Assembly (NCBI GenBank): GCA_043808785.1
Contig: JAZDEL010000006.1
Location: 30,001 to 62,000 of the forward strand
Length of the DNA: 32,000 nucleotides
Origin: Candidatus Iainarchaeum sp.
Lineage (GTDB): Archaea; Iainarchaeota; Iainarchaeia; Iainarchaeales; JAZDEL01
Direction of reading: 5' to 3'
Shown: piece after piece, positions 1-32,000 of the stretch
Layout of the letters: each line of letters opens with the position of its first letter
How positions within the stretch are numbered: the stretch's first letter is position 1
Position numbers and translations under genes: made by a program
The notes under the pieces: generated by a model
Seen by the model: only the letters and a program-made list of their open reading frames with translations
The model's database searches: none
What the model was told of the DNA's origin: nothing

Positions 1-135
1 CTGGCTTTCGGAAACGTCGAAGTCCTCGAACTTCACGTTACGCTCCTTAAGGAAGTCCTTTGCCATGTGGCAGTAGGGGCAGTACGGGGAGGAATAAACG
101 TTTACCGATGCGGATTTTGCTGCGGACATTTTCAT
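1..135 (-). CDS. glutaredoxin-like thioredoxin-fold protein, N-terminal 45 codons only (rest lies beyond the left edge)
   Basis: Hand translation of the minus strand from ATG at 135 gives MKMSAAKSASVNVYSSPYCPYCHMAKDFLKERNVKFEDFDVSESQ. The strand-CPYC-helix layout is the classical glutaredoxin active site. AAAGGAGG precedes the ATG, so the true start may be the second ATG at 129. It is absent from the ORF track because it is truncated. Confidence 0.7.
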   Translation of the reverse strand, partial: MKMSAAKSASVNVYSSPYCPYCHMAKDFLKERNVKFEDFDVSESQ

Positions 136-231
136 GCCTCCTTTGAAATGCTTGGTTGCGCAGGCGGTTTAAGCAGCCGCCTGCGCGCGCAAAATTACGT
201 TCCCTGCTGCTTGTGCCGCCGCTGATTGCGG

Positions 232-1308
232 TCAGCAACTGCCTCCGCTGCCTGAACTTGCGCCGCTACCGAACCCTGCTGCGGGGGCTGTGGAGCTAAG
301 TGCCGTGTTGCACTCCTCCGGCGTGGTGTTGAACGCGAAGCAGATGGCTTTCTTTATGGACTCGGAATCCCTGTCGCTCTTCACAGCAGTGCCGTTTATG
401 ACCATTGTCGGGGAGCTGCCGACCGAGTAGCCTGCTGCGTAAGCCATGTCGCTGTCGTAGTATTCCTGCGCCTTGCCCTGCATGCAGGTTTCTAATTTCG
501 CGCTGTCGACTCCTGCGTCTGCCATCATCTTCGTGATGAACGGCGCAACGCAGGCCTCCATCTTCGCCTCGTCGCCGTTGAACTCTGTTGGCGAGTAGAA
601 TTTGTCCTGGCAGGCGCTTATGTCGGCGCTTGCCGCGAATGCGGACATGTATGCGTAGAGGGTTTCAGGCTGCTCCTCGCGCAGGCAGAGCTGCCTTTTG
701 GCTTCAAGTTCCTCGTGCATGCCGTGCATTGCGCCTATCTGGCGCACGGTTATATCGGCCTTGTCAGCAAGGAGCTCGACAACGGGGAACAGTCCCTTCT
801 CTACTTGCAGGCCGTAGGGGCAGTAACTGAATACGAACACATCTACCACTGGCTTGTCGGATTTCACGAGTTCGTCCGTAATTCCCCCGTTATCTGCCGG
901 GGTTTCAGCCTGCACAGTAGTGTCGATTAGCGACGGCGCAACAAACCTGCCGTCCATTGTTACGAAAAAACTACCGGGCATTGTGTTGCCGCCGCCCTCA
1001 ATCTCGAAATCTACCTGGTAAAAAAATCCATTGTAGTCCTTCGTGCCCTTAAGGCTCATTGTCCCGCCCTGCGGGACTATTATATTCTTGTTTACGAACG
1101 CGACCGAATCCTCACCCGCCTTTTCCTTGCTTACAGTTACGAATCCGCCCGGGGTTGCCGTGCCTGTTGCCCCGCCCTGCGGGAATGCATACATCCCCGC
1201 AAGCAGCCCGACGACAAGGAATGCCGCGGATGCCACGACAAGATAATCGAGGGAGTACTTGTTTTTTTCATCGGCCTTCTTTTCTTCGGCCTTCTTTTCT
1301 TCAGCCAT
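232..1308 (-). CDS. membrane-anchored thioredoxin-fold (DsbA/GILT-like) protein
   Basis: I trimmed the ORF 232..1407 to the ATG at 1308, which is preceded by AGGAGGT. The N-terminus is MAEEKKAEEKKADEK followed by one TM helix (YLVVASAAFLVVGLLAGMYAF). A thioredoxin-fold-like segment follows (VVDVFVFSYCPYGLQVEKGLFPVVELL ... MHGMHEELEAKRQLC). The tail is Gly/Ser-rich and ends in Cys. Confidence 0.6.
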   Translation of the reverse strand: MAEEKKAEEKKADEKNKYSLDYLVVASAAFLVVGLLAGMYAFPQGGATGTATPGGFVTVSKEKAGEDSVAFVNKNIIVPQGGTMSLKGTKDYNGFFYQVDFEIEGGGNTMPGSFFVTMDGRFVAPSLIDTTVQAETPADNGGITDELVKSDKPVVDVFVFSYCPYGLQVEKGLFPVVELLADKADITVRQIGAMHGMHEELEAKRQLCLREEQPETLYAYMSAFAASADISACQDKFYSPTEFNGDEAKMEACVAPFITKMMADAGVDSAKLETCMQGKAQEYYDSDMAYAAGYSVGSSPTMVINGTAVKSDRDSESIKKAICFAFNTTPEECNTALSSTAPAAGFGSGASSGSGGSC

Positions 1309-1427
1309 GTGAAACCTCCTGAGAAGTGCAAATGCATGAATTGTGCAGTGGAACTCTTTTAAATCATGTGTTTCTTTCCGGGGGGTGCGGCAATCCGCCG
1401 CAGGCATACCTGTTGCGGCACAAAAGG

Positions 1428-1434
1428 TTTAAAA
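1428..1434 (+). promoter_or_regulatory. BRE/TATA-like box (AAAAGGTTTAAAAGG) upstream of the HTH regulator
   Basis: TTTAAAA with a purine-rich 5' flank sits about 27 nt upstream of the ATG at 1458, which implies a leaderless or near-leaderless mRNA. The same AAAGGTTTA(T/A)AA shape recurs before nrdD. Confidence 0.4.
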
Positions 1435-1457
1435 GGGTTATTAACGATTGTGTATTT

Positions 1458-1823
1458 ATGAGCGTCAAGATGCCCTGCGAGATTGTCGGCTGGTATTTGC
1501 TCCCCGCGATAAGGAAGGGGGTAGTGAATGCGATGGTTGCCGAGGGCAAGGTTCCCAGGAAAAAGGTTGCAAAGGCGCTGGGCATTACCGAGGCCGCGGT
1601 GTGCAATTACATGAAGGGCAAGAGGGGCGCCAATCTGCCGCTTGGCAGCGAATGGAATATGGAAATAAGGAAAATTGCGAAAAAAATGGCAAATGCCGGG
1701 AAAGGCGGCGAAAAAGAGTTCATAATTGACACCTGTGCGCTGTGCACGCGCGTAAGGAAGGCGGGGCTGCTCTGCAAAATGCACAGGGAGCACGGTGCGC
1801 CTAAGGGCTGCAGTTCCTGCTGA
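1458..1823 (+). CDS. HTH transcriptional regulator with Cys-rich C-terminal metal/Fe-S-binding-like tail (COG2522-like)
   Basis: I trimmed the ORF 1326..1823 to the ATG at 1458 (MSVKMPCEIVGWYLLPAIRKG...). An HTH-like segment is present (RKKVAKALGITEAAVCNYMKGKRG). The C-terminus is CALCTRVRKAGLLCKMHREHGAPKGCSSC (CxxC..C..H..H..CxxC). Confidence 0.65.
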   Translation: MSVKMPCEIVGWYLLPAIRKGVVNAMVAEGKVPRKKVAKALGITEAAVCNYMKGKRGANLPLGSEWNMEIRKIAKKMANAGKGGEKEFIIDTCALCTRVRKAGLLCKMHREHGAPKGCSSC

Positions 1824-1839
1824 GCCTGGTGAAACCAAT

Positions 1840-2997
1840 ATGAAGCGCATTTACATGGACAACGCCGCAACAACGCGGATGGACGCGCGCGTACTGCACG
1901 CAATGCTGCCTTATTTCTCCGAAAAATTCGGGAATGCGTCCTCACTGCACGCATCCGGGAGGGAAGCGGCGGAGGCGCTTGAGCAGGCGAGGGGCAAAGT
2001 TGCGGGCGTTCTCGGGGCAAAAGCGGGGGAAGTTTGCTTCACTTCAGGGGGGACGGAAGCTGACAACCTCGCGGTAAAGGGCGCCGCTTTCGCGAACAGC
2101 GGAAAGGGGAACCACATAATAACGAGCGCAATAGAACACCCCGCCGTGCTGCAAACGTGCAAATTCCTTGAGCGCAAGGGGTTTGAGGTTACTTACCTGC
2201 CTGTTGACGGGTACGGGCTTGTGGACGCGGGTGCGCTTGAGCGCGCAATGACAAAAAAAACAATTCTTGTTTCGGTTATGCACGCGAACAACGAAGTAGG
2301 GACAATCGAGCCGGCTGCTGAAATCGGAAAAATTTGCGCGGGCAGGGGCGTGCTGTTCCACACGGATGCCGTGCAGACGTTCGGGAAGATTGCAACTGAT
2401 GTGAAGAGGCTGAATGCCGATTTGCTATCCATGAGTTCGCACAAGATTTACGGGCCGAAGGGCGCCGGGGCGCTTTACATAAGGGAAGGCGTTGCGCTTG
2501 AGCCGCTCATGCACGGGGGCGGGCACGAAAGGAAGATGCGCGCCGGCACCGAGAATATCGCGGGCATTGCCGGCTTCGGGGAAGCGGCGGCGATATGCGC
2601 GAGGGAGATGAAAATGGAGGCGGCAAGGGAAACCGCGCTCAGGGAAGGGCTTGTGAAGGGCGTGCTTTCTGAAATTGAGGGGAGCAGGCTGAACGGGCAT
2701 CCCAAAAAAAGGCTGCCGGGGAATGTGAATATTTCATTTGAGGGGATAGAAGGGGAGAGCCTTATAATGCGCCTTGACATGAAGGGAATTGCGGCATCTA
2801 CGGGCTCCGCGTGCTCCTCAAAATCGCTGAAGGCAAGCCATGTCCTGCTTGCGTGCGGCCTCGAGGAACTGGAAGCGCACGGCTCGCTCAGGCTTACGCT
2901 CGGAAGGACGAACACAAAGGCGGACGTGGAGTATGTGCTCAAGGCCCTGCCCGGAATTGTCGAAGGGCTGGGAAAAATAAGCCCGATTGCGAAGTGA
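1840..2997 (+). CDS. iscS: cysteine desulfurase (IscS/NifS family, PLP-dependent)
   Basis: The sequence starts MKRIYMDNAATT. It carries the PLP-lysine motif SSHKIYGPKG, an HTDAVQ motif and the active-site loop STGSACSS. The start was trimmed to the ATG at 1840. Confidence 0.92.
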   Translation: MKRIYMDNAATTRMDARVLHAMLPYFSEKFGNASSLHASGREAAEALEQARGKVAGVLGAKAGEVCFTSGGTEADNLAVKGAAFANSGKGNHIITSAIEHPAVLQTCKFLERKGFEVTYLPVDGYGLVDAGALERAMTKKTILVSVMHANNEVGTIEPAAEIGKICAGRGVLFHTDAVQTFGKIATDVKRLNADLLSMSSHKIYGPKGAGALYIREGVALEPLMHGGGHERKMRAGTENIAGIAGFGEAAAICAREMKMEAARETALREGLVKGVLSEIEGSRLNGHPKKRLPGNVNISFEGIEGESLIMRLDMKGIAASTGSACSSKSLKASHVLLACGLEELEAHGSLRLTLGRTNTKADVEYVLKALPGIVEGLGKISPIAK

Positions 2998-3022
2998 ATG
3001 TTGATTATAAGGGCGTGGGAAT

Positions 3023-3478
3023 GTGTACGGGAAAAAGGTAATGGATGAATTCAAAAACCCGAAGGGCATGGGCAGGATAGAGGGTGCGGACGGTGTGGGG
3101 ACTGTCGGAAATCCGCAATGCGGGGATGTTATGAAAGTCTACATCAAAGTTCAGAAGGGCAAAATCGCGGATGTGAAGGTCGAAACATACGGGTGCGTTG
3201 CCGCGATTGCAACATCATCCATGGTTGCACAGATGGTTAAGGGGAAAACAATTGCCGCGGCGGGAAGGCTGACGAAAGAAGAGGTTGCAAAAAAGCTTGG
3301 CGGCCTGCCCCCGATAAAGATGCACTGCTCGGTGCTTGCCGTGGACGGGCTCAGGGCGGCAATAGAGGATTACCTGGAAAGGGACGGGAGAGAGGAAGGA
3401 AAAGTTGTGCGCGGAATGAAATGCCGCGGCGGGCTGGCGCGGGGAAAGCGTGCCGGCACGAAAACCAAACTCCGCTAG
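3023..3478 (+). CDS. iscU: Fe-S cluster assembly scaffold IscU/NifU-like
   Basis: The GTG start gives (M)YGKKVMDEFKNPKGMG. The three scaffold cysteines are present in GNPQCGD, YGCVAAIATSS and MHCS. A roughly 28-aa basic C-terminal extension is atypical. Confidence 0.85.
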   Translation: MYGKKVMDEFKNPKGMGRIEGADGVGTVGNPQCGDVMKVYIKVQKGKIADVKVETYGCVAAIATSSMVAQMVKGKTIAAAGRLTKEEVAKKLGGLPPIKMHCSVLAVDGLRAAIEDYLERDGREEGKVVRGMKCRGGLARGKRAGTKTKLR

Positions 3479-3563
3479 GCGGGCGCAAATAAAACGGTCA
3501 GGAAACCGAAAAAACAGGCGAACAACAGTTAGGTTTTTTTATCTTCCCATTCAGCGGAAAAGG

Positions 3564-3571
3564 TTTATAAA
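3564..3571 (+). promoter_or_regulatory. BRE/TATA-like box (GGAAAAGGTTTATAAAC) upstream of nrdD
   Basis: TTTATAAA with a purine-rich upstream flank lies about 65 nt before the ATG at 3634. A GGCGGTGA SD-like motif lies just before the ATG. Confidence 0.35.
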
Positions 3572-3633
3572 CAAAGCAACCGATAATTACATTCCTCTTG
3601 GTTTTATTTTTGCTCAAAAGGCGGTGAATTTAT

Positions 3634-6591
3634 ATGGAAAACGAAATAGCCTCCATAAGGAAGCGCGACGGCAGGATTGTGCCCTTTGACGGCGGGAAGA
3701 TAACGAACGCGATTTTCAAGGCAGCGCAGGCTGTGGGGGGAAGCGACAAGGCAACAGCGGACAGGCTTGCGGGAAGGGTTTTCGAGGCGCTTGGGAAGAG
3801 GTTCAGGGCGGATGAGATACCGAACGTTGAGCAGATACAGGACGTTGTTGAAAAGGTGCTTATAGAGGAGGGGCACGCAAAGACAGCGAAGGCTTACATA
3901 CTTTACAGGCAGCAGCACAGGAAGATAAGGGAAATGGAGAGCACGCTCGTGGACGTGCAGAACACCATTGATGAGTACCTGGAGCAGAGCGACTGGAGGG
4001 TAAAGGAGAACAGCAACGAGGCGTATTCGTTCAGCGGCCTGCTGCTGCATACGGCAGGGAAAGTCATTGCGACTTACGCGCTGACGGAAATTTACACGCC
4101 GGAAATAAGCGAGGCGCACAAGAAGGGATATTTCCATATACATGATTTGAGCCACGGGTTTATAGGCTACTGCGCGGGATGGAGTTTGGAAAAGTTGCTT
4201 GAGCGCGGCTTCGGGGGAGTGGCGAACAAGGTGGATGCGAAGCCCGCAAAGCACATGGATGTTGTAGTGCACCAGATGGTAAACTACATAGGCTGCCTGC
4301 AGATGGAGTTTGCGGGGGCGCAGGCGTTCAGCAGTGTTGATACGCTTCTTGCGCCTTTTGTTAAGGCAGACAACCTCACATATAAACAGGTCAAGCAGGA
4401 CATGCAGAAGCTTGTGTTCTCGCTGAACATTCCCTCCAGATGGGGCTGCTTCAGCGAGGATACTGAAATCCTCACGGAAGCGGGCTGGAGGAACGGCACT
4501 GAACTCGGGGAAGGGGATGTGATTGCAACGTTCAACACCGGCACGGAGGAAATAGAATATTTGCCCGTGCTGAGAATGACAAAAGACCATTACAAGGGAA
4601 AAATGAAAAGGCTGAAGAACAGGATTACGGACCAGCTGATTACGCCAAACCACAGGGTGCTGAGAAGGATACACAATTACAAGGAAGGGGTTTCAAAATC
4701 GAAATATGTTTTCGAGGAAGCGGACAGCCTGAAAACGGGCATTCCGCTTATACCGCTCGGCGGAACTTACAACGGAAATAAAATGGATGGCGACATGGTT
4801 AACCTCCTTTCATGGGTTGTTTCCGAGGGCAGCCTGTGCGAAGGGGAAAGGGTGGCAATCCACCAGTCCGCGGAAATGAACCCGCAGAACTGCGATGAGA
4901 TAAGGGGAACGCTTGGCGGGCTTGAAATTCCATTTGATGAAATGCCTAAAATGTCGGGGTTCACGGGAAAAACAAACTGCCTGAGGTTCAGGCTGAACAG
5001 GCCTGCATCGAGGGCTCTGCGGAACGAATTTTTCCCGGAATACAAGAAAGGGATTCCTGAAAGCATAAGGCATCTGCCAACCGAACAGATAAGGCAGTTT
5101 GTGGAAACATATATGAAGGCTGACGGCTGGCTGCCTGAGAACAAAATTTACACAAAGAAGCAATCTGATGCGGACATATTCCAGGAGATTATAGCAAAGG
5201 CGGGCTGGGGCAGCACGTGCTACAAGAACAAGAACGGCATTTATGTCGTGAGGGTTATAAGGCACCATTACACGCAGGTCACATCGATATGCGAGGAGGA
5301 TTATGACGGAATTGTCTGGTGCCCGACAACGGAGAACAACACAGTTGTTGTGAGGAGAAAGGGGAAAGTTTTCATAAGCGGGAACTCGCAGTATCCTTTC
5401 AGCAACCTCACATTCGACTGGGTTGTTCCCGAGGATATGAAGAACAAGAAGGCGCTTGTCGGCGGCGTGAGGCAGGAGTTCACTTACGCAGACTGCCAGA
5501 AGGAGATGGACATGATAAACAAGGCGTTCCTTGAAATCATGGGCGCGGGGGACGCGAACGGAAGGGTATTCACGTTCCCGATTCCGACATATAACCTGAC
5601 AAAGGACTTTGACTGGGATAGTGAGAATGCAAACCTCCTCTTTGAGGTTACGGCGAAGTATGGCTTGCCCTATTTCCAGAACTACATAGGCAGTGCGCTG
5701 GAGCCGAGGAGCATAAGGGCTATGTGCTGCAGATTAAACATGGACACGACGCAATTGATGAACAGGCCCGGGAGCATGTGGGGCCCGGGGGACAGCACGG
5801 GCAGCATAGGGGTAGTGACAATCAACGTGAACAGGCTTGCGTACGAGGCGAAGAACAGGGAGGAGTATTTCAGGAAGCTTGCGCACTACATGGGGCTTGC
5901 GAAGCAGTCATTGGAAACAAAAAGGGCGATAATAAACAAGAACCTCGAGAACGGGCTCATGCCCTATACGAAATCATACCTCGGCACGTTCAGGAACCAC
6001 TTCTCGACAATAGGGCTCTGCGGAATGAACGAGGCGTGCAAGAACCAGGTCGGGGAGGGAATAAACGGCAGGGAGGGCAAGCAGTTTGCAATAGAAACGC
6101 TGAATTTCATGCGCAACAAGTGCCTTGAGTTCCAAATAGAGACGGGCAGCCTTTACAACCTTGAGGCAACGCCCGCGGAAAGCGCTTCTTTCAGGCTTGC
6201 GAAACTCGACAAGGAAATGTATCCCGACATCATAACCTCGGGGAAGGATGTGCCTTACCTTACGAACTCCACGCAATTGGGCGTGGGGGAGACGGATGAT
6301 GTAATCGAGGCGCTGGAGCACCAGAACGACCTGCAGCCCCTTTATACAGGAGGCACGATATTCCACACGTTCATGGGCGAGAAGGTTTCGAGCGGCGGGG
6401 CGTGCAAGAGGCTTGTGAGGAAAATAGCGGAGAACACGAGGCTGCCTTACTACAGCATAACCCCCACGTTCAGCGTGTGCCCGGAGCACGGGTATATTGC
6501 AGGGGAGCATTTCAGGTGCCCCGTGTGCACGGATGGCGGCAAGGGGAAGGCGGAGAAAGAAGCGGTGGCGGTTTCGCACAAGGCAGGGTAA
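3634..6591 (+). CDS. nrdD: anaerobic (class III) ribonucleoside-triphosphate reductase large chain; contains an intein and lacks the glycyl-radical C-terminus
   Basis: An N-terminal ATP-cone is present (IRKRDGRIVPFDGGKITNAIFKA). NrdD core motifs are present (NIPSRWG / SQYPFSNLTFDW, RAMCCRLN, LYNLEATPAE). The C-terminal metal site is TPTFSVCPEHGYIAGEHFRCPVC. The ORF then ends in a non-conserved-looking tail without an RxxGY glycyl-radical motif. Confidence 0.9.
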   Translation: MENEIASIRKRDGRIVPFDGGKITNAIFKAAQAVGGSDKATADRLAGRVFEALGKRFRADEIPNVEQIQDVVEKVLIEEGHAKTAKAYILYRQQHRKIREMESTLVDVQNTIDEYLEQSDWRVKENSNEAYSFSGLLLHTAGKVIATYALTEIYTPEISEAHKKGYFHIHDLSHGFIGYCAGWSLEKLLERGFGGVANKVDAKPAKHMDVVVHQMVNYIGCLQMEFAGAQAFSSVDTLLAPFVKADNLTYKQVKQDMQKLVFSLNIPSRWGCFSEDTEILTEAGWRNGTELGEGDVIATFNTGTEEIEYLPVLRMTKDHYKGKMKRLKNRITDQLITPNHRVLRRIHNYKEGVSKSKYVFEEADSLKTGIPLIPLGGTYNGNKMDGDMVNLLSWVVSEGSLCEGERVAIHQSAEMNPQNCDEIRGTLGGLEIPFDEMPKMSGFTGKTNCLRFRLNRPASRALRNEFFPEYKKGIPESIRHLPTEQIRQFVETYMKADGWLPENKIYTKKQSDADIFQEIIAKAGWGSTCYKNKNGIYVVRVIRHHYTQVTSICEEDYDGIVWCPTTENNTVVVRRKGKVFISGNSQYPFSNLTFDWVVPEDMKNKKALVGGVRQEFTYADCQKEMDMINKAFLEIMGAGDANGRVFTFPIPTYNLTKDFDWDSENANLLFEVTAKYGLPYFQNYIGSALEPRSIRAMCCRLNMDTTQLMNRPGSMWGPGDSTGSIGVVTINVNRLAYEAKNREEYFRKLAHYMGLAKQSLETKRAIINKNLENGLMPYTKSYLGTFRNHFSTIGLCGMNEACKNQVGEGINGREGKQFAIETLNFMRNKCLEFQIETGSLYNLEATPAESASFRLAKLDKEMYPDIITSGKDVPYLTNSTQLGVGETDDVIEALEHQNDLQPLYTGGTIFHTFMGEKVSSGGACKRLVRKIAENTRLPYYSITPTFSVCPEHGYIAGEHFRCPVCTDGGKGKAEKEAVAVSHKAG
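4447..5385 (+). mobile_element. intein (313 aa) with LAGLIDADG homing-endonuclease domain, inserted in nrdD between ...SRWG and SQYPF...
   Basis: It starts with Cys (CFSEDTEILTEAGW, block A). Block B is ITPNHRVL. LAGLIDADG-like blocks are LLSWVVSEGS and FVETYMKADGW. The terminal block is VVVRRKGKVFISGN, followed by a +1 Ser. The flanking extein sequence reconstitutes the conserved RWG-SQxPFSN motif. Confidence 0.8.
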
Positions 6592-6638
6592 AAGTTAGCG
6601 CAGCAAATTAAATTTACGCAAAAAACGAGGTGATGTGA

Positions 6639-6800
6639 ATGGCGGAATGCGGAAAGGAGTGCGAGGTATACAGCAGGATTGTCGGCTACTTCAGGCCTGT
6701 GCAGAACTGGAACATGGGCAAGAGGGAGGAGTTCGGCGAGAGGCTTGAATACAGCGAACAGAAGGCGCTTGCGGGGGAGTTCGCCAAACGGGGCAAGTGA
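6639..6800 (+). CDS. stand-alone class III RNR glycyl-radical domain (53 aa)
   Basis: Hand translation gives MAECGKECEVYSRIVGYFRPVQNWNMGKREEFGERLEYSEQKALAGEFAKRGK. The RIVGY-FRPV-xxWNxGKxxEF pattern is the canonical NrdD C-terminal glycyl-radical signature. GAGGTGAT lies upstream of the ATG. The frame differs from nrdD, and the 47-nt spacer has stops in all three frames. Confidence 0.7.
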   Translation: MAECGKECEVYSRIVGYFRPVQNWNMGKREEFGERLEYSEQKALAGEFAKRGK

Positions 6801-6804
6801 TTTT

Positions 6805-7047
6805 TTGATAAAGGCTTACAAATTATTCACGATACAGACATGCACCAAATGCCCCGAAATCAAGGGGTTCCTTGCGGGCACGGGGCTGAAGGGCGAGGAG
6901 ATAAACGCAACAACCGATGCGGGGTTTGAAGAGGCGAAAAAGCACAATGTAATGGCCGCGCCCACCGTGATTTTTTTTGACGGGAACGGGAAGGAAGTTG
7001 CAAGGGCGGGCACGATTGAGGAGATAAAAAAACTGCTCCTGCCGTGA
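6805..7047 (+). CDS. small thioredoxin/NrdH-like redoxin (80 aa, CTKC active site)
   Basis: A TTG start at 6805, 4 nt after the stop of the glycyl-radical ORF, gives (M)IKAYKLFTIQTCTKCPEIKGFL...AAPTVIFFDGNGKEV. That is a CxxC after strand 1 plus a cis-Pro-like APT motif. The upstream part of track ORF 6679..7047 overlaps the previous gene and was discarded. Confidence 0.6.
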   Translation: MIKAYKLFTIQTCTKCPEIKGFLAGTGLKGEEINATTDAGFEEAKKHNVMAAPTVIFFDGNGKEVARAGTIEEIKKLLLP

Positions 7048-7099
7048 CTGCGCGTTTGCAAACCGTGCGGAATCCGCAAACCCGCAGGAGGGTGTTTTT

Positions 7100-7798
7100 A
7101 TGCAAATAAATGGACTCCAGAAAACCACGCTCATAGATTTCCCCGGAAAGGTTGCCTGCACTGTTTTCCTTGCGGGATGCAACTTCAGGTGCCCTTACTG
7201 CCAGAACCCCGACCTTATCGAGGGTTCCGGGAAACTGCCGGCAATTCCCGAAGAAGAGTTCTTCGGCTTCCTTGAAGGCAGGAAAAAATGGCTGGATGGG
7301 GTTTGCATAACGGGCGGGGAGCCGACGATAAACGGGGAACTTCCGCGATTCGTGAAAAAAATAACGGAACTGGGGTTTGCGGTGAAGCTTGACACCAACG
7401 GCACGAACCCGGAAATGCTTGCGGAACTTTTAAAGGCGGGGCTGCTTGATTACGTTGCAATGGACATAAAGGCGCCACTCGGGAGGTATACGGGGGTTGC
7501 GCGCGTTAAGGCGGATGCGGATGCGGTAAAAAAAAGCGCTGCGCTGCTCATGAAAAGCGGGGTTGAATACGAATTCAGGACAACGGTTGTGCCCGGGCTT
7601 TTCGATGAAAAGGATGCGCGGGAGATTGCGAAGTGGCTTAAGGGCGCGGAGAAATATTACATACAGCAGTTCAATCCGCGCACAAGGCTGCTGGACAGGG
7701 CATTCGAGAAGATTGAGCCCTACCCGGGGAAACGGCTTGAGGGGTTCGGGAAAATTATGAAGCCTTCGTTCAGGATTTGCGAAATAAGGGGAATTTGA
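7100..7798 (+). CDS. nrdG: anaerobic RNR activating enzyme (radical SAM)
   Basis: GLQKTTLIDFPGKVACTVFLAGCNFRCPYCQNPDL contains the CxxxCxxC radical-SAM cluster motif. A GGEPT motif is present. AGGAGGG SD lies upstream. Confidence 0.88.
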   Translation: MQINGLQKTTLIDFPGKVACTVFLAGCNFRCPYCQNPDLIEGSGKLPAIPEEEFFGFLEGRKKWLDGVCITGGEPTINGELPRFVKKITELGFAVKLDTNGTNPEMLAELLKAGLLDYVAMDIKAPLGRYTGVARVKADADAVKKSAALLMKSGVEYEFRTTVVPGLFDEKDAREIAKWLKGAEKYYIQQFNPRTRLLDRAFEKIEPYPGKRLEGFGKIMKPSFRICEIRGI

Positions 7799-7852
7799 AC
7801 CGCGGACATAAATATAAAAAACATTCACGGGATTGTTATTTCGGGTGGTTTT

Positions 7853-8041
7853 ATGGAGAAGAAGGAGAAGCCGCATATAAATTACACCAAATGCAAATTA
7901 AGCGGGATGTGCAAGAGCGTTTGCCCGATGGGCGTGTTCGAGAAAAAGGAAAAGAACATGGTCGTCAAGCACCCCGAGAAGTGCATACAGTGCAGGGCGT
8001 GCGAGGTAAGCTGCCCGCACGGCGCGATTGAGGTTAAGTAA
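7853..8041 (+). CDS. 2x[4Fe-4S] ferredoxin (62 aa)
   Basis: Two cluster motifs are present: CKLSGMCKSVCP and CIQCRACEVSCP. A possible internal TATA (ATAAATATAAAAA) lies at about 7809-7821. Confidence 0.8.
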   Translation: MEKKEKPHINYTKCKLSGMCKSVCPMGVFEKKEKNMVVKHPEKCIQCRACEVSCPHGAIEVK

Positions 8042-8092
8042 TGCGCGTGCCGCCCGATGCGGCATGCACATCAATCATACGGAGGTATCTGA

Positions 8093-9199
8093 ATGGTTTC
8101 TTTCGACGAGTTCGGGCCGGAGAAAATACTCGAGGTGCACGACCATGCTTCGGGCATGCGCGGGTTTGTCGTGATAGACAACACCGCACGCGGCCCCGGA
8201 AAGGGCGGGATAAGGATGATGCCCAATGTAACTATTGACGAGGTTTTCAAGCTTGCGAGGACAATGACCTGGAAGTGCGCAATGGCTGATTTGCCTTTCG
8301 GCGGGGCGAAGGCGGGGATAGTTGCGGATGCGAAGAAGTTAACGCCCGCGCAGAAGGGGAGGATTGTCACGGAATTTTCAAAAGGGCTTAAGCCCGTTTG
8401 CCCGGGCCTTTATGTTTCGGCGCCCGACATGAACATGGCCGAGCCTGAGATGGAGATATTCGCAAGGGCGAACGGCTCGAACAATGCGTGCACCGGAAAG
8501 CCGAAAAGCATGGGGGGCTTGCCGCACGAGCTGGGAAGCACGGGTTACGGGACATATCTGGCGGCAAAGGTCGGGGCCGAGCACATGAAGCTTAGCCTGA
8601 AGGGCGCGACGGTTGCAATCGAGGGTTTCGGGAACGTCGGCACTTTCGCGATGAAATTCCTTGAGGAGGAAGGGGCGAAAATTGTCGCGGTTTCGGATTC
8701 GAAGGGGACGCTGTACATGAAGGAAGGCATCGATTACGCGAAACTTATGGAAACGAAGCAGAAGACAGGGAGCGTTGTGAATTACGGCAGGGGGAACGTG
8801 CTGCCGTGCGCGGACATTGCGGGAATTGACGCGGAGATACTGGTAACCGCGGCAATACCCGACCTGATAACGAAGGCGAATGTGGGCAAGGTAAAGGCGA
8901 GGCTGATTTCCGAGGGCTCGAACATACCGATGACTGTTGAAGTGGAGGAGATGCTGAGGAAGAAGGGCGTGCTGATAATGCCCGATTTCGTTGCGAACGC
9001 GGGGGGCGTTATCTCCAGCTATGTGGAATACATCGGGGGAACGGAGGAACAGATGTTCGGGATGGTGAAGGAGAAGATAACGAAGAACGCGAAGGAGATG
9101 CTCGAGCACTCGCAAAAAAGCGGCAAGAGCCCGAGGGAAAGCGCGATGGAGATTGCGGTGAAGCGCGTCAGGGAAGCGATGAAGAAGAGGAAGCAATGA
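8093..9199 (+). CDS. Glu/Leu/Phe/Val dehydrogenase family protein (short glutamate-dehydrogenase-like)
   Basis: The catalytic region is GGIRMMPNVTIDEVFKLARTMTWKCAMADLPFGGAKAGI. A Rossmann motif is present (IEGFGNVGTF). ACGGAGGT SD lies upstream. Confidence 0.85.
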   Translation: MVSFDEFGPEKILEVHDHASGMRGFVVIDNTARGPGKGGIRMMPNVTIDEVFKLARTMTWKCAMADLPFGGAKAGIVADAKKLTPAQKGRIVTEFSKGLKPVCPGLYVSAPDMNMAEPEMEIFARANGSNNACTGKPKSMGGLPHELGSTGYGTYLAAKVGAEHMKLSLKGATVAIEGFGNVGTFAMKFLEEEGAKIVAVSDSKGTLYMKEGIDYAKLMETKQKTGSVVNYGRGNVLPCADIAGIDAEILVTAAIPDLITKANVGKVKARLISEGSNIPMTVEVEEMLRKKGVLIMPDFVANAGGVISSYVEYIGGTEEQMFGMVKEKITKNAKEMLEHSQKSGKSPRESAMEIAVKRVREAMKKRKQ

Positions 9200-9849
9200 A
9201 AGGGGATTCTGAAGCGGCATATTTCGAAAAAATATTGCGTGCGCTGCGTGAAGAAGCTGGCGGGGAGGCCGCGGTTGTGCAGCACCGCGCCCCTTTCATG
9301 GTGCTGGTTTCAACGGTACTCAGCGCGAGGACAAGGGACGAGAACACTGCAAGGGCCAGCGCAAGGCTGTTTGCTAAATTCCGCACGCCGCGGGAAATCG
9401 CAAACGCGGGCACTGCCGAACTGCGGAGGCTTATAAAGCCGTGCGGGTTTTACAGAACCAAGGCAAGGAACATAAAAAAACTCTCGCGCGAAATTCTGGG
9501 CAGGTTTGGCGGCAAGGTGCCGGGGCGCCTGGAAGAACTTATAACACTCCCCGGCGTCGGGCGGAAAACCGCGAACTGCGTTCTTGTGTATGCCTTCGGG
9601 AAACCCGCGATTCCCGTCGATGTGCACGTGCACAGGGTTTCGAACAGGATAGGGCTGGTGAAAACACGGAAGCCCGAAGAAACAGAGAGGGCGCTGATGG
9701 CCGCGGTTCCGAGGAAATATTGGATTGAAATAAACAACCTTATGGTCAAGTTCGGCAGGAAGAGGTGCGGGCCCGTGAGGCCGAGGTGCGAAGGGTGCAA
9801 AATCGCGGAAATGTGCGAATACAACAAACTATCCGAAGCCGCGGGTTAG
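9196..9849 (+). CDS. nth: endonuclease III (HhH-GPD DNA glycosylase with 4Fe-4S loop)
   Basis: An HhH motif is present (LPGVGRKTANCVL). A VDVHVHRV motif is present. The C-terminus is C-x6-C-x2-C-x5-C (CGPVRPRCEGCKIAEMC). An ATGA overlap with the upstream stop suggests translational coupling. Confidence 0.88.
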   Translation: MKGDSEAAYFEKILRALREEAGGEAAVVQHRAPFMVLVSTVLSARTRDENTARASARLFAKFRTPREIANAGTAELRRLIKPCGFYRTKARNIKKLSREILGRFGGKVPGRLEELITLPGVGRKTANCVLVYAFGKPAIPVDVHVHRVSNRIGLVKTRKPEETERALMAAVPRKYWIEINNLMVKFGRKRCGPVRPRCEGCKIAEMCEYNKLSEAAG

Positions 9850-9872
9850 TTCGTCAGGTTTTTTGCGGGAGG

Positions 9873-10538
9873 TTAGCCGAAACCGCAAAGCAGTTCCTTC
9901 AGTTTTTCCGCGGGATTTTTTGCCTTAACCACGGCAGAGGAAACAAACACCCCGCTCGCGCCGAGTTCGAGGCTTTTTTTTACGTCTTCCGCGGAGTTTA
10001 TTCCCGCGCCCGCAATAACCGGAATTCGCGCAACTGCGTGCACCGCTGCAACAGCGGCGCTTATCACTTCGGGCTTTGCCGTGGAAACGGAAAGCTTGCC
10101 CCCGATGAGTTCCGGGGGTTCAATCGCTATGAAATCGGGCCCAAGGCGGGCGAGTTCCGCTGCGCGCTTCGGGGTTTCAGCGCAGAGCATTATTTTGAGG
10201 TGCGCCTCTCTTGCCCTCTTCACACACGCGGATATGAACTCCGTGCCCTGCCTGTCCTCGGCGTGGTTTGTTATTGTTCCCGAGGCGCCCGCTGATTTCA
10301 CTGCTTCGGGAAGAACACTGCCTGTGTGCGAACCATAAGTTACAGGGTCTATGTGCTGGGAGAAAATTTCAAGGGAAGAGGAGGAAGCAACAGTGCCGAT
10401 GTCAACTGCCTGGGGGACAAGCACAATTTTGCATTTGGAAGCCTTCGAAACCTTCTCCGCGGCCTTTGCAAGGGCAACCGCCTTTGCGCCCGTTGCCTCG
10501 GCATAGGTTTTGAAATTCAGGAAAAGCACCGGGCGCAT
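9873..10538 (-). CDS. tpiA: triosephosphate isomerase, short archaeal type
   Basis: The product is 221 aa. Motifs are MRPVLFLNFKTY, TNHAE, AIEPPELIG and AGAGI. Confidence 0.85.
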   Translation of the reverse strand: MRPVLFLNFKTYAEATGAKAVALAKAAEKVSKASKCKIVLVPQAVDIGTVASSSSLEIFSQHIDPVTYGSHTGSVLPEAVKSAGASGTITNHAEDRQGTEFISACVKRAREAHLKIMLCAETPKRAAELARLGPDFIAIEPPELIGGKLSVSTAKPEVISAAVAAVHAVARIPVIAGAGINSAEDVKKSLELGASGVFVSSAVVKAKNPAEKLKELLCGFG

Positions 10539-10623
10539 AAACCATAAAGGGCTTATGGGTTAAAAAAGGTTTTTGAAAACTGCCGGGGGGGCGTGTTTCG
10601 GCAGCGCAGCACGGCAGAATTGC

Positions 10624-11694
10624 CTAACCCCCCGACGGCCCGGTTTTGGGGAATTTGCCTTTCTTTCTGGGGGACAACGGCACTTTCAATTTTTTCTTCA
10701 TGGCTCTCCGCCAGTCCCTCGTTATTTCCTTTTTGAGGGACACCACAGGCCCCAATTTTCGCCTTTCTATTTGCATGCAGATTATTCTCTCGGGTTCTGC
10801 ATAGTGCTTTTCTGTTTTTGACAAAAAAACCCCTGCCCTGAACTGGCCGCTCGCCTTCAGTTTGTCCGCAATGTTCTGGTACCTAAAATAGTCAAGCACT
10901 GACTTTCGCAGGTGCACTAATGCGGCCCCTTTATCGCCCAGCATGTTGCAGATGCGCTGCACTACCATCGCCTGCGAGTATGCGTAACTTGGGCCCATCA
11001 GGCCGATTATGACCTTGTAGCGTTCATTTGGCCTGAAAACCGGGCTCTTGAAGTCTATAGAGCCTACAAAAAGCCTGTCAACCCTTTTCCTGACTTCCTC
11101 CGGCGGCTCGGCCACGCACATCCCCGTGATGTGAATCCTGTCGCCGAATATTTTCTTCAGCTCAGCATCAGCAAATGCGTTCCCAATCCCGATGTCCAGT
11201 ATTGGAACCGGCCCTTTCTCCCCCGCAAGCCGCATTTCGGCTTCTTTTTTGGAAATCAAGTCCACAAGGTCGGTTTTCAGGGCGCGGTTGTAATCGTTAA
11301 GGTTTCTGTCCATAATCCAGGCGCGCTTGTACTCCCTTTCTTTAATAAGTTCCATGAGCCGATTATAAATGCCCTTATCTTCCGCGTCTTTGAGGTAAGC
11401 CTCCCGCGCTTCGCGGTTATTCATTATGCGTTCATATCCATCATATGCTTTTGCAAGGTCTTCTCTGTACTTAATGGCTGCCATCTCTTCCTCCCACTTT
11501 GGAGCAGTTATTCCACTCAGGTATGCCCTTACAGGTGGCGGCAACTTCGAGCGCAAGCTAAACTTTCCCAAGTCCACGTTCCGCGGCTTTGTCATGAATT
11601 TCCAGAATCTGGACCGCCGAAATCTCGGGCCAAGTTTCGGCTTTTTGCTGGCCTGCCGAACGTTCCGGGCACCCCACGATGGCTTTTTCCTCAT
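10624..11694 (-). CDS. hypothetical protein with Rossmann/SAM-methyltransferase-like core and highly basic N- and C-termini
   Basis: I trimmed the ORF 10624..11709 to the ATG at 11694 (MRKKPSW...). The segments PILDIGIGNAF ... HITGM ... DRLFVGSIDF resemble class I methyltransferase motifs I/II/post-I. I recognise no confident family. A palindromic TATA (AATATATATT, about 11731-11740) lies upstream. Confidence 0.5.
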   Translation of the reverse strand: MRKKPSWGARNVRQASKKPKLGPRFRRSRFWKFMTKPRNVDLGKFSLRSKLPPPVRAYLSGITAPKWEEEMAAIKYREDLAKAYDGYERIMNNREAREAYLKDAEDKGIYNRLMELIKEREYKRAWIMDRNLNDYNRALKTDLVDLISKKEAEMRLAGEKGPVPILDIGIGNAFADAELKKIFGDRIHITGMCVAEPPEEVRKRVDRLFVGSIDFKSPVFRPNERYKVIIGLMGPSYAYSQAMVVQRICNMLGDKGAALVHLRKSVLDYFRYQNIADKLKASGQFRAGVFLSKTEKHYAEPERIICMQIERRKLGPVVSLKKEITRDWRRAMKKKLKVPLSPRKKGKFPKTGPSGG

Positions 11695-11867
11695 CACTGC
11701 CAACCACAAAAGTAATGTGTCGCTTGCAATATATATTGCTGCCGTTTTGCAGCCCAGGGGCGGGAATGCGCCCCTTATGCCCGAACTTGGGTTGCCCGGG
11801 CAAAATGCAAAACCCGCAAAAAACTCACGAATTTAAGGCTGTTGTTGCAGTTTATATTAAAGAGACT

Positions 11868-13829
11868 ATGGGTTCCGAAGAGGGAATAATCGCGGGCTTG
11901 GGCGCAAATCCTTCCGATGAGGAAATAATAGCGGGCTTCGGGGCAAAGGTCAGGGAGCACTACCCTAACCCGGACATCGGGCTGATAAGGCAGGCCTATT
12001 TCTTCGCAAAGGAGATATGCACAAACGGGAAGACCGAGGGGGGCAGGCCTTTCATAATGCACCCGCTCGGCACTGCAGCCATAGTGGCCGAAATGGGCGG
12101 GGACGAGAAGGCTGTCGCAGCAGCACTGCTGCACAACACCTGGGATGCGCAGATGCACGATGCCTGGGGATTGAACCTCACAGGCAGGGACATAGTTGAG
12201 CGGCGCTTTGGCTGCGAAGTTGTCGGGATTATCGACGAGGTGCTGAGGGAAAGCAAGGCTGAACTCGGTTACAAGAACAGGCTTTCCCCTTCGCTTCAGG
12301 CAAAGCTGCTGATGGCTGCAATGAGGGACAAGAGAGGGTTCCTTGTTAAGATTGCGGCAAGGCTTGACGCATTGAGGGAAGCCGCAGGCTGGAACTTGGA
12401 AAAGCGGGGGGAAATTGCAAAGGAGGCGATTGGCGTCTTCGCCCCGATTGCGGAAAGGCTCGGCATCTACAGGATAAAGGATGAGTTCGAGGAACTGGGC
12501 TTTAAATACCTGCACCCGAACGAGTATGCCGAACTGGCGGGCAAAATGGAGTCAAGGCTTTCAAAGGAGGAGGCGTGGCTGCGCGAAGCCGGGGGGATAT
12601 TGAGGAAAAAAATCTCGGACGCGCACATAGAGGCGGAGATAACCCACAGGGCAAAGACGCTTTACAGCATCTACAGGAAAATGGAAAGGCGCGGCGTGGG
12701 GCTTGAGGGCATATACGACTTGCTCGGGCTAAGGGTAATAACCGGCAGCGTGAAGGACTGCTATTATGTGCTCGGGCTTGTGCATGCGCAGTGGAGGCAT
12801 ATGGAGTCCGAGTTCAACGACTACATAGCGAAGCCGAAGCAGAACAACTACCGCGCGATACACACCACGATTATCGGGCCGGGAGGCGTGACAATAGAGG
12901 TGCAGATAAGGTCCGGGGACATGCACAGGATTGCGGAGCTCGGGGTTGCTGCCGACTGGAAATACGAGAAGGTCATAGGCGAGGAACGGTATGAAAAAAG
13001 GCTGCTCTGGCTCAAGCAACTGTTCGAGTGGGAGAGGCAGGCACAGAACCCGAGCACGGGGGGCTTTGAAATAAAGTACAAGGGCGACGTTATTGTTGCG
13101 CTGACCCCCGACGGCGCGCCTATAGAACTGCCGCGGGGCGCAACAGTGCTCGATTTCGCGTATGCCGTGCACACCGATGTCGGGAACAGGTGCAGCGGGG
13201 CAAAGGTTAACGGCAAGATGGTTCCGCTCAGGCACGCCCTTGAAAACCTTGATGTTGTGGAGGCAATGACCTCGCAAAGGCAAAAGCCTGTGAGGGGCTG
13301 GCTGGGAATAGTGAAAAGCGAAAAGGCGAGAAAAAAGATAAGGGCTGCGCTGCATATGGAAAGCGCGGAAAAGCCGCGGAAGGGCGCTGCACTGAAACAG
13401 AAGGTTTCCATAGGCGCCCGCGGGCAGGGGATTAAGCTGGCGAAGTGCTGCAACCCTTTGCCGGGGGACGGGGTAATCGGCTACAGGACGGCAAAGCGCA
13501 AGATATCGGTGCACAGGGAAGGGTGTGCCGAAGCCAAAAAAATGGGGGCTGTGCTTAAGCCGGTTGAGGTGGAATGGGGCGCAAAAGAAGCCGGGGGCTA
13601 CTCGGCAAACATGGCAATAACCGCCAGGGAGGGGGCAAACATCTCCTCGCCAATGGCCGAACTGCTTTCGAAGCACGGCATAAGGCAGTGCGCGGCAAGC
13701 CTTAAAACAGTCAACAACAAAATAGCGAACTACACTTTCACAATAGATGTGAACGACCTGAAGGCGCTCATGGGCATAATCAGGGAAGCGGGAAAAATAG
13801 ACGGCGTGATTGAGGTTTCAAGGGCGTAG
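11868..13829 (+). CDS. long RelA/SpoT homolog (RSH): degenerate HD domain + (p)ppGpp synthetase + TGS + CC/Zn-finger + ACT
   Basis: The pseudo-HD region is HPLGTAAIVAEMGGDEKAVAAALLHNTWD and KIAARLDALREA. The synthetase region is RAKTLYSIYRKM, LLGLRVI, EFNDYIAKPKQNNYRAIHT, EVQIRSGDMH and GVAADWKYE. The TGS region is VALTPDGAPIELPRGATVLDFAYAVHTDVGNRCSGAKVNG. The Zn-finger region is KCCNPLPGDGVIGY...VHREGC. An ACT-like C-terminus is present. The start is uncertain; in-frame ATGs also occur at 11766 and 11805. Confidence 0.85.
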   Translation: MGSEEGIIAGLGANPSDEEIIAGFGAKVREHYPNPDIGLIRQAYFFAKEICTNGKTEGGRPFIMHPLGTAAIVAEMGGDEKAVAAALLHNTWDAQMHDAWGLNLTGRDIVERRFGCEVVGIIDEVLRESKAELGYKNRLSPSLQAKLLMAAMRDKRGFLVKIAARLDALREAAGWNLEKRGEIAKEAIGVFAPIAERLGIYRIKDEFEELGFKYLHPNEYAELAGKMESRLSKEEAWLREAGGILRKKISDAHIEAEITHRAKTLYSIYRKMERRGVGLEGIYDLLGLRVITGSVKDCYYVLGLVHAQWRHMESEFNDYIAKPKQNNYRAIHTTIIGPGGVTIEVQIRSGDMHRIAELGVAADWKYEKVIGEERYEKRLLWLKQLFEWERQAQNPSTGGFEIKYKGDVIVALTPDGAPIELPRGATVLDFAYAVHTDVGNRCSGAKVNGKMVPLRHALENLDVVEAMTSQRQKPVRGWLGIVKSEKARKKIRAALHMESAEKPRKGAALKQKVSIGARGQGIKLAKCCNPLPGDGVIGYRTAKRKISVHREGCAEAKKMGAVLKPVEVEWGAKEAGGYSANMAITAREGANISSPMAELLSKHGIRQCAASLKTVNNKIANYTFTIDVNDLKALMGIIREAGKIDGVIEVSRA

Positions 13830-13845
13830 CACTGGCGTGGCGGAA

Positions 13846-14976
13846 TTATTCCATGCGCAGCGCGTCCACAGGGTCCATTTTCGAGGCTGCATATGCGGGG
13901 TAAATTCCCGCAAAAATCCCCATGAAAAGGGCGAAGAGGAATGCCTCCGCTATGAGCACCGTCCCCACGACAGTTGTAAGGCCTGATAAGGAAGTGATTG
14001 CATTTGCAATGGCAATGCCTAAAATTATGCCCGCAATGCCGCCGAAAATTCCGAGGAGCGCTGATTCGTAAAGGATCATTTTCATTACGTCATTGTTTGT
14101 CCACCCGACCGCCTTAAGCGCGCCTATTTCATTGAAGCGTTCCACAACACTCATCAGCATGGTGTTCAGTATGCCCACCCCCGCAACTATTGCCGCTATT
14201 GCGGCTACTGCGCCGACAAGCAGGCGCAGGCTGCCAAGCACGTCCCCTATCTGGCTCGAGAAATCGCTCGCAGACCTTGCCTTGAGGTCGTCCCCGTACC
14301 TGAAATTTATTATTTCCGCTATCTTCTGGTCGTCCTCGGGGTTAGTGAGGCTGAGGCTGTACTGCGTGACCTTCCCCTGCGGCGCGTCAACAAGGTCCCT
14401 GAGGTCTGCGATAGGCATTATTATTGCCATATTGAGGATCGCCGAGCCTGTTTCGTAAACTCCCGCAATTTTGAAGCTCTTGCCGTTTATCTTTACATTG
14501 TTCCCGACAAATTTGTCGTTATCGTCGATAAATTGTTTTGAAACCATGATAACGCCCTTGTCCCCCGATTTGAGTTTCCTGCCGCTTACAAGCTCGCCTG
14601 AAAAGCCTGCTGCGCCCTCCATGCCGCCCTTGTCAAGGCCTATGCCTATGAGTTGTGCAGAGCCCCCTAAGATAGATGACGCGCCCTCTATGGACTTTGC
14701 AACAGAAACGAGTGTGGGGGTTACTTTCTCGACCCCGGTTATGGATTCGAGCTTTGCCTCATATGAAGTGTCTATCTGGGAGAAGAGGCCTATCTGCCCC
14801 TTTTGGTAAACCACGACGCCCTGCATGTTGGAGAATGCGCCCTCAACCTCGGCAAGCATGCCGTCAACAACGGAAACCATGGCTATGATTGCGGCGACGC
14901 CTATGATTATGCCGAGCAGGGAAAGCACGGCCCTGCTGCGGTTCCTGAAAAGGTTTGAAACCGCGACCTTCAGCAT
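13846..14976 (-). CDS. ABC transporter permease, MacB/FtsX-like (periplasmic-core domain + FtsX 4-TM)
   Basis: The N-terminus is MLKVAVSNLFRNRSRAVLSLLGIIIGVAAIIAMVS. A large extracytoplasmic loop is followed by C-terminal TM helices with IGALKAVGW. It is a paralog of 15680..16816. Confidence 0.85.
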   Translation of the reverse strand: MLKVAVSNLFRNRSRAVLSLLGIIIGVAAIIAMVSVVDGMLAEVEGAFSNMQGVVVYQKGQIGLFSQIDTSYEAKLESITGVEKVTPTLVSVAKSIEGASSILGGSAQLIGIGLDKGGMEGAAGFSGELVSGRKLKSGDKGVIMVSKQFIDDNDKFVGNNVKINGKSFKIAGVYETGSAILNMAIIMPIADLRDLVDAPQGKVTQYSLSLTNPEDDQKIAEIINFRYGDDLKARSASDFSSQIGDVLGSLRLLVGAVAAIAAIVAGVGILNTMLMSVVERFNEIGALKAVGWTNNDVMKMILYESALLGIFGGIAGIILGIAIANAITSLSGLTTVVGTVLIAEAFLFALFMGIFAGIYPAYAASKMDPVDALRME

Positions 14977-14988
14977 AAAACCCCCTGC

Positions 14989-15678
14989 TCAGGCCCTTGC
15001 GCGGCCGGGTTTTGTGCCCTCTATTTTCCCGTCGCGCATGTGGTACTGCACGCTGGCGAAGCGCAGGAGGCTTTCGTCGTGCGTGACTATGACGAATGTT
15101 TTTTTCTCGTCCTTGTTGAGGCGCCTCATTTCGCTGACTATTTTTCCGCCCGTAATTGAATCGAGATTGCCCGTGGGCTCGTCCGCAAAGATTATTTCCG
15201 GGTCGTTTATCAGCGCGCGTGCGATTGAAACGCGCTGCCGTTCCCCGCCAGACATTTCCGAGGGCTTGTGGAACATCCTGTCCTGCAGGCCCATCTGCCT
15301 GAGGAGCGATTTTGCCCGCCCCATGACCTTTTCCTGCGGCAGGTTCATCGGCTCGGTGGGAATCATCACGTTTTCAAGCGCATTCAGGGTAGGAATAAGG
15401 TTGAATGCCTGGAATATGAAGCCTATTTTTTCGCGCCTTATCATTGCGAGGTGCCAGTCATCGAGCGCGGTTATGTTCTTGCCCCCTATATGCACGGTTC
15501 CTGATGTCGGATGGTCGAGCGCACCGAGGATGTGCATAAGCGTGCTCTTTCCCGAGCCGCTGGGCCCGACAATGATTACAAAATCGCCCTTCTTTACGTT
15601 GAGGGAGACGCCCCTTAGTGCGTGCACCGTGCTCCCGCCCATTTTGTATTCTTTGGTTATGCCGTTTGCCTCGATCAT
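14989..15678 (-). CDS. ABC transporter ATP-binding protein (MacB/LolD-like)
   Basis: Walker A is GPSGSGKST. The Q-loop is FIFQAFNL. The signature is MSGGERQRVSIARAL. Walker B is IIFADEPTGNLD. The H-loop is VIVTHD. I trimmed the start to the ATG at 15678, 1 nt after the upstream permease stop. Confidence 0.9.
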   Translation of the reverse strand: MIEANGITKEYKMGGSTVHALRGVSLNVKKGDFVIIVGPSGSGKSTLMHILGALDHPTSGTVHIGGKNITALDDWHLAMIRREKIGFIFQAFNLIPTLNALENVMIPTEPMNLPQEKVMGRAKSLLRQMGLQDRMFHKPSEMSGGERQRVSIARALINDPEIIFADEPTGNLDSITGGKIVSEMRRLNKDEKKTFVIVTHDESLLRFASVQYHMRDGKIEGTKPGRARA

Positions 15679-15679
15679 T

Positions 15680-16816
15680 TTAACGCCCCCCGCTGATTGC
15701 GGCAACAGGGTCAAGTGATGACGCGCGGAATGCGGGGTAGATGCCCGCAAGCAGCCCTATAATGAATGCAAAGCCGAAAGCCTGAAAAACCAATGGGGCG
15801 GTTATTGCGTAATTCAGGCCGAACGCCTGCTGGAGCGCGACATCAACGAGGAAACCAAGCACAAGCCCGAAAACTCCGCCGAGGCAGCCTAGGAAAACCG
15901 ACTCATAAATTATCATGCGCATCACATCCTCGTTCCCCCACCCGACCGCCTTAAGCGCGCCGATTTCTTTTGTGCGCTCCATTATGCTCATCAGGATCGT
16001 GTTTATTATTCCCACGCCCCCCACAATTGCGGAGATTGCCGCGATGAAAAAAACAAGAAGCCTGAAGTTGCCGAGAACGGAACCCATTTCATTCGAGAAG
16101 TCGGACGAGGTCATCGCCTCGAGGTCGTCCTTGTACTTGAAATTTATCGTGTTCGTGACCTCCTTGTCACGTGTGGGGTCGGTAAGGCCGAGGTAAAAGC
16201 TGCTAACCTTGCCCTCGGGGAAGCCGGAGAGGTCGCGCGCGTCATTTATGCTCATAACAATCATGCTGCCCAGCATGCTCGAGCCGGCGCGGTATATGCC
16301 CCGTATCTTGAATTTTTTCCCGTCTATCTTGAAGGTGCTGCCGGGAAACTTGTCGTATTCGTCGGCAAGCTGCCTGCCGATAACCACATAGCCGTCCTCG
16401 CCGGGCTTGAGGAACTGGCCTTCCTCTATTTCCCCGACCCAGGGAACGCCGCCGAGAAGGAGATAATCCCTTGCATCGAGGCCGTAAACAGCTGTGCTCA
16501 TCATGCTGGTTACGGGACCGCCCTCTATGGTTGAAGGCAGCCCCCAGAGTTCGGGCATTGCCAGGCGCACGCCCCTGACGGATTCGAGTTCGTTCCCATA
16601 AGATTCGTCGACCTTTGAAAGCGTCTGGTCCATGGCGTCGCGCTCCATTACGTAAACGCCCTGGAACTGGCCTATGACGCTGTTCAGTTCCGCGTAAAGG
16701 CCGTCAACCATTGAAACAAGCACTATTATTGCGGCGACGCCTATGATTATGCCGAGCAGCGCAAGCGCGGTCCTGCTCTTTCTCCTGAAAAGATTTAGGA
16801 AGGATAACTTAATCAT
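15680..16816 (-). CDS. ABC transporter permease, MacB/FtsX-like
   Basis: The N-terminus is MIKLSFLNLFRRKSRTALALLGIIIGVAAIIVLVS. A large loop, the IGALKAVGW motif and C-terminal TM helices are present. Confidence 0.85.
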   Translation of the reverse strand: MIKLSFLNLFRRKSRTALALLGIIIGVAAIIVLVSMVDGLYAELNSVIGQFQGVYVMERDAMDQTLSKVDESYGNELESVRGVRLAMPELWGLPSTIEGGPVTSMMSTAVYGLDARDYLLLGGVPWVGEIEEGQFLKPGEDGYVVIGRQLADEYDKFPGSTFKIDGKKFKIRGIYRAGSSMLGSMIVMSINDARDLSGFPEGKVSSFYLGLTDPTRDKEVTNTINFKYKDDLEAMTSSDFSNEMGSVLGNFRLLVFFIAAISAIVGGVGIINTILMSIMERTKEIGALKAVGWGNEDVMRMIIYESVFLGCLGGVFGLVLGFLVDVALQQAFGLNYAITAPLVFQAFGFAFIIGLLAGIYPAFRASSLDPVAAISGGR

Positions 16817-16828
16817 AAGTATTCGGGA

Positions 16829-18049
16829 TTAGGCCTTCCGCATTGCGAGCTGCCTAAAGACCATTTTGATTATGAAGTACAGGAGTACAAGGATTACTAT
16901 TATGAGAATCAGGAGCCCTATAGGGGATTCCGCGGGCTTCTGGTGCACATAAATCTCGAAATCCCGGGTTACTTGCTGCACGTTGTCAAGTTCGTCGCGG
17001 TAGGTTATTGTCACAGGCACGCTGTGCTTGCCTGTTTCCGCGGAAGGGTTTACTGTGAGGGTGAAAAGCCCCGACCCTGAGTCGTCCTCGTCTATGTTAC
17101 CGACATAAGTCTCCAGTACGCCCTCTATGCTCTGGTCGGGGGCGAGGGAAATTTTAGTGGCTTTTGCGGTTTCCTCGCCTATGTTGTCCAGTTGCACCGA
17201 GAGCGTGAGGGTGTCGCCCAGCATTATGCGCTTGTCGTCGGTGCGGTACTCTATCGAAAAGTCGATCCCCGAAATTATGAGGTCCGGCTTGCCATATACA
17301 TCGAAAGAAAATGCCTGCGTTGCGGTTGAGGGGCAGTCGAGGCAGTTTGCATCTATGTTGAAGACATAGGTTTTAGGCGCCGCCTTGTCGGAAACCCTGA
17401 GTAGGAAATTTATTGTTTTGGACTCGCCCTGCGGTATGTTGCCTGGCTCGAGCACTGTGTCCGACAGGGATATGAAAGGGTCGAGGGTGCTGTTTGTCTT
17501 CGGGATCAGCTTCACAGTTACGTCCCTTGCCTCGCCGGAGCAGTTGTTCGAGAGGTTCGCAGTTATGCGTAAGGTTTCGCCGATGTGCGGGGAATAGCTG
17601 TCAAGCATTACGTTTCCGACATCGAGGCCATAGCACTCCACCACAAGCAGGTTAACGTCGTAGCTCTGTTCGATGCGCTTGGTTCCGTTGAGGTATGAGA
17701 GATTAACCGAGAATTTGTAGGTTCCCGCGTATGCCTTTTCTTTTATTTTGAACCTGAAAACCGCGTTTTTGAGCGCGCCGGCATAAATCGTGCCGAGCTG
17801 CTCGGTTACGTGGATGGGCTCGAAATACGCCCCGCTCAGCATCAGTGTTGCGTTAACGTCGGTGGCTATGGAATTGCCGGAGGTGTTTTCCACCCTTACA
17901 TTGAGGTTTACCGTGTCGCCCGCATAAACAGTTGCAGGGCTCTGGGAGAAGGTGCCGACCTTGAGGATTGTGTCGTATGTGCTGGAGTAGGCGGCAAATG
18001 CCGAGGGCAGCAGGATAAACGCAACCAGAAGAAAAACAATGCGCTTCAT
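16829..18049 (-). CDS. secreted, C-terminally membrane-anchored protein with repeated CARDB-like beta-sandwich domains (COG1361-like)
   Basis: The signal peptide is MKRIVFLLVAFILLPSAFA, with the start trimmed to the ATG at 18049 and TAGGTG SD upstream. The pattern GDTVNLNVRVENTSGN / GETLRITANLSNNCSG / GDTLTLSVQLDNIGEE repeats. A C-terminal TM helix is followed by a basic tail. Confidence 0.7.
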   Translation of the reverse strand: MKRIVFLLVAFILLPSAFAAYSSTYDTILKVGTFSQSPATVYAGDTVNLNVRVENTSGNSIATDVNATLMLSGAYFEPIHVTEQLGTIYAGALKNAVFRFKIKEKAYAGTYKFSVNLSYLNGTKRIEQSYDVNLLVVECYGLDVGNVMLDSYSPHIGETLRITANLSNNCSGEARDVTVKLIPKTNSTLDPFISLSDTVLEPGNIPQGESKTINFLLRVSDKAAPKTYVFNIDANCLDCPSTATQAFSFDVYGKPDLIISGIDFSIEYRTDDKRIMLGDTLTLSVQLDNIGEETAKATKISLAPDQSIEGVLETYVGNIDEDDSGSGLFTLTVNPSAETGKHSVPVTITYRDELDNVQQVTRDFEIYVHQKPAESPIGLLILIIVILVLLYFIIKMVFRQLAMRKA

Positions 18050-18256
18050 AAGAACACCTAAAATGCCCGCATTAATCAGCGGCACATAAAGTAAGTGAAC
18101 GCAAGTAATTTAAATGTGGCGCTATTTTGCGCAGCAACGGCATGCTGTGCGCCGCAGGGAGCTTGCGGCAGTATGCATGCGCAATCGCGGGGGGTATGAA
18201 AGCTATAAATAGTAGTTTGCCTTACTGTTATTGTTTTATTTAAGGGGCGTGAAAAA

Positions 18257-18997
18257 ATGAAGCGTGTTGCAACAGGGGTTCCCGGGCTGGATGAACTGCT
18301 TGAGGGCGGATTTCCAGAGGGGAGGTCGGTGCTGCTTTCGGGGGCGTGCGGCACGGGAAAGACCATACTTTCGATGCAGTATATATACAACGGCGCGAAG
18401 AAATTCTCCGAGCCCGGCGTGTATGTTACGCTTGACGAGAGACCTGATTTGATAAGGCAGGACGTATTGAGGTTCGGTTGGGATTTGAGGAAGCTTGAGG
18501 ATGAGAAGCTGCTGCACATCGTGGACGGGAGCATTGCAAAACTTGGGCTGCCGAGCGATGAGCAGTTCTCGATGCCTGCAACAGGCTTCGACCTCGACAA
18601 GCTGCTGCTCGAGATAATGAGGATTTGCAAGAGGATAGGGGCGAAAAGGGTTGTTGTTGACAGCATTCCCGCGCTTGGGTTCAATTTCGACGACCCCAAC
18701 GAAATAAGGAAGGCAATACTGAAACTCAGTTACCTGCTTATGCGCACGGGCGTGACTTCAGTGCTTACTTCCGAGGTGCAGGAAGGGGAAAACAGGTTCG
18801 GAAAGTACGGAGTAGAGGAGTATGTTGTTGACGGAGTGATTGTGCTTTATTATGCGGGAATAGGGACGCAGAGCAACCGCACGCTGCACATAAGGAAGAT
18901 GCGCGCGACAAACCATTCGGAGGACCTGCATCCGCTGAAGATAACAAACAAGGGGATGGTTGTACACAAGATAGAGGAAGAATACAAGGAAACGTGA
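18257..18997 (+). CDS. single-domain KaiC/RecA-superfamily ATPase
   Basis: GVPGLDELLEGGFPEGRSVLLSGACGTGKT contains Walker A. RVVVDSI is Walker B-like. LHIRKMRATNH is typical of KaiC-like proteins. Confidence 0.8.
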   Translation: MKRVATGVPGLDELLEGGFPEGRSVLLSGACGTGKTILSMQYIYNGAKKFSEPGVYVTLDERPDLIRQDVLRFGWDLRKLEDEKLLHIVDGSIAKLGLPSDEQFSMPATGFDLDKLLLEIMRICKRIGAKRVVVDSIPALGFNFDDPNEIRKAILKLSYLLMRTGVTSVLTSEVQEGENRFGKYGVEEYVVDGVIVLYYAGIGTQSNRTLHIRKMRATNHSEDLHPLKITNKGMVVHKIEEEYKET

Positions 18998-19017
18998 ACC
19001 CGCCGGGCACGGGCGGC

Positions 19018-20079
19018 TCAGATTTCCCTTTTTACCAGGTAATCGGCAAATTCTTTCAGCCTTTGCTTTGCCGGGCTTTCTGAAAGCGAGGGTGCAAGTT
19101 CAGACCACGCTTCGGAAACAAGCCTTGCCGCGGTTTTTCTGGAATATTCCACGGAGCCGCAATCGCCGATTATTTTTATCGCTTCCTTCACTTCCGCTTT
19201 CGTGTTTTTCCCGGAGTCGAGGATTACGGCGAGCCTTTTTGCCTGCTTTGGCGATGCGTGTTCAAGCGCATATATTGCGGGGAGGCTGCGCTTCCCTTCC
19301 CTGACATCCTCCCCGGTTTCCTTGCCCCAGCCCTTGTTCGGGAAAAGGTTCAGCACGTCGTCACGTATCTGGAACGCCACGCCGAGCGTGGCTGCAAAAT
19401 TGCCCAATGCAGTTACCTGCCTTTCCTGCGCATTGCCGAGTATCGCGCCGAGCTTTGCCGCGAATGACGCAAGCGTGCCTGTTTTGTAAATGCACATCTG
19501 CAGGTATTGCTGTTCGGTTATTTTGCCGCCTTTTCCGCCGTGCCAGTAGATGTCCATTGCCTGGCCGAATGAAAGCCTGAGCATTTCCTCGGCATATGTG
19601 CCGTATATTTTTACACGCGTTTCGCAGCCGAGGTTTTTTGTGTTTCGGTAAAGCAGTATTGTCGGGAGGTAATAAAGGAGGTTTGCGTCGTTTATTGCGA
19701 GGTCCTCGCCGTAAATCTTGTGGGTGCACGGCCTGCCCCTGCGGAGTTCCGCATTATCCTCGACATCGTCGACCATTATTGTGCCGTTGTGGAGGAGTTC
19801 CGGCAGGACAACGAATTCCCCTATTTCGTCGGGGTTTCCGCCCACGGCTTCGCAGCAGAGGAGCATGAGCGCGGGGCGCCATCGCTTCCCGCCCCTTGAA
19901 AGGAAATCCCATATCGGCTCCGCAACCGCGCTGTTGCAGGTTTTTTCATCGGAATAAAATTTTGGCGCGCCTAACGCGTGTTCCAGCCAGGCGCGCGTGA
20001 GTTTTTTTGGGAAAAACGATTCGAGGCGCGCCTCAACGGTTTTCGCGGTTGCACCCAGATATTCTTCAATGCTTTCCAT
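19018..20079 (-). CDS. idsA: polyprenyl (geranylgeranyl) diphosphate synthase
   Basis: The first Asp-rich motif is LLHNGTIMVDDVEDNAELRRG. The second is FQIRDDVLN. A KRWRP motif is present. Confidence 0.85.
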   Translation of the reverse strand: MESIEEYLGATAKTVEARLESFFPKKLTRAWLEHALGAPKFYSDEKTCNSAVAEPIWDFLSRGGKRWRPALMLLCCEAVGGNPDEIGEFVVLPELLHNGTIMVDDVEDNAELRRGRPCTHKIYGEDLAINDANLLYYLPTILLYRNTKNLGCETRVKIYGTYAEEMLRLSFGQAMDIYWHGGKGGKITEQQYLQMCIYKTGTLASFAAKLGAILGNAQERQVTALGNFAATLGVAFQIRDDVLNLFPNKGWGKETGEDVREGKRSLPAIYALEHASPKQAKRLAVILDSGKNTKAEVKEAIKIIGDCGSVEYSRKTAARLVSEAWSELAPSLSESPAKQRLKEFADYLVKREI

Positions 20080-20102
20080 CCGCAGGTCACCTTTTCAACA
20101 GG

Positions 20103-22283
20103 TCAGCGCTTTCTCCGTTTCAGGAGGAAGAAGATTATGACTGCGGCCAGGACCGCGGCAATCAGCAGCAGGATGAGCACTACCGCAACAACGAGCACGA
20201 AAACAATGGCCTGCTGGTCCGCGCTCGCCGCGGGCAGGAATGCGCTCAGGTCGGGCAGGGGAAGGTTGAAACGCATTATGAAGGAGGTGTTGTCTACAGT
20301 GGCTGCGGAGCCCAGCACAACGGGCGGGGCGGGGAACTTTGATATCACGTCCTTGGTTATGAGGCTGTCCGCTTCCGCGCGTGAGAGGCGGCTCTTTAGC
20401 GAATATATGAGCGTGAGGGTTTCGCCGAACGGTATGGAAAGGCCCGTGAAATTTATTATCGGGTCTGCCCTTATTTCCTCGAATGCCGGGGAAGACGCGA
20501 GTTCTGATGTGTTTTGTGCGAACTCCTTTGGCACGAATTCCGCAACCTGCAGTTTGAGCGTGTTCCTGTCGCTGTTCACGATTGCGATGCGCACCCTTGC
20601 GAGGTAATATGACGAGTTGCGGTCTTCGGCATCCTTAACTTCGACAATCTCGAGCTTGCGGGAGACGGAGTATTTTTTTATGAGCGGTTCCGCTTCCGCG
20701 GCAAGGTCGGGCCTGAGCCCGCTGTCGCGCAGGAGGTTGGGGAGGCTGCCTATTGTGAAAACGTATGTTTTGCTTCGGTAGGGCACAACTGTTATCAGGG
20801 TTGCCGCGCGGGAGTAAAGCGCGGAGGCGGCTTCGGCGTGCGCCTTTGCGCCCAAATAATCCCTGCCCTTGGCAAAAAGTTCGTTTGCAAGCGCGAGGTT
20901 GCCGTCTGCCTGCAGCACGAGTTCGCCTAAGCGTGCGGATTCCACCATCTCGCCTTTCAGCGCGGACGCGGACTGCTCCGATGCGGCCTTGCCCCCGGTT
21001 GCGGAGGCTATTGCCGCGGAAGCCTCGGTACGGGACAAATAAATGTTGTTTAGGGTTATGGCAAGGGGGGCAGTTTCCGCGGTGTTGCCTGCTTTGTCGG
21101 AAACCTCCGCCTTGAGCGAGAACCTGCCGTTAGTTGCGGTTGCGGTGTTCCAGTCGTATCCATATATGCCGCTGTCTGATGCGGGAAGATTGGCTATTTC
21201 CTCCCACTCGCCCTTCGAGTTGCCGTAATAGAACACCACGCTTTCGATGCCTGAGCTGAACTCGCCGCCGTCGGATGCGCTTGCCTCAAGGCGCACAACA
21301 TCGGAAAGTTCCGCGGTTCCGGCAGGGGAAAGCAGGGAAACCTGCGGGGCATCGGTGTCGTAGTAGAATATTTCAGTTTTATCGCACAGGTCGAAGGCTT
21401 CGTCCTTTGCTGCAAGGGTTATTTTGATGGCCCCTTTTTTCGAAAGGCCGAGGTCGTAGGTTGCGCCCAGCGAGGTTACTATGTTCTTGCTTTCAAGCAC
21501 GGTTTCGTTGCCGTCGGGGAGGGTCAGGCGCAGGCTTGCGTAATAAAGGTCGTCTGCCGAGGACACGGAAATCGAAAGCGTGTTTGACGCCCTGTCCCAC
21601 GAGTGGGAGAGCGTAGCTTCTGCGGAGCAATAACGCATGCTCTCGAGGAAGTACTCCCTGCTGAGCGAGCCGCGGTTGCCCGCCTTGTCGTTTGCGGCAA
21701 TAACATAATGGTAAGTGGTGCCCTTATCGAGGCCTGTGTCCTTGAATGCGGTGCCCTGGAAGTTCTCCTCCGCTATTGTTACCGAGGGGTCGCGGACATC
21801 CTTTATCTGGAGCCTGCTTTTGAAGATTATATAGCCGCCGACGCCCGAACGGTCGTCGGTTGCGGGAAGCCAGCTCAGGGTGAGTTCGTCTTTTCCCGTG
21901 GCTTCGAGGGTTATGCCTGGCACGGAGCCGGGCTTTGTTTTGTCTATCTGCGCACGGTAGTGCGCTGTGCCGCTCCACTCGTTGGCATATTTTGCCCGCA
22001 GGTGGAAGTACCATGTGCCGTCCATCTTGTCGGGGGTTTCGAATTTTGTCGCGGTTGTGTATTGCGCGGAGTCGTCGGGAATTGTTTCGGGGTTCGGGTC
22101 GATAATGTAATAGTATTGGGCGGCGTTGTTGTCCGTGACGGGCGCCCAGTTAAGGGCGATGTCGCCGTGAAAATACCATGCGTCCTGGTCGGGGTGCGTG
22201 GAGGAGGTTATTGCGGGAGTTGCGAGTGCAAGGCAGAAAGGGAGCAAAAATGCAAATGCAAGGGCTAAGGCAAGGTTGCGCAA
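20103..22283 (-). CDS. large surface protein with FN3/Ig-like domains, N-terminal signal peptide and C-terminal TM anchor
   Basis: The TTG start has TAGGTG SD upstream. The signal peptide is MRNLALALAFAFLLPFCLALA. A STHPDQDAWY...WYFHLRA module is followed by an FN3-like segment (PGITLEATGKDELTLSWLPATDDRSGVGGYIIF...TYHYVIAANDKAGN). The C-terminus is a hydrophobic helix plus KRRKR. Confidence 0.7.
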   Translation of the reverse strand: MRNLALALAFAFLLPFCLALATPAITSSTHPDQDAWYFHGDIALNWAPVTDNNAAQYYYIIDPNPETIPDDSAQYTTATKFETPDKMDGTWYFHLRAKYANEWSGTAHYRAQIDKTKPGSVPGITLEATGKDELTLSWLPATDDRSGVGGYIIFKSRLQIKDVRDPSVTIAEENFQGTAFKDTGLDKGTTYHYVIAANDKAGNRGSLSREYFLESMRYCSAEATLSHSWDRASNTLSISVSSADDLYYASLRLTLPDGNETVLESKNIVTSLGATYDLGLSKKGAIKITLAAKDEAFDLCDKTEIFYYDTDAPQVSLLSPAGTAELSDVVRLEASASDGGEFSSGIESVVFYYGNSKGEWEEIANLPASDSGIYGYDWNTATATNGRFSLKAEVSDKAGNTAETAPLAITLNNIYLSRTEASAAIASATGGKAASEQSASALKGEMVESARLGELVLQADGNLALANELFAKGRDYLGAKAHAEAASALYSRAATLITVVPYRSKTYVFTIGSLPNLLRDSGLRPDLAAEAEPLIKKYSVSRKLEIVEVKDAEDRNSSYYLARVRIAIVNSDRNTLKLQVAEFVPKEFAQNTSELASSPAFEEIRADPIINFTGLSIPFGETLTLIYSLKSRLSRAEADSLITKDVISKFPAPPVVLGSAATVDNTSFIMRFNLPLPDLSAFLPAASADQQAIVFVLVVAVVLILLLIAAVLAAVIIFFLLKRRKR

Positions 22284-22345
22284 GGGAACACCTAATTAGT
22301 TGGGGCGGATATTAATTTAAAGGATTGGTTAAAGCGCGCAGGGGA

Positions 22346-23971
22346 TTAGCGGAATTCGTTCAGGCGCTTAATTACCCTGTCTTGCCCTAACGCAAAAATA
22401 AGCGTGCCTATCCTCGGGCCGCGCTCTTTTGCGAGGAGCGCGAGGTAGAGGGATTTGAAAAGTTCGCTTTGCTGGGTGTTATTTGATTTTGCAAGGGCGA
22501 AGAGTTCCGCGAGGAGTGCGTCCGCCGATTTGCTTTTGCGCACGAGTTCCACAACCTGCGGGAACAAAGATGCTGCAGCGGGGGAAATCGCATTTTTCGC
22601 ATCTACGGGAAGTTTTTCAGCGAACGCCAGTTTCGAATCCGCGGGTGCGTATTTCTCGGACCATGCGCGCGCGTTGCGCAGGCGCCCGAGGAGCGCTGCC
22701 TTTTCCTGCGCGGGGATTTTTTTAGGGAGGCTTCCCGAATCCTGCAGTTTTGCAATGAGTTCGGCATCGGATGAGAAAAGCTGCGAGAGGGAGGTGGCGA
22801 GGGAATAATCCAAAAGCGCTTCGCCAAGTTCCCTGCCGTGAACCCTAGAATAAGTGAAAAATTTTTTTGATTCCGGATTAGCCCCAACGGACGCAATAAC
22901 CCTGTCCAGCTCGAGTTCAAGGTTGGGCACGTCCTGCCACGAGAAGCTGCGGGCTTTTGTTATGCGCTTTATGAACAAATATTTAAGGGCTTCGGGCCTC
23001 GCCACCTCAAGCCAGTCTTTGGGGTAAATTACGTTGCCGAGGGAAGCGCTCATCTTTTTTCCGTCAACCATCAAATGCTCGTAAAAAATCGGCTCCGGTG
23101 CGGGAAAATTAAGGACGCGCTCGCAGATTTCCGCGTTTATCCAGAAGGCGGAATTCCTTGATTCGTACTCCTTGCCCGCGCCCTCGGAACAAACGCCCCA
23201 GCGCTTCCACTGCGCAGCCCACTCGCTTTTCCATACCAACTTGCCGTTGGCTTTTTTTAAATCCGCGGTGCCTTCATGCCCGCAGCCCTTTGCTGTTTCG
23301 GTTTCAAACTTGTAATCGCCGCAAACGTAATTAACCTTCGAATCCTCGACCGAGGTTATTTTTGTGGTTTGTATTTTGCCGCACTTTTCGCAGACCTGCT
23401 GCCAGGGGAACCAGTTCGCGCCGAGGTGCGTGCCTTCTTCCTTGAATTTGTTTATTATTTCGCGCACTGTCGATGTGCCTTTCAGAACCTGCATTACTTC
23501 CTCATTGAAATTGCCTTTCTTGTACTCTTCCCGCATCGAGAAGCGCTTTGGTTCGGAGTCGAGGAACTGCTTCATTGTTTCAAAAAATATTTCTGCGTGG
23601 TGCTGTGCGTAGCTTTTGTGGCAGCCCTCGGGGTCGGGGATGTCCGAGACGGGCATGCCTATGCATTCGCGGAATTTTTCGGGAACGCCTGCGGGGATTT
23701 TCCTCAATGGGTCCATGTCCTCGGTTACGTAAATGAAGCCCGTTGGGAAGCCCCGCGATTTCAGGGCCTTGTAAACCGCCTCGCTGCGGATTATGTCCGA
23801 GAGGCGGCCTATATGGAGAACGCCCGAAAGGGAGGAACTTGACTTGACGTTCCATTTTTTCAGTTTCGGCGCGCTTGCATGGGAAAAACTGCCCTTTTCG
23901 CGCCGTGCAATTTTTTCCGCAATCTGCTCCGCCCAGAAAATGGCTTCCTTGCCGTCAGTTGACTGCCGCAT
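22346..23971 (-). CDS. lysK: lysyl-tRNA synthetase, class I (archaeal type)
   Basis: I trimmed the ORF to the ATG at 23971 (MRQSTDGKEAIFWAEQIAEKI). A HIGH-like motif is present (SGVLHIGRLSD). Zn-knuckle-like cysteines are present (CEKCGK ... CGDY ... GCGH). A KMSKS-like motif is present (GKKMSASLGN). The upstream 257 codons of the track ORF are antisense to the antiporter gene. Confidence 0.85.
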   Translation of the reverse strand: MRQSTDGKEAIFWAEQIAEKIARREKGSFSHASAPKLKKWNVKSSSSLSGVLHIGRLSDIIRSEAVYKALKSRGFPTGFIYVTEDMDPLRKIPAGVPEKFRECIGMPVSDIPDPEGCHKSYAQHHAEIFFETMKQFLDSEPKRFSMREEYKKGNFNEEVMQVLKGTSTVREIINKFKEEGTHLGANWFPWQQVCEKCGKIQTTKITSVEDSKVNYVCGDYKFETETAKGCGHEGTADLKKANGKLVWKSEWAAQWKRWGVCSEGAGKEYESRNSAFWINAEICERVLNFPAPEPIFYEHLMVDGKKMSASLGNVIYPKDWLEVARPEALKYLFIKRITKARSFSWQDVPNLELELDRVIASVGANPESKKFFTYSRVHGRELGEALLDYSLATSLSQLFSSDAELIAKLQDSGSLPKKIPAQEKAALLGRLRNARAWSEKYAPADSKLAFAEKLPVDAKNAISPAAASLFPQVVELVRKSKSADALLAELFALAKSNNTQQSELFKSLYLALLAKERGPRIGTLIFALGQDRVIKRLNEFR

Positions 23972-24041
23972 GCAGAACCACAGATAGGATAGGGGGAATG
24001 AAATAGTTAAACTTAATGTTCCGGCACCCGCGGGGAGTACT

Positions 24042-24075
24042 GAAAAAACACAAAAAACAAACCGCGGTTGGCGGG
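24042..24075. repeat. hairpin-repeat family copy R1 (A/C-rich arm + CCGCGG core + short G/T arm), upstream of lysK
   Basis: The sequence is GAAAAAACACAAAAAACAAACCGCGGTTGGCGGG. The A/C-rich arm matches copy R4 at 21 of 23 positions. Confidence 0.6.
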
Positions 24076-24119
24076 AAAAAGCATTAAATAACACGTGGGG
24101 CATTAGAGTTACGGTTAAG

Positions 24120-25292
24120 ATGGAACTGTTTCTCGTTCTCGGCGCGCTGTTCCTGCTGACGTTCCTTATCGGGCAGGTTGTGGAGAAAATAAGGGTGCCG
24201 TGGATTTTCGCCGCGCTGCTCATAGGCACCGTGCTTGCCGCGTATAACCCGGTCGGGGACGTGACCTCGTCCGAGCCGTTTATTTTCCTGGCGCAAATGG
24301 GGATGTATTTCCTTCTTTTCGTGATAGGGTTTGAGATAGACCTTGCGGAGTTCAGGAAGGCGGGTGCGTTCATACTGAAGAGCACGTTTTTCATAATCCT
24401 GCTTGAGGCGGTGTTCGGCAGCCTGCTTATCCACTTCGTTTTCGGGTATGATTGGGCGATATCGGCAATAGTTGCGCTGTCCTTCGCCACGGTTGGGGAA
24501 GCCATACTCATCCCGATACTTGACGAGTTCGGCATCGTTAACACGAGGCTCGGGCAGAGCATAATAGGGATAGGGACGCTCGACGACATAATAGAGGTTG
24601 CGATGCTTATCGTGGTAATAATGCTCGTTGGCTCGCAGGGCGCGGCGCAGGCAAGCGCGGGGGTTACGCTTGTTTCGCTCTTCGTGCTTTCCGCGCTTGC
24701 CGTGGTGCTGATGAGGCTGGGCAAGTCGGGCAGGAAGTTCATGTTTCACGGCATCGAGATGCTTTTCCTGTTCGTGCTTTTCGTGCTTTTCCTTTTCCTC
24801 GGGGTCGGGGAGTATGCGAACGCGGGGCCTATAGCCGCGCTCCTTGCGGGGATTTCGCTTAAGGCGTTTGTGCCGAAGGAGAGGCTGCAGGCGATAGAGT
24901 CCGAGGTAAAGACGATGTGCTACGGCTTCTTTGCGCCGGTGTTTTTCCTCTGGGTCGGGCTTTCGCTCGACATAGGGTATCTGCTTGCGTTTCCGCTGCT
25001 TGTGCTTGCGGTAGTGGTTGTTTCAAACAGCGCGAAGATTCTGGGCAGCTACATAATGGCGAGGAAGGAGCTTGGCACAAGGCAGTCGATTCTGCTCGGC
25101 ATCGGGCTGTCAGTGAGGTTCAGCACGAGCATAATCATAGTAAAGATTCTTCTTGACAACGGGCTTATAGGCGCGGAGTTGTATTCGGTAATTGTCGCGT
25201 CAAGCATAGTGTTCAAGTTTGTCGTGCCCGTGCTGTTCTCAAACCTGCTCGTGAAGTGGGGCGTTTCGAAGGGCTCAACCGTAGCGGGGTAA
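24120..25292 (+). CDS. cation:proton antiporter (CPA2/Kef-NapA-like)
   Basis: The product is 390 aa and polytopic, with about 11-12 hydrophobic helices. The N-terminus GQVVEKIRVPWIFAALLIGTVLA is typical of Na+/H+ exchanger family proteins. Confidence 0.8.
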   Translation: MELFLVLGALFLLTFLIGQVVEKIRVPWIFAALLIGTVLAAYNPVGDVTSSEPFIFLAQMGMYFLLFVIGFEIDLAEFRKAGAFILKSTFFIILLEAVFGSLLIHFVFGYDWAISAIVALSFATVGEAILIPILDEFGIVNTRLGQSIIGIGTLDDIIEVAMLIVVIMLVGSQGAAQASAGVTLVSLFVLSALAVVLMRLGKSGRKFMFHGIEMLFLFVLFVLFLFLGVGEYANAGPIAALLAGISLKAFVPKERLQAIESEVKTMCYGFFAPVFFLWVGLSLDIGYLLAFPLLVLAVVVVSNSAKILGSYIMARKELGTRQSILLGIGLSVRFSTSIIIVKILLDNGLIGAELYSVIVASSIVFKFVVPVLFSNLLVKWGVSKGSTVAG

Positions 25293-25305
25293 AAAAATAA
25301 GAAAG

Positions 25306-25447
25306 TGGGAAGAGCGGGATTTGAACCCGCGACACCACGGTTTCTGCTCCTTTCGCAAAACCTGGAATCTTCAGCTGCACATGGGCAGAGCGTGGAAAAC
25401 TCCCCTCAACGCCCATCGTGTGCTCTCCCAGGCTGAGCTACCTTCCC
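25306..25447 (-). tRNA. tRNA-Phe(GAA) with two predicted introns (41 nt at 30/31, plus coords 25376..25416; 27 nt at 37/38, plus coords 25342..25368)
   Basis: The hand fold of the minus strand is GGGAAGG-TA-GCTC-AGCCTGGGA-GAGC-A-CACG[intron1]G-CTGAAG[intron2]A-CCGTG-GTGTC-GCGGG-TTCAAAT-CCCGC-TCTTCCC-A. Removing 41+27 nt gives a perfect 74-nt cloverleaf with a 5-bp anticodon stem CACGG/CCGTG and loop CTGAAGA. No CCA is encoded. Confidence 0.7.
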
Positions 25448-25485
25448 ACTCCAAGAATTGGGGGCTTTATTGTTTAAAAAGGATT

Positions 25486-26121
25486 CTATTCCGTCGCAGC
25501 CATGGCCCGCGCTAGTTTATAGGGGTTTGAAAAGCCGATTTCGGAAATCCATTTTCGCAGGTTTGCCTTCCCGTTTAGTGGAACCTTATATGCGGTTCGG
25601 ACTGATGTTTTTGATTTGTAAGCCCAAATTTTTGCAACATTGAATCCGGCAACGCTTAATAGTTCCTTCAACTGTTCCGCAAGAGCGCGGCTCGTAGTGG
25701 TTATCTCAATAGAAGGGTATTTCGGCGAGCCCGGTTTGTCGGCCACGAAAACGGAGCCGTCCGTGTCCACGATGCCCCGGATTGCGTGCTTTGCCGACTC
25801 CCAATCGGCTTCGATTTCGGCGGGAATTTTGGCCTTAGCGCACTTGCCTTCATGGAAAGGCAACCTGAATGTAGTCGTCAGGCGTTCCACGATCGGCTTA
25901 GAGTCAAATTTAATTCTGACCGCACGTTCCCTGAATTTAGGCTTAACCACCCGCCCCCATGCGGAATAAATTAGGCGGCTCAGATTTTCAAAATACTGCG
26001 CATCGGTTATTGGATTTCCCGTAAAGCCGATTATGTATTTCCTGTTGCGTTTGTAAATGTGCCCGTCCCCGAGGTAGGCGCCGATTAGTTCGCATTCTTC
26101 GGGAGAAATAGTTTCAGCCAT
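25486..26121 (-). CDS. free-standing double-motif LAGLIDADG homing-endonuclease-like protein (211 aa)
   Basis: Motif 1 is ELIGAYLGDGHIY and motif 2 is AIRGIVDTDGSVF, about 100 aa apart. It has its own TATA (TTTAAATT) about 26 nt upstream of the ATG, suggesting a leaderless mRNA. It lies between tRNA-Lys(UUU) and tRNA-Phe on the same strand. Confidence 0.8.
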   Translation of the reverse strand: MAETISPEECELIGAYLGDGHIYKRNRKYIIGFTGNPITDAQYFENLSRLIYSAWGRVVKPKFRERAVRIKFDSKPIVERLTTTFRLPFHEGKCAKAKIPAEIEADWESAKHAIRGIVDTDGSVFVADKPGSPKYPSIEITTTSRALAEQLKELLSVAGFNVAKIWAYKSKTSVRTAYKVPLNGKANLRKWISEIGFSNPYKLARAMAATE

Positions 26122-26233
26122 ATTATATAAAAGGGTTTGCGCAATTTAAAGGCTCGCAGAGAGTGCATTTCCGCTGCGGTTTTTGCCTTAAGCGGTTTCC
26201 GGTGCGAAGTGTGCCGGCCCAGTAATTTTAAAA

Positions 26234-26345
26234 CGAGCCCGAGGGGATTTGAACCCCCGACACCTTGGTTAAAAGCCAAGTGCTTTTGGCGGAAGGGGGC
26301 ATGGAAACCCGCCCGACTTCCTCTACCAGACTGAGCTACGGGCCC
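26234..26345 (-). tRNA. tRNA-Lys(UUU) with one predicted 38-nt intron in the 3' strand of the D-stem (position 22/23-24/25; plus coords about 26283..26320)
   Basis: The fold is GGGCCCG-TA-GCTC-AGTCTGGTA-GAG[GAAGTC...CCAAAAG]C-A-CTTGG-CTTTTAA-CCAAG-GTGTC-GGGGG-TTCAAAT-CCCCT-CGGGCTC-G. The anticodon arm is intact. The D-stem closes only after removing 38 nt. The junction is ambiguous by up to 2 nt. Confidence 0.75.
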
Positions 26346-26372
26346 GTCACAAAGAACGGGTTAGGAAAGGAA

Positions 26373-26378
26373 TTTAAA
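26373..26378 (-). promoter_or_regulatory. TATA box (TTTAAA) for tRNA-Lys(UUU)
   Basis: It is centred about 30 nt upstream of the tRNA 5' end on the minus strand. A C-rich tract and the T-rich/hairpin repeat lie further upstream. Confidence 0.45.
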
Positions 26379-26391
26379 TGTGTGCGGGCGG

Positions 26392-26444
26392 GAAAAACAA
26401 ACAAAAAAAACGCGTCCGTGGTTTGGCGGGTTTGGTTGGTTTTG
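26392..26444. repeat. hairpin-repeat family copy R2, upstream of tRNA-Lys(UUU)
   Basis: The sequence is GAAAAACAAACAAAAAAAACGCGTCCGTGGTTTGGCGGGTTTGGTTGGTTTTG. It has an A/C-rich arm, a CG core and a G/T-rich arm forming an imperfect inverted repeat. Confidence 0.55.
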
Positions 26445-26465
26445 CCGGGTTTGCCGGGTCGTGGC

Positions 26466-26512
26466 GGGAAACAAACCAAAAACCGCGCAGGAGCGCGGTT
26501 GGTTTTGTTGGG
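26466..26512. repeat. hairpin-repeat family copy R3
   Basis: The sequence is GGGAAACAAACCAAAAACCGCGC-AGGA-GCGCGGTTGGTTTTGTTGGG. It has an 8-bp perfect GC-core stem (AACCGCGC/GCGCGGTT) with an imperfect A/C versus G/T extension. Confidence 0.55.
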
Positions 26513-26630
26513 CTTGCGGGGTTTGCTGTGCCGGCAAACCAGCAGGCAAACCATCGGGCATGCGTGCCCGCGGGGATTTTTCGAGTTCATTTCCGCAATG
26601 CGAAAGAAACATTTATATAATGCGTTATAT

Positions 26631-26647
26631 ATCAACTATATGTTGAT
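26631..26647. promoter_or_regulatory. perfect palindrome ATCAAC-TATAT-GTTGAT between TATA (26612..26620) and the antitoxin ATG; candidate operator
   Basis: It is a 6-bp inverted repeat with a 5-nt spacer, 4 nt upstream of the ATG at 26651. This is the typical position for autoregulation of a type II TA operon. Confidence 0.4.
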
Positions 26648-26650
26648 TAT

Positions 26651-26878
26651 ATGGCTAGCGTCACAACAATCCAGATAGGAAGGAATGTGCTGGAAGAACT
26701 GAAGAAAACAAAGCAGTACCCTAGGCAGACCTATTCCGAGATAATCCTGGAGATGGCAAAGGCATACAGAAGCGGCAAATTGAAGAACCAGTACGACGAG
26801 TTCCTGCACAAGATACAGCAGGAAAAAATGAAGGAACTCTGGGGCAATAAAGAGGACGAGGCGTGGGAAAATGCCTGA
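26651..26878 (+). CDS. putative antitoxin (small DNA-binding protein, archaeal VapB/RHH-like)
   Basis: The 75-aa product starts MASVTTIQIGRNVLEELKKTKQYPRQTYSEIILEM, resembling archaeal antitoxins of the TIxIsxexxxxLkxlK...SfSdvI type. It overlaps the toxin gene by 8 nt. Confidence 0.6.
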   Translation: MASVTTIQIGRNVLEELKKTKQYPRQTYSEIILEMAKAYRSGKLKNQYDEFLHKIQQEKMKELWGNKEDEAWENA

Positions 26879-27188
26879 GCAGGGGGATGTCGTGCTTGCG
26901 GCAATCCAGTTTGCCGACACTTTCGAGATAAAAAAGAGGCCTGCTGTAGTGCTTTTTTCCGAGTTCGGGAATGTGGTTGTTGCGGGAATTACGAGCAATA
27001 CGGGGATGCAGGGCATAGCGCTTACGAAAAAGGACGGGGCGATAAAGGACAGCGTGATAAAGCCGAACTATATTTTCACTATATCGGAGAAGGCTGTGGA
27101 GAAGCGGCTTTTTTCCCTTGGCGCCGCGAAAAGGCTGGAACTATATTCCGCGCTGGAGAAAAGGCTCGGCGGGCTGAAGGGGCGCTGA
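26871..27188 (+). CDS. mazF: PemK/MazF-family toxin (endoribonuclease)
   Basis: The sequence GDVVLAAIQFADTFEIKKRPAVVLFSE...VVVAGITSN...DSVIKPNYIFTISEKAVEKRLFSL matches the MazF/PemK SH3-like fold signature (GDvv..f.....kkRPavVls....v.v..iTS). Confidence 0.8.
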   Translation: MPEQGDVVLAAIQFADTFEIKKRPAVVLFSEFGNVVVAGITSNTGMQGIALTKKDGAIKDSVIKPNYIFTISEKAVEKRLFSLGAAKRLELYSALEKRLGGLKGR

Positions 27189-27214
27189 AAATTGCTGGCG
27201 CCCGCAATTGCGGC

Positions 27215-28057
27215 TTATTTTGCGAGCGGTATTTTCACGATGAAAACCGTGCCGCTCGGCTTGTTGTCGATTATGTTATCCCTTATTTCAAGCGCGCCGT
27301 TGTGAATCTTCAGGGCGTGCATTATTGACACCTGGCCGAGGCCGTGTTGCTGCGCAGGATCAAATTCTTTCGTGGTAAAGCCCTTTGCCTCGAGGAAACT
27401 TTTTTTGCCCCTGTCGGAAAGGATTTTGCCCGTGTTGGAAACAGTTATTATGAAATTTTTCGAATCCGTACACAAATCCATATGCAGCCTCCCTTCTTCG
27501 TCAACGGCACGAAGCGCATTCTGACAAAGGTTAAAGACGACGCTCCTGAGCCAGCCAGAATTTGCATTCAAAGCGGCAGGCATTACATACATGCTGGCTG
27601 TGAATTTGGGTTTGTCCCCCGTTAAACGGCTATATTCGGCCAATATTGAGGGGTACTCGGCAAGTTCCTTCGCAAGAACCTGCGCGGATATTCTCCGTAG
27701 GGGGCCTTTGCCTCTCGAGGCAATGCCCTTTGAAAACTCAAGTTCCCGCAGTACATAATTTATGTAGCGGTCTGCTTTTTCCATATTGGGCGTGGTGCTG
27801 GCAAGTTCACACCGTGCACGCTCCACAGCCAACTCGGAAACCAACACGAAGTGGCCTAAGTCGTGGTGCAGGGTGGTTTGTTCGGCAGAACTAGCGGGTT
27901 TAATTAGGCCGCAAAGTTTCTTCAAACCCTCCATGTTTTGTTCAAGAAGAGCCAGCTTGTGTTCAACCGCCTCTTTTGTCGGCGCGGGGAATGTTGTGCG
28001 TGCAACCAGTTCCCGAACACGCAGCCTGCGCCCTTTCGGCGGATAAGGTTTCGGCAT
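27215..28057 (-). CDS. minimal soluble histidine kinase (HisKA-like H-box + HATPase_c), no sensor domain, no adjacent response regulator
   Basis: The candidate H-box is TLHHDLGHFV. The N-box is VVFNLCQNALRAV. G1 is VSNTGKI. The F-box is GFTTKEF. G2 is HGLGQVSI. Confidence 0.7.
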   Translation of the reverse strand: MPKPYPPKGRRLRVRELVARTTFPAPTKEAVEHKLALLEQNMEGLKKLCGLIKPASSAEQTTLHHDLGHFVLVSELAVERARCELASTTPNMEKADRYINYVLRELEFSKGIASRGKGPLRRISAQVLAKELAEYPSILAEYSRLTGDKPKFTASMYVMPAALNANSGWLRSVVFNLCQNALRAVDEEGRLHMDLCTDSKNFIITVSNTGKILSDRGKKSFLEAKGFTTKEFDPAQQHGLGQVSIMHALKIHNGALEIRDNIIDNKPSGTVFIVKIPLAK

Positions 28058-28116
28058 CTATAAAAACCCTAAATAAAATAGTGCAAGGTAGCATATAAGG
28101 TTATGTTGCCGTGCGC

Positions 28117-28131
28117 GAAAAATAAAAAAAA
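28117..28131 (-). terminator. oligo-T tract (TTTTTTTTATTTTTC) immediately 3' of tRNA-Lys(CUU)
   Basis: Archaeal RNA polymerase terminates at T-runs. The tract starts at the first nucleotide after the discriminator base. Confidence 0.45.
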
Positions 28132-28267
28132 CGAGCCCGAGGGGATTTGAACCCCCGACACCCTGGTTGCCCCAGAATGGAAATTAAGAGCCTCACCCAC
28201 GCACAAGGAAACCGCAAGCGGAAACTTGAAACATGACAGGTGCTCTACCAGACTGAGCTACGGGCCC
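28132..28267 (-). tRNA. tRNA-Lys(CUU) with two predicted introns (45 nt at 29/30 or 30/31, plus coords 28192..28236; 17 nt at 37/38, plus coords 28168..28184)
   Basis: The fold is GGGCCCG-TA-GCTC-AGTCTGGTA-GAGC-A-CCTG[intron1]G-CTCTTA[intron2]A-CCAGG-GTGTC-GGGGG-TTCAAAT-CCCCT-CGGGCTC-G. Removing 45+17 nt yields a perfect 74-nt cloverleaf. The body is identical to tRNA-Lys(UUU) outside the anticodon arm. Confidence 0.75.
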
Positions 28268-28301
28268 TGATTGAACCGAAATAATTGGGGGGTTGAAGGT
28301 A

Positions 28302-28307
28302 TTTAAA
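28302..28307 (-). promoter_or_regulatory. TATA box (TTTAAA) for tRNA-Lys(CUU)
   Basis: It lies 35-40 nt upstream of the tRNA 5' end. A C-rich tract and hairpin repeat R4 lie further upstream. Confidence 0.4.
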
Positions 28308-28330
28308 GGTTGCGCGGGGGGAAGGGGGGA

Positions 28331-28386
28331 GAAAAAACACAACAAAACAAACCCCGGCGCGCCGTGGTTTTTGTTTGGTTTGTGGG
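28331..28386. repeat. hairpin-repeat family copy R4, between the serS stop and the tRNA-Lys(CUU) promoter; may double as the serS terminator
   Basis: The sequence is GAAAAAACACAACAAAACAAACC-CCGGCGCGCCG-TGGTTTTTGTTTGGTTTGTGGGG. The core is the 10-nt palindrome CGGCGCGCCG. On the minus strand the hairpin is followed by TTTTTTC. Confidence 0.6.
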
Positions 28387-28387
28387 G

Positions 28388-29674
28388 TTATTTCGCGCCC
28401 TTCCTGGGCTTAATCTCGTCAATCCCGTGCATGAAAGGGAGCAAGGCATCTGGGATTTTTACTGTGCCTTTTTCGGTCTGGAAGTTTTCTACAATCGCGC
28501 GGATTGTGCGCGAGGTTGCGAGCGCTGTGCTGTTCAAAGTGTGAACGAACTCCTTGCCCTGCGCTGTGCGGAATTTTATGTTAGAACGTACTGCCTGGTA
28601 AGAGGTGCAATTAGAGGCGGAAACAACTTCGGCATAATTCTGTTCGCGCGGGAACCATGCCTCTATGTCGTACTTGCGTGCTGCAACTGTGCCTATGTCG
28701 CCTGTGCAGACATCGACAACGCGGCAAGGTATGCGCAGACCCTGGAGGAGTTCCTCCGCGTTTTTCAGGAGTTCGTCAAGCAGTTTTGCGCTTTCTTCTG
28801 GTTTGCAAAATACGAACTGTTCTACCTTGTTGAACTGGTGCACGCGGAACAGGCCGCGAGTATCAACGCCGTGCGCGCCGATTTCGCGGCGGAAGCAGGG
28901 AGAGATGCCTGCGTATTTCAAAGGCAGGGAACGCTCCTCGAGGATTTCGCCTGCGTGCATTGCGCAGAGCGGGTGCTCGGAAGTTGCAATCAGGTAAGTG
29001 TCCACACCCTCGATTTTATACATAACTTTCTCGAAGTCTTCAAGCGCCGTGACCCCTTCATATGGCGCGCGGTTCATGAAGAAGGGCGGCTTTATCGGCG
29101 TGAAGCCTTTCTTGAGCAGGTGTGAAAGGGAGTATTGCACAAGCGCGCTGTCGAGGAGCGCGAGTTCGCCAATGAGGAAATAAAAACCCCTGCCGGAGGT
29201 TTTCGCTGCGCGCTCGAAATCAACCAATCCTGCGTTCTGCAGGAATTCGCCGTGGGGATGCATTTTGAATGAAGGAACTTCTGTTTTGCCCCAGCGGCGG
29301 ATGACCTTGTTTTCCGAGGAGTCTTTGCCCAAGGGGACGTCTTTTTCGAGGAGGTTGGGGAGGGAGAGGAGCATCGGGCGCGCCTGAAGGCGGAGTTTTT
29401 CCGCCTTTGCGTCAAGGGCCGCAATCTTTTTCGAAACCGCCTTTGCTAGCGAGATTTTTGCCTTTGCTTCTTTTTTTGAGGCGGCTTTTGAAATTGTTTC
29501 GGTTAGGGTGTTGCGCTTCTTTTTGAACTGCTCGGATTGGTAAGAGAGGCGAACGATTTTCTTGTCAAGCGCAAGAAGCCTTTCCAGCAGCGCTTCCTTC
29601 CCTCCCATGCCGCGGCGCTTGAGGTCTGCTTTTACCGCATCGGGGTTTGCGCGCACGAATTTCAGGTCGAGCAT
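28388..29674 (-). CDS. serS: seryl-tRNA synthetase
   Basis: The start is MLDLKFVRANPDAV, trimmed to the ATG at 29674. An N-terminal coiled-coil arm is present. Class II motif 2 is FRREIGAHGVDTRGLFRVHQFNKVEQF. Motif 3 is the GTVKIPDALLPFM region. Confidence 0.9.
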   Translation of the reverse strand: MLDLKFVRANPDAVKADLKRRGMGGKEALLERLLALDKKIVRLSYQSEQFKKKRNTLTETISKAASKKEAKAKISLAKAVSKKIAALDAKAEKLRLQARPMLLSLPNLLEKDVPLGKDSSENKVIRRWGKTEVPSFKMHPHGEFLQNAGLVDFERAAKTSGRGFYFLIGELALLDSALVQYSLSHLLKKGFTPIKPPFFMNRAPYEGVTALEDFEKVMYKIEGVDTYLIATSEHPLCAMHAGEILEERSLPLKYAGISPCFRREIGAHGVDTRGLFRVHQFNKVEQFVFCKPEESAKLLDELLKNAEELLQGLRIPCRVVDVCTGDIGTVAARKYDIEAWFPREQNYAEVVSASNCTSYQAVRSNIKFRTAQGKEFVHTLNSTALATSRTIRAIVENFQTEKGTVKIPDALLPFMHGIDEIKPRKGAK

Positions 29675-29731
29675 GTGAACACGAACCAATGATTAATCAT
29701 TATTAAAGGATTTACCTTGTTATTATTTTTT

Positions 29732-30292
29732 ATGGCGAGGGGTTTAAAGGCGGGTTCGCCAAAAGGAGAGGTTGTTGTACTCAGGTATGGCCACAGGGCT
29801 GTGCGCGATTATCGGGTAACCTCGCACTGCTGCCTTGTTGCAAGGGCGTTCGGGGCGAAGAGGATAATTATCGCGGGGGAGGCTGACCCTGAAATAAAAC
29901 AGAGTGTTGACGGGGTCACGGCAAAATGGGGCGGGAAGTTTGAGGTTCAGTTCACGGATTCGTGGAGGGAAACAATTACAGGGCATAAGAAAAAAGGTTT
30001 TGCCTGCGTGCACACAACAATGTACGGCTTGAGGCTGCAGGATGAGATTAAGCGGATAAGGAAGCGCGGGAAAGTGCTGTTAATACTCGGCTCGCAGAAG
30101 GTGGAGAGGGCGGTTTATGAAATGGCGGATTTCAATGTGGCGATAACATCGCAGCCGCACTCGGAGATTGCCGCGCTTGCGGTTTTCCTGCACGAATATT
30201 TTCAGGGAAAGGGGCTTGGGCTTGAATTCAAAGGCGCGAAAACTAAGATAACGCCGGAAGCGCACGGGAAGAATGTGAGGAAGGCGAATTAA
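29732..30292 (+). CDS. tRNA (cytidine56-2'-O)-methyltransferase aTrm56 (SPOUT)
   Basis: VVVLRYGHRAVRDYRVTSHCCLVARAFGA and LILGSQKVERAVYEMADFNVAITSQPHSEIAALAVFLHEY match the archaeal Trm56 pattern (VLRLGHR..RDkRittHv.L.ARAfGA; ...nqPHSevAALAvfL). Confidence 0.8.
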   Translation: MARGLKAGSPKGEVVVLRYGHRAVRDYRVTSHCCLVARAFGAKRIIIAGEADPEIKQSVDGVTAKWGGKFEVQFTDSWRETITGHKKKGFACVHTTMYGLRLQDEIKRIRKRGKVLLILGSQKVERAVYEMADFNVAITSQPHSEIAALAVFLHEYFQGKGLGLEFKGAKTKITPEAHGKNVRKAN

Positions 30293-30295
30293 CCC

Positions 30296-30697
30296 TTAGC
30301 GAGCCATTAAACGGATGAGCTCCTTTTTCCCGCCTGAGAGCTTCACCAAAGCGCGCGTGAGTTCTGGATCAAAATGCCACTCGGCTCTCTCCCGCAGCGC
30401 ACCGAGGCGGCTGTTTAGTTGCAGTTCACTCTTCGCGGCATTTATCTCTTTAGCCAGACGCCTGGCAAACTCAAGTTCTTCCTTGTCCACGGGCCAGTCA
30501 TGCCTCTTTGGCACAGCATGCTTGCCGCGTTTCAGTTTGTTGTCTCTTTGCACTAGCAGGCGGAGTACGTCTGTGTGCAGCTCATGATAAACGCGCTGCT
30601 TCTCAGCCTCATTTCTCAGGGCTTTACGAGAATAATAGTTGGTCTTTAGTTTTATAATTGCTTTTTTAAGCCCCACACAAACCACCCATTTTGGCAC
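30296..30697 (-). CDS. hypothetical basic/helical protein (133 aa), GTG start
   Basis: It is an open frame with GCATATATAACC TATA-like sequence about 35 nt upstream. There is no internal Met until the last three residues. I recognise no family. Confidence 0.4.
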   Translation of the reverse strand: MPKWVVCVGLKKAIIKLKTNYYSRKALRNEAEKQRVYHELHTDVLRLLVQRDNKLKRGKHAVPKRHDWPVDKEELEFARRLAKEINAAKSELQLNSRLGALRERAEWHFDPELTRALVKLSGGKKELIRLMAR

Positions 30698-30834
30698 GCA
30701 ATGCTACCGCTAAAAACAAACGTGGTTTGCATATATAACCGTTGTGCTGCAGTTAATGGCGGCGAAATCGAACGCAAAACGCGTCTTGCGCGCACAAAAA
30801 ACGGAAAAATATTTTTCGCGCACGTGTGTAAGTG

Positions 30835-30842
30835 TTTTAAAC
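30835..30842 (+). promoter_or_regulatory. TATA box (TTTTAAAC) for tfe
   Basis: It is centred about 26 nt upstream of the ATG at 30864, consistent with a leaderless mRNA. Confidence 0.4.
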
Positions 30843-30863
30843 AATTAGCAGGGGAATTATGTC

Positions 30864-31397
30864 ATGGCGAGGAAGGAACTCTGCGATTTTGTGATTGTGC
30901 AAACGTACCTGAGTTCGCTGGCGGGGGAGCACGCAAGCAAACTTGTGAGGATTTGCGGGAGGAAGAGGAAACCCATTACGGACGAGGAGATAGAAAAGAA
31001 GCTCCCGATAAAAATAACCGAGATAAGGACAATACTCAACAGGCTGCATTACTGGGGGATTGCATCATACCAGAAAAGCAGGAACCCGAACACAGGATGG
31101 TATTCGTATTCGTGGGAAATAAAGCCGGACAGGATTTCGGAACTTATAGCGGAGGGGCAGGCGGAGGAGATTGCGAAGATAGAGGCGAAGATAGAGTACG
31201 AGAGGAATTACGCCTTTTTCAGCTGCAAGGGCGGGTGCAATAACGTGCCCTTTGAAATTGCCGCGGAATACGAGTTCAAGTGCCCTGACTGCGGGAAGAC
31301 AATGGAGGCAGTGAATAACGAGAAAAGGGTAAAGGAACTGAAGAAAGGCCTGAAGGACATTGTTGACAGCATTGGGGAGATAAAGAAGCTTGTGTAA
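30864..31397 (+). CDS. tfe: transcription factor E (TFE-alpha, TFIIE-alpha homolog)
   Basis: An N-terminal winged helix is present (PITDEEIEKKLPIKITEIRTILNRLHYWGIASY...WYSYSWEI). A Zn-ribbon follows (FFSCKGGC...FKCPDCGKTM). Confidence 0.8.
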   Translation: MARKELCDFVIVQTYLSSLAGEHASKLVRICGRKRKPITDEEIEKKLPIKITEIRTILNRLHYWGIASYQKSRNPNTGWYSYSWEIKPDRISELIAEGQAEEIAKIEAKIEYERNYAFFSCKGGCNNVPFEIAAEYEFKCPDCGKTMEAVNNEKRVKELKKGLKDIVDSIGEIKKLV

Positions 31398-31544
31398 GCG
31401 CGCGGGCGGGGCAAGCTGTGGTTGCGGGCATCAGTTGGCATTTAACCAGAAGGCAAAATAACACACATTGTTGGACAAACGGCACAATTTGCAAAGGGAA
31501 CAATAATTAACCCGATAACGTTATTTTGTTTGCTTTCCGAAAGG

Positions 31545-31552
31545 TAATTAAA
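31545..31552 (+). promoter_or_regulatory. TATA box (TAATTAAA) for initiator tRNA
   Basis: It is centred about 30 nt upstream of tRNA position 1. A T/G-rich tract TTATTTTGTTTGCTTTCC lies just upstream. Confidence 0.4.
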
Positions 31553-31578
31553 CAGATGAATATGATAAGTTAAGTTAC

Positions 31579-31665
31579 AGCGGGGTAGGGCAGCCTGGAG
31601 TGCCCGTCGGGCTCATATTCCATGGGGAAACCCGAAGGTCGAAGGTTCAAATCCTTCCCCCGCTA
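31579..31665 (+). tRNA. initiator tRNA-Met(CAU) with a 12-nt intron at 37/38 (31618..31629)
   Basis: The fold is AGCGGGG-TA-GGGC-AGCCTGGAGT-GCCC-G-TCGGG-CTCATA[TTCCATGGGGAA]A-CCCGA-AGGTC-GAAGG-TTCAAAT-CCTTC-CCCCGCT-A. An A1:U72 pair and three consecutive G:C pairs at 29-31/39-41 are archaeal initiator hallmarks. Confidence 0.8.
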
Positions 31666-32000
31666 TGTTTACTTTCGCCCCTTTTAAGCGAAAGGCTTGT
31701 TTTAAGGCACGCACTTGGCTCCTGCGAGGCGGGCGGCTTGCTATGCACAGGGAGGGGGCTAAATTCGCGTACGCACTTCCGGCAAGGCGGGGCAAACCCA
31801 CCTTTTTCACTCACACACTTTTTGGGCCTGCCAGCGCAAAGCCTGATGCGTGCACTCACTTGCCGGCAAGCTAACCCGCAGCATTGCTTACTCTCGCTCA
31901 CTTATTGGCGCACTTGGCCAAAAGAGGCTTAAAATCAACTCACTTTTCACTTAAGGCGCGCAAGGTTACTTCTGCGGGCCTGTTTTTAGGCGAAAAATCA

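What the first reader, a model, noticed from the sequence alone, without database searches (positions are those of the whole stretch)
6478..6800. Split class III RNR: the glycyl-radical domain is a separate 53-aa gene downstream of a truncated NrdD
- The 985-aa nrdD ORF stops at TAA 6589-6591. This is just after the C-terminal metal-binding motif (TPTFSVCPEHGYIAGEHFRCPVC), with a Lys/Ala/Glu-rich tail and no glycyl-radical motif.
- A separate ORF (6639-6800) starts 47 nt downstream, behind its own GAGGTGAT ribosome-binding-like site and in a different frame.
- It encodes MAECGKECEVYSRIVGYFRPVQNWNMGKREEFGER..., the canonical NrdD C-terminal glycyl-radical signature (RxxGY followed by RPVxxWNxGKxxEF).
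- The spacer carries stops in all three frames (TAA 6589, TAG 6596, TAA 6609, TGA 6631, TGA 6636). Neither read-through nor a single indel would fuse the two pieces.
- In characterised NrdD enzymes this is one polypeptide. A detachable radical-bearing peptide would be conceptually like GrcA/YfiD, the spare-part glycyl-radical protein for PFL.
- It could allow replacement of an oxygen-cleaved radical domain without resynthesising an intein-containing protein of about 110 kDa.
- The small ORF also carries its own CxxC (CGKEC).
Basis: partly seen in the sequence, partly recalled or inferred. Interest (0 to 1): 0.85.

Follow-up and report, generated by a model that had tools for sequence, protein, structure and literature searches.

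The report
Two-gene anaerobic ribonucleotide reductase
In this archaeon the oxygen-sensitive enzyme that makes DNA building blocks carries its radical-bearing tip on a separate 53-residue protein. The same split occurs in many small-genome (DPANN) archaea and has not, as far as I could find, been described.

Summary

- **Anatomy.** nrdD (3634-6591) ends 20 residues after its metal-binding motif and has no glycyl-radical loop. A 53-aa gene (6639-6800) with its own strong ribosome-binding site encodes that loop.
- **Not an artefact.** About 62 of the 120 nearest large chains also lack the loop. 132 of the 150 best cluster representatives matching the small protein are standalone. At least 15 loci show the same gene pair. 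Their junctions range from a 26-nt overlap to a 119-nt gap, in all frame offsets. The small gene is under purifying selection.
- **Break point.** The break lies inside the second zinc knuckle (CP | xCG). Cys4 of the small chain aligns with the invariant fourth metal ligand of fused enzymes, so the metal site is probably completed between the chains.
- **Best reading.** This is an obligate two-chain class III ribonucleotide reductase produced by gene fission.
- **Repair idea.** Orphan copies of the small gene in a PerR/peroxiredoxin/desulfoferrodoxin cluster and in phages give it circumstantial support.
- **Novelty.** I found no published description. A 2026 review says spare-part proteins are known only for formate lyases.

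The parts
3634..6591 (+). nrdD large chain. The precursor is 985 aa: ATP-cone, class III RNR barrel and the first three metal ligands. It has no glycyl-radical loop.
   Evidence: ORF. Pfam ATP-cone and NRDD, and NCBIfam NF006126 at 983 bits to profile position 649/684. The AF2 model matches solved NrdD structures.
4447..5385 (+). Intein of 313 aa (Cys1 ... Asn313, +1 Ser) inserted at RWG|SQYPF.
   Evidence: Alignment with intein-free relatives L001 and L002. Weak intein_Nterm hit. P0121 is 95% identical and lacks the intein.
6478..6528 (+). Metal-site residues on the large chain: Cys949 (6478-6480), His952 (6487-6489), Cys962 (6517-6519), plus a lineage-specific extra Cys965 (6526-6528).
   Evidence: C636/H639/C649 in extein numbering are invariant or nearly invariant in alignments A2 and A3. 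They align to the T. maritima NrdD C..H...CPVC motif.
6529..6588 (+). Lys/Ala/Glu/Gly-rich 20-aa tail of the large chain. It is not conserved and is predicted to be disordered.
   Evidence: Tails of relatives are 1-50 aa, rich in E/K/V/A/G and cannot be aligned. AF2 pLDDT is below 50 for residues 655-679 of the concatenated model.
6592..6638 (+). 47-nt spacer with stops in all three frames and the Shine-Dalgarno sequence GAGGTGAT at 6628-6635.
   Evidence: Sequence. No terminator on the + strand. No Rfam family. No significant RNA structure, z = +1.1. Other genes in the window use similar SD sites.
6639..6800 (+). Small chain of 53 aa carrying the glycyl-radical loop. Cys4 is at 6648-6650, Cys8 at 6660-6662 and the radical Gly16 at 6684-6686.
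   Evidence: Pfam NRDD positions 526-562, E = 8e-11. Invariant S12 R13 V15 G16 R19 P20 V21 W24 N25 G27 K28 in 30 standalone homologues. Cys4 and Gly16 fall on invariant columns of 55 fused NrdDs. dN/dS is about 0.15.
6805..7047 (+). Glutaredoxin/NrdH-like redoxin (80 aa, TTG start, CTKC motif), the probable reductant of the active-site cysteines.
   Evidence: Weak Pfam Glutaredoxin and Thioredoxin hits. 33% identity to the redoxin domain fused to the small chain in L105.
7100..7798 (+). NrdG, the radical-SAM activase.
   Evidence: NCBIfam TIGR02495 NrdG2, E = 1e-64, above the curated cutoff.
7853..8041 (+). 2x[4Fe-4S] ferredoxin, a possible electron donor to NrdG or the redoxin.
   Evidence: Pfam Fer4 families. 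The same position is occupied in L168 and L178.

Best explanation
The locus encodes a class III (anaerobic, glycyl-radical) ribonucleotide reductase built from two polypeptides.

**The two chains.**
- The large chain is 672 aa after intein excision. It supplies the ATP-cone, the catalytic barrel with the Cys-Cys finger loop, and three ligands of the structural metal site (Cys949, His952, Cys962).
- The 53-aa small chain supplies the radical glycine (Gly16 in RIVGY), the conserved RPVxxWNxGK segment that follows it, and the cysteine homologous to the fourth metal ligand (Cys4, with Cys8 as an alternative).

**Origin (shown by comparison).** The arrangement arose by gene fission inside the second zinc knuckle. 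This is a loop that in related DPANN archaeal enzymes first acquired insertions.

**Mechanism (inferred).**
1. The two genes are co-transcribed and the small one is translated from its own Shine-Dalgarno site.
2. The small chain docks so that its glycine loop enters the barrel. It is latched by completing the metal site between the chains.
3. NrdG (7100-7798) abstracts hydrogen from Gly16.
4. The adjacent redoxin re-reduces the active site.

**Consequence (inferred).** The oxygen-labile part of the enzyme is a cheap 6-kDa subunit. In principle it can be replaced without remaking the large chain.
For: **The two ORFs are complementary.**
- They meet on the NrdD profiles with only 3-4 positions of overlap.
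- In an alignment with 55 fused NrdDs, small-chain Cys4, Glu9, Arg13 and Gly16 fall on invariant columns. The large chain's C636 and C649 are invariant and H639 nearly so. The extra Cys965 is not placed on the fourth-ligand column.
- T. maritima NrdD reads RCPVCGKAKVDEYMRIVGY across the break.

**The split recurs.**
- About 62 of the 120 nearest 90%-identity clusters of the large chain end 1-50 aa after 'CP' with no radical domain. 52 of these have no further Cys.
- An exhaustive search of 1.84 billion representatives found 132 standalone small proteins among the best 150, and 129 of them start with Met.
- 118 of 120 small proteins have a Cys 12 and/or 8 residues before the radical Gly.

**Junctions differ but are always functional-looking.**
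- At least 15 distinct loci show large chain followed by small chain (then NrdG where the downstream DNA is held). Junctions run from -26 to +119 nt in all frame offsets.
- In the 12 whose junction DNA I read, a GGAGGT- or AGGTGA-like Shine-Dalgarno site precedes the ATG in nearly all, weakest in L089.

**Selection.** Synonymous sites are saturated, pN is 0.07-0.2 and dN/dS is about 0.15.

**Fission route.**
- 143 of 146 fused enzymes have exactly 7 residues between the third Cys and EVYSR.
- The long-linker exceptions are DPANN-type archaeal relatives with 15- and 28-residue linkers (L009, L008), and P0160 has a 5-residue insertion.

**Model.** AF2 on the concatenated chains gives pLDDT 81.5. 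Only the junction (residues 655-679) is disordered, and the best structural matches are NrdD structures.

**Literature.** The radical domain is a mobile, rigid-body unit that must leave the barrel to be activated (PMC11226230; PMC12662201).
Against: - There is no expression, protein or activity data for any split enzyme. Assembly in trans, metal binding between the chains and activation of the free peptide by NrdG are all inferred.
- This particular large chain keeps a CPVC knuckle (Cys965). Here the metal site could be completed within the large chain, leaving the role of Cys4/Cys8 open.
- The AF2 model was built as one chain with an alignment of mostly fused homologues. It could hardly have placed the domain elsewhere, and no coordinates were available to measure Cys distances.
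- The NJ tree has weak internal support (49-87%), so the number of independent fissions is uncertain.
- The rest of this genome could not be checked for a second, complete nrdD.
Confidence: 0.85

Rival explanations
1. Artefact or decay. The split is an assembly or sequencing error, or a recent pseudogenising mutation of an ordinary fused nrdD.
For: The window comes from a metagenome-assembled genome. A few low-coverage gut contigs in the related set (L099, L125, L164) do look like frameshifted fused genes.
Against: - Stops occur in all three frames across 47 nt.
- The same architecture appears in dozens of independent assemblies, with different junctions and conserved SD plus ATG.
- The small gene is under purifying selection.
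- A 95%-identical relative (P0121) has the same truncated end.
Confidence: 0.02
2. One polypeptide after all. Programmed frameshifting, ribosomal bypass (as in T4 gene 60), RNA splicing or protein trans-splicing rejoins the two parts.
For: The spacer of 47 nt is close to the 50-nt hop of T4 gene 60. The same gene already carries an intein.
Against: - Junctions in relatives range from a 26-nt overlap to a 119-nt gap, with every frame offset. No single recoding device fits them all.
- There is no matching take-off and landing codon (GGG before the stop, none at the landing site).
- The junction has no significant RNA structure, z = +1.1, and no Rfam element.
- The flanking peptides are 1-50 aa and 2-28 aa of unconserved sequence, too short and too variable for split-intein halves.
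- Every small gene starts with Met behind an SD site.
Confidence: 0.03
3. Strict GrcA-type spare part. The functional enzyme is a complete fused NrdD encoded elsewhere. The 53-aa protein only rescues it after oxygen damage, and the truncated large chain here is an inactive remnant.
For: Orphan NrdD-type radical-domain genes with no nrdD within about 3.5-4 kb exist in a PerR-AhpC-desulfoferrodoxin cluster (L173) and in phages (L192 Mu-like, L236 caudovirus, about 20 IMG/VR loci).
Against: - The large chain here is fully conserved. Its catalytic columns are invariant. It sits in an operon with NrdG, a redoxin and a ferredoxin.
- The GRD-less form is the majority among its nearest relatives.
- A dead remnant would not be maintained across phyla.
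Confidence: 0.05
4. Neutral fission with no functional consequence. The two chains assemble once, stay together, and behave exactly like the fused enzyme. The split is just one of the many gene fissions of reduced DPANN genomes.
For: - Fused and split forms are interleaved at 70-75% identity within one well-supported clade.
- A fused form with an insertion (L008) is among the window's closest relatives.
Against: - The split form predominates and persists across several DPANN phyla.
- Standalone copies have been recruited to oxidative-stress clusters and phages, which suggests the free domain has a use of its own.

This rival is compatible with the anatomy of the best explanation. It disputes only the adaptive reading.
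Confidence: 0.45

Closest known systems
Canonical single-chain class III RNR (NrdD of phage T4, E. coli, T. maritima, P. copri, S. thermophilus) with activase NrdG
   Same: Same ATP-cone, same barrel, same Cys finger loop, same metal-site ligand pattern, same RxxGY...WNxGK radical loop, and the same adjacent NrdG.
   Different: In all characterised enzymes the radical domain is the C-terminus of the catalytic chain. Here it is a separate 53-aa gene product, and the metal site is divided between the two chains.
GrcA/YfiD, the autonomous glycyl-radical 'spare part' for pyruvate formate-lyase (and its T4 homologue vs.6)
   Same: A small autonomous protein that carries a glycyl-radical loop and must dock into a large barrel protein. 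Like GrcA, it would allow replacement of an oxygen-cleaved domain. Orphan relatives of the small chain occur in oxidative-stress and phage contexts, as grcA-like genes do.
   Different: It is not homologous at family level. The small ORF hits only PF13597 (NRDD), not the Gly_radical family. GrcA supplements a PFL that has its own domain, whereas here the large chain has none, so the small chain is obligatory. The 2026 review states that spare-part proteins are known only for formate lyases (PMC13450708).
Split class II RNR NrdJa/NrdJb (Pseudomonas aeruginosa)
   Same: A ribonucleotide reductase catalytic chain encoded by two consecutive genes. The downstream piece carries a zinc-finger-containing C-terminal module (PMC9669993).
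   Different: It is a different RNR class (B12-dependent) with a different break point. The second piece there carries reducing cysteines, not the radical site.
Class I RNR alpha/beta architecture
   Same: Functional analogy only. The stable radical is stored on a subunit separate from the catalytic barrel.
   Different: There is no homology between the 53-aa chain and ferritin-like NrdB. Radical transfer here would be by direct contact, not long-range.

Membership tests
Class III ribonucleotide reductase (NrdD) | RNR/GRE barrel domain matching the NrdD profiles | tested here: met
   PF13597 E = 1.5e-160. NF006126 scores 983.6 bits against a cutoff of 548. The fold matches 9D3X, 8P2S, 4COI and 1H79.
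Class III ribonucleotide reductase (NrdD) | Glycyl-radical motif RxxGY followed by the conserved C-terminal segment | tested here: met
   The motif is present (RIVGYFRPVQNWNMGK), but on the separate 53-aa product.
Class III ribonucleotide reductase (NrdD) | Four-ligand structural metal site immediately before the radical loop | tested here: inconclusive
   All ligand columns are occupied (C949, H952, C962 plus small-chain C4). However, they lie on two chains, and this lineage has an extra C965. Metal binding cannot be tested here.
Class III ribonucleotide reductase (NrdD) | Cognate radical-SAM activase NrdG encoded nearby | tested here: met
   TIGR02495 NrdG2, E = 1e-64, at 7100-7798.
Class III ribonucleotide reductase (NrdD) | Barrel and radical domain on one polypeptide, as in every characterised member | tested here: not met
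   A stop at 6589 and stops in all frames separate the two ORFs. The same holds in about 62 of 120 nearest relatives.
Class III ribonucleotide reductase (NrdD) | Glycyl radical formation and NTP reduction | not testable with these tools
   This needs anaerobic biochemistry and EPR.
GrcA/YfiD autonomous glycyl-radical proteins | Sequence membership in the PFL-type Gly_radical family | tested here: not met
   The only Pfam hit of the small ORF at E <= 0.01 is PF13597 NRDD. NCBIfam gives only NrdD models.
GrcA/YfiD autonomous glycyl-radical proteins | Small autonomous protein consisting essentially of a glycyl-radical loop | tested here: met
   53 aa with its own SD and ATG. 132 standalone homologues among the best 150 representatives.
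GrcA/YfiD autonomous glycyl-radical proteins | Acts as a substitute for the damaged domain of an enzyme that has its own radical domain | tested here: not met
   The partner large chain has no radical domain at all. Orphan relatives (L173, phage loci) might fit this feature, but their partners are unknown.
Split inteins / protein trans-splicing | Intein halves flanking the break, with a nucleophile at +1 and conserved splicing blocks | tested here: not met
   The flanks are 20 aa and 3 aa here, 1-50 aa and 2-28 aa in relatives, and are unconserved. No intein profile hit at the junction.
Programmed translational bypass or frameshift | Conserved recoding signals (slippery or matched codons, stimulatory RNA structure) at a fixed geometry | tested here: not met
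   Geometry varies from -26 to +119 nt in all frames. There is no structure and no Rfam element.

The most novel reading that the evidence does not exclude
The small protein is a consumable, exchangeable radical subunit, making this a spare-part system for class III ribonucleotide reductase.

- NrdG would activate the free peptide, or the peptide while it is docked.
- The peptide would latch onto the large chain by completing the metal site between the chains.
- After oxygen cleaves it at the radical glycine, a fresh copy would take its place.
- Orphan copies under PerR-type control and in phages would then be dedicated replacement parts. This extends the GrcA principle from pyruvate formate-lyase to ribonucleotide reduction.
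Probability: 0.35. Interest if true: 0.85.

Novelty: new variant of a known kind. Interest (0 to 1): 0.68.

Why it matters
- **A departure from the textbook form.** Glycyl-radical enzymes are described as single chains whose radical glycine sits on the C-terminal domain. A 2026 review states that autonomous radical-domain proteins are known only for formate lyases. A natural, widespread two-chain NrdD shows that the radical domain of ribonucleotide reductase can work in trans.
- **A ready-made experimental system.** It allows direct tests of how the domain leaves and re-enters the barrel, what NrdG recognises, and what the structural metal site does.
- **A possible tolerance mechanism.** It suggests how strict anaerobes with tiny genomes might tolerate transient oxygen: they would discard a 6-kDa peptide instead of a 76-kDa enzyme.
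- **An annotation problem.** Truncated nrdD genes and tiny 'NrdD' ORFs in metagenome-assembled genomes and viruses are being read as partial genes or as complete reductases. The 144-aa 'nrdD' of virus ANMV-1 is one example.

Tried and rejected
- **AF2, single sequence.** Prediction of the concatenated chains without an alignment gave pLDDT 35 and was uninformative.
- **AF2, locus-derived alignment.** I rebuilt it from database hits as A3. No coordinates are returned, so Cys-Cys distances at the metal site could not be measured.
- **Tree.** The first bootstrap tree timed out. I redid it with a numpy NJ.
- **Regex errors.** My motif patterns mislabelled L012, P0159, P0173 and P0179 as lacking the radical domain. 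I corrected these by eye. The CPC class was undercounted by a greedy pattern and was counted from the listing instead.
- **dN/dS.** The script gives pS above 1 for distant pairs because of saturation. Only the closer pairs are usable.
- **Negative searches.** Rfam, terminator scan, RNA folding of the junction and PHROGs were all negative.
- **Literature.** Searches for a described split NrdD found nothing. The Logan 2003 paper on the T4 NrdD metal site is not held, so statements about that site rest on PMC11226230 and on my own knowledge.
- **Left open.** I did not determine the taxon of the orphan-copy locus L173. Its PerR and AhpC look bacterial.


Full report
**1. Observation**

- ORF 3634-6591 (985 aa) ends at TAA 6589-6591, 20 residues after ...TPTFSVCPEHGYIAGEHFRCPVC.
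- A 47-nt spacer follows. It contains stops in all three frames (6589, 6596, 6609, 6631, 6636) and the Shine-Dalgarno-like GAGGTGAT (6628-6635).
- ORF 6639-6800, in another frame, encodes MAECGKECEVYSRIVGYFRPVQNWNMGKREEFGERLEYSEQKALAGEFAKRGK.
- Pfam NRDD matches the large chain up to profile position 528/562 and the small ORF over 526-562 (E = 8e-11). NCBIfam NF006126 matches the large chain to 649/684 and the small ORF over 646-683. The two pieces are therefore complementary, with 3-4 profile positions of overlap.
- The precursor carries a 313-aa intein (aa 272-584, nt 4447-5385), defined by alignment with intein-free relatives. The mature large chain is 672 aa.
- Downstream lie a glutaredoxin-like redoxin (6805-7047, TTG start), NrdG (7100-7798; TIGR02495, E = 1e-64) and a ferredoxin (7853-8041).
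- No + strand terminator, Rfam element or significant RNA structure lies at the junction.
- Other genes in the window use similar Shine-Dalgarno sites.
- NCBI names an identical copy of the small protein as coming from a Candidatus Diapherotrites archaeon. The neighbouring genes are archaeal in type, for example a class I LysRS and a KaiC-like ATPase.

**2. The split is real and conserved**

*Database searches*

- A search with the 53-aa protein returned 152 hits, and the 120 listed were all 36-87 aa. That search is word-indexed and may favour short proteins.
- I therefore repeated it exhaustively against 1.84 billion cluster representatives. It gave 3194 hits at E <= 1e-3. Of the best 150:
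  - 132 are standalone small proteins (46-131 aa; 129 start with Met);
  - 8 are a standalone radical domain with a C-terminal extension;
  - 4 are fragments of fused genes;
  - 3 (two of them long fused NrdDs) carry the domain inside a long NrdD chain;
  - 3 did not match my motif pattern.
- Conversely, about 62 of the 120 nearest 90%-identity clusters of the large chain's C-extein lack any radical loop and end 1-50 aa (median about 13) after the third metal ligand. About 56 are fused. P0121, 95% identical to the window, has the same CPVC...tail end and no intein.

*Genomic context*

- Context was recovered for at least 15 distinct split loci: window, L001, L002/21, L005, L011, L088, L089/90, L093, L094, L105, L150, L171, L175, L176 and L178. 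L168 probably belongs with them, but its upstream gene is cut by the contig end and was not identified.
- Each shows large chain followed by small chain, then (redoxin and) NrdG where the downstream DNA is held.
- Junctions range from a 26-nt overlap to a 119-nt gap in all three frame relationships.
- In the 12 loci whose junction DNA I read, nearly all have a GGAGGT- or AGGTGA-type ribosome-binding site 4-9 nt before an ATG; L089's is the weakest. For L168, L171, L175, L176 and L178 only the gene calls were inspected.
- The junction DNA cannot be aligned between lineages, while both flanks are conserved.

*Selection and taxonomy*

- Across the 27-codon core of the small gene, synonymous sites are saturated, pN is 0.07-0.2, and dN/dS is about 0.15 where measurable.
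- Source names span Diapherotrites, Micrarchaeota/Bilamarchaeaceae, Woesearchaeota, Aenigmarchaeota and Nanoarchaeia.

This excludes assembly error and pseudogenisation. It also makes any fixed recoding device implausible.

**3. Where the break is**

- In 143 of 146 fused relatives, the third ligand Cys is followed by exactly seven residues before EVYSR, that is C-P-x-C-G-x-x-x-EVYSR.
- T. maritima NrdD (4COI/4U3E) reads RCPVCGKAKVDEYMRIVGY.
- In an alignment of the concatenated window chains with 55 fused NrdDs, small-chain Cys4, Glu9, Arg13 and Gly16 fall on invariant columns. On the large chain, C636 and C649 (extein numbering) are invariant and H639 is nearly so.
- The split therefore lies between P and x of the second knuckle, CP | xCG.
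- 52 of about 62 GRD-less large chains have no Cys after 'CP'. Three have CPxC (including the window) and seven have CPC.
- 118 of 120 small proteins have a Cys 12 and/or 8 residues before the radical glycine. The two exceptions look like 5'-truncated gene calls.
- The simplest reading is that three ligands come from the large chain and the fourth from the small chain, so the structural metal staples the chains together. In the window's lineage the extra Cys965 leaves this open.

**4. How it arose**

- Among fused enzymes, the only long-linker exceptions to the seven-residue rule are DPANN-type archaeal relatives carrying insertions in the knuckle:
  - L008, 73% identical to the window over the 350-aa barrel core: CPVELGEAADSGRHETRIQEKSVTCGKNCEVYSR;
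  - L009, Micrarchaeota: CPKPKNGNGERCGRSCEIYSR;
  - P0160, Aenigmatarchaeota: CPVQTNGHTCGKPCEVFSR.
- Many split large chains end ...TNGG or ...NGH, exactly where P0160 continues with TCGK.
- An NJ tree of 343 barrel columns places split and fused forms together in one 100%-supported clade: L089/90 split; L001 and the window split; L008, L097 and L010 fused. A second, all-split clade contains L150, L021, L005 and L105 (65% support). L011 (split) pairs with L009 (fused).
- Insertion in the knuckle followed by fission, more than once or with re-fusions, fits these data. The internal support is too weak to count events.

**5. Mechanism**

*Shown*

- The two gene products are complementary and conserved.
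- Catalytic and ligand columns are conserved.
- The operon includes the activase and a redoxin.
- The Cys-Cys finger loop (RAMCCRL) is invariant.

*Inferred*

- The genes are co-transcribed and the small chain is translated independently.
- The glycine loop docks in the barrel, latched through the metal site.
- NrdG forms the radical on Gly16.
- The adjacent redoxin provides reduction. It is homologous (33% identity, E = 5e-10) to a redoxin domain fused directly to the small chain in L105 and in P0255/P0301.

*Model and literature*

- An AF2 model of the concatenated chains (alignment A3) has pLDDT 81.5 and pTM 0.78. Only residues 655-679 (the large-chain tail plus the first seven residues of the small chain), a loop at 399-406 and the last seven residues fall below 50. 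The radical-loop region scores 59-76. The best structural matches are the solved NrdDs.
- Because it was modelled as one chain with fused homologues, this is a consistency check, not independent evidence.
- Published cryo-EM and HDX work shows that the NrdD radical domain is a Zn site plus a buried loop plus a tail, is highly mobile and moves as a rigid body (PMC11226230). It must flip out of the core for NrdG to act (PMC12662201). This makes a detachable version physically plausible.

**6. The spare-part idea**

In this locus the small chain is obligatory, so it is not a spare part in the GrcA sense. However, the standalone domain also occurs away from nrdD.

- **L173/L174.** The order is a PerR-like regulator, a 27-nt gap with AAGGAGGTGA, the 56-aa domain gene, AhpC and desulfoferrodoxin. 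Nearby are a flavodiiron protein, a ferritin-like protein and a hemerythrin-PAS protein.
- **L005.** The whole split operon sits among rubrerythrin, desulfoferrodoxin and glutaredoxin genes.
- **IMG/VR viral contigs.** About 20 of 80 loci carry a short standalone domain gene with no NrdD barrel or NrdG detectable within about 4 kb. They include a Mu-like phage (L192: MuB-like ATPase, Gam, GemA, SLT) and a caudovirus (L236: prohead protease, tail tube).
- **Other mobile-looking contexts.** L132 and L169.
- **ANMV-1.** The 144-aa 'nrdD' of this archaeal virus is only a Zn ribbon plus the radical loop. The original paper nonetheless took it as evidence that the virus encodes an oxygen-sensitive reductase.

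These contexts resemble those of grcA/yfiD and its T4 homologue vs.6. They suggest the free domain is useful in trans, possibly for repair after oxygen damage. This is circumstantial: the partner enzymes in those genomes are unknown.

**7. Comparison and novelty**

- The locus is a member of class III RNR by every sequence criterion except the single-chain architecture.
- It is not a member of the GrcA family, since its only family hit is PF13597.
- The nearest precedent for a split RNR is NrdJa/NrdJb in class II, which breaks elsewhere and does not separate the radical site.
- I found no description of a split NrdD in full-text searches, in a 2024 survey of archaeal fusion/fission families including its supplements, in RNR-wide phylogenomic papers, or in a 2024 survey of non-canonical glycyl-radical enzymes.
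- PHROGs and NCBIfam have no family for the small protein.
- I rate it a new variant of a known kind.

**8. Verdict**

- Confidence that this is a functional two-chain enzyme: 0.85.
- Probability that the small chain is an exchangeable, consumable subunit: about 0.35.
- Interest: 0.68.

Noticed in passing
L173 3144-4681 (also L174); JGI 3300005573 contig Ga0078972_1001772: An orphan 56-aa NrdD-type radical-domain gene sits between a PerR-like regulator and AhpC plus desulfoferrodoxin. A flavodiiron protein, a ferritin-like protein and a hemerythrin-PAS protein are nearby, and no nrdD lies within 3.5 kb. It looks like a GrcA-style spare part for ribonucleotide reductase.
   Followed up: partly
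L192 (Mu-like phage), L236 (caudovirus), and about 20 of the IMG/VR loci L180-L259: Short standalone NrdD-type radical-domain genes occur on viral contigs with no NrdD barrel or NrdG detectable within about 4 kb. PHROGs has no family for them.
   Followed up: partly
L260 3180-3614 (ANMV-1 virus, KP703175.1, AJP62049.1): The annotated 'anaerobic ribonucleoside triphosphate reductase' is only 144 aa: a CxxC...CxxC ribbon plus the radical loop. The 2015 paper used it to argue that the virus encodes an oxygen-sensitive RNR.
   Followed up: partly
L105 4433-4954; proteins P0255, P0301, P0334; window 6805-7047: In some lineages the small radical chain is fused at its C-terminus to a glutaredoxin-like domain. 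That domain is homologous to the redoxin gene that follows the small ORF in the window after only 4 nt and starts with TTG. Many bacterial fused NrdDs of about 800 aa carry the same kind of domain after the radical loop.
   Followed up: partly
protein P0356 (192 aa): A standalone radical domain is fused to a region bearing the HAE...PCxxC signature of cytidine/dCMP deaminases. This is another link to nucleotide metabolism. A dCMP deaminase gene also lies near the split operon in L171.
   Followed up: no
window 4447-5385: A 313-aa intein (Cys1, TPNH block B, ...SGN/S end without the usual penultimate His) interrupts nrdD at RWG|SQYPF. A 95%-identical relative (P0121) lacks it, so the invasion is recent.
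   Followed up: partly
window 6526-6528 (Cys965); P0121, P0122, P0168; seven CPC-type large chains: A minority of GRD-less large chains keep a fourth Cys (CPxC or CPC) although the small chain also has its Cys. It is unclear which one binds the metal.
   Followed up: no
small proteins P0001-P0120: 56 of 120 standalone small chains have a Cys in their last 8 residues, often as CxxC (for example ...CKTC, ...CPRC, ...CGC). The window's copy does not. Some fused relatives have these as well. The pattern recalls the redox-shuttling C-terminal Cys pairs of class I and II RNRs.
   Followed up: no
window 1795-3478; L002 1538-2731; L005 662-2245: A class-V aminotransferase of the cysteine-desulfurase type, and in the window and L005 also an IscU/NifU-N scaffold gene, lie just upstream of nrdD (about 1.2-1.7 kb upstream in L002 and L005, with one to three other genes between). 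This may be a conserved link to Fe-S supply for NrdG and the ferredoxin.
   Followed up: no
window 25486-26121 (- strand): A free-standing 211-aa LAGLIDADG-type ORF, not obviously inside a host gene.
   Followed up: no

Follow-up and report, generated by a model that had tools for sequence, protein, structure and literature searches.

We have found that the window, i.e. the stretch of 32,000 nucleotides that has been analysed here, carries a gene for a long RSH protein of an archaeal lineage, derived from bacteria, which is probably a monofunctional (p)ppGpp synthetase, its activity being predicted; among the functions that have been considered, monofunctional (p)ppGpp synthesis is the most likely one on the evidence of the sequence. 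The gene and its elements are located as follows:

11868..13829, + strand: long RSH gene, 653 aa including the start (ORF list, deposited-protein match, Pfam/NCBIfam, AF2)
13827-13829, + strand: stop codon of the RSH gene
11994..12467, + strand: pseudo-hydrolase domain HD_4, residues 43-200 (Pfam, Rel/RelA alignments, column statistics, pLDDT)
12645..12971, + strand: synthetase domain RelA_SpoT, residues 260-368 (Pfam 1e-37; conservation over 156 representatives)
12810-12821, + strand: charge motif EFND, residues 315-318
12948-12968, + strand: AADWKYE motif, residues 361-367
13098..13262, + strand: TGS domain, residues 411-465 (Pfam 2.5e-20; invariant columns)
13278..13433, + strand: remnant of the AH region, residues 471-522 (alignments, linker lengths, AF2)
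13434..13583, + strand: Zn-finger/RIS domain, residues 523-572 (PF28438 RelA_RIS; aligns with RelA from residue 608 onward)
13593..13823, + strand: ACT/RRM domain, residues 576-652 (Pfam ACT_4 4.9e-8; AF2)

The reading frame is open without interruption at 11679-13829(+), and the ATG at 11868 gives 653 amino acids, the N-terminus being uncertain by about 10 amino acids (in-frame TTG at 11898). An exact twin has been deposited as 'MAG: HD domain-containing protein [Candidatus Diapherotrites archaeon]', encoded on a 113,830-bp contig; we refer to this sequence as P0001. The identification as a long RSH, made in a first-pass annotation of the window, is borne out by Pfam, where the HD-fold domain HD_4 (residues 43-200, 3e-24) is followed by the RelA_SpoT nucleotidyltransferase domain (260-368, 1e-37), TGS (411-465, 2.5e-20) and ACT_4 (576-652, about 5e-8), and by the NCBIfam model TIGR00691 (spoT_relA), with a score of 500.6 bits that is marginally above the cut-off of 499.2. 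The motif strings quoted in that annotation have all been located: AALLHNTWD (residues 85-93), IAARLDA (162-168), YSIYRKM, EFND (315-318), DYIAKPKQNNYRAIHT, EVQIRS, AADWKYE (361-367) and CCNPLPGD (527-534). An alignment-based AF2 model (pLDDT 80.9) matched RelA/Rel structures in Foldseek; its N-terminal half shares the fold of the bifunctional Rel of Firmicutes and Actinobacteria (TM 0.93 and 2.3 A rmsd to S. aureus Rel, 7oiw_A), and the structural match to E. coli RelA is 5iqr_8 (E 3.9e-39). Among PDB sequences, the bifunctional Rel enzymes (RelSeq, B. subtilis, S. aureus, mycobacterial) score highest, with 5e-113 for 8fr8_I, and RelA follows with 3e-100, while the Rel proteins of Clostridia are 38-41% identical to the window protein. 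A small alarmone synthetase is ruled out by the five-domain composition and by the score against the YjbM equivalog (38 bits, cut-off 320); the equivalogs for bifunctional Rel/SpoT (NF008303, 362.4 bits, cut-off 947) and for RelA (NF008124, 354.8 bits, cut-off 728) have likewise been rejected.

The synthetase domain retains R261, K263, K271, D284, R289, D318, K324, Y328, E344, Q346 and R348, which are invariant across the whole clade of the window protein and include the catalytic D284 and E344, as well as N326 and H332. The synthetase motifs had been described as intact, which holds for the presence of the strings, but AADWKYE departs from AAHWxYK at residues 363 and 367: His363 is replaced by Asp and Lys367 by Glu, at columns that are conserved in 152 of the 153 other representatives; AAHWxYK is kept in e.g. 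the clade members P0147 and P0191. The two substituted residues, together with H260 and H311, are the atypical residues of the domain. The substitutions H363D and K367E/G/M are confined to a trio of sequences, P0001-3, in which position 367 differs from member to member (E, G, M), D363 and H260 are invariant and the substitutions P311H and G260H also occur; in the sister P0002, Gln takes the place of H332, the residue that all other sequences have in this column. PKQNNY occurs in place of PKPNxY. In the charge motif that precedes DYIA, the first and the last residue, Glu and Asp, are those of ExDD, and the third is Asn; 23 of 27 further pseudo-HD sequences have Asp there, mostly as ExDD. EFND may be counted with the acidic ExDD type, as had been proposed; E. 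coli RelA has EFDD instead of EFND. E. coli RelA further differs in having H354 and K358 at the positions of D363 and E367, and G251 at the position of H260; G251E abolishes RelA activity, and Tyr, Trp, Ala and Ser also occur naturally in the column of H260.

Since the His and the Lys of AAHWxYK are replaced in the trio, the synthetase of this three-member subclade may be weakened or altered. We have counted against an active (p)ppGpp synthetase H363D and K367E, His260, the H332Q of P0002, the presence of EFND rather than ExDD, the missing AH core, the lack of an alarmone hydrolase or second RSH in the window or the syntenic loci and the faster evolution of the RSH relative to its housekeeping neighbours. 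The substituted residues are also the ground for supposing that the protein is inactive in both domains, i.e. that in the trio it would bind nucleotide, tRNA or the ribosome as a regulator or scaffold, with no alarmone being made. This reading draws on the confinement of the changes at 363 and 367 to the trio and the variation at 367, on P311H, G260H and the H332Q of P0002, on the lowered ppGpp synthesis of E. coli RelA H354Y (PMC4154780) and on the lack of a partner hydrolase nearby. We consider it unlikely, as R261, K263, K271, D284, R289, K324, Y328, E344, Q346 and R348, i.e. the Mg- and substrate-binding set, have been kept in the trio despite an overall divergence of 42-46%, and as the three closest orthologues resemble each other more in the synthetase domain (68-71% identity) than in any other domain, the HD domain reaching 53-61%; the invariance of D363 and H260 in the trio also suggests selection rather than decay. 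In SaRelP, His190, located 16 residues past the catalytic Glu, only forms a hydrogen bond with the ATP ribose (PMC5794853); if this residue is the equivalent of position 363, as we infer, an Asp could by analogy form the hydrogen bond as the His does. The histidine that is gained at 260 might offset the one that is lost at 363. On the role of the AAHW histidine, our literature search returned no mention of Rel H344Y, and PMC7983052 is silent on it; the 270-aa RelA_SpoT-domain protein of L012 gave no help here, as the catalytic Glu itself is missing from it.

A second possibility is that the protein is an active pyrophosphokinase with an altered donor or acceptor preference, the product being e.g. 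(pp)pApp or another 3'-pyrophosphorylated substrate. The pocket is indeed remodelled (H260, H311, Q325, N327, D363, E367 and EFND), the mutually conserved substitutions of the subclade gather around the substrate motifs (PKQNNY, AADW and EFND), and some toxSAS enzymes are known to make (pp)pApp or to pyrophosphorylate tRNA (10.1101/2021.04.30.441581, PMC11782079). The guanine-stacking Y328 and the acceptor-site residues K324, N326 and H332 have, however, been kept, and no gene arrangement of the toxin-antitoxin kind occurs at the RSH locus. Also, long RSH proteins are not known to use acceptors other than guanine nucleotides. We regard a change of specificity as rather improbable.

The reading as a monofunctional synthetase also concerns the HD_4 domain, where the fold is kept in the AF2 model (pLDDT 80-94 across most of the domain) and the catalytic set reads T56, H65, H89-N90, D93-A94, A164 and A168. 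The substitutions R56T, D90N, E93D, D94A, D164A and N168A affect six columns that are 91-97% conserved among 116 bacterial-type representatives: two of the four Mn ligands are lost, as are the ED pair and the equivalents of R44 and N148, and six amino acids are inserted after the HN motif. The ED pair reads D-A in the window protein, and D or A followed by A or T across the trio; in the 30-member pseudo-HD clade the hydrolase columns hold differing, non-conserved residues, a scatter that is the pattern of relaxed selection. Judging from the Rel/RelA alignments and the column statistics, the hydrolase site is degenerate, as had been read from the HN dyad and from IAARLDA in the place of LADRxHN; the alignments give HN, DA, AxxDA and Thr for Arg, and not an intact set. 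The loss of the HD, ED and DxxHN residues is shared with E. coli RelA, and sets the window protein apart from the bifunctional Rel enzymes, from which it also differs in the missing AH core, in EFND for RxKD and in the altered AAHWxYK. That it could nevertheless be a bifunctional Rel, with a hydrolase working via a non-canonical metal site (H65, H89, N90), is very improbable: H65 and H89, half of the four Mn ligands, are kept, a metal might in principle also be held by Asn90, the prediction of the HD fold is confident and a separate hydrolase has not been found nearby, but the fourth ligand is gone through D164A, the catalytic ED pair is D-A, the substrate-binding R56 and N168 are gone, the insertion lies behind the HN motif and the pattern of relaxed selection extends across the whole 30-member clade.

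[quoted passage not shown] The remnant of the AH region consists of one short helix, corresponding to Linker Helix 1, and a low-confidence linker of about 25 amino acids; in the AF2 model, the helix spans residues 485-495, with pLDDT falling below 50 at residues 498-510. What bacterial RelA/Rel have beyond this, the AH core and Linker Helix 2, is missing: with alignment edges at query 502/RelA 503 and query 523/RelA 608, RelA residues 504-607 (about 104) correspond to about 20 residues here, so that about 84 are missing relative to E. coli RelA. A MAFFT alignment places a gap of 80-90 columns in all archaeal homologues, and the deletion is common to all of the approximately 40 short forms, in which the linker measures 51-64 amino acids, compared to 125-150 in bacterial forms. 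In the flanking domains, TGS keeps the invariant residues D429, F430, A431, Y432, H435 and G439, the Zn-finger ligands C527, C528, H549 and C553 are invariant, and ACT is modelled as beta-alpha-beta-beta-alpha-beta with pLDDT 87-94. The roles of the RelA domains have been described (PMC4974054); in E. coli RelA, the AH core, missing here, packs on the D stem of the A/R-tRNA, and because of its absence, activation by the ribosome in the bacterial manner is not to be assumed.

Neighbour-joining trees with 100 bootstraps place the window protein among archaeal sequences: the trio P0001-3 has 100% support, the 30-member pseudo-HD clade 99% (79% with the HD columns removed), and the 39-member short-AH clade that holds it 75%. 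The short-AH clade comprises about 40 representatives; the members that have been checked are archaeal, and those of the pseudo-HD clade that carry a name are Candidatus Diapherotrites. The basal archaeal members P0101 and P0158 keep LLHDTVED, a motif of the KLADKLHNMRT type and RxKD, and the archaeal clade probably descends from a bifunctional Rel. Trees from the synthetase or HD domain alone give no resolution (0-17% support). A profile search with six archaeal sequences returned one new short form, since the word index favours the abundant Clostridia, and an exhaustive search of representatives has been used instead. Placement in an RSH phylogeny, proposed as a means to identify the donor, has thus given an archaeal clade and no named donor: the bacterial sister group has 0% support, and 'Clostridia-like' is only an impression from best hits. 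The protein is also not RelA-like by descent: it falls well short of the RelA equivalog (354.8 bits vs 728) and nests in the short-AH clade, next to the other pseudo-HD sequences, in a tree in which labelled proteobacterial RelA is absent. The window protein, branching with archaeal sequences in an archaeal host, is not orthologous to E. coli RelA, and the RelA resemblance of the archaeal pseudo-HD subclade is, on the alignments and trees, convergent rather than inherited from RelA.

The gene belongs to a conserved block that consists of TIM, RSH, KaiC, class-I LysRS, SerRS, aTrm56 and TFE, and five assemblies, independent of one another and made from different samples, carry an RSH orthologue (37-58% identity) in the same block, with the same gene order in L006 (a Ca. 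Iainarchaeum MAG), L001, L011, L009/L010 and L002. RSH identity drops in step with that of the neighbours across these loci; in L006 the RSH is 58% identical and the neighbours 66-89%, the RSH evolving faster than the housekeeping genes around it. The archaeal character of the neighbours, noted earlier, is real (LysRS of the lysS_arch type, archaeal-type TIM, aTrm56, TFE and two long-intron tRNAs that are missed by ARAGORN in bacterial mode), and two of the syntenic contigs, 387 kb and 637 kb long, bear A-type ATPase, RadA, PcrB and TFE. The suggested checks of codon usage and contig integrity gave nothing unusual: GC3 is 0.70 (neighbours 0.55-0.73), the RSCU distance is mid-range, the composition is in line with that of the neighbours, and the same position in five independent assemblies speaks against a chimera. 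That the gene owes its place to faulty assembly or binning, or to an insertion from bacteria in the very recent past, which could be suspected from the Clostridia-type Rel proteins as the best non-archaeal matches (38-41% identity) and from a lineage-specific ORF adjoining the gene, is hardly credible and, as far as the data allow, refuted by synteny, given the position between TIM and KaiC/LysRS in five assemblies (including the 387-kb and 637-kb contigs), the fitting codon usage and composition, and nearest relatives that are archaeal and not bacterial. The acquisition of the RSH gene is ancient, with vertical inheritance at a conserved locus; the earlier proposal of horizontal acquisition stands for the ultimate bacterial origin, the transfer not being recent.

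[quoted passage not shown] The enzyme would transfer the beta,gamma-pyrophosphate of ATP onto the 3'-OH of GTP or GDP to give (p)ppGpp, and the retained TGS, Zn-finger and ACT would serve in regulation or sensing. If they work as in RelA/Rel, the CCA end of a deacylated tRNA would be recognised by TGS, and the Zn-finger and ACT would bind the ribosome at the A-site finger, uS19 and uL16, elements that all ribosomes share. A wider proposal, which we regard as possible but rather doubtful, is that Iainarchaeota, and the DPANN archaea with an intact hydrolase, run a (p)ppGpp stringent response in which the AH-less RSH would act on the archaeal ribosome via these contacts, with TGS reading deacylated tRNA; in Iainarchaeota, the alarmone would come from an independently evolved, monofunctional RelA-like enzyme and would be removed by a non-RSH hydrolase.

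The reference census of the RSH superfamily lists no long RSH in archaea (PMC3153485), and the searched supplement text of an RSH census preprint has no 'Archaea' entries. The archaeal divRel, Mesh1-L and pbcSpo, attributed to gene transfer from bacteria (Atkinson 2011, PMC3153485), are single-domain proteins that occur sporadically in a few Euryarchaeota, whereas the window RSH is multidomain, has a C-terminal regulatory region and is stably inherited in a lineage. Reviews up to 2023 consider (p)ppGpp undescribed in archaea and probably without an important role there (PMC10249747). The statement that archaea lack long RSHs is, however, dated: Li et al. 2021 report RelA/SpoT from 69% of the Diapherotrites genomes and, less often, from Woesearchaeota (41.7%), Pacearchaeota (21.3%) and Nanoarchaeota (19%), with a predicted bacterial origin (PMC8407392). 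These are in all likelihood the same genes; the main text of that paper covers presence and LGT origin only, and is silent on the domains, the decay of the hydrolase site, the loss of the AH core, the changes in the synthetase motif and the conservation of the locus. The Diapherotrites genes have been known since 2021; the domain anatomy and the synteny are, as far as our literature search shows, new.

In one archaeal phylum or more, a homologue of the multidomain stringent factors has long been maintained by selection, at a chromosomal position that has stayed the same, and the Iainarchaeota lineage would have repeated the Rel-to-RelA transition (hydrolase decay and charge-motif reversal) independently of proteobacteria. 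The set of proteins with intact HD, pseudo-HD and H363D makes it testable whether archaea make and sense alarmones, and the natural series of AH-core deletions can be used to dissect the share of this module in ribosome- and tRNA-dependent activation. The question is also raised of how alarmone toxicity is avoided in a cell without an RSH hydrolase: an alarmone hydrolase or second RSH has not been found within the window or the syntenic loci. A contig scan with two narrow peptide patterns from a three-sequence alignment, which is not a census of archaeal genomes, returned one true relative (L006) and two unrelated HD+SYNTH genes of Bacilli.

Directly 5' of the RSH gene lies a lineage-specific ORF of 361 amino acids. 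In front of the start codon, one further element has been read from the sequence:

11851..11858, + strand: TATA-like element TTTATATT, ending 10 nt 5' of the ATG

The element TTTATATT is a possible archaeal promoter; the orthologous loci L006 and L001 have ACGCATAAAATATAA in common, 35-50 nt 5' of their own ATG.

The RSH gene of the window, 11868-13829(+), is located in a reading frame that is open over 11679-13829(+) according to the ORF list; the ATG at 11868 gives a product of 653 residues, which is identical to a deposited protein from a 113,830-bp contig, 'MAG: HD domain-containing protein [Candidatus Diapherotrites archaeon]'. The product comprises a folded pseudo-hydrolase domain, a nucleotidyltransferase domain whose catalytic core is complete, and C-terminal domains.

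Domains of the window protein
Residues 43-200: HD_4 (Pfam)
Residues 260-368: RelA_SpoT (Pfam)
Residues 411-465: TGS (Pfam)
Zn-finger: RelA_RIS (PF28438, from precomputed annotation)
Residues 576-652: ACT_4 (Pfam)

Every motif string cited in the first-pass annotation was found at its position, and H435 of TGS, the Zn-finger residues C527, C528, H549 and C553, and the ACT domain are conserved. Among the NCBIfam models, the protein barely exceeds the RelA/SpoT subfamily cut-off (500.6 vs 499.2) and stays far below those of the RelA (354.8 vs 728) and SpoT (362.4 vs 947) equivalogs, while its sequence matches in the PDB include 8fr8_I, a chain titled 'GTP pyrophosphokinase RelA' (5e-113), E. coli RelA (3e-100) and the 6yxa chain of B. 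subtilis Rel (1e-96). The AlphaFold2 model, built from an alignment of 52 homologues, has a mean pLDDT of 80.9, and its N-terminal half superposes with S. aureus Rel (TM 0.93, rmsd 2.3 A).

In the synthetase domain, the conservation columns show that the Mg-binding/catalytic residues D284 and E344 are kept, as are the substrate-binding residues R261, K263, K271, R289, D318, K324, N326, Y328, H332, Q346 and R348; the earlier description of the synthetase motifs as intact holds for these residues, but not for the AAHWxYK motif, which reads AADWKYE, whereas its His (position 363) and Lys (position 367) are conserved in 152 of the 153 other representatives. Substitutions here are confined to three sequences, the window protein and P0002 and P0003, its closest relatives; their residue 367 is E, G or M. 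With a constant alignment offset of 9, position 363 corresponds to H354 of E. coli RelA and His260 to G251; in RelA, G251E abolishes ppGpp synthesis and H354Y reduces it (PMC4154780). The G251 column is naturally variable (Y, W, A, S), which makes H260 less worrying. SaRelP, a small synthetase, has a His 16 residues past the catalytic Glu that forms a hydrogen bond with the ATP ribose (PMC5794853); if that His is the equivalent of position 363, Asp could substitute for it.

We consider the window protein to be probably an active monofunctional (p)ppGpp synthetase. That it is instead a regulator inactive in both domains is unlikely: the Asp at the position of H354 speaks for it, but the catalytic and substrate-binding residues are all retained, and no domain is better conserved than the synthetase in the trio of closest orthologues (68-71% identity), from which we argue that its function has continued. 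An enzyme of altered specificity is a still more doubtful reading. The predicted synthetase would use ATP and GTP/GDP to produce (p)ppGpp, which it would be unable to degrade; a second RSH paralogue was found neither in the window nor in any syntenic locus. The main value of the finding is that the question of an archaeal stringent response becomes a set of simple experiments.

The hydrolase residues were assigned through alignments to Rel/RelA structures and 155 representative homologues; the RelSeq numbers follow Hogg et al. 2004.

Hydrolase-site residues, RelSeq and window protein
First His: H53, H65 (kept)
HD dyad: H77 and D78, H89 and N90
Catalytic ED: E81 and D82, D93 and A94
DRLHN-motif Asp: D144, A164
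DRLHN-motif Asn: N148, A168
Upstream substrate-binding Arg: R44, T56

These columns are 91-99% conserved across 116 bacterial-type representatives, and a 6-residue insertion follows the HN motif of the window protein. The loss of catalytic and substrate residues at such columns supports well the earlier proposal that the hydrolase is inactive, as judged from sequence, and makes residual hydrolase activity very improbable.

The full bacterial-type architecture that had been proposed does not hold for the alpha-helical (AH) domain, which is largely absent: in the alignment with E. coli RelA, residues 502 and 523 correspond to RelA 503 and 608, i.e. 104 residues are reduced to 20, and the region appears as a gap of 80-90 columns in the multiple alignment. 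The stretch between TGS and the CC motif measures 51-64 residues in the short-AH proteins vs 125-150 in the bacterial ones, and the only helix that the AlphaFold2 model contains here is a short one (485-495), beyond which comes a low-confidence linker. Loveland et al. [quoted passage not shown] The C-terminal domains would regulate the enzyme by sensing deacylated tRNA and/or by docking on the ribosome through the universal elements H38, uS19 and uL16, and the shortened linker would reflect a different binding geometry, either as an adaptation to it or as its consequence.

Searched exhaustively, a set of 1.84 billion cluster representatives yielded 19,084 homologues; among the best 150, about 40 are 603-648 residues long, match continuously and all lack the AH core. 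Neighbour joining over 617 columns, with 100 bootstraps, places the window protein beside P0002 and P0003 (100%) within a 30-member clade (99%), where the hydrolase motifs are degenerate in 30/30 and the charge motif is mostly of the ExDD type; this is enclosed by a 39-member short-AH clade (75%), the rest of which has intact (LLHDTVED, KLAD[KR]LHNMRT) or partly altered hydrolase motifs and often RxKD. When the HD columns are removed, the pseudo-hydrolase clade receives 79%, and the short-AH clade 31% without the homologue P0292 and 46% with it. Those members of the pseudo-hydrolase clade that bear a name belong to Candidatus Diapherotrites/Iainarchaeum; intact-HD members adjoin an archaeal histone (L003) or Cdc6/Orc1 and TFS (L012). 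The L012 contig, archaeal by Cdc6/Orc1, TFS and ribosomal protein S2, encodes a long short-AH RSH with intact HD at 5612-7540(+) and, ~2.5 kb away at 10088-10900(-), a 270-residue RelA_SpoT-domain protein without the catalytic Glu of the EIQIRT motif.

Regarding the donor, the highest bacterial scores belong to Clostridia and other Firmicutes (38-41% identity), and the tree did not resolve a bacterial sister group. The suggested horizontal acquisition is retained as an old event, recent transfer being excluded by synteny within the limits of such data: in the simplest history, a Rel-type gene would have passed once from a bacterium to DPANN, the AH core would have been lost early, and hydrolysis would have been lost in Iainarchaeota together with the reversal of the charge motif, a change that would repeat, by convergence, the way in which RelA arose in proteobacteria. 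Long RSHs were not found in archaea by Atkinson et al. 2011 (PMC3153485); the notion that archaea lack them is dated, since Li et al. 2021 (PMC8407392) reported RelA/SpoT, probably acquired from bacteria, for 69% of Diapherotrites as well as for further DPANN phyla, and therefore the presence of the gene is not new. The literature searched holds no account of a distinct archaeal short-AH clade, a monophyletic pseudo-hydrolase subclade, a conserved RSH locus or the atypical synthetase motif of the subclade formed by the window protein, P0002 and P0003.

The neighbours of the gene are archaeal, as had been stated:

Archaeal neighbours in the window
Short archaeal-type TIM (NF003302, 262 bits)
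Class-I LysRS (TIGR00467 lysS_arch)
aTrm56 and SerRS
18257-18997: KaiC-like ATPase
30864-31397: TFE
Three tRNAs, two of 136 and 142 nt, lengths that imply long introns

The codon usage of the RSH gene agrees with its surroundings (GC3 0.70 vs 0.55-0.73 in nearly all neighbours; RSCU distance to the remaining window mid-range), and the gene recurs at the same place in independent assemblies.

RSH loci in other assemblies, with RSH identity
L006 ('Candidatus Iainarchaeum' MAG), 58%: NrdD, rSAM, GDH, EndoIII, TIM(-), RSH, FtsX, ABC, FtsX, CARDB, KaiC, IPPS, Big, LysRS
L001, 53%: orthologue at the matching place
L011 (387-kb contig, also with an A-type ATPase operon), 40%
L002, 39%: RSH-KaiC-LysRS adjacent
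L009/L010 (637-kb contig), 37%: PcrB, RPA, RadA, archaeosine TGT, TIM(-), CorA(-), RSH, KaiC, LysRS(-), SerRS(-), Trm56, TFE

The loci rank alike by RSH identity and by the identity of the flanking housekeeping genes, both declining together, but RSH is the faster to evolve (58% vs 66-89% in L006). Because the orthologues are syntenic and diverge in step with their neighbours, a chimera, contamination or a recent transfer can be ruled out to the extent that evidence of this kind permits, and there is very little chance that the gene is an artefact foreign to the archaeal chromosome.

A KaiC-like gene follows RSH by ~50 nt on the same strand in two divergent Iainarchaeal loci, L009 (10001-12652) and L002 (382-3063), where the two genes may form an operon; a MacB-type ABC/FtsX/CARDB cassette lies between them in the window, L006 and L011 (reversed in L011), and no protein of the block is better conserved than KaiC (58-89% identity). 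Between TIM and RSH, and divergent from RSH, the window carries a 361-residue ORF (10624-11709(-)) of lower GC (0.507) with a strongly basic N-terminus and no match in Pfam or NCBIfam; it has no counterpart in L006, L001, L011 or L009 and is thus a lineage-specific insertion, which has also displaced the RSH promoter region. The element ACGCATAAAATATAA, likely a conserved archaeal TATA/BRE promoter, precedes the RSH start codon by 35-50 nt in the two closest orthologous loci, L006 (9910-9925) and L001 (4806-4820); the window lacks it and has TTTATATT just 10 nt ahead of the annotated ATG, which makes the true start codon or transcription start uncertain here.

The LysRS ORF of the window (22346-24742(-)) is over-extended: the lysS_arch model spans no more than 22346-23950, and upstream of this the ORF overlaps a genuine Na+/H+ exchanger gene (24120-25292(+)). 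Its product shares 32% identity with that of L006, vs 66-89% for all other neighbours, and 52% with its counterpart in the more distant L011, which suggests, at the level of sequence, a replacement of LysRS in one lineage. The anaerobic ribonucleotide reductase NrdD (3634-6591(+), 985 residues) aligns with solved homologues over residues 7-260 and 628-972 only; the ~365-residue insertion in between, with no Pfam match and neither Hint nor LAGLIDADG detected, is conserved in L006 (82% identity, 1023 residues). The tRNA genes at 25306-25447(-) (142 nt) and 28132-28267(-) (136 nt) were found by Rfam and missed by ARAGORN; the former adjoins a free-standing LAGLIDADG-domain ORF (25486-26121(-)), and a similar gene is located downstream of LysRS in L002.

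Follow-up and report, generated by a model that had tools for sequence, protein, structure and literature searches.

The four copies of a short repeat (R1 to R4) that lie beside the lysine genes of this archaeal locus are probably members of a young, genus-level family of REP/MITE-like palindromic repeats acting as terminators or insulators; we assign this reading a probability of roughly 60%. The first-pass annotation of the window (the whole 32-kb stretch of DNA analysed) had seen in them a shared cis-regulatory element that couples the supply of tRNA-Lys to lysyl-tRNA synthetase (LysRS). This view did not hold, since the element is neither conserved nor restricted to lysine genes, and the genes concerned are old neighbours. 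Its alternative, a small palindromic repeat and candidate mobile element, fits the data, among them clear-cut presence/absence differences between genomes with 77–87% identity at the DNA level. As judged from these comparisons, the tie to the lysine genes is inherited neighbourhood and not regulation.

Four copies of a repeat between lysK and serS

In order to find A/C-rich tracts, the plus strand of the 32-kb window was scanned for 20-nt stretches with at least 19 A/C and at least 12 A. Only three tracts were detected, at 24042–24065 (R1), 26392–26413 (R2) and 28330–28355 (R4), while 0.08 are expected in shuffled windows. The near-identity of R1 and R4 was confirmed, with 22 of 23 matches and one 1-nt gap instead of the 21 of 23 counted earlier, and their local alignment score of 20 exceeds the maximum of 15 in 100 shuffles; R2, with a score of 15, is borderline against the same maximum. 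All three tracts adjoin CG-palindromic cores, namely CCGCGG at 24062–24067 (R1), ACGCGT at 26410–26415 (R2) and CGGCGCGCCG at 28354–28363 (R4). The aligned R1, R2, R3 and R4 have a common layout of G-run, A/C tract, CG core and G/T tract; only the pairs R1/R4 and R3/R4 resemble each other more than modestly, and the copies are low-complexity sequence. Tract scan, shuffles and family alignment together bear out the proposed repeats of A/C-rich arm, CG core and G/T-rich arm, and the family may be described as imperfect palindromes of about 50–80 nt with a CG-rich core. No further copy was found in the 32-kb window by an nhmmer profile (next match E = 0.2), so that all four copies are located within 4.4 kb and the other 27 kb have none.

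Pfam, Rfam and orthologue alignments verified the identities given earlier for lysK, tRNA-Lys(UUU) and tRNA-Lys(CUU). The gene lysK for a class I LysRS is at 22346–23971 on the minus strand (Pfam PF01921, E = 9e-90), and its core promoter AACATTAAGTTTAAC at 24006–24020 is identical in the closest relative (L001) and in another relative (L082). R1 (24021–24075, minus strand; tract scan, family alignment and R1/R4 alignment) is a truncated copy between this TATA box and that of the divergent Na+/H+ exchanger gene (TATA at about 24083–24090; gene at 24120–25292, plus strand, Pfam). On the strand of lysK the CCGCGG core is followed by GGTTTGTTTTTTGTGTTTTTTC (T3, T6, T6) and by the C-rich CTCCCCGCGGGTGCC. 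The intron-containing tRNA-Phe(GAA) gene (25306–25447, minus strand, Rfam) has its own TATA box and no repeat upstream.

The tRNA-Lys(UUU) gene (26240–26345, minus strand) was aligned to its L082 and L084 orthologues; it contains one 38-nt intron, and the orthologues, called by ARAGORN as tRNA-Lys(ttt), have none. R2 (26386–26459, minus strand; tract scan, family alignment and T-run scan), a degenerate copy, ends 14 nt before the TATA box of this gene (26372–26379) and reads on the minus strand as an A/C-rich stretch with CAAACC repeats, the ACGCGT core, TTTTTTTTGTTTGTTTTT (T8, T3, T5) and CCCGCCCGC. R3 follows at 26462–26520. It is the best palindrome of the family, recognised by its fold and by the scan for terminator-like sites, has the sequence AAACAAACCAAAAACCGCGC-AGGA-GCGCGGTTGGTTTTGTT with a hairpin and then a T-run on both strands, and has no adjoining TATA box. 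Its nhmmer E value of 4e-11 was obtained with a profile that had R3 among its training members. Small palindromic units (GGTTTGC...GCAAACC and GGGCACGCATGCCC) are found next to it at 26520–26575, and the 190-nt hairpin cluster in this 300-nt spacer consists of R2, R3 and these units (26386–26575; z = -2.05 for the DNA fold of 26380–26600).

R4 (28311–28387, minus strand; fold, and alignment with L012, L083 and L082) is a full copy. These 77 nt are an insertion that directly adjoins the serS stop codon (28388–28390) and separates it from the conserved TATA box (28300–28309) of tRNA-Lys(CUU). The serS gene is at 28388–29689 on the minus strand (Pfam, ORF list). The intron-containing tRNA-Lys(CUU) gene (28132–28267, minus strand; Rfam tRNA 45.2 bits) aligns with its L082 and L012 orthologues and has the anticodon loop CTCTTAA.

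The copies do not share one hairpin, as had been claimed. Compared to shuffles, only R3 folds significantly, with z = -3.2 for the minus strand and z = -2.9 for the plus strand. The hairpin of R4 is long and imperfect (-15.5 kcal/mol, z = -0.5), and GGGGTTTGTTTTGTTGTGTTTTTTC and a C-rich run come after it; R1 has no stable hairpin compared to shuffles, and the minus strand of R2 has no significant fold. R3, R4 and the copies of the closest relative (L001, L011) are palindromic over their full length, R1 and R2 are not. The orientation relative to the genes is indeed the same for all three tracts, but this is partly trivial, because a palindrome of an A/C and a G/T arm reads alike on both strands. 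A C-rich tract does precede the three genes; however, CCCC(T)GCGCGC also precedes the promoter of Big_7, a surface-protein gene without the repeat in the window, so this tract is not specific to the element. Rfam covariance models detected only tRNAs in 23900–28500, with all other matches far below the gathering score.

An old gene cluster and repeats that come and go

In five relatives ('Diapherotrites'-like members of DPANN) the genes of this locus form a compact cluster of serS, tRNA-Lys(CUU), tRNA-Lys(UUU), tRNA-Phe, in some cases Big_7, and lysK. L082 has serS, a TATA box, tRNA-Lys(CUU), a 9-nt spacer, tRNA-Lys(UUU), tRNA-Phe and the lysK promoter AACATTAAGTTTAAC; the order in L084, L085 and L089 is serS, tRNA-Lys, tRNA-Phe, Big_7 and lysK. 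The TATA box directly follows the serS stop codon in the aligned L012, L083 and L082 (with tRNA-Lys(CUU) also directly after it in L012 and L083), and the 77 nt of R4 are missing there. In the window this arrangement was split by insertions. A segment with an antitoxin-like gene and a PemK toxin gene on the plus strand and a HATPase_c gene on the minus strand (26651–28057, Pfam) separates the two tRNA-Lys genes that stand 9 nt apart in L082, the Na+/H+ exchanger gene was inserted between tRNA-Phe and lysK (in L082 the lysK promoter directly follows tRNA-Phe), and a LAGLIDADG gene is a further insertion. The R copies of the window sit at the junctions where the compact cluster was broken up. 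The comparison thus identifies serS-tRNA-Lys-tRNA-Phe-lysK as an old cluster and the three "lysine" genes as ancestral neighbours.

This bears directly on the idea that a factor binds a hairpin/T-rich/C-rich site and co-regulates lysK, tRNA-Lys(UUU) and tRNA-Lys(CUU). On this idea, a protein would bind the GGTTTGTTTT tract and alter transcription of lysK and the tRNA-Lys genes with lysine supply. Within the window the three tracts indeed occur only before these three genes, with the TATA box 14–27 nt downstream of each on the minus strand, and a 23-nt stretch is almost identical between R1 and R4. However, since the genes were already neighbours in the ancestral cluster, the three co-located matches are not independent, and the coincidence of all three lysine genes carrying an element is explained by ancestral adjacency. 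Conservation at the orthologous lysK and tRNA-Lys promoters was checked, and the element is absent from those of L012, L082, L083, L084 and L085, even though the core promoters have been kept there. In about 57 kb from these relatives, nhmmer detected no member of the family (best E = 0.36).

The closest relative (LysRS 88%, SerRS 95% identical) also lacks R1 upstream of the lysK TATA box, where homology stops at window position 24020. Its R-like units are found elsewhere. A 47-nt hairpin (AAAAACAAAAACCGCG / CGCGTTTTTTGTTTTT) lies in L001 between the lysK stop codon and the Big_7 promoter, where the window has no R-like copy, and another unit lies between Trm56 and serS, absent from the window as well. 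Both sites, filled in the relative and empty in the window, have clean indel boundaries. Further units are located downstream of serS, and at the end of L011 a copy is kept that is apparently upstream of the tRNA-Lys(CUU) promoter, as regulation of the lysine genes would predict. Restriction to lysine genes is therefore valid for the A/C tracts of the window only: the family member R3 is away from any promoter, and copies of the relative precede the promoters of Big_7 and serS. The comparative data already largely refute the proposed co-regulation, which we consider very improbable.

Confinement of the four copies to 4.4 kb also fits local duplication or gene conversion, as opposed to a dispersed mobile family. 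A single ancestral, putative serS terminator (R4) could have been copied together with the tRNA-Lys promoter by tandem duplication or gene conversion, leaving R1–R3 as decaying copies without mobility and possibly without function. Recombination substrates are available: the two tRNA-Lys genes have 25 nt at the 5′ end and 41 nt at the 3′ end in common (repeat families D4 and D14) and similar TATA regions. R1 and R2 look truncated or degenerate, as such copies should. The gene downstream of R1, however, is lysK and no paralogue of tRNA-Lys, and the units of the closest relative at sites that are empty in the window call for separate gains or losses in addition to one local duplication. Local duplication as the only process is therefore rather unlikely.

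The copies flank segments that are extra to the ancestral cluster, and are imperfect palindromes like integron attC sites. Together with the toxin-antitoxin pair, a typical cassette cargo, and a segment of about 420 nt between two R-like pieces in L011, this raises the question whether the repeats are att/attC-like sites at which a site-specific recombinase inserted cassettes (toxin-antitoxin plus HATPase, exchanger). No integrase, recombinase, transposase or RAYT (Y1 transposase) gene was found in the 32-kb window, though, and the intervening segments are unlike cassettes: they hold tRNA genes of the ancestral cluster, and their genes are found on either strand, each with a promoter of its own. 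RYYYAAC / GTTRRRY core sites do not occur consistently among the copies, and R4 is a solo insertion without cargo. Integron attC sites were rejected on the basis of core sites, gene arrangement and the lack of an integrase gene in the window, and we regard site-specific cassette insertion in general as very improbable too.

Terminator-like features of the repeats

On the transcribed strand, the G/T arm would provide at least two U4–U8 runs in a stretch of about 23 nt, in some copies preceded by a hairpin. The most likely role of the copies is therefore that of intrinsic transcription terminators or insulators, which could work in both directions. The T-runs of R1 (T3/T6/T6), R2 (T8/T3/T5) and R4 (T3/T4/T6) include at least two of four or more, and these copies account for three of the six intergenic sites in the window in which 23 nt include two T4+ runs and 14 or more T. 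R3 is the top hairpin-plus-T terminator-like site of the window on both strands. A gene end is directly upstream of R4 (serS stop codon) and of the L001 copy (lysK stop codon). Two of the more distant relatives, L084 (11452–11492) and L082 (240–279), likewise have a hairpin or T-run close ahead of the next tRNA promoter. R4 would stop read-through from serS just before the next core promoter, and R1 and R2/R3 would do so for antisense or read-through transcripts.

No genes end beside R1 and R2, so a terminator role there would concern read-through or antisense RNA and is less obviously selected. The first-pass annotation had stated that these two copies have no upstream co-directional gene. 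This is correct for the immediate neighbour, but same-strand genes lie farther upstream, tRNA-Phe/LAGLIDADG at 1.2 kb from R1 and the HATPase gene at 0.8 kb from R2/R3, in each case with an opposite-strand gene in between.

Among close relatives, the terminator-like repeats are gained and lost at the borders of genes. A more far-reaching possibility, which we put forward tentatively, is a previously undescribed mobile palindromic family of Diapherotrites-like DPANN that inserts precisely at gene boundaries and delivers bidirectional U-tract terminators. Insertion would take place in the gap that separates a stop codon from the following TATA box, or even in frame into gene ends, as suggested by the N-terminus of Trm56 and the C-terminus of LysRS in the relative. 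If so, insertions would remodel transcription units in very compact genomes.

To our knowledge, repeat elements and transcription signals of DPANN archaea are almost unstudied. The locus documents short palindromic terminator-like repeats turning over at DPANN gene boundaries, and clearly illustrates that a regulon signal can be mimicked by conserved synteny (serS, tRNA-Lys, tRNA-Phe, lysK). Comparison with the relatives makes a lysine regulon unlikely; such a regulon would have provided the first case of a cis-element that ties an archaeal aminoacyl-tRNA synthetase to its tRNAs.

Relation to known systems

Amino-acid leaders of bacteria comprise the T-box, found for lysK in some Bacilli, and the lysine riboswitch. 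They resemble the R element only in the concept that a synthetase gene is coupled to its amino acid or tRNA. Unlike these leaders, the element is not conserved, gave no match to a non-tRNA Rfam family in 23900–28500, and is upstream of the TATA box and hence not in the transcript.

Comparators of the MITE type are the Correia elements of Neisseria and the Rickettsia palindromic elements, which can be in frame. The R copies are likewise small, non-coding, palindromic and presence/absence polymorphic, and may adjoin promoters or terminators; with 50–80 nt they are at the small end for MITEs. One L011 copy lies in frame within the annotated N-terminus of Trm56, like a Rickettsia palindromic element. 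In contrast to MITEs, neither the lysK/Big_7 filled/empty pair nor the serS/tRNA-Lys site has a recognisable target-site duplication, a partner transposase was not detected in the window, and only about eight copies were seen altogether, in two genomes.

For the bacterial REP/BIME elements, roles in termination and mRNA 3′-end formation have been proposed (reviewed in PMC3184786 and PMC3733652). Like these, the R copies are short imperfect palindromes confined to gene boundaries, are sometimes clustered (26386–26575) and vary between close relatives, here versus L001 and L011. They differ in their DPANN host, in arms that are A/C-rich and G/T-rich rather than GC-rich, and in having neither a consistent terminal GTAG/CGTC tag in the alignment of the copies nor a RAYT transposase nearby in the window.

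Term-seq of archaeal terminators revealed a U-tract of about 23 nt, whose efficiency increases with the number of U4 tracts and which requires no hairpin (PMC8716108). The R tracts differ from these typically non-repeated terminators in belonging to a homologous palindromic family, and R1 and R2 do not follow a gene end. Common to both are at least two runs of at least four T in about 23 nt of the transcribed strand; moreover, R4 and the L001 copy each lie directly behind a stop codon, and in this compact genome the putative terminator adjoins the next promoter.

Repeat copies in the window

A scan of the plus strand for 20-base stretches with at least 19 A or C and at least 12 A returned exactly three A/C tracts in the 32 kb, at 24042-24065 (R1, upstream of lysK), 26392-26413 (R2, upstream of tRNA-Lys(UUU)) and 28330-28355 (R4, upstream of tRNA-Lys(CUU)), while shuffles yielded 0.08. 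R1 and R4 match at 22 of 23 positions, with a single 1-nt gap, and their alignment score was 20 versus a shuffle maximum of 15. These data confirm that the repeat described in the first-pass annotation is real and non-random. Similarity between R2 and R4 is borderline only, R2 and R1 have a right-hand G(C/T)GGTT(T)GGCGGG in common, and R3 (26462-26520), which adjoins R2 and is not at a promoter, shares its right half with R4. The alignment gives the same order in all four copies, G-run, A/C tract, CG core and G/T tract, and GGTTTGTTTT is a tract of this family. With an nhmmer profile built from seven copies, no further copy was found in the window at better than E = 0.2. A weakly similar A/C-rich tract, GGAAACCGAAAAAACAGGCGAACAACAG followed by GGTTTTTTT, lies at 3500-3545 between the NifU-like and anaerobic ribonucleotide reductase genes (family profile E = 2.7).

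The copies had been described as the same hairpin in the same orientation to each gene. R3 indeed folds into a strong hairpin whichever strand is taken (z about -3) and R4 into a long but imperfect one, whereas R1 and R2 fold no better than shuffles. The common orientation weighs less than it seems, because the full units are palindromes. Additional small palindromes form a cluster at R2/R3.

Several other candidates were discarded. The motifs CCCGCGGGG and GCAAACC, considered as additional shared signals, do not convincingly exceed chance. Small ORFs over the R2/R3 spacer (26361-26612, minus strand; 26378-26620, plus strand) run across the tRNA promoter and lack one of their own; from their sequence they were judged to be artefacts of repeat composition. 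Rfam at a permissive threshold reported tRNAs only. The pattern ACACAAN{0,1}AAAACAAACCSCGG had 9 single matches, all unrelated bacterial, in a genome contig collection without the source or a close relative. In a metagenome contig collection that likewise includes neither source genome nor close relative, GGTTTGTTTTN{1,2}TGYSTTTTTYC had 69 single matches, none with an A/C arm, a CG core or an archaeal context. A combined query of five window proteins for more contigs of the closest relative retrieved only three distant antiporters.

An ancestral cluster split by insertions

The window derives from a DPANN archaeon, and the best named relatives of its LysRS and SerRS are labelled 'Candidatus Diapherotrites' or 'Micrarchaeota'. 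Its locus, with protein genes assigned by Pfam, comprises class I lysK (22346-23971, minus), a Na+/H+ exchanger gene (24120-25292, plus), tRNA-Phe(GAA) (25306-25447, minus), a LAGLIDADG gene (25486-26121, minus), tRNA-Lys(UUU) (26240-26345, minus), an antitoxin-like gene with a PemK toxin gene (26651-27188, plus), a HATPase_c gene (27215-28057, minus), tRNA-Lys(CUU) (28132-28267, minus) and serS (28388-29689, minus). Each of the three minus-strand tRNA genes is interrupted by at least one intron at a non-canonical position. ARAGORN overlooked the genes because of their introns; that of tRNA-Lys(UUU) is 38 nt long and lies in the D-arm region. Except for tRNA-Lys(CUU), the orthologues in two more distant relatives (contigs L082 and L084) are free of these introns.

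The order serS, tRNA-Lys(CUU), tRNA-Lys(UUU), tRNA-Phe(GAA), (Big_7 surface protein), lysK recurs in at least five Diapherotrites-like genomes (window 22346-29689; L082 1482-4903; L084 10001-15478; L085 1-5584; L089 113-5587). In L082 (JGI; SerRS 64% identical) a TATA box immediately 3' of the serS stop codon is followed by tRNA-Lys(CUU), a 9-nt spacer, tRNA-Lys(UUU), tRNA-Phe(GAA) and the lysK promoter. The tRNA-Lys(CUU) TATA box is directly 3' of the serS stop codon in L012 and L083 as well, and R4 appears as a clean 77-nt extra segment when the window is aligned with relatives at this site. L084, L085 and L089 show the order serS, tRNA-Lys, tRNA-Phe, Big_7, lysK. The conserved synteny implies that the class I LysRS gene has been linked to both tRNA-Lys genes since ancient times. 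It follows that the three 'lysine' genes of the window are ancient neighbours, and that three insertions pulled the cluster apart in this lineage. The two tRNA-Lys genes became separated by the toxin-antitoxin/HATPase segment, tRNA-Lys(UUU) from tRNA-Phe by the LAGLIDADG gene, and tRNA-Phe from lysK by the exchanger gene. The repeats occupy the resulting junctions, just upstream of core promoters kept from the ancestral cluster. Because of this adjacency and location, the observation that every lysine-decoding component carries the element loses its statistical force.

Free-standing LAGLIDADG_3 genes recur in the tRNA cluster at genome-specific positions (window 25486-26121; L089 286-918), and in L085 the gene is reduced to a short remnant ORF (1133-1337). 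The gene may be mobile, of a homing-endonuclease-like kind, and contribute to the rearrangements. A full-length RelA/SpoT-type protein (HD, RelA_SpoT, TGS and ACT domains) is encoded at 11679-13829 of the window, and its gene is kept beside KaiC-like and lysK genes in L084, L085 and L089.

Repeat positions in relatives

Roughly 57 kb of the distant relatives contain no member of the repeat family (best E = 0.36). The ancestral layout, free of repeats, shows that the element does not belong to what is conserved in the lysK and tRNA-Lys promoters. The closest relative, represented by two short contigs (L001 and L011) of the Logan assembly of SRR22387960, also lacks it at lysK. L001 encodes a LysRS 88% identical to that of the window (DNA 77%) and is collinear with it from 19540 to 24020, where the lysK TATA region AACATTAAGTTTAAC has its upstream edge. 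Beyond this end of the homology, the next 102 nt of L001 upstream of lysK are unrelated to the window and contain no A/C tract. The lysK core promoter/leader AACATTAAGTTTAACTATTTC, by comparison, is identical over 21 nt in the window (24000-24020), L001 (103-123) and L082 (3229-3249); the LysRS of L082, a relative with 64% SerRS identity, is probably much more divergent than the 88% of L001. A conserved cis-signal of lysK, if any exists, is this sequence and not the repeat.

Relative to the window, L001 has a 47-nt insertion, AAAAACAAAAACCGCGTTTTTTGTTTTTTTGTTTC, directly 3' of the lysK stop codon. Its design is that of the window repeats (A/C arm, CGCG core, G/T arm); a C-rich stretch comes next, then the TATA box of the Big_7 surface-protein gene. 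This R-like unit at the 3' end of lysK (L001 1775-1830) starts at the stop codon itself and changes the last residues of LysRS. In L011, which encodes a SerRS 95% identical to that of the window, an R-like unit missing from the window lies between Trm56 and serS, in frame inside the annotated Trm56 N-terminus (1889-2007), adding 28 residues (214 aa versus 186 aa in the window). Immediately 3' of the serS stop codon lies an A/C-rich piece, which about 420 unrelated bases separate from a further R-like unit, ...GGCGGGTTTGTTTTTTGCCTTTTTCCCCTCC, at the end of the contig. Positions of the family therefore differ between two genomes with 77-87% DNA identity, and the units of the closest relative sit before non-lysine genes. 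The proposed lysine-specific regulatory role is not supported. The stretch from Trm56 to TFIIE-alpha also varies, in otherwise collinear surroundings: window 30285-30794, with a 133-aa ORF, and L011 795-1375 show no homology.

Probable role and origin of the repeats

Read along the minus strand, every copy has a G/T tract at its end, containing two or three runs of T (R1: T3, T6, T6; R2: T8, T3, T5; R4: T3, T4, T6; R3: T5, or T4 on the opposite strand). Two runs of at least T4 with at least 14 T in 23 nt occur at only six intergenic sites of the window; three are R1, R2 and R4, and a fourth is the obvious terminator 3' of tRNA-Lys(CUU). In Methanococcus, Term-seq defined the archaeal terminator as a U-tract of about 23 nt for which a hairpin is unnecessary, with efficiency climbing with the number of U4 tracts (PMC8716108). 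R4 begins right after the serS stop codon, the L001 copy lies at the lysK stop codon, and R3 is the top hairpin-plus-T site on both strands. From these sequence features we infer that R1-R4 probably function as terminators or insulators. R4 would end serS transcripts ahead of the tRNA-Lys(CUU) promoter; R2 and R3 would block transcripts of the HATPase gene (antisense to the toxin-antitoxin pair) or those from the divergent toxin-antitoxin promoter; R1 would halt read-through from tRNA-Phe, which runs antisense to the exchanger gene. The distant relatives, too, have a hairpin or T-run just ahead of the next tRNA promoter, thus a terminator followed by a TATA box and a gene is a usual arrangement in these compact genomes. 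The toxin-antitoxin promoter region (26600-26650) is nearly palindromic, with TATA-like boxes on each strand (TTATATAATGCGTTATATATCAACTATATGTTGATTATAT), and a divergent minus-strand start here would yield a short transcript ending at R3.

As to origin, a small palindromic repeat, the alternative already raised in the first-pass annotation, fits best, but no target-site duplication was found at the filled and empty lysK/Big_7 sites and no transposase or recombinase in the 32-kb window. Local duplication or gene conversion inside a plastic locus is a serious rival as a source of the copies, while att/attC-type (integron) recombination sites are unlikely. Read as a small palindromic repeat, the family belongs to a known type of element, here in a lineage that has received little study. 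It resembles REP/BIME and MITE-like elements in its clean filled versus empty sites, in the clustering of R2/R3 with further small palindromes, and in the in-frame copy of the closest relative. The units in Trm56 and at the end of lysK in that relative recall the in-frame palindromic elements of Rickettsia.

Follow-up and report, generated by a model that had tools for sequence, protein, structure and literature searches.

The 32,000-nucleotide stretch of DNA analysed here (the window), from the genome of an Iainarchaeota-type DPANN archaeon (the source genome, G000; its closest relative, of the same genus, is G001), holds two tRNA-Lys genes on the minus strand, 1.8 kb apart, whose nearly identical exons are interrupted by introns at entirely different positions. 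We are fairly confident, judging from their sequences, that tRNA-Lys(UUU) and tRNA-Lys(CUU) are two single-copy, functional lysine tRNA genes belonging to an old SerRS-Lys(CUU)-Lys(UUU)-Phe cluster, in which each gene lineage probably keeps its own old, protein-spliced introns. Such introns would be inherited with the gene and often lost, their sequence being free to change except at the ends that pair, while the likeness of the exons may be kept by concerted evolution, either through short gene-conversion tracts or through selection shared by way of LysRS and the modification enzymes. A search of the whole source genome found no further Lys genes, so each anticodon is single-copy, and both genes are contiguous, with no halves seen at separate loci. 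The coordinates are given in Table 1.

Table 1. Features of the tRNA-Lys locus (positions in the window).
Feature	Position	Strand	Description and evidence
tRNA-Phe(GAA)	25306..25447	-	Third tRNA of the cluster; Rfam 41.6 bits
tRNA-Lys(UUU) gene	26345..26234	-	112 nt; Rfam tRNA 52.5 bits; cloverleaf solver 24.5/25, anticodon UUU
tRNA-Lys(UUU) exons	exon 1 26345..26323; exon 2 26284..26234	-	Sequence read
UUU intron	26285..26322	-	38 nt, at 22/23, 3' strand of the D-stem
TATA-like TTTAAA box	26373..26378	-	28-33 nt upstream of the Lys(UUU) 5' end; putative promoter
Inserted genes between the Lys genes	26651..28057	mixed	~1.8 kb; Pfam
VapB-like antitoxin (weak, below-threshold match) and PemK/MazF toxin	26651-27188	+	Pfam
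GHKL-ATPase protein	27215-28057	-	Pfam
tRNA-Lys(CUU) gene	28267..28132	-	136 nt; Rfam tRNA 45.2 bits
tRNA-Lys(CUU) exons	exon 1 28267..28237; micro-exon 28191..28185; exon 3 28167..28132	-	
CUU intron 1	28192..28236	-	45 nt, at 30/31
CUU intron 2	28168..28184	-	17 nt, canonical position 37/38
TATA-like TTTAAATA box	28300..28307	-	33-40 nt upstream of the Lys(CUU) 5' end; putative promoter
Seryl-tRNA synthetase (SerRS)	28388..29689	-	Conserved upstream neighbour; Pfam

Regarding gene structure, the sequence-only reading of this DNA had described a single intron in the 3' strand of the D-stem of the UUU gene and two introns in the CUU gene, with lengths that were all borne out. Ambiguous junctions were settled by a bulge-helix-bulge (BHB) register test, in which all three Lys introns have 4/4 central-helix pairs in one register only; this fixed the UUU intron at 22/23, rejecting 23/24 and 24/25, and the first CUU intron at 30/31, rejecting the 29/30 placement that the reading had also considered. 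By the same registers the introns of tRNA-Phe(GAA), of 41 nt at 30/31 and 27 nt at 37/38, do occupy the two positions used in the CUU gene, as that reading had held. The two CUU introns enclose a micro-exon of 7 nt that holds the anticodon. Both genes are followed on the 3' side by a T-run, and CCA is not encoded in tRNA-Lys(UUU).

With the introns taken out (38 nt in the UUU gene; 45 and 17 nt in the CUU gene), both genes yield 74-nt cloverleaves with every stem paired, and the exon junctions agree with intronless orthologues in relatives. The mature tRNAs differ at 3 of the 74 positions (28, 34 and 42), namely one compensatory anticodon-stem pair (28/42) and the wobble base (34), and the claim that they are identical outside the anticodon arm is exact (0 differences at 57 positions).

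Prediction of BHB and bulge-helix-loop (BHL) motifs, suggested in the sequence-only reading as a check, found an intact motif in a unique register for every Lys intron, of strict (30/31), HBh' (22/23) and BHL (37/38) class. Shuffled introns equalled the observed motif in 4e-4 (22/23), 2e-4 (30/31) and 4e-3 (37/38) of trials. In the HBh' motif at 22/23 the central helix is formed by U17a-G18-G19-U20 with intron GCCA, flanked by bulges AGA and AAA, an inner helix of 5 bp and an outer helix of just 1 bp, and this motif is present in the unconstrained minimum free energy (MFE) and centroid folds. The motif at 30/31 is a strict hBHBh', with an outer helix of A21-G24 with C32-U35, a central helix of C25-C28 with GGUG and an inner helix of 5 bp; its central helix was not reproduced in the ViennaRNA MFE fold. 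The motif at 37/38 is a relaxed bulge-helix-loop of C32-U35 with GGGG, lacking an inner helix, and its outer helix is the anticodon stem, which, on comparison of the full with the intron-1-removed precursor, is complete only once the 30/31 intron is gone.

The gene order SerRS-Lys(CUU)-Lys(UUU)-Phe is that of a conserved cluster. SerRS adjoins the Lys genes in most relatives and thereby anchors positional orthology, and the spacing of the two Lys genes in most relatives is 60-150 nt, the wider spacing in the source genome being occupied by the inserted genes of Table 1. The promoter-proximal block of Lys(CUU) resembles the block before tRNA-Phe (repeat family D6). The upstream flanks of the two Lys genes were considered as a duplicated block and rejected as such, what is common to both being palindromic hairpin repeats.

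Comparison of these loci across 196 genomes of the order, another check that had been suggested, showed positional orthologues of both architectures in other families. The division between a UUU gene with the 22/23 intron and a CUU gene with those at 30/31 and 37/38 is found again in G090, G097 and G102 (family f20), with the SerRS-CUU-UUU order kept, and the anticodon arms of the source genome equal the UUU-type and CUU-type arms of these f20 orthologues; because both architectures and arm types recur there, the introns of the source genome probably predate it. The 30/31 Lys intron is present in at least 14 of the 196 genomes, from eight GTDB families, and is always a strict hBHBh', with a geometry common to 13 Lys genes of the order and covarying inner helices. 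The 22/23 Lys intron is present in 6 of the 196 and also in Woesearchaeota and Aenigmatarchaeota, in the same register and again with covarying inner helices. Up to three introns occur per tRNA gene in relatives. In G088 the 30/31 and 37/38 architecture stands on a UUU anticodon, to which it was probably moved by a C34-to-U34 switch, and no Lys genes are assembled in G001, where contigs end on either side of the locus. The cloverleaf and alignment solvers failed on L032 (G036), G111 and partly on G097 and G118, where second introns were misplaced, and such mis-solved rows were left out or used only for mature sequences and 30/31 introns. The species tree was built from SerRS alone and, because its deep nodes are weak, is used only to show that intron carriers are scattered. 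Class I LysRS was rejected as a second tree marker, being bimodal (groups of 51-62% and 30-36% identity, the latter including the same-genus G001 at the syntenic site), and EF-2 was dropped, its match lying within a 1316-aa open frame.

The pattern had been taken to imply intron gain or loss after duplication of the tRNA body, or gene conversion of exons only. A scenario in which a single tRNA-Lys body was duplicated in this lineage not long ago, and the two copies then acquired their introns independently and came to differ in anticodon, would accord with exons whose identity outside the anticodon arm is the top value among 16 genomes and with the proximity of the genes on the same strand, but it is disfavoured by the recurrence of the split in f20 and of both architectures, in the same gene order, in other families, by anticodon arms that match those of orthologues, and by the ends of the 22/23 and 30/31 introns, which resemble those of orthologous introns; it now appears very improbable. 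Repeated independent or lateral gain at the same sites in place of common ancestry, the sites being predisposed because exon bases already give half of the BHB motif, is unlikely too, if considerably less so. The patchy spread of the introns on the SerRS tree, their unrelated interiors, the mostly forced pairing of their conserved ends to exon bases, a report of repeated gain at BHB-competent sites in Asgard archaea (bioRxiv 10.64898/2026.10.13.758758) and short modules common to different tRNAs of the source genome, which hint at copying between genes, are all compatible with such gain. Its difficulty lies in the order of the genes, the first after SerRS having the 30/31 and 37/38 introns and the second the 22/23 intron in both f1 and f20, and in the inner helices, since those of the 30/31 introns, although free to vary, are alike across families f4, f16 and f23 and those of the 22/23 introns share their opening G-A-A pairs among f1, f20 and f22. 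Hardly credible is the decay of one Lys gene to a pseudogene with unspliced inserts, which would account for the failure of standard finders on both genes and for the mobile genes inserted into the cluster, but is at odds with four perfect stems once the introns are removed, a single copy of either anticodon, intact BHB motifs, promoter-like boxes and terminator T-runs, and conservation of the same architectures in other families. With inheritance of old introns in each gene lineage, the Lys 22/23 and 30/31 introns would be long-lived, position-faithful characters across DPANN families and even phyla, and no recent insertions.

Regarding the exons, UUU and CUU bodies differ at a mean of 3.9 positions within a genome and 5.9 between genomes (16 genomes; permutation p ~5e-5, holding with one genome per family, in a test that ignores relatedness and could mirror lineage-wide stem composition), which indicates concerted evolution of the isoacceptor bodies; the source genome is the extreme of the 16. 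Gene conversion confined to the exons may have made them identical, but its UUU body is set apart from typical ones by only about three substitutions (at position 20 and the 49:65 pair), too few to demonstrate this. Identical exons might arise with no gene conversion at all, if a tRNA body that evolves slowly is under strong purifying selection and undergoes a few parallel substitutions, and this is a substantial possibility if not the favoured one: the bodies of the source genome differ from their nearest orthologues at just 2-4 positions, and the same three or so substitutions would convert a typical UUU body to its own. The greater closeness of paralogues within genomes (3.9 differences) than of orthologues between genomes (5.0-5.9) counts against simple conservation, which does not predict it. 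Discordant intron positions in intron-bearing isoacceptor genes and a signal of concerted evolution in the exons are supported, while recent duplication of the body with subsequent intron gain does not.

The sole splicing endonuclease found in the source genome is encoded by one EndA gene of 182 aa, with Tyr, His and Lys triad motifs that align to 1a79, and is single-subunit and M. jannaschii-like; a gene encoding RtcB (580 bits) is also present. The only gap between this EndA and that of M. jannaschii is a Lys-rich insert of 12-13 aa in the N-terminal domain, seen in G000 and G001 alone, and EndA of 24 relatives (~169 aa) has no insertion relative to the G000 enzyme outside this region. In sequence alignment the insert is positioned downstream of the region of A. 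pernix Lys44 (CSL), outside the C-terminal region, and the alignment places no insertion at the published specificity-loop sites (CSL/L1, ASL/L2 and L3; PMC5829648).

Splicing of the precursors, as we infer it from motifs and enzyme genes, would have exon bases supply one BHB strand (D-loop UGGU at 22/23, C25-C28 at 30/31 and C32-U35 at 37/38), with the single EndA cutting in both bulges and RtcB then joining the exons. The 30/31 and 37/38 motifs both use C32-U35 and therefore cannot form together in the CUU precursor; the 30/31 intron is most likely excised first, as the anticodon stem needed for cutting at 37/38 could form once it is gone. According to published rules (PMC5829648), relaxed motifs of the BHL and HBh' kind should lie outside the range of an alpha4-type EndA, and EndA of the source genome would handle the strict motif only. 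We tentatively propose, with appreciable doubt, that in this DPANN order a loop-less alpha4-type EndA matures D-arm, anticodon-stem and 42/43 introns, including those with HBh' and BHL motifs, and that exons are homogenised with the introns untouched. If so, the published EndA specificity loops would be unnecessary for a broad substrate range, and either conversion over very short tracts or a constraint at the RNA level, so far undescribed for archaeal tRNA genes, would be at work. The Lys pair, with three motif grades and two mutually exclusive motifs in one precursor, offers a biochemical test case.

Gene structures of the kind seen in this differently interrupted Lys pair are already known from archaea. 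Non-canonical and multiple BHB tRNA introns are described from Thermoproteales, ARMAN/Micrarchaeota and Asgard archaea (PMC4033280; PMC3239211; bioRxiv 10.64898/2026.10.13.758758), including the work of Sugahara (2008) and Fujishima (2010) as summarised in PMC4033280; a literature search found no description of such introns for Iainarchaeota (DPANN), a lineage now added to those known to have heavily interrupted tRNA genes. The introns described here resemble them in D-arm and anticodon-stem sites, in BHB or relaxed motifs built with exon bases and in being missed by routine finders, but the endonuclease of those groups is unlike the single-subunit, M. jannaschii-like enzyme of the source genome, and, where transposed introns of Thermoproteales type (Fujishima 2010) form families of clearly similar sequence in different tRNA species of one genome, blastn-short showed no second full-length intron copy in the source genome, which has short shared modules and no near-identical intron family. 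Isoacceptors of A. pernix tRNA-Thr likewise differ in intron position, at standard and non-standard sites, with one EndA for all and splicing shown experimentally (PMC3241643), whereas in the source genome exons are nearly identical and splicing is predicted from sequence; A. pernix EndA is also an (alpha-beta)2 enzyme with a Crenarchaea-specific loop, unlike that of the source genome. The same tRNA is broken at the same 30/31 position in Nanoarchaeum equitans and Staphylothermus, where tRNA-Lys(CUU) is split (PMC4090602) and its two pieces are joined in trans, while the gene described here is contiguous with a 45-nt intron.

In Methanopyrus kandleri, pre-tRNA-Glu(UUC) has a D-loop HBh' intron at 20b/21, which the loop-less EndA of this species cut only inefficiently (PMC5829648). 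The Lys 22/23 intron is likewise a relaxed D-loop HBh' with a weak outer helix, although the tRNA and the numbering differ, and tRNA-Glu(UUC) of the source genome itself has an intron at the M. kandleri site, 20b/21, and the ends of this intron resemble those of the one at Lys 22/23. Concerted evolution, intergenic conversion and anticodon switching are known for tRNA genes (PMC4090602; PMC4981973), and as in known concerted evolution paralogues within a genome are closer than orthologues; eukaryotic cases, however, equalise introns together with exons (PMC4090602; PMC4981973), whereas here exons are equal and introns discordant.

tRNA finders run with default settings overlook or misidentify the two lysine tRNAs of this genome as well as its phenylalanine tRNA, which annotation pipelines would wrongly list as absent. 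ARAGORN in default mode detected neither Lys gene, its calls on the Lys loci with option -i (Glu, Gly and Trp) were rejected, their introns being wrong, and its 'Lys(ttt)' on contig C7 is actually Glu(UUC) with a D-loop intron. The Rfam scan of the window returned tRNA-Lys(UUU) as a partial 26.7-bit match only, its 52.5 bits coming from the search of the whole genome.

The introns had also been described as unrelated to each other and as a test set for intron mobility. The former holds at the BLAST level, since searches of the genome with five introns (blastn-short) gave self matches as the only significant ones, but not for short modules; as for the latter, recurrence of introns elsewhere in the genome, which would point to transposition, was not found for any full-length copy, which leaves the shared short modules as a slender basis for a mobility test. 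The UUU intron and the CUU 37/38 intron have the 7-nt word UUUCCAU in common, and UUCCA, a motif chosen post hoc, occurs in 8 of 11 short tRNA introns of the source genome (0.28 expected). The UUCCAU...GGGG design of the CUU 37/38 intron is also found in the iMet and Arg-CCU introns, and the hairpin loop of the UUU intron recurs in the Ala-GGC and Phe introns.

The discordant pair of lysine tRNA genes in the source genome G000 (1.42 Mb, about 93% complete) is real, beyond chance, well conserved and of a known type. Non-canonical and multiple tRNA introns (PMC4033280, PMC3239211), isoacceptors differing in intron position (PMC3241643), a tRNA-Lys(CUU) broken at 30/31 (PMC4090602) and an HBh' intron in the D-loop (PMC5829648) have all been described, while the literature searched yielded none dealing with tRNA introns in Iainarchaeota or Diapherotrites.

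Both lysine genes and tRNA-Phe were detected with the Rfam tRNA model, the UUU gene giving a partial match (26.7 bits) when the window alone was scanned; ARAGORN recovered none of the three in default mode and miscalled all three with its intron option. Once 38 nt are taken out of the UUU gene, and 45 and 17 nt out of the CUU gene, each yields a 74-nt cloverleaf, and the UUU solution was also recovered by a brute-force cloverleaf solver blind to splicing motifs. The mature products differ at positions 28, 34 and 42 only, representing the wobble base and one compensatory pair (U28:A42 to C28:G42), so that the identity outside the anticodon arm proposed in the sequence-only reading is exact in G000 (0/57 differences). 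That the genes are pseudogenes is unlikely, because a 23-nt pattern of the Lys 5' end found the two genes and tRNA-Ala but no other Lys in all of G000, a TATA-like box precedes each gene by about 30-40 nt and a T-run follows it, and the genome encodes one splicing endonuclease EndA as well as RtcB.

All placements yielding the same mature tRNA were scored against the archaeal bulge-helix-bulge (BHB) geometry, with a 4-bp helix between two 3-nt bulges and a cut after the second bulge base, and exactly one placement had 4/4 central pairs for each intron. The first CUU intron, previously placed at 29/30-30/31, is thereby assigned to 30/31, while 37/38 was retained. Among 100,000 trials, the fraction of shuffled introns matching the observed motif was 4e-4 (22/23), 2e-4 (30/31) and 4e-3 (37/38). 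The 22/23 motif forms unaided in both the minimum-energy and the centroid fold, and for 30/31 these folds contain the outer and inner helices only. In the CUU precursor the same four bases serve the 30/31 outer helix and the 37/38 central helix, and the anticodon stem flanking the 37/38 site is complete only once the 30/31 intron is removed, which suggests that splicing would be stepwise, with the 30/31 intron leaving first.

Features of the lysine tRNA locus and related elements (strict motif, hBHBh'; relaxed motifs, HBh' and bulge-helix-loop, BHL; C, contig; L, excerpted locus)
Feature	Location	Strand	Details
tRNA-Lys(CUU)	window 28132-28267	-	Rfam tRNA model, 45.2 bits
tRNA-Lys(UUU)	window 26234-26345	-	Rfam tRNA, full model, 52.5 bits in whole-genome search
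tRNA-Phe(GAA)	window 25306-25447	-	Rfam tRNA model, 41.6 bits
UUU intron, 38 nt	22/23		HBh'; central, D-loop UGGU with intron GCCA; outer 1 bp; inner 5 bp
CUU intron, 45 nt	30/31		strict hBHBh'; central, C25-C28 with GGUG; outer, A21-G24 with C32-U35; inner 5 bp
CUU intron, 17 nt	37/38		bulge-helix-loop; central, C32-U35 with GGGG; outer, anticodon stem; inner, none
Insert between Lys genes	window 26651-28057		VapB-like antitoxin, PemK/MazF toxin, GHKL-ATPase gene on opposite strand (Pfam); Lys genes adjacent in most relatives
Intron regions in UUCCA(U) survey	window 26285-26322, 28168-28236, 25342-25416, 31579-31665
Intron regions in UUCCA(U) survey	G000:C2:255388-255476, C2:197069-197163, C2:261908-261994
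tRNA-Glu(UUC)	G000:C7:19386-19492	+	34-nt intron
EndA	G000:C7, L066:1474-2022	-	carrier of Lys-rich insert
Related palindromic hairpins	window 26469-26515, 28344-28381		A/C-rich and G/T-rich
Class I LysRS	window 22346-23950	-
EF-2 domain IV match	G000:C4:195967-196287 (L084)

Regarding relatives, many of 40 genomes of the order have tandem CUU-UUU(-Phe) genes without introns, the sequences of which validate the exon junctions predicted for G000. Pattern scans over 196 genomes of the order detected the 22/23 Lys intron in six (G000, G022 and four of family f20) and the 30/31 intron in nine; with five further genomes beyond the range of the scan pattern (G002, G023, G090, G097, G102) the latter is present in at least 14 genomes of eight families. 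The tabulated 30/31 introns (13/13) have the strict motif and pair with the exons in the same way, and their inner helices covary widely. The arrangement of G000, with 22/23 in UUU and 30/31 plus 37/38 in CUU, is also found in the f20 genomes G090 (gene order SerRS, CUU, UUU), G097 and G102, some of whose genes have additional 37/38 and 42/43 introns. The SerRS tree places G000 with G026, G025, G018 and G023, apart from f20, with weak deep support. Exceptions are G092, with the 22/23 intron in CUU, G022, with it in both isoacceptors, and G088, whose first gene after SerRS combines the 30/31 and 37/38 architecture with the anticodon UUU, a case better explained by a switched anticodon than by introns having moved. 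Beyond the order, scanning every species representative in GTDB revealed 22/23-inserted Lys genes in four Woesearchaeota and three Aenigmatarchaeota; across phyla these introns share the register and a 1-bp outer helix, have paired inner helices of unrelated sequence, and form a complete central helix in 10 of 14 genes. Lys genes of f20 (L068 in G090, L070 in G097, L071 in G102) contain up to three introns (22/23 or 30/31, plus 37/38 and 42/43), those at 42/43 in UUU and CUU being of similar length with strict motifs.

The discordant architectures thus predate the G000 genome, and the earlier proposal that the tRNA body was duplicated and introns were then gained is therefore unsupported. In G000 each anticodon arm is of the type, UUU or CUU, seen in its orthologues. 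Averaged over 16 genomes with both genes, differences outside the anticodon arm were 3.9 within a genome vs 5.9 for UUU against CUU between genomes and 5.0-5.4 for orthologues (permutation p ~5e-5, likewise with one genome per family, in a test that ignores relatedness), which indicates that exons evolve concertedly while introns remain different. The cause could be either short conversion tracts or shared selection, and in G000 only about three substitutions are involved.

The introns had also been described as unrelated in sequence, which holds at BLAST level, since a blastn-level search against the G000 genome gave no recurrence, but short modules do recur in its other tRNA introns. The UUCCAU...GGGG design of the CUU 37/38 intron is also present in the introns of initiator tRNA-Met (in the window) and tRNA-Arg(CCU), and the UUU intron shares its hairpin loop with those of tRNA-Ala(GGC) and tRNA-Phe. 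The one further Lys call of ARAGORN (-i) in G000 is actually tRNA-Glu(UUC), whose D-loop intron at 20b/21 is structurally equivalent to the Lys 22/23 site, has similar ends, and lies at the same site as the HBh' intron of M. kandleri tRNA-Glu(UUC) (PMC5829648). UUCCA, a motif picked post hoc, occurs in 8/11 short G000 tRNA introns vs 0.28 expected, the UUCCA(U) copies lying mostly in loop regions; in the Lys(UUU) 37/38 introns of f20 relatives the T-loop region is copied over 10 nt (AUUCAAAUCC). These sequences may form a T-loop-like module, or may be a remnant of copying or a site for a protein. The recurring modules are compatible both with some gene-to-gene copying, known between tRNA genes of Thermoproteales (PMC4033280), and with a common functional or structural requirement.

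The most interesting implication of the lysine pair would concern the splicing endonuclease. According to the literature, relaxed motifs are cut only by (alpha-beta)2, epsilon2 or L1-L3 loop enzymes, and L3-bearing alpha4 enzymes exist in DPANN (PMC5829648). The G000 EndA, a single protein of 182 aa, comprises an N-terminal domain and a catalytic domain, one of each, and can be aligned over its whole length with the M. jannaschii homotetrameric enzyme (PDB 1a79, E 8e-26), the sole gap being a 13-aa Lys-rich insert; no paralogue was detectable in G000. A single EndA gene is present in 26/30 relatives, with the copy of G176 split over two contigs. The proteins of 24 aligned relatives (about 169 aa) have no insertion relative to G000 besides the Lys-rich insert (12-13 aa, N-terminal domain), which is common to G000 and same-genus G001 only and absent in the other 23. 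Iainarchaeota-type EndA thus appears, from these alignments, to be without L1-L3 loops, though its hosts have HBh' and bulge-helix-loop introns.

The minus-strand order in G000 is SerRS, Lys(CUU), Lys(UUU) and Phe, with the class I LysRS gene close by and a LAGLIDADG gene between Lys(UUU) and Phe. In most relatives the Lys genes adjoin SerRS with tRNAs spaced 60-150 nt; those of G000 are held apart by genes for a toxin-antitoxin pair and a GHKL ATPase, the antitoxin assignment being a weak Pfam match under the curated cut-off. Some MazF toxins cut tRNA-Lys. The palindromic hairpins are located upstream of both Lys promoters. Phe intron positions vary inside one genus, since tRNA-Phe of G001 (L062:1500-1660, -, G001:C59) has introns near 9/10 and at 37/38 instead of 30/31 and 37/38; a LAGLIDADG gene lies directly upstream of it too. 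In G004 (L061:1699-1915, G004:C2) an intronless tRNA-Phe is immediately followed by a copy of its last ~30 nt, comprising the 3' part of the T-arm and the acceptor end, which resembles a duplicated attachment site of a putative integrated element.

LysRS is bimodal across the order, with nine relatives 51-62% identical to the G000 protein and 13 only 30-36%, the latter including the enzyme encoded next to tRNA-Phe at the syntenic site of G001 (L124, G001:C59:52164-53735), which suggests xenologous replacement of LysRS beside the tRNA-Lys cluster. In G022 a second SerRS-like match, divergent at 40% identity, lies within an 854-aa open frame by its tRNA-Lys/Phe cluster (L114, G022:C7:20513-21772), its better SerRS copy being on a different contig. 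The EF-2 domain IV match of G000 lies within an open frame that runs uninterrupted for 1316 aa, roughly double the normal length of EF-2, and an intein or a fusion could account for this.
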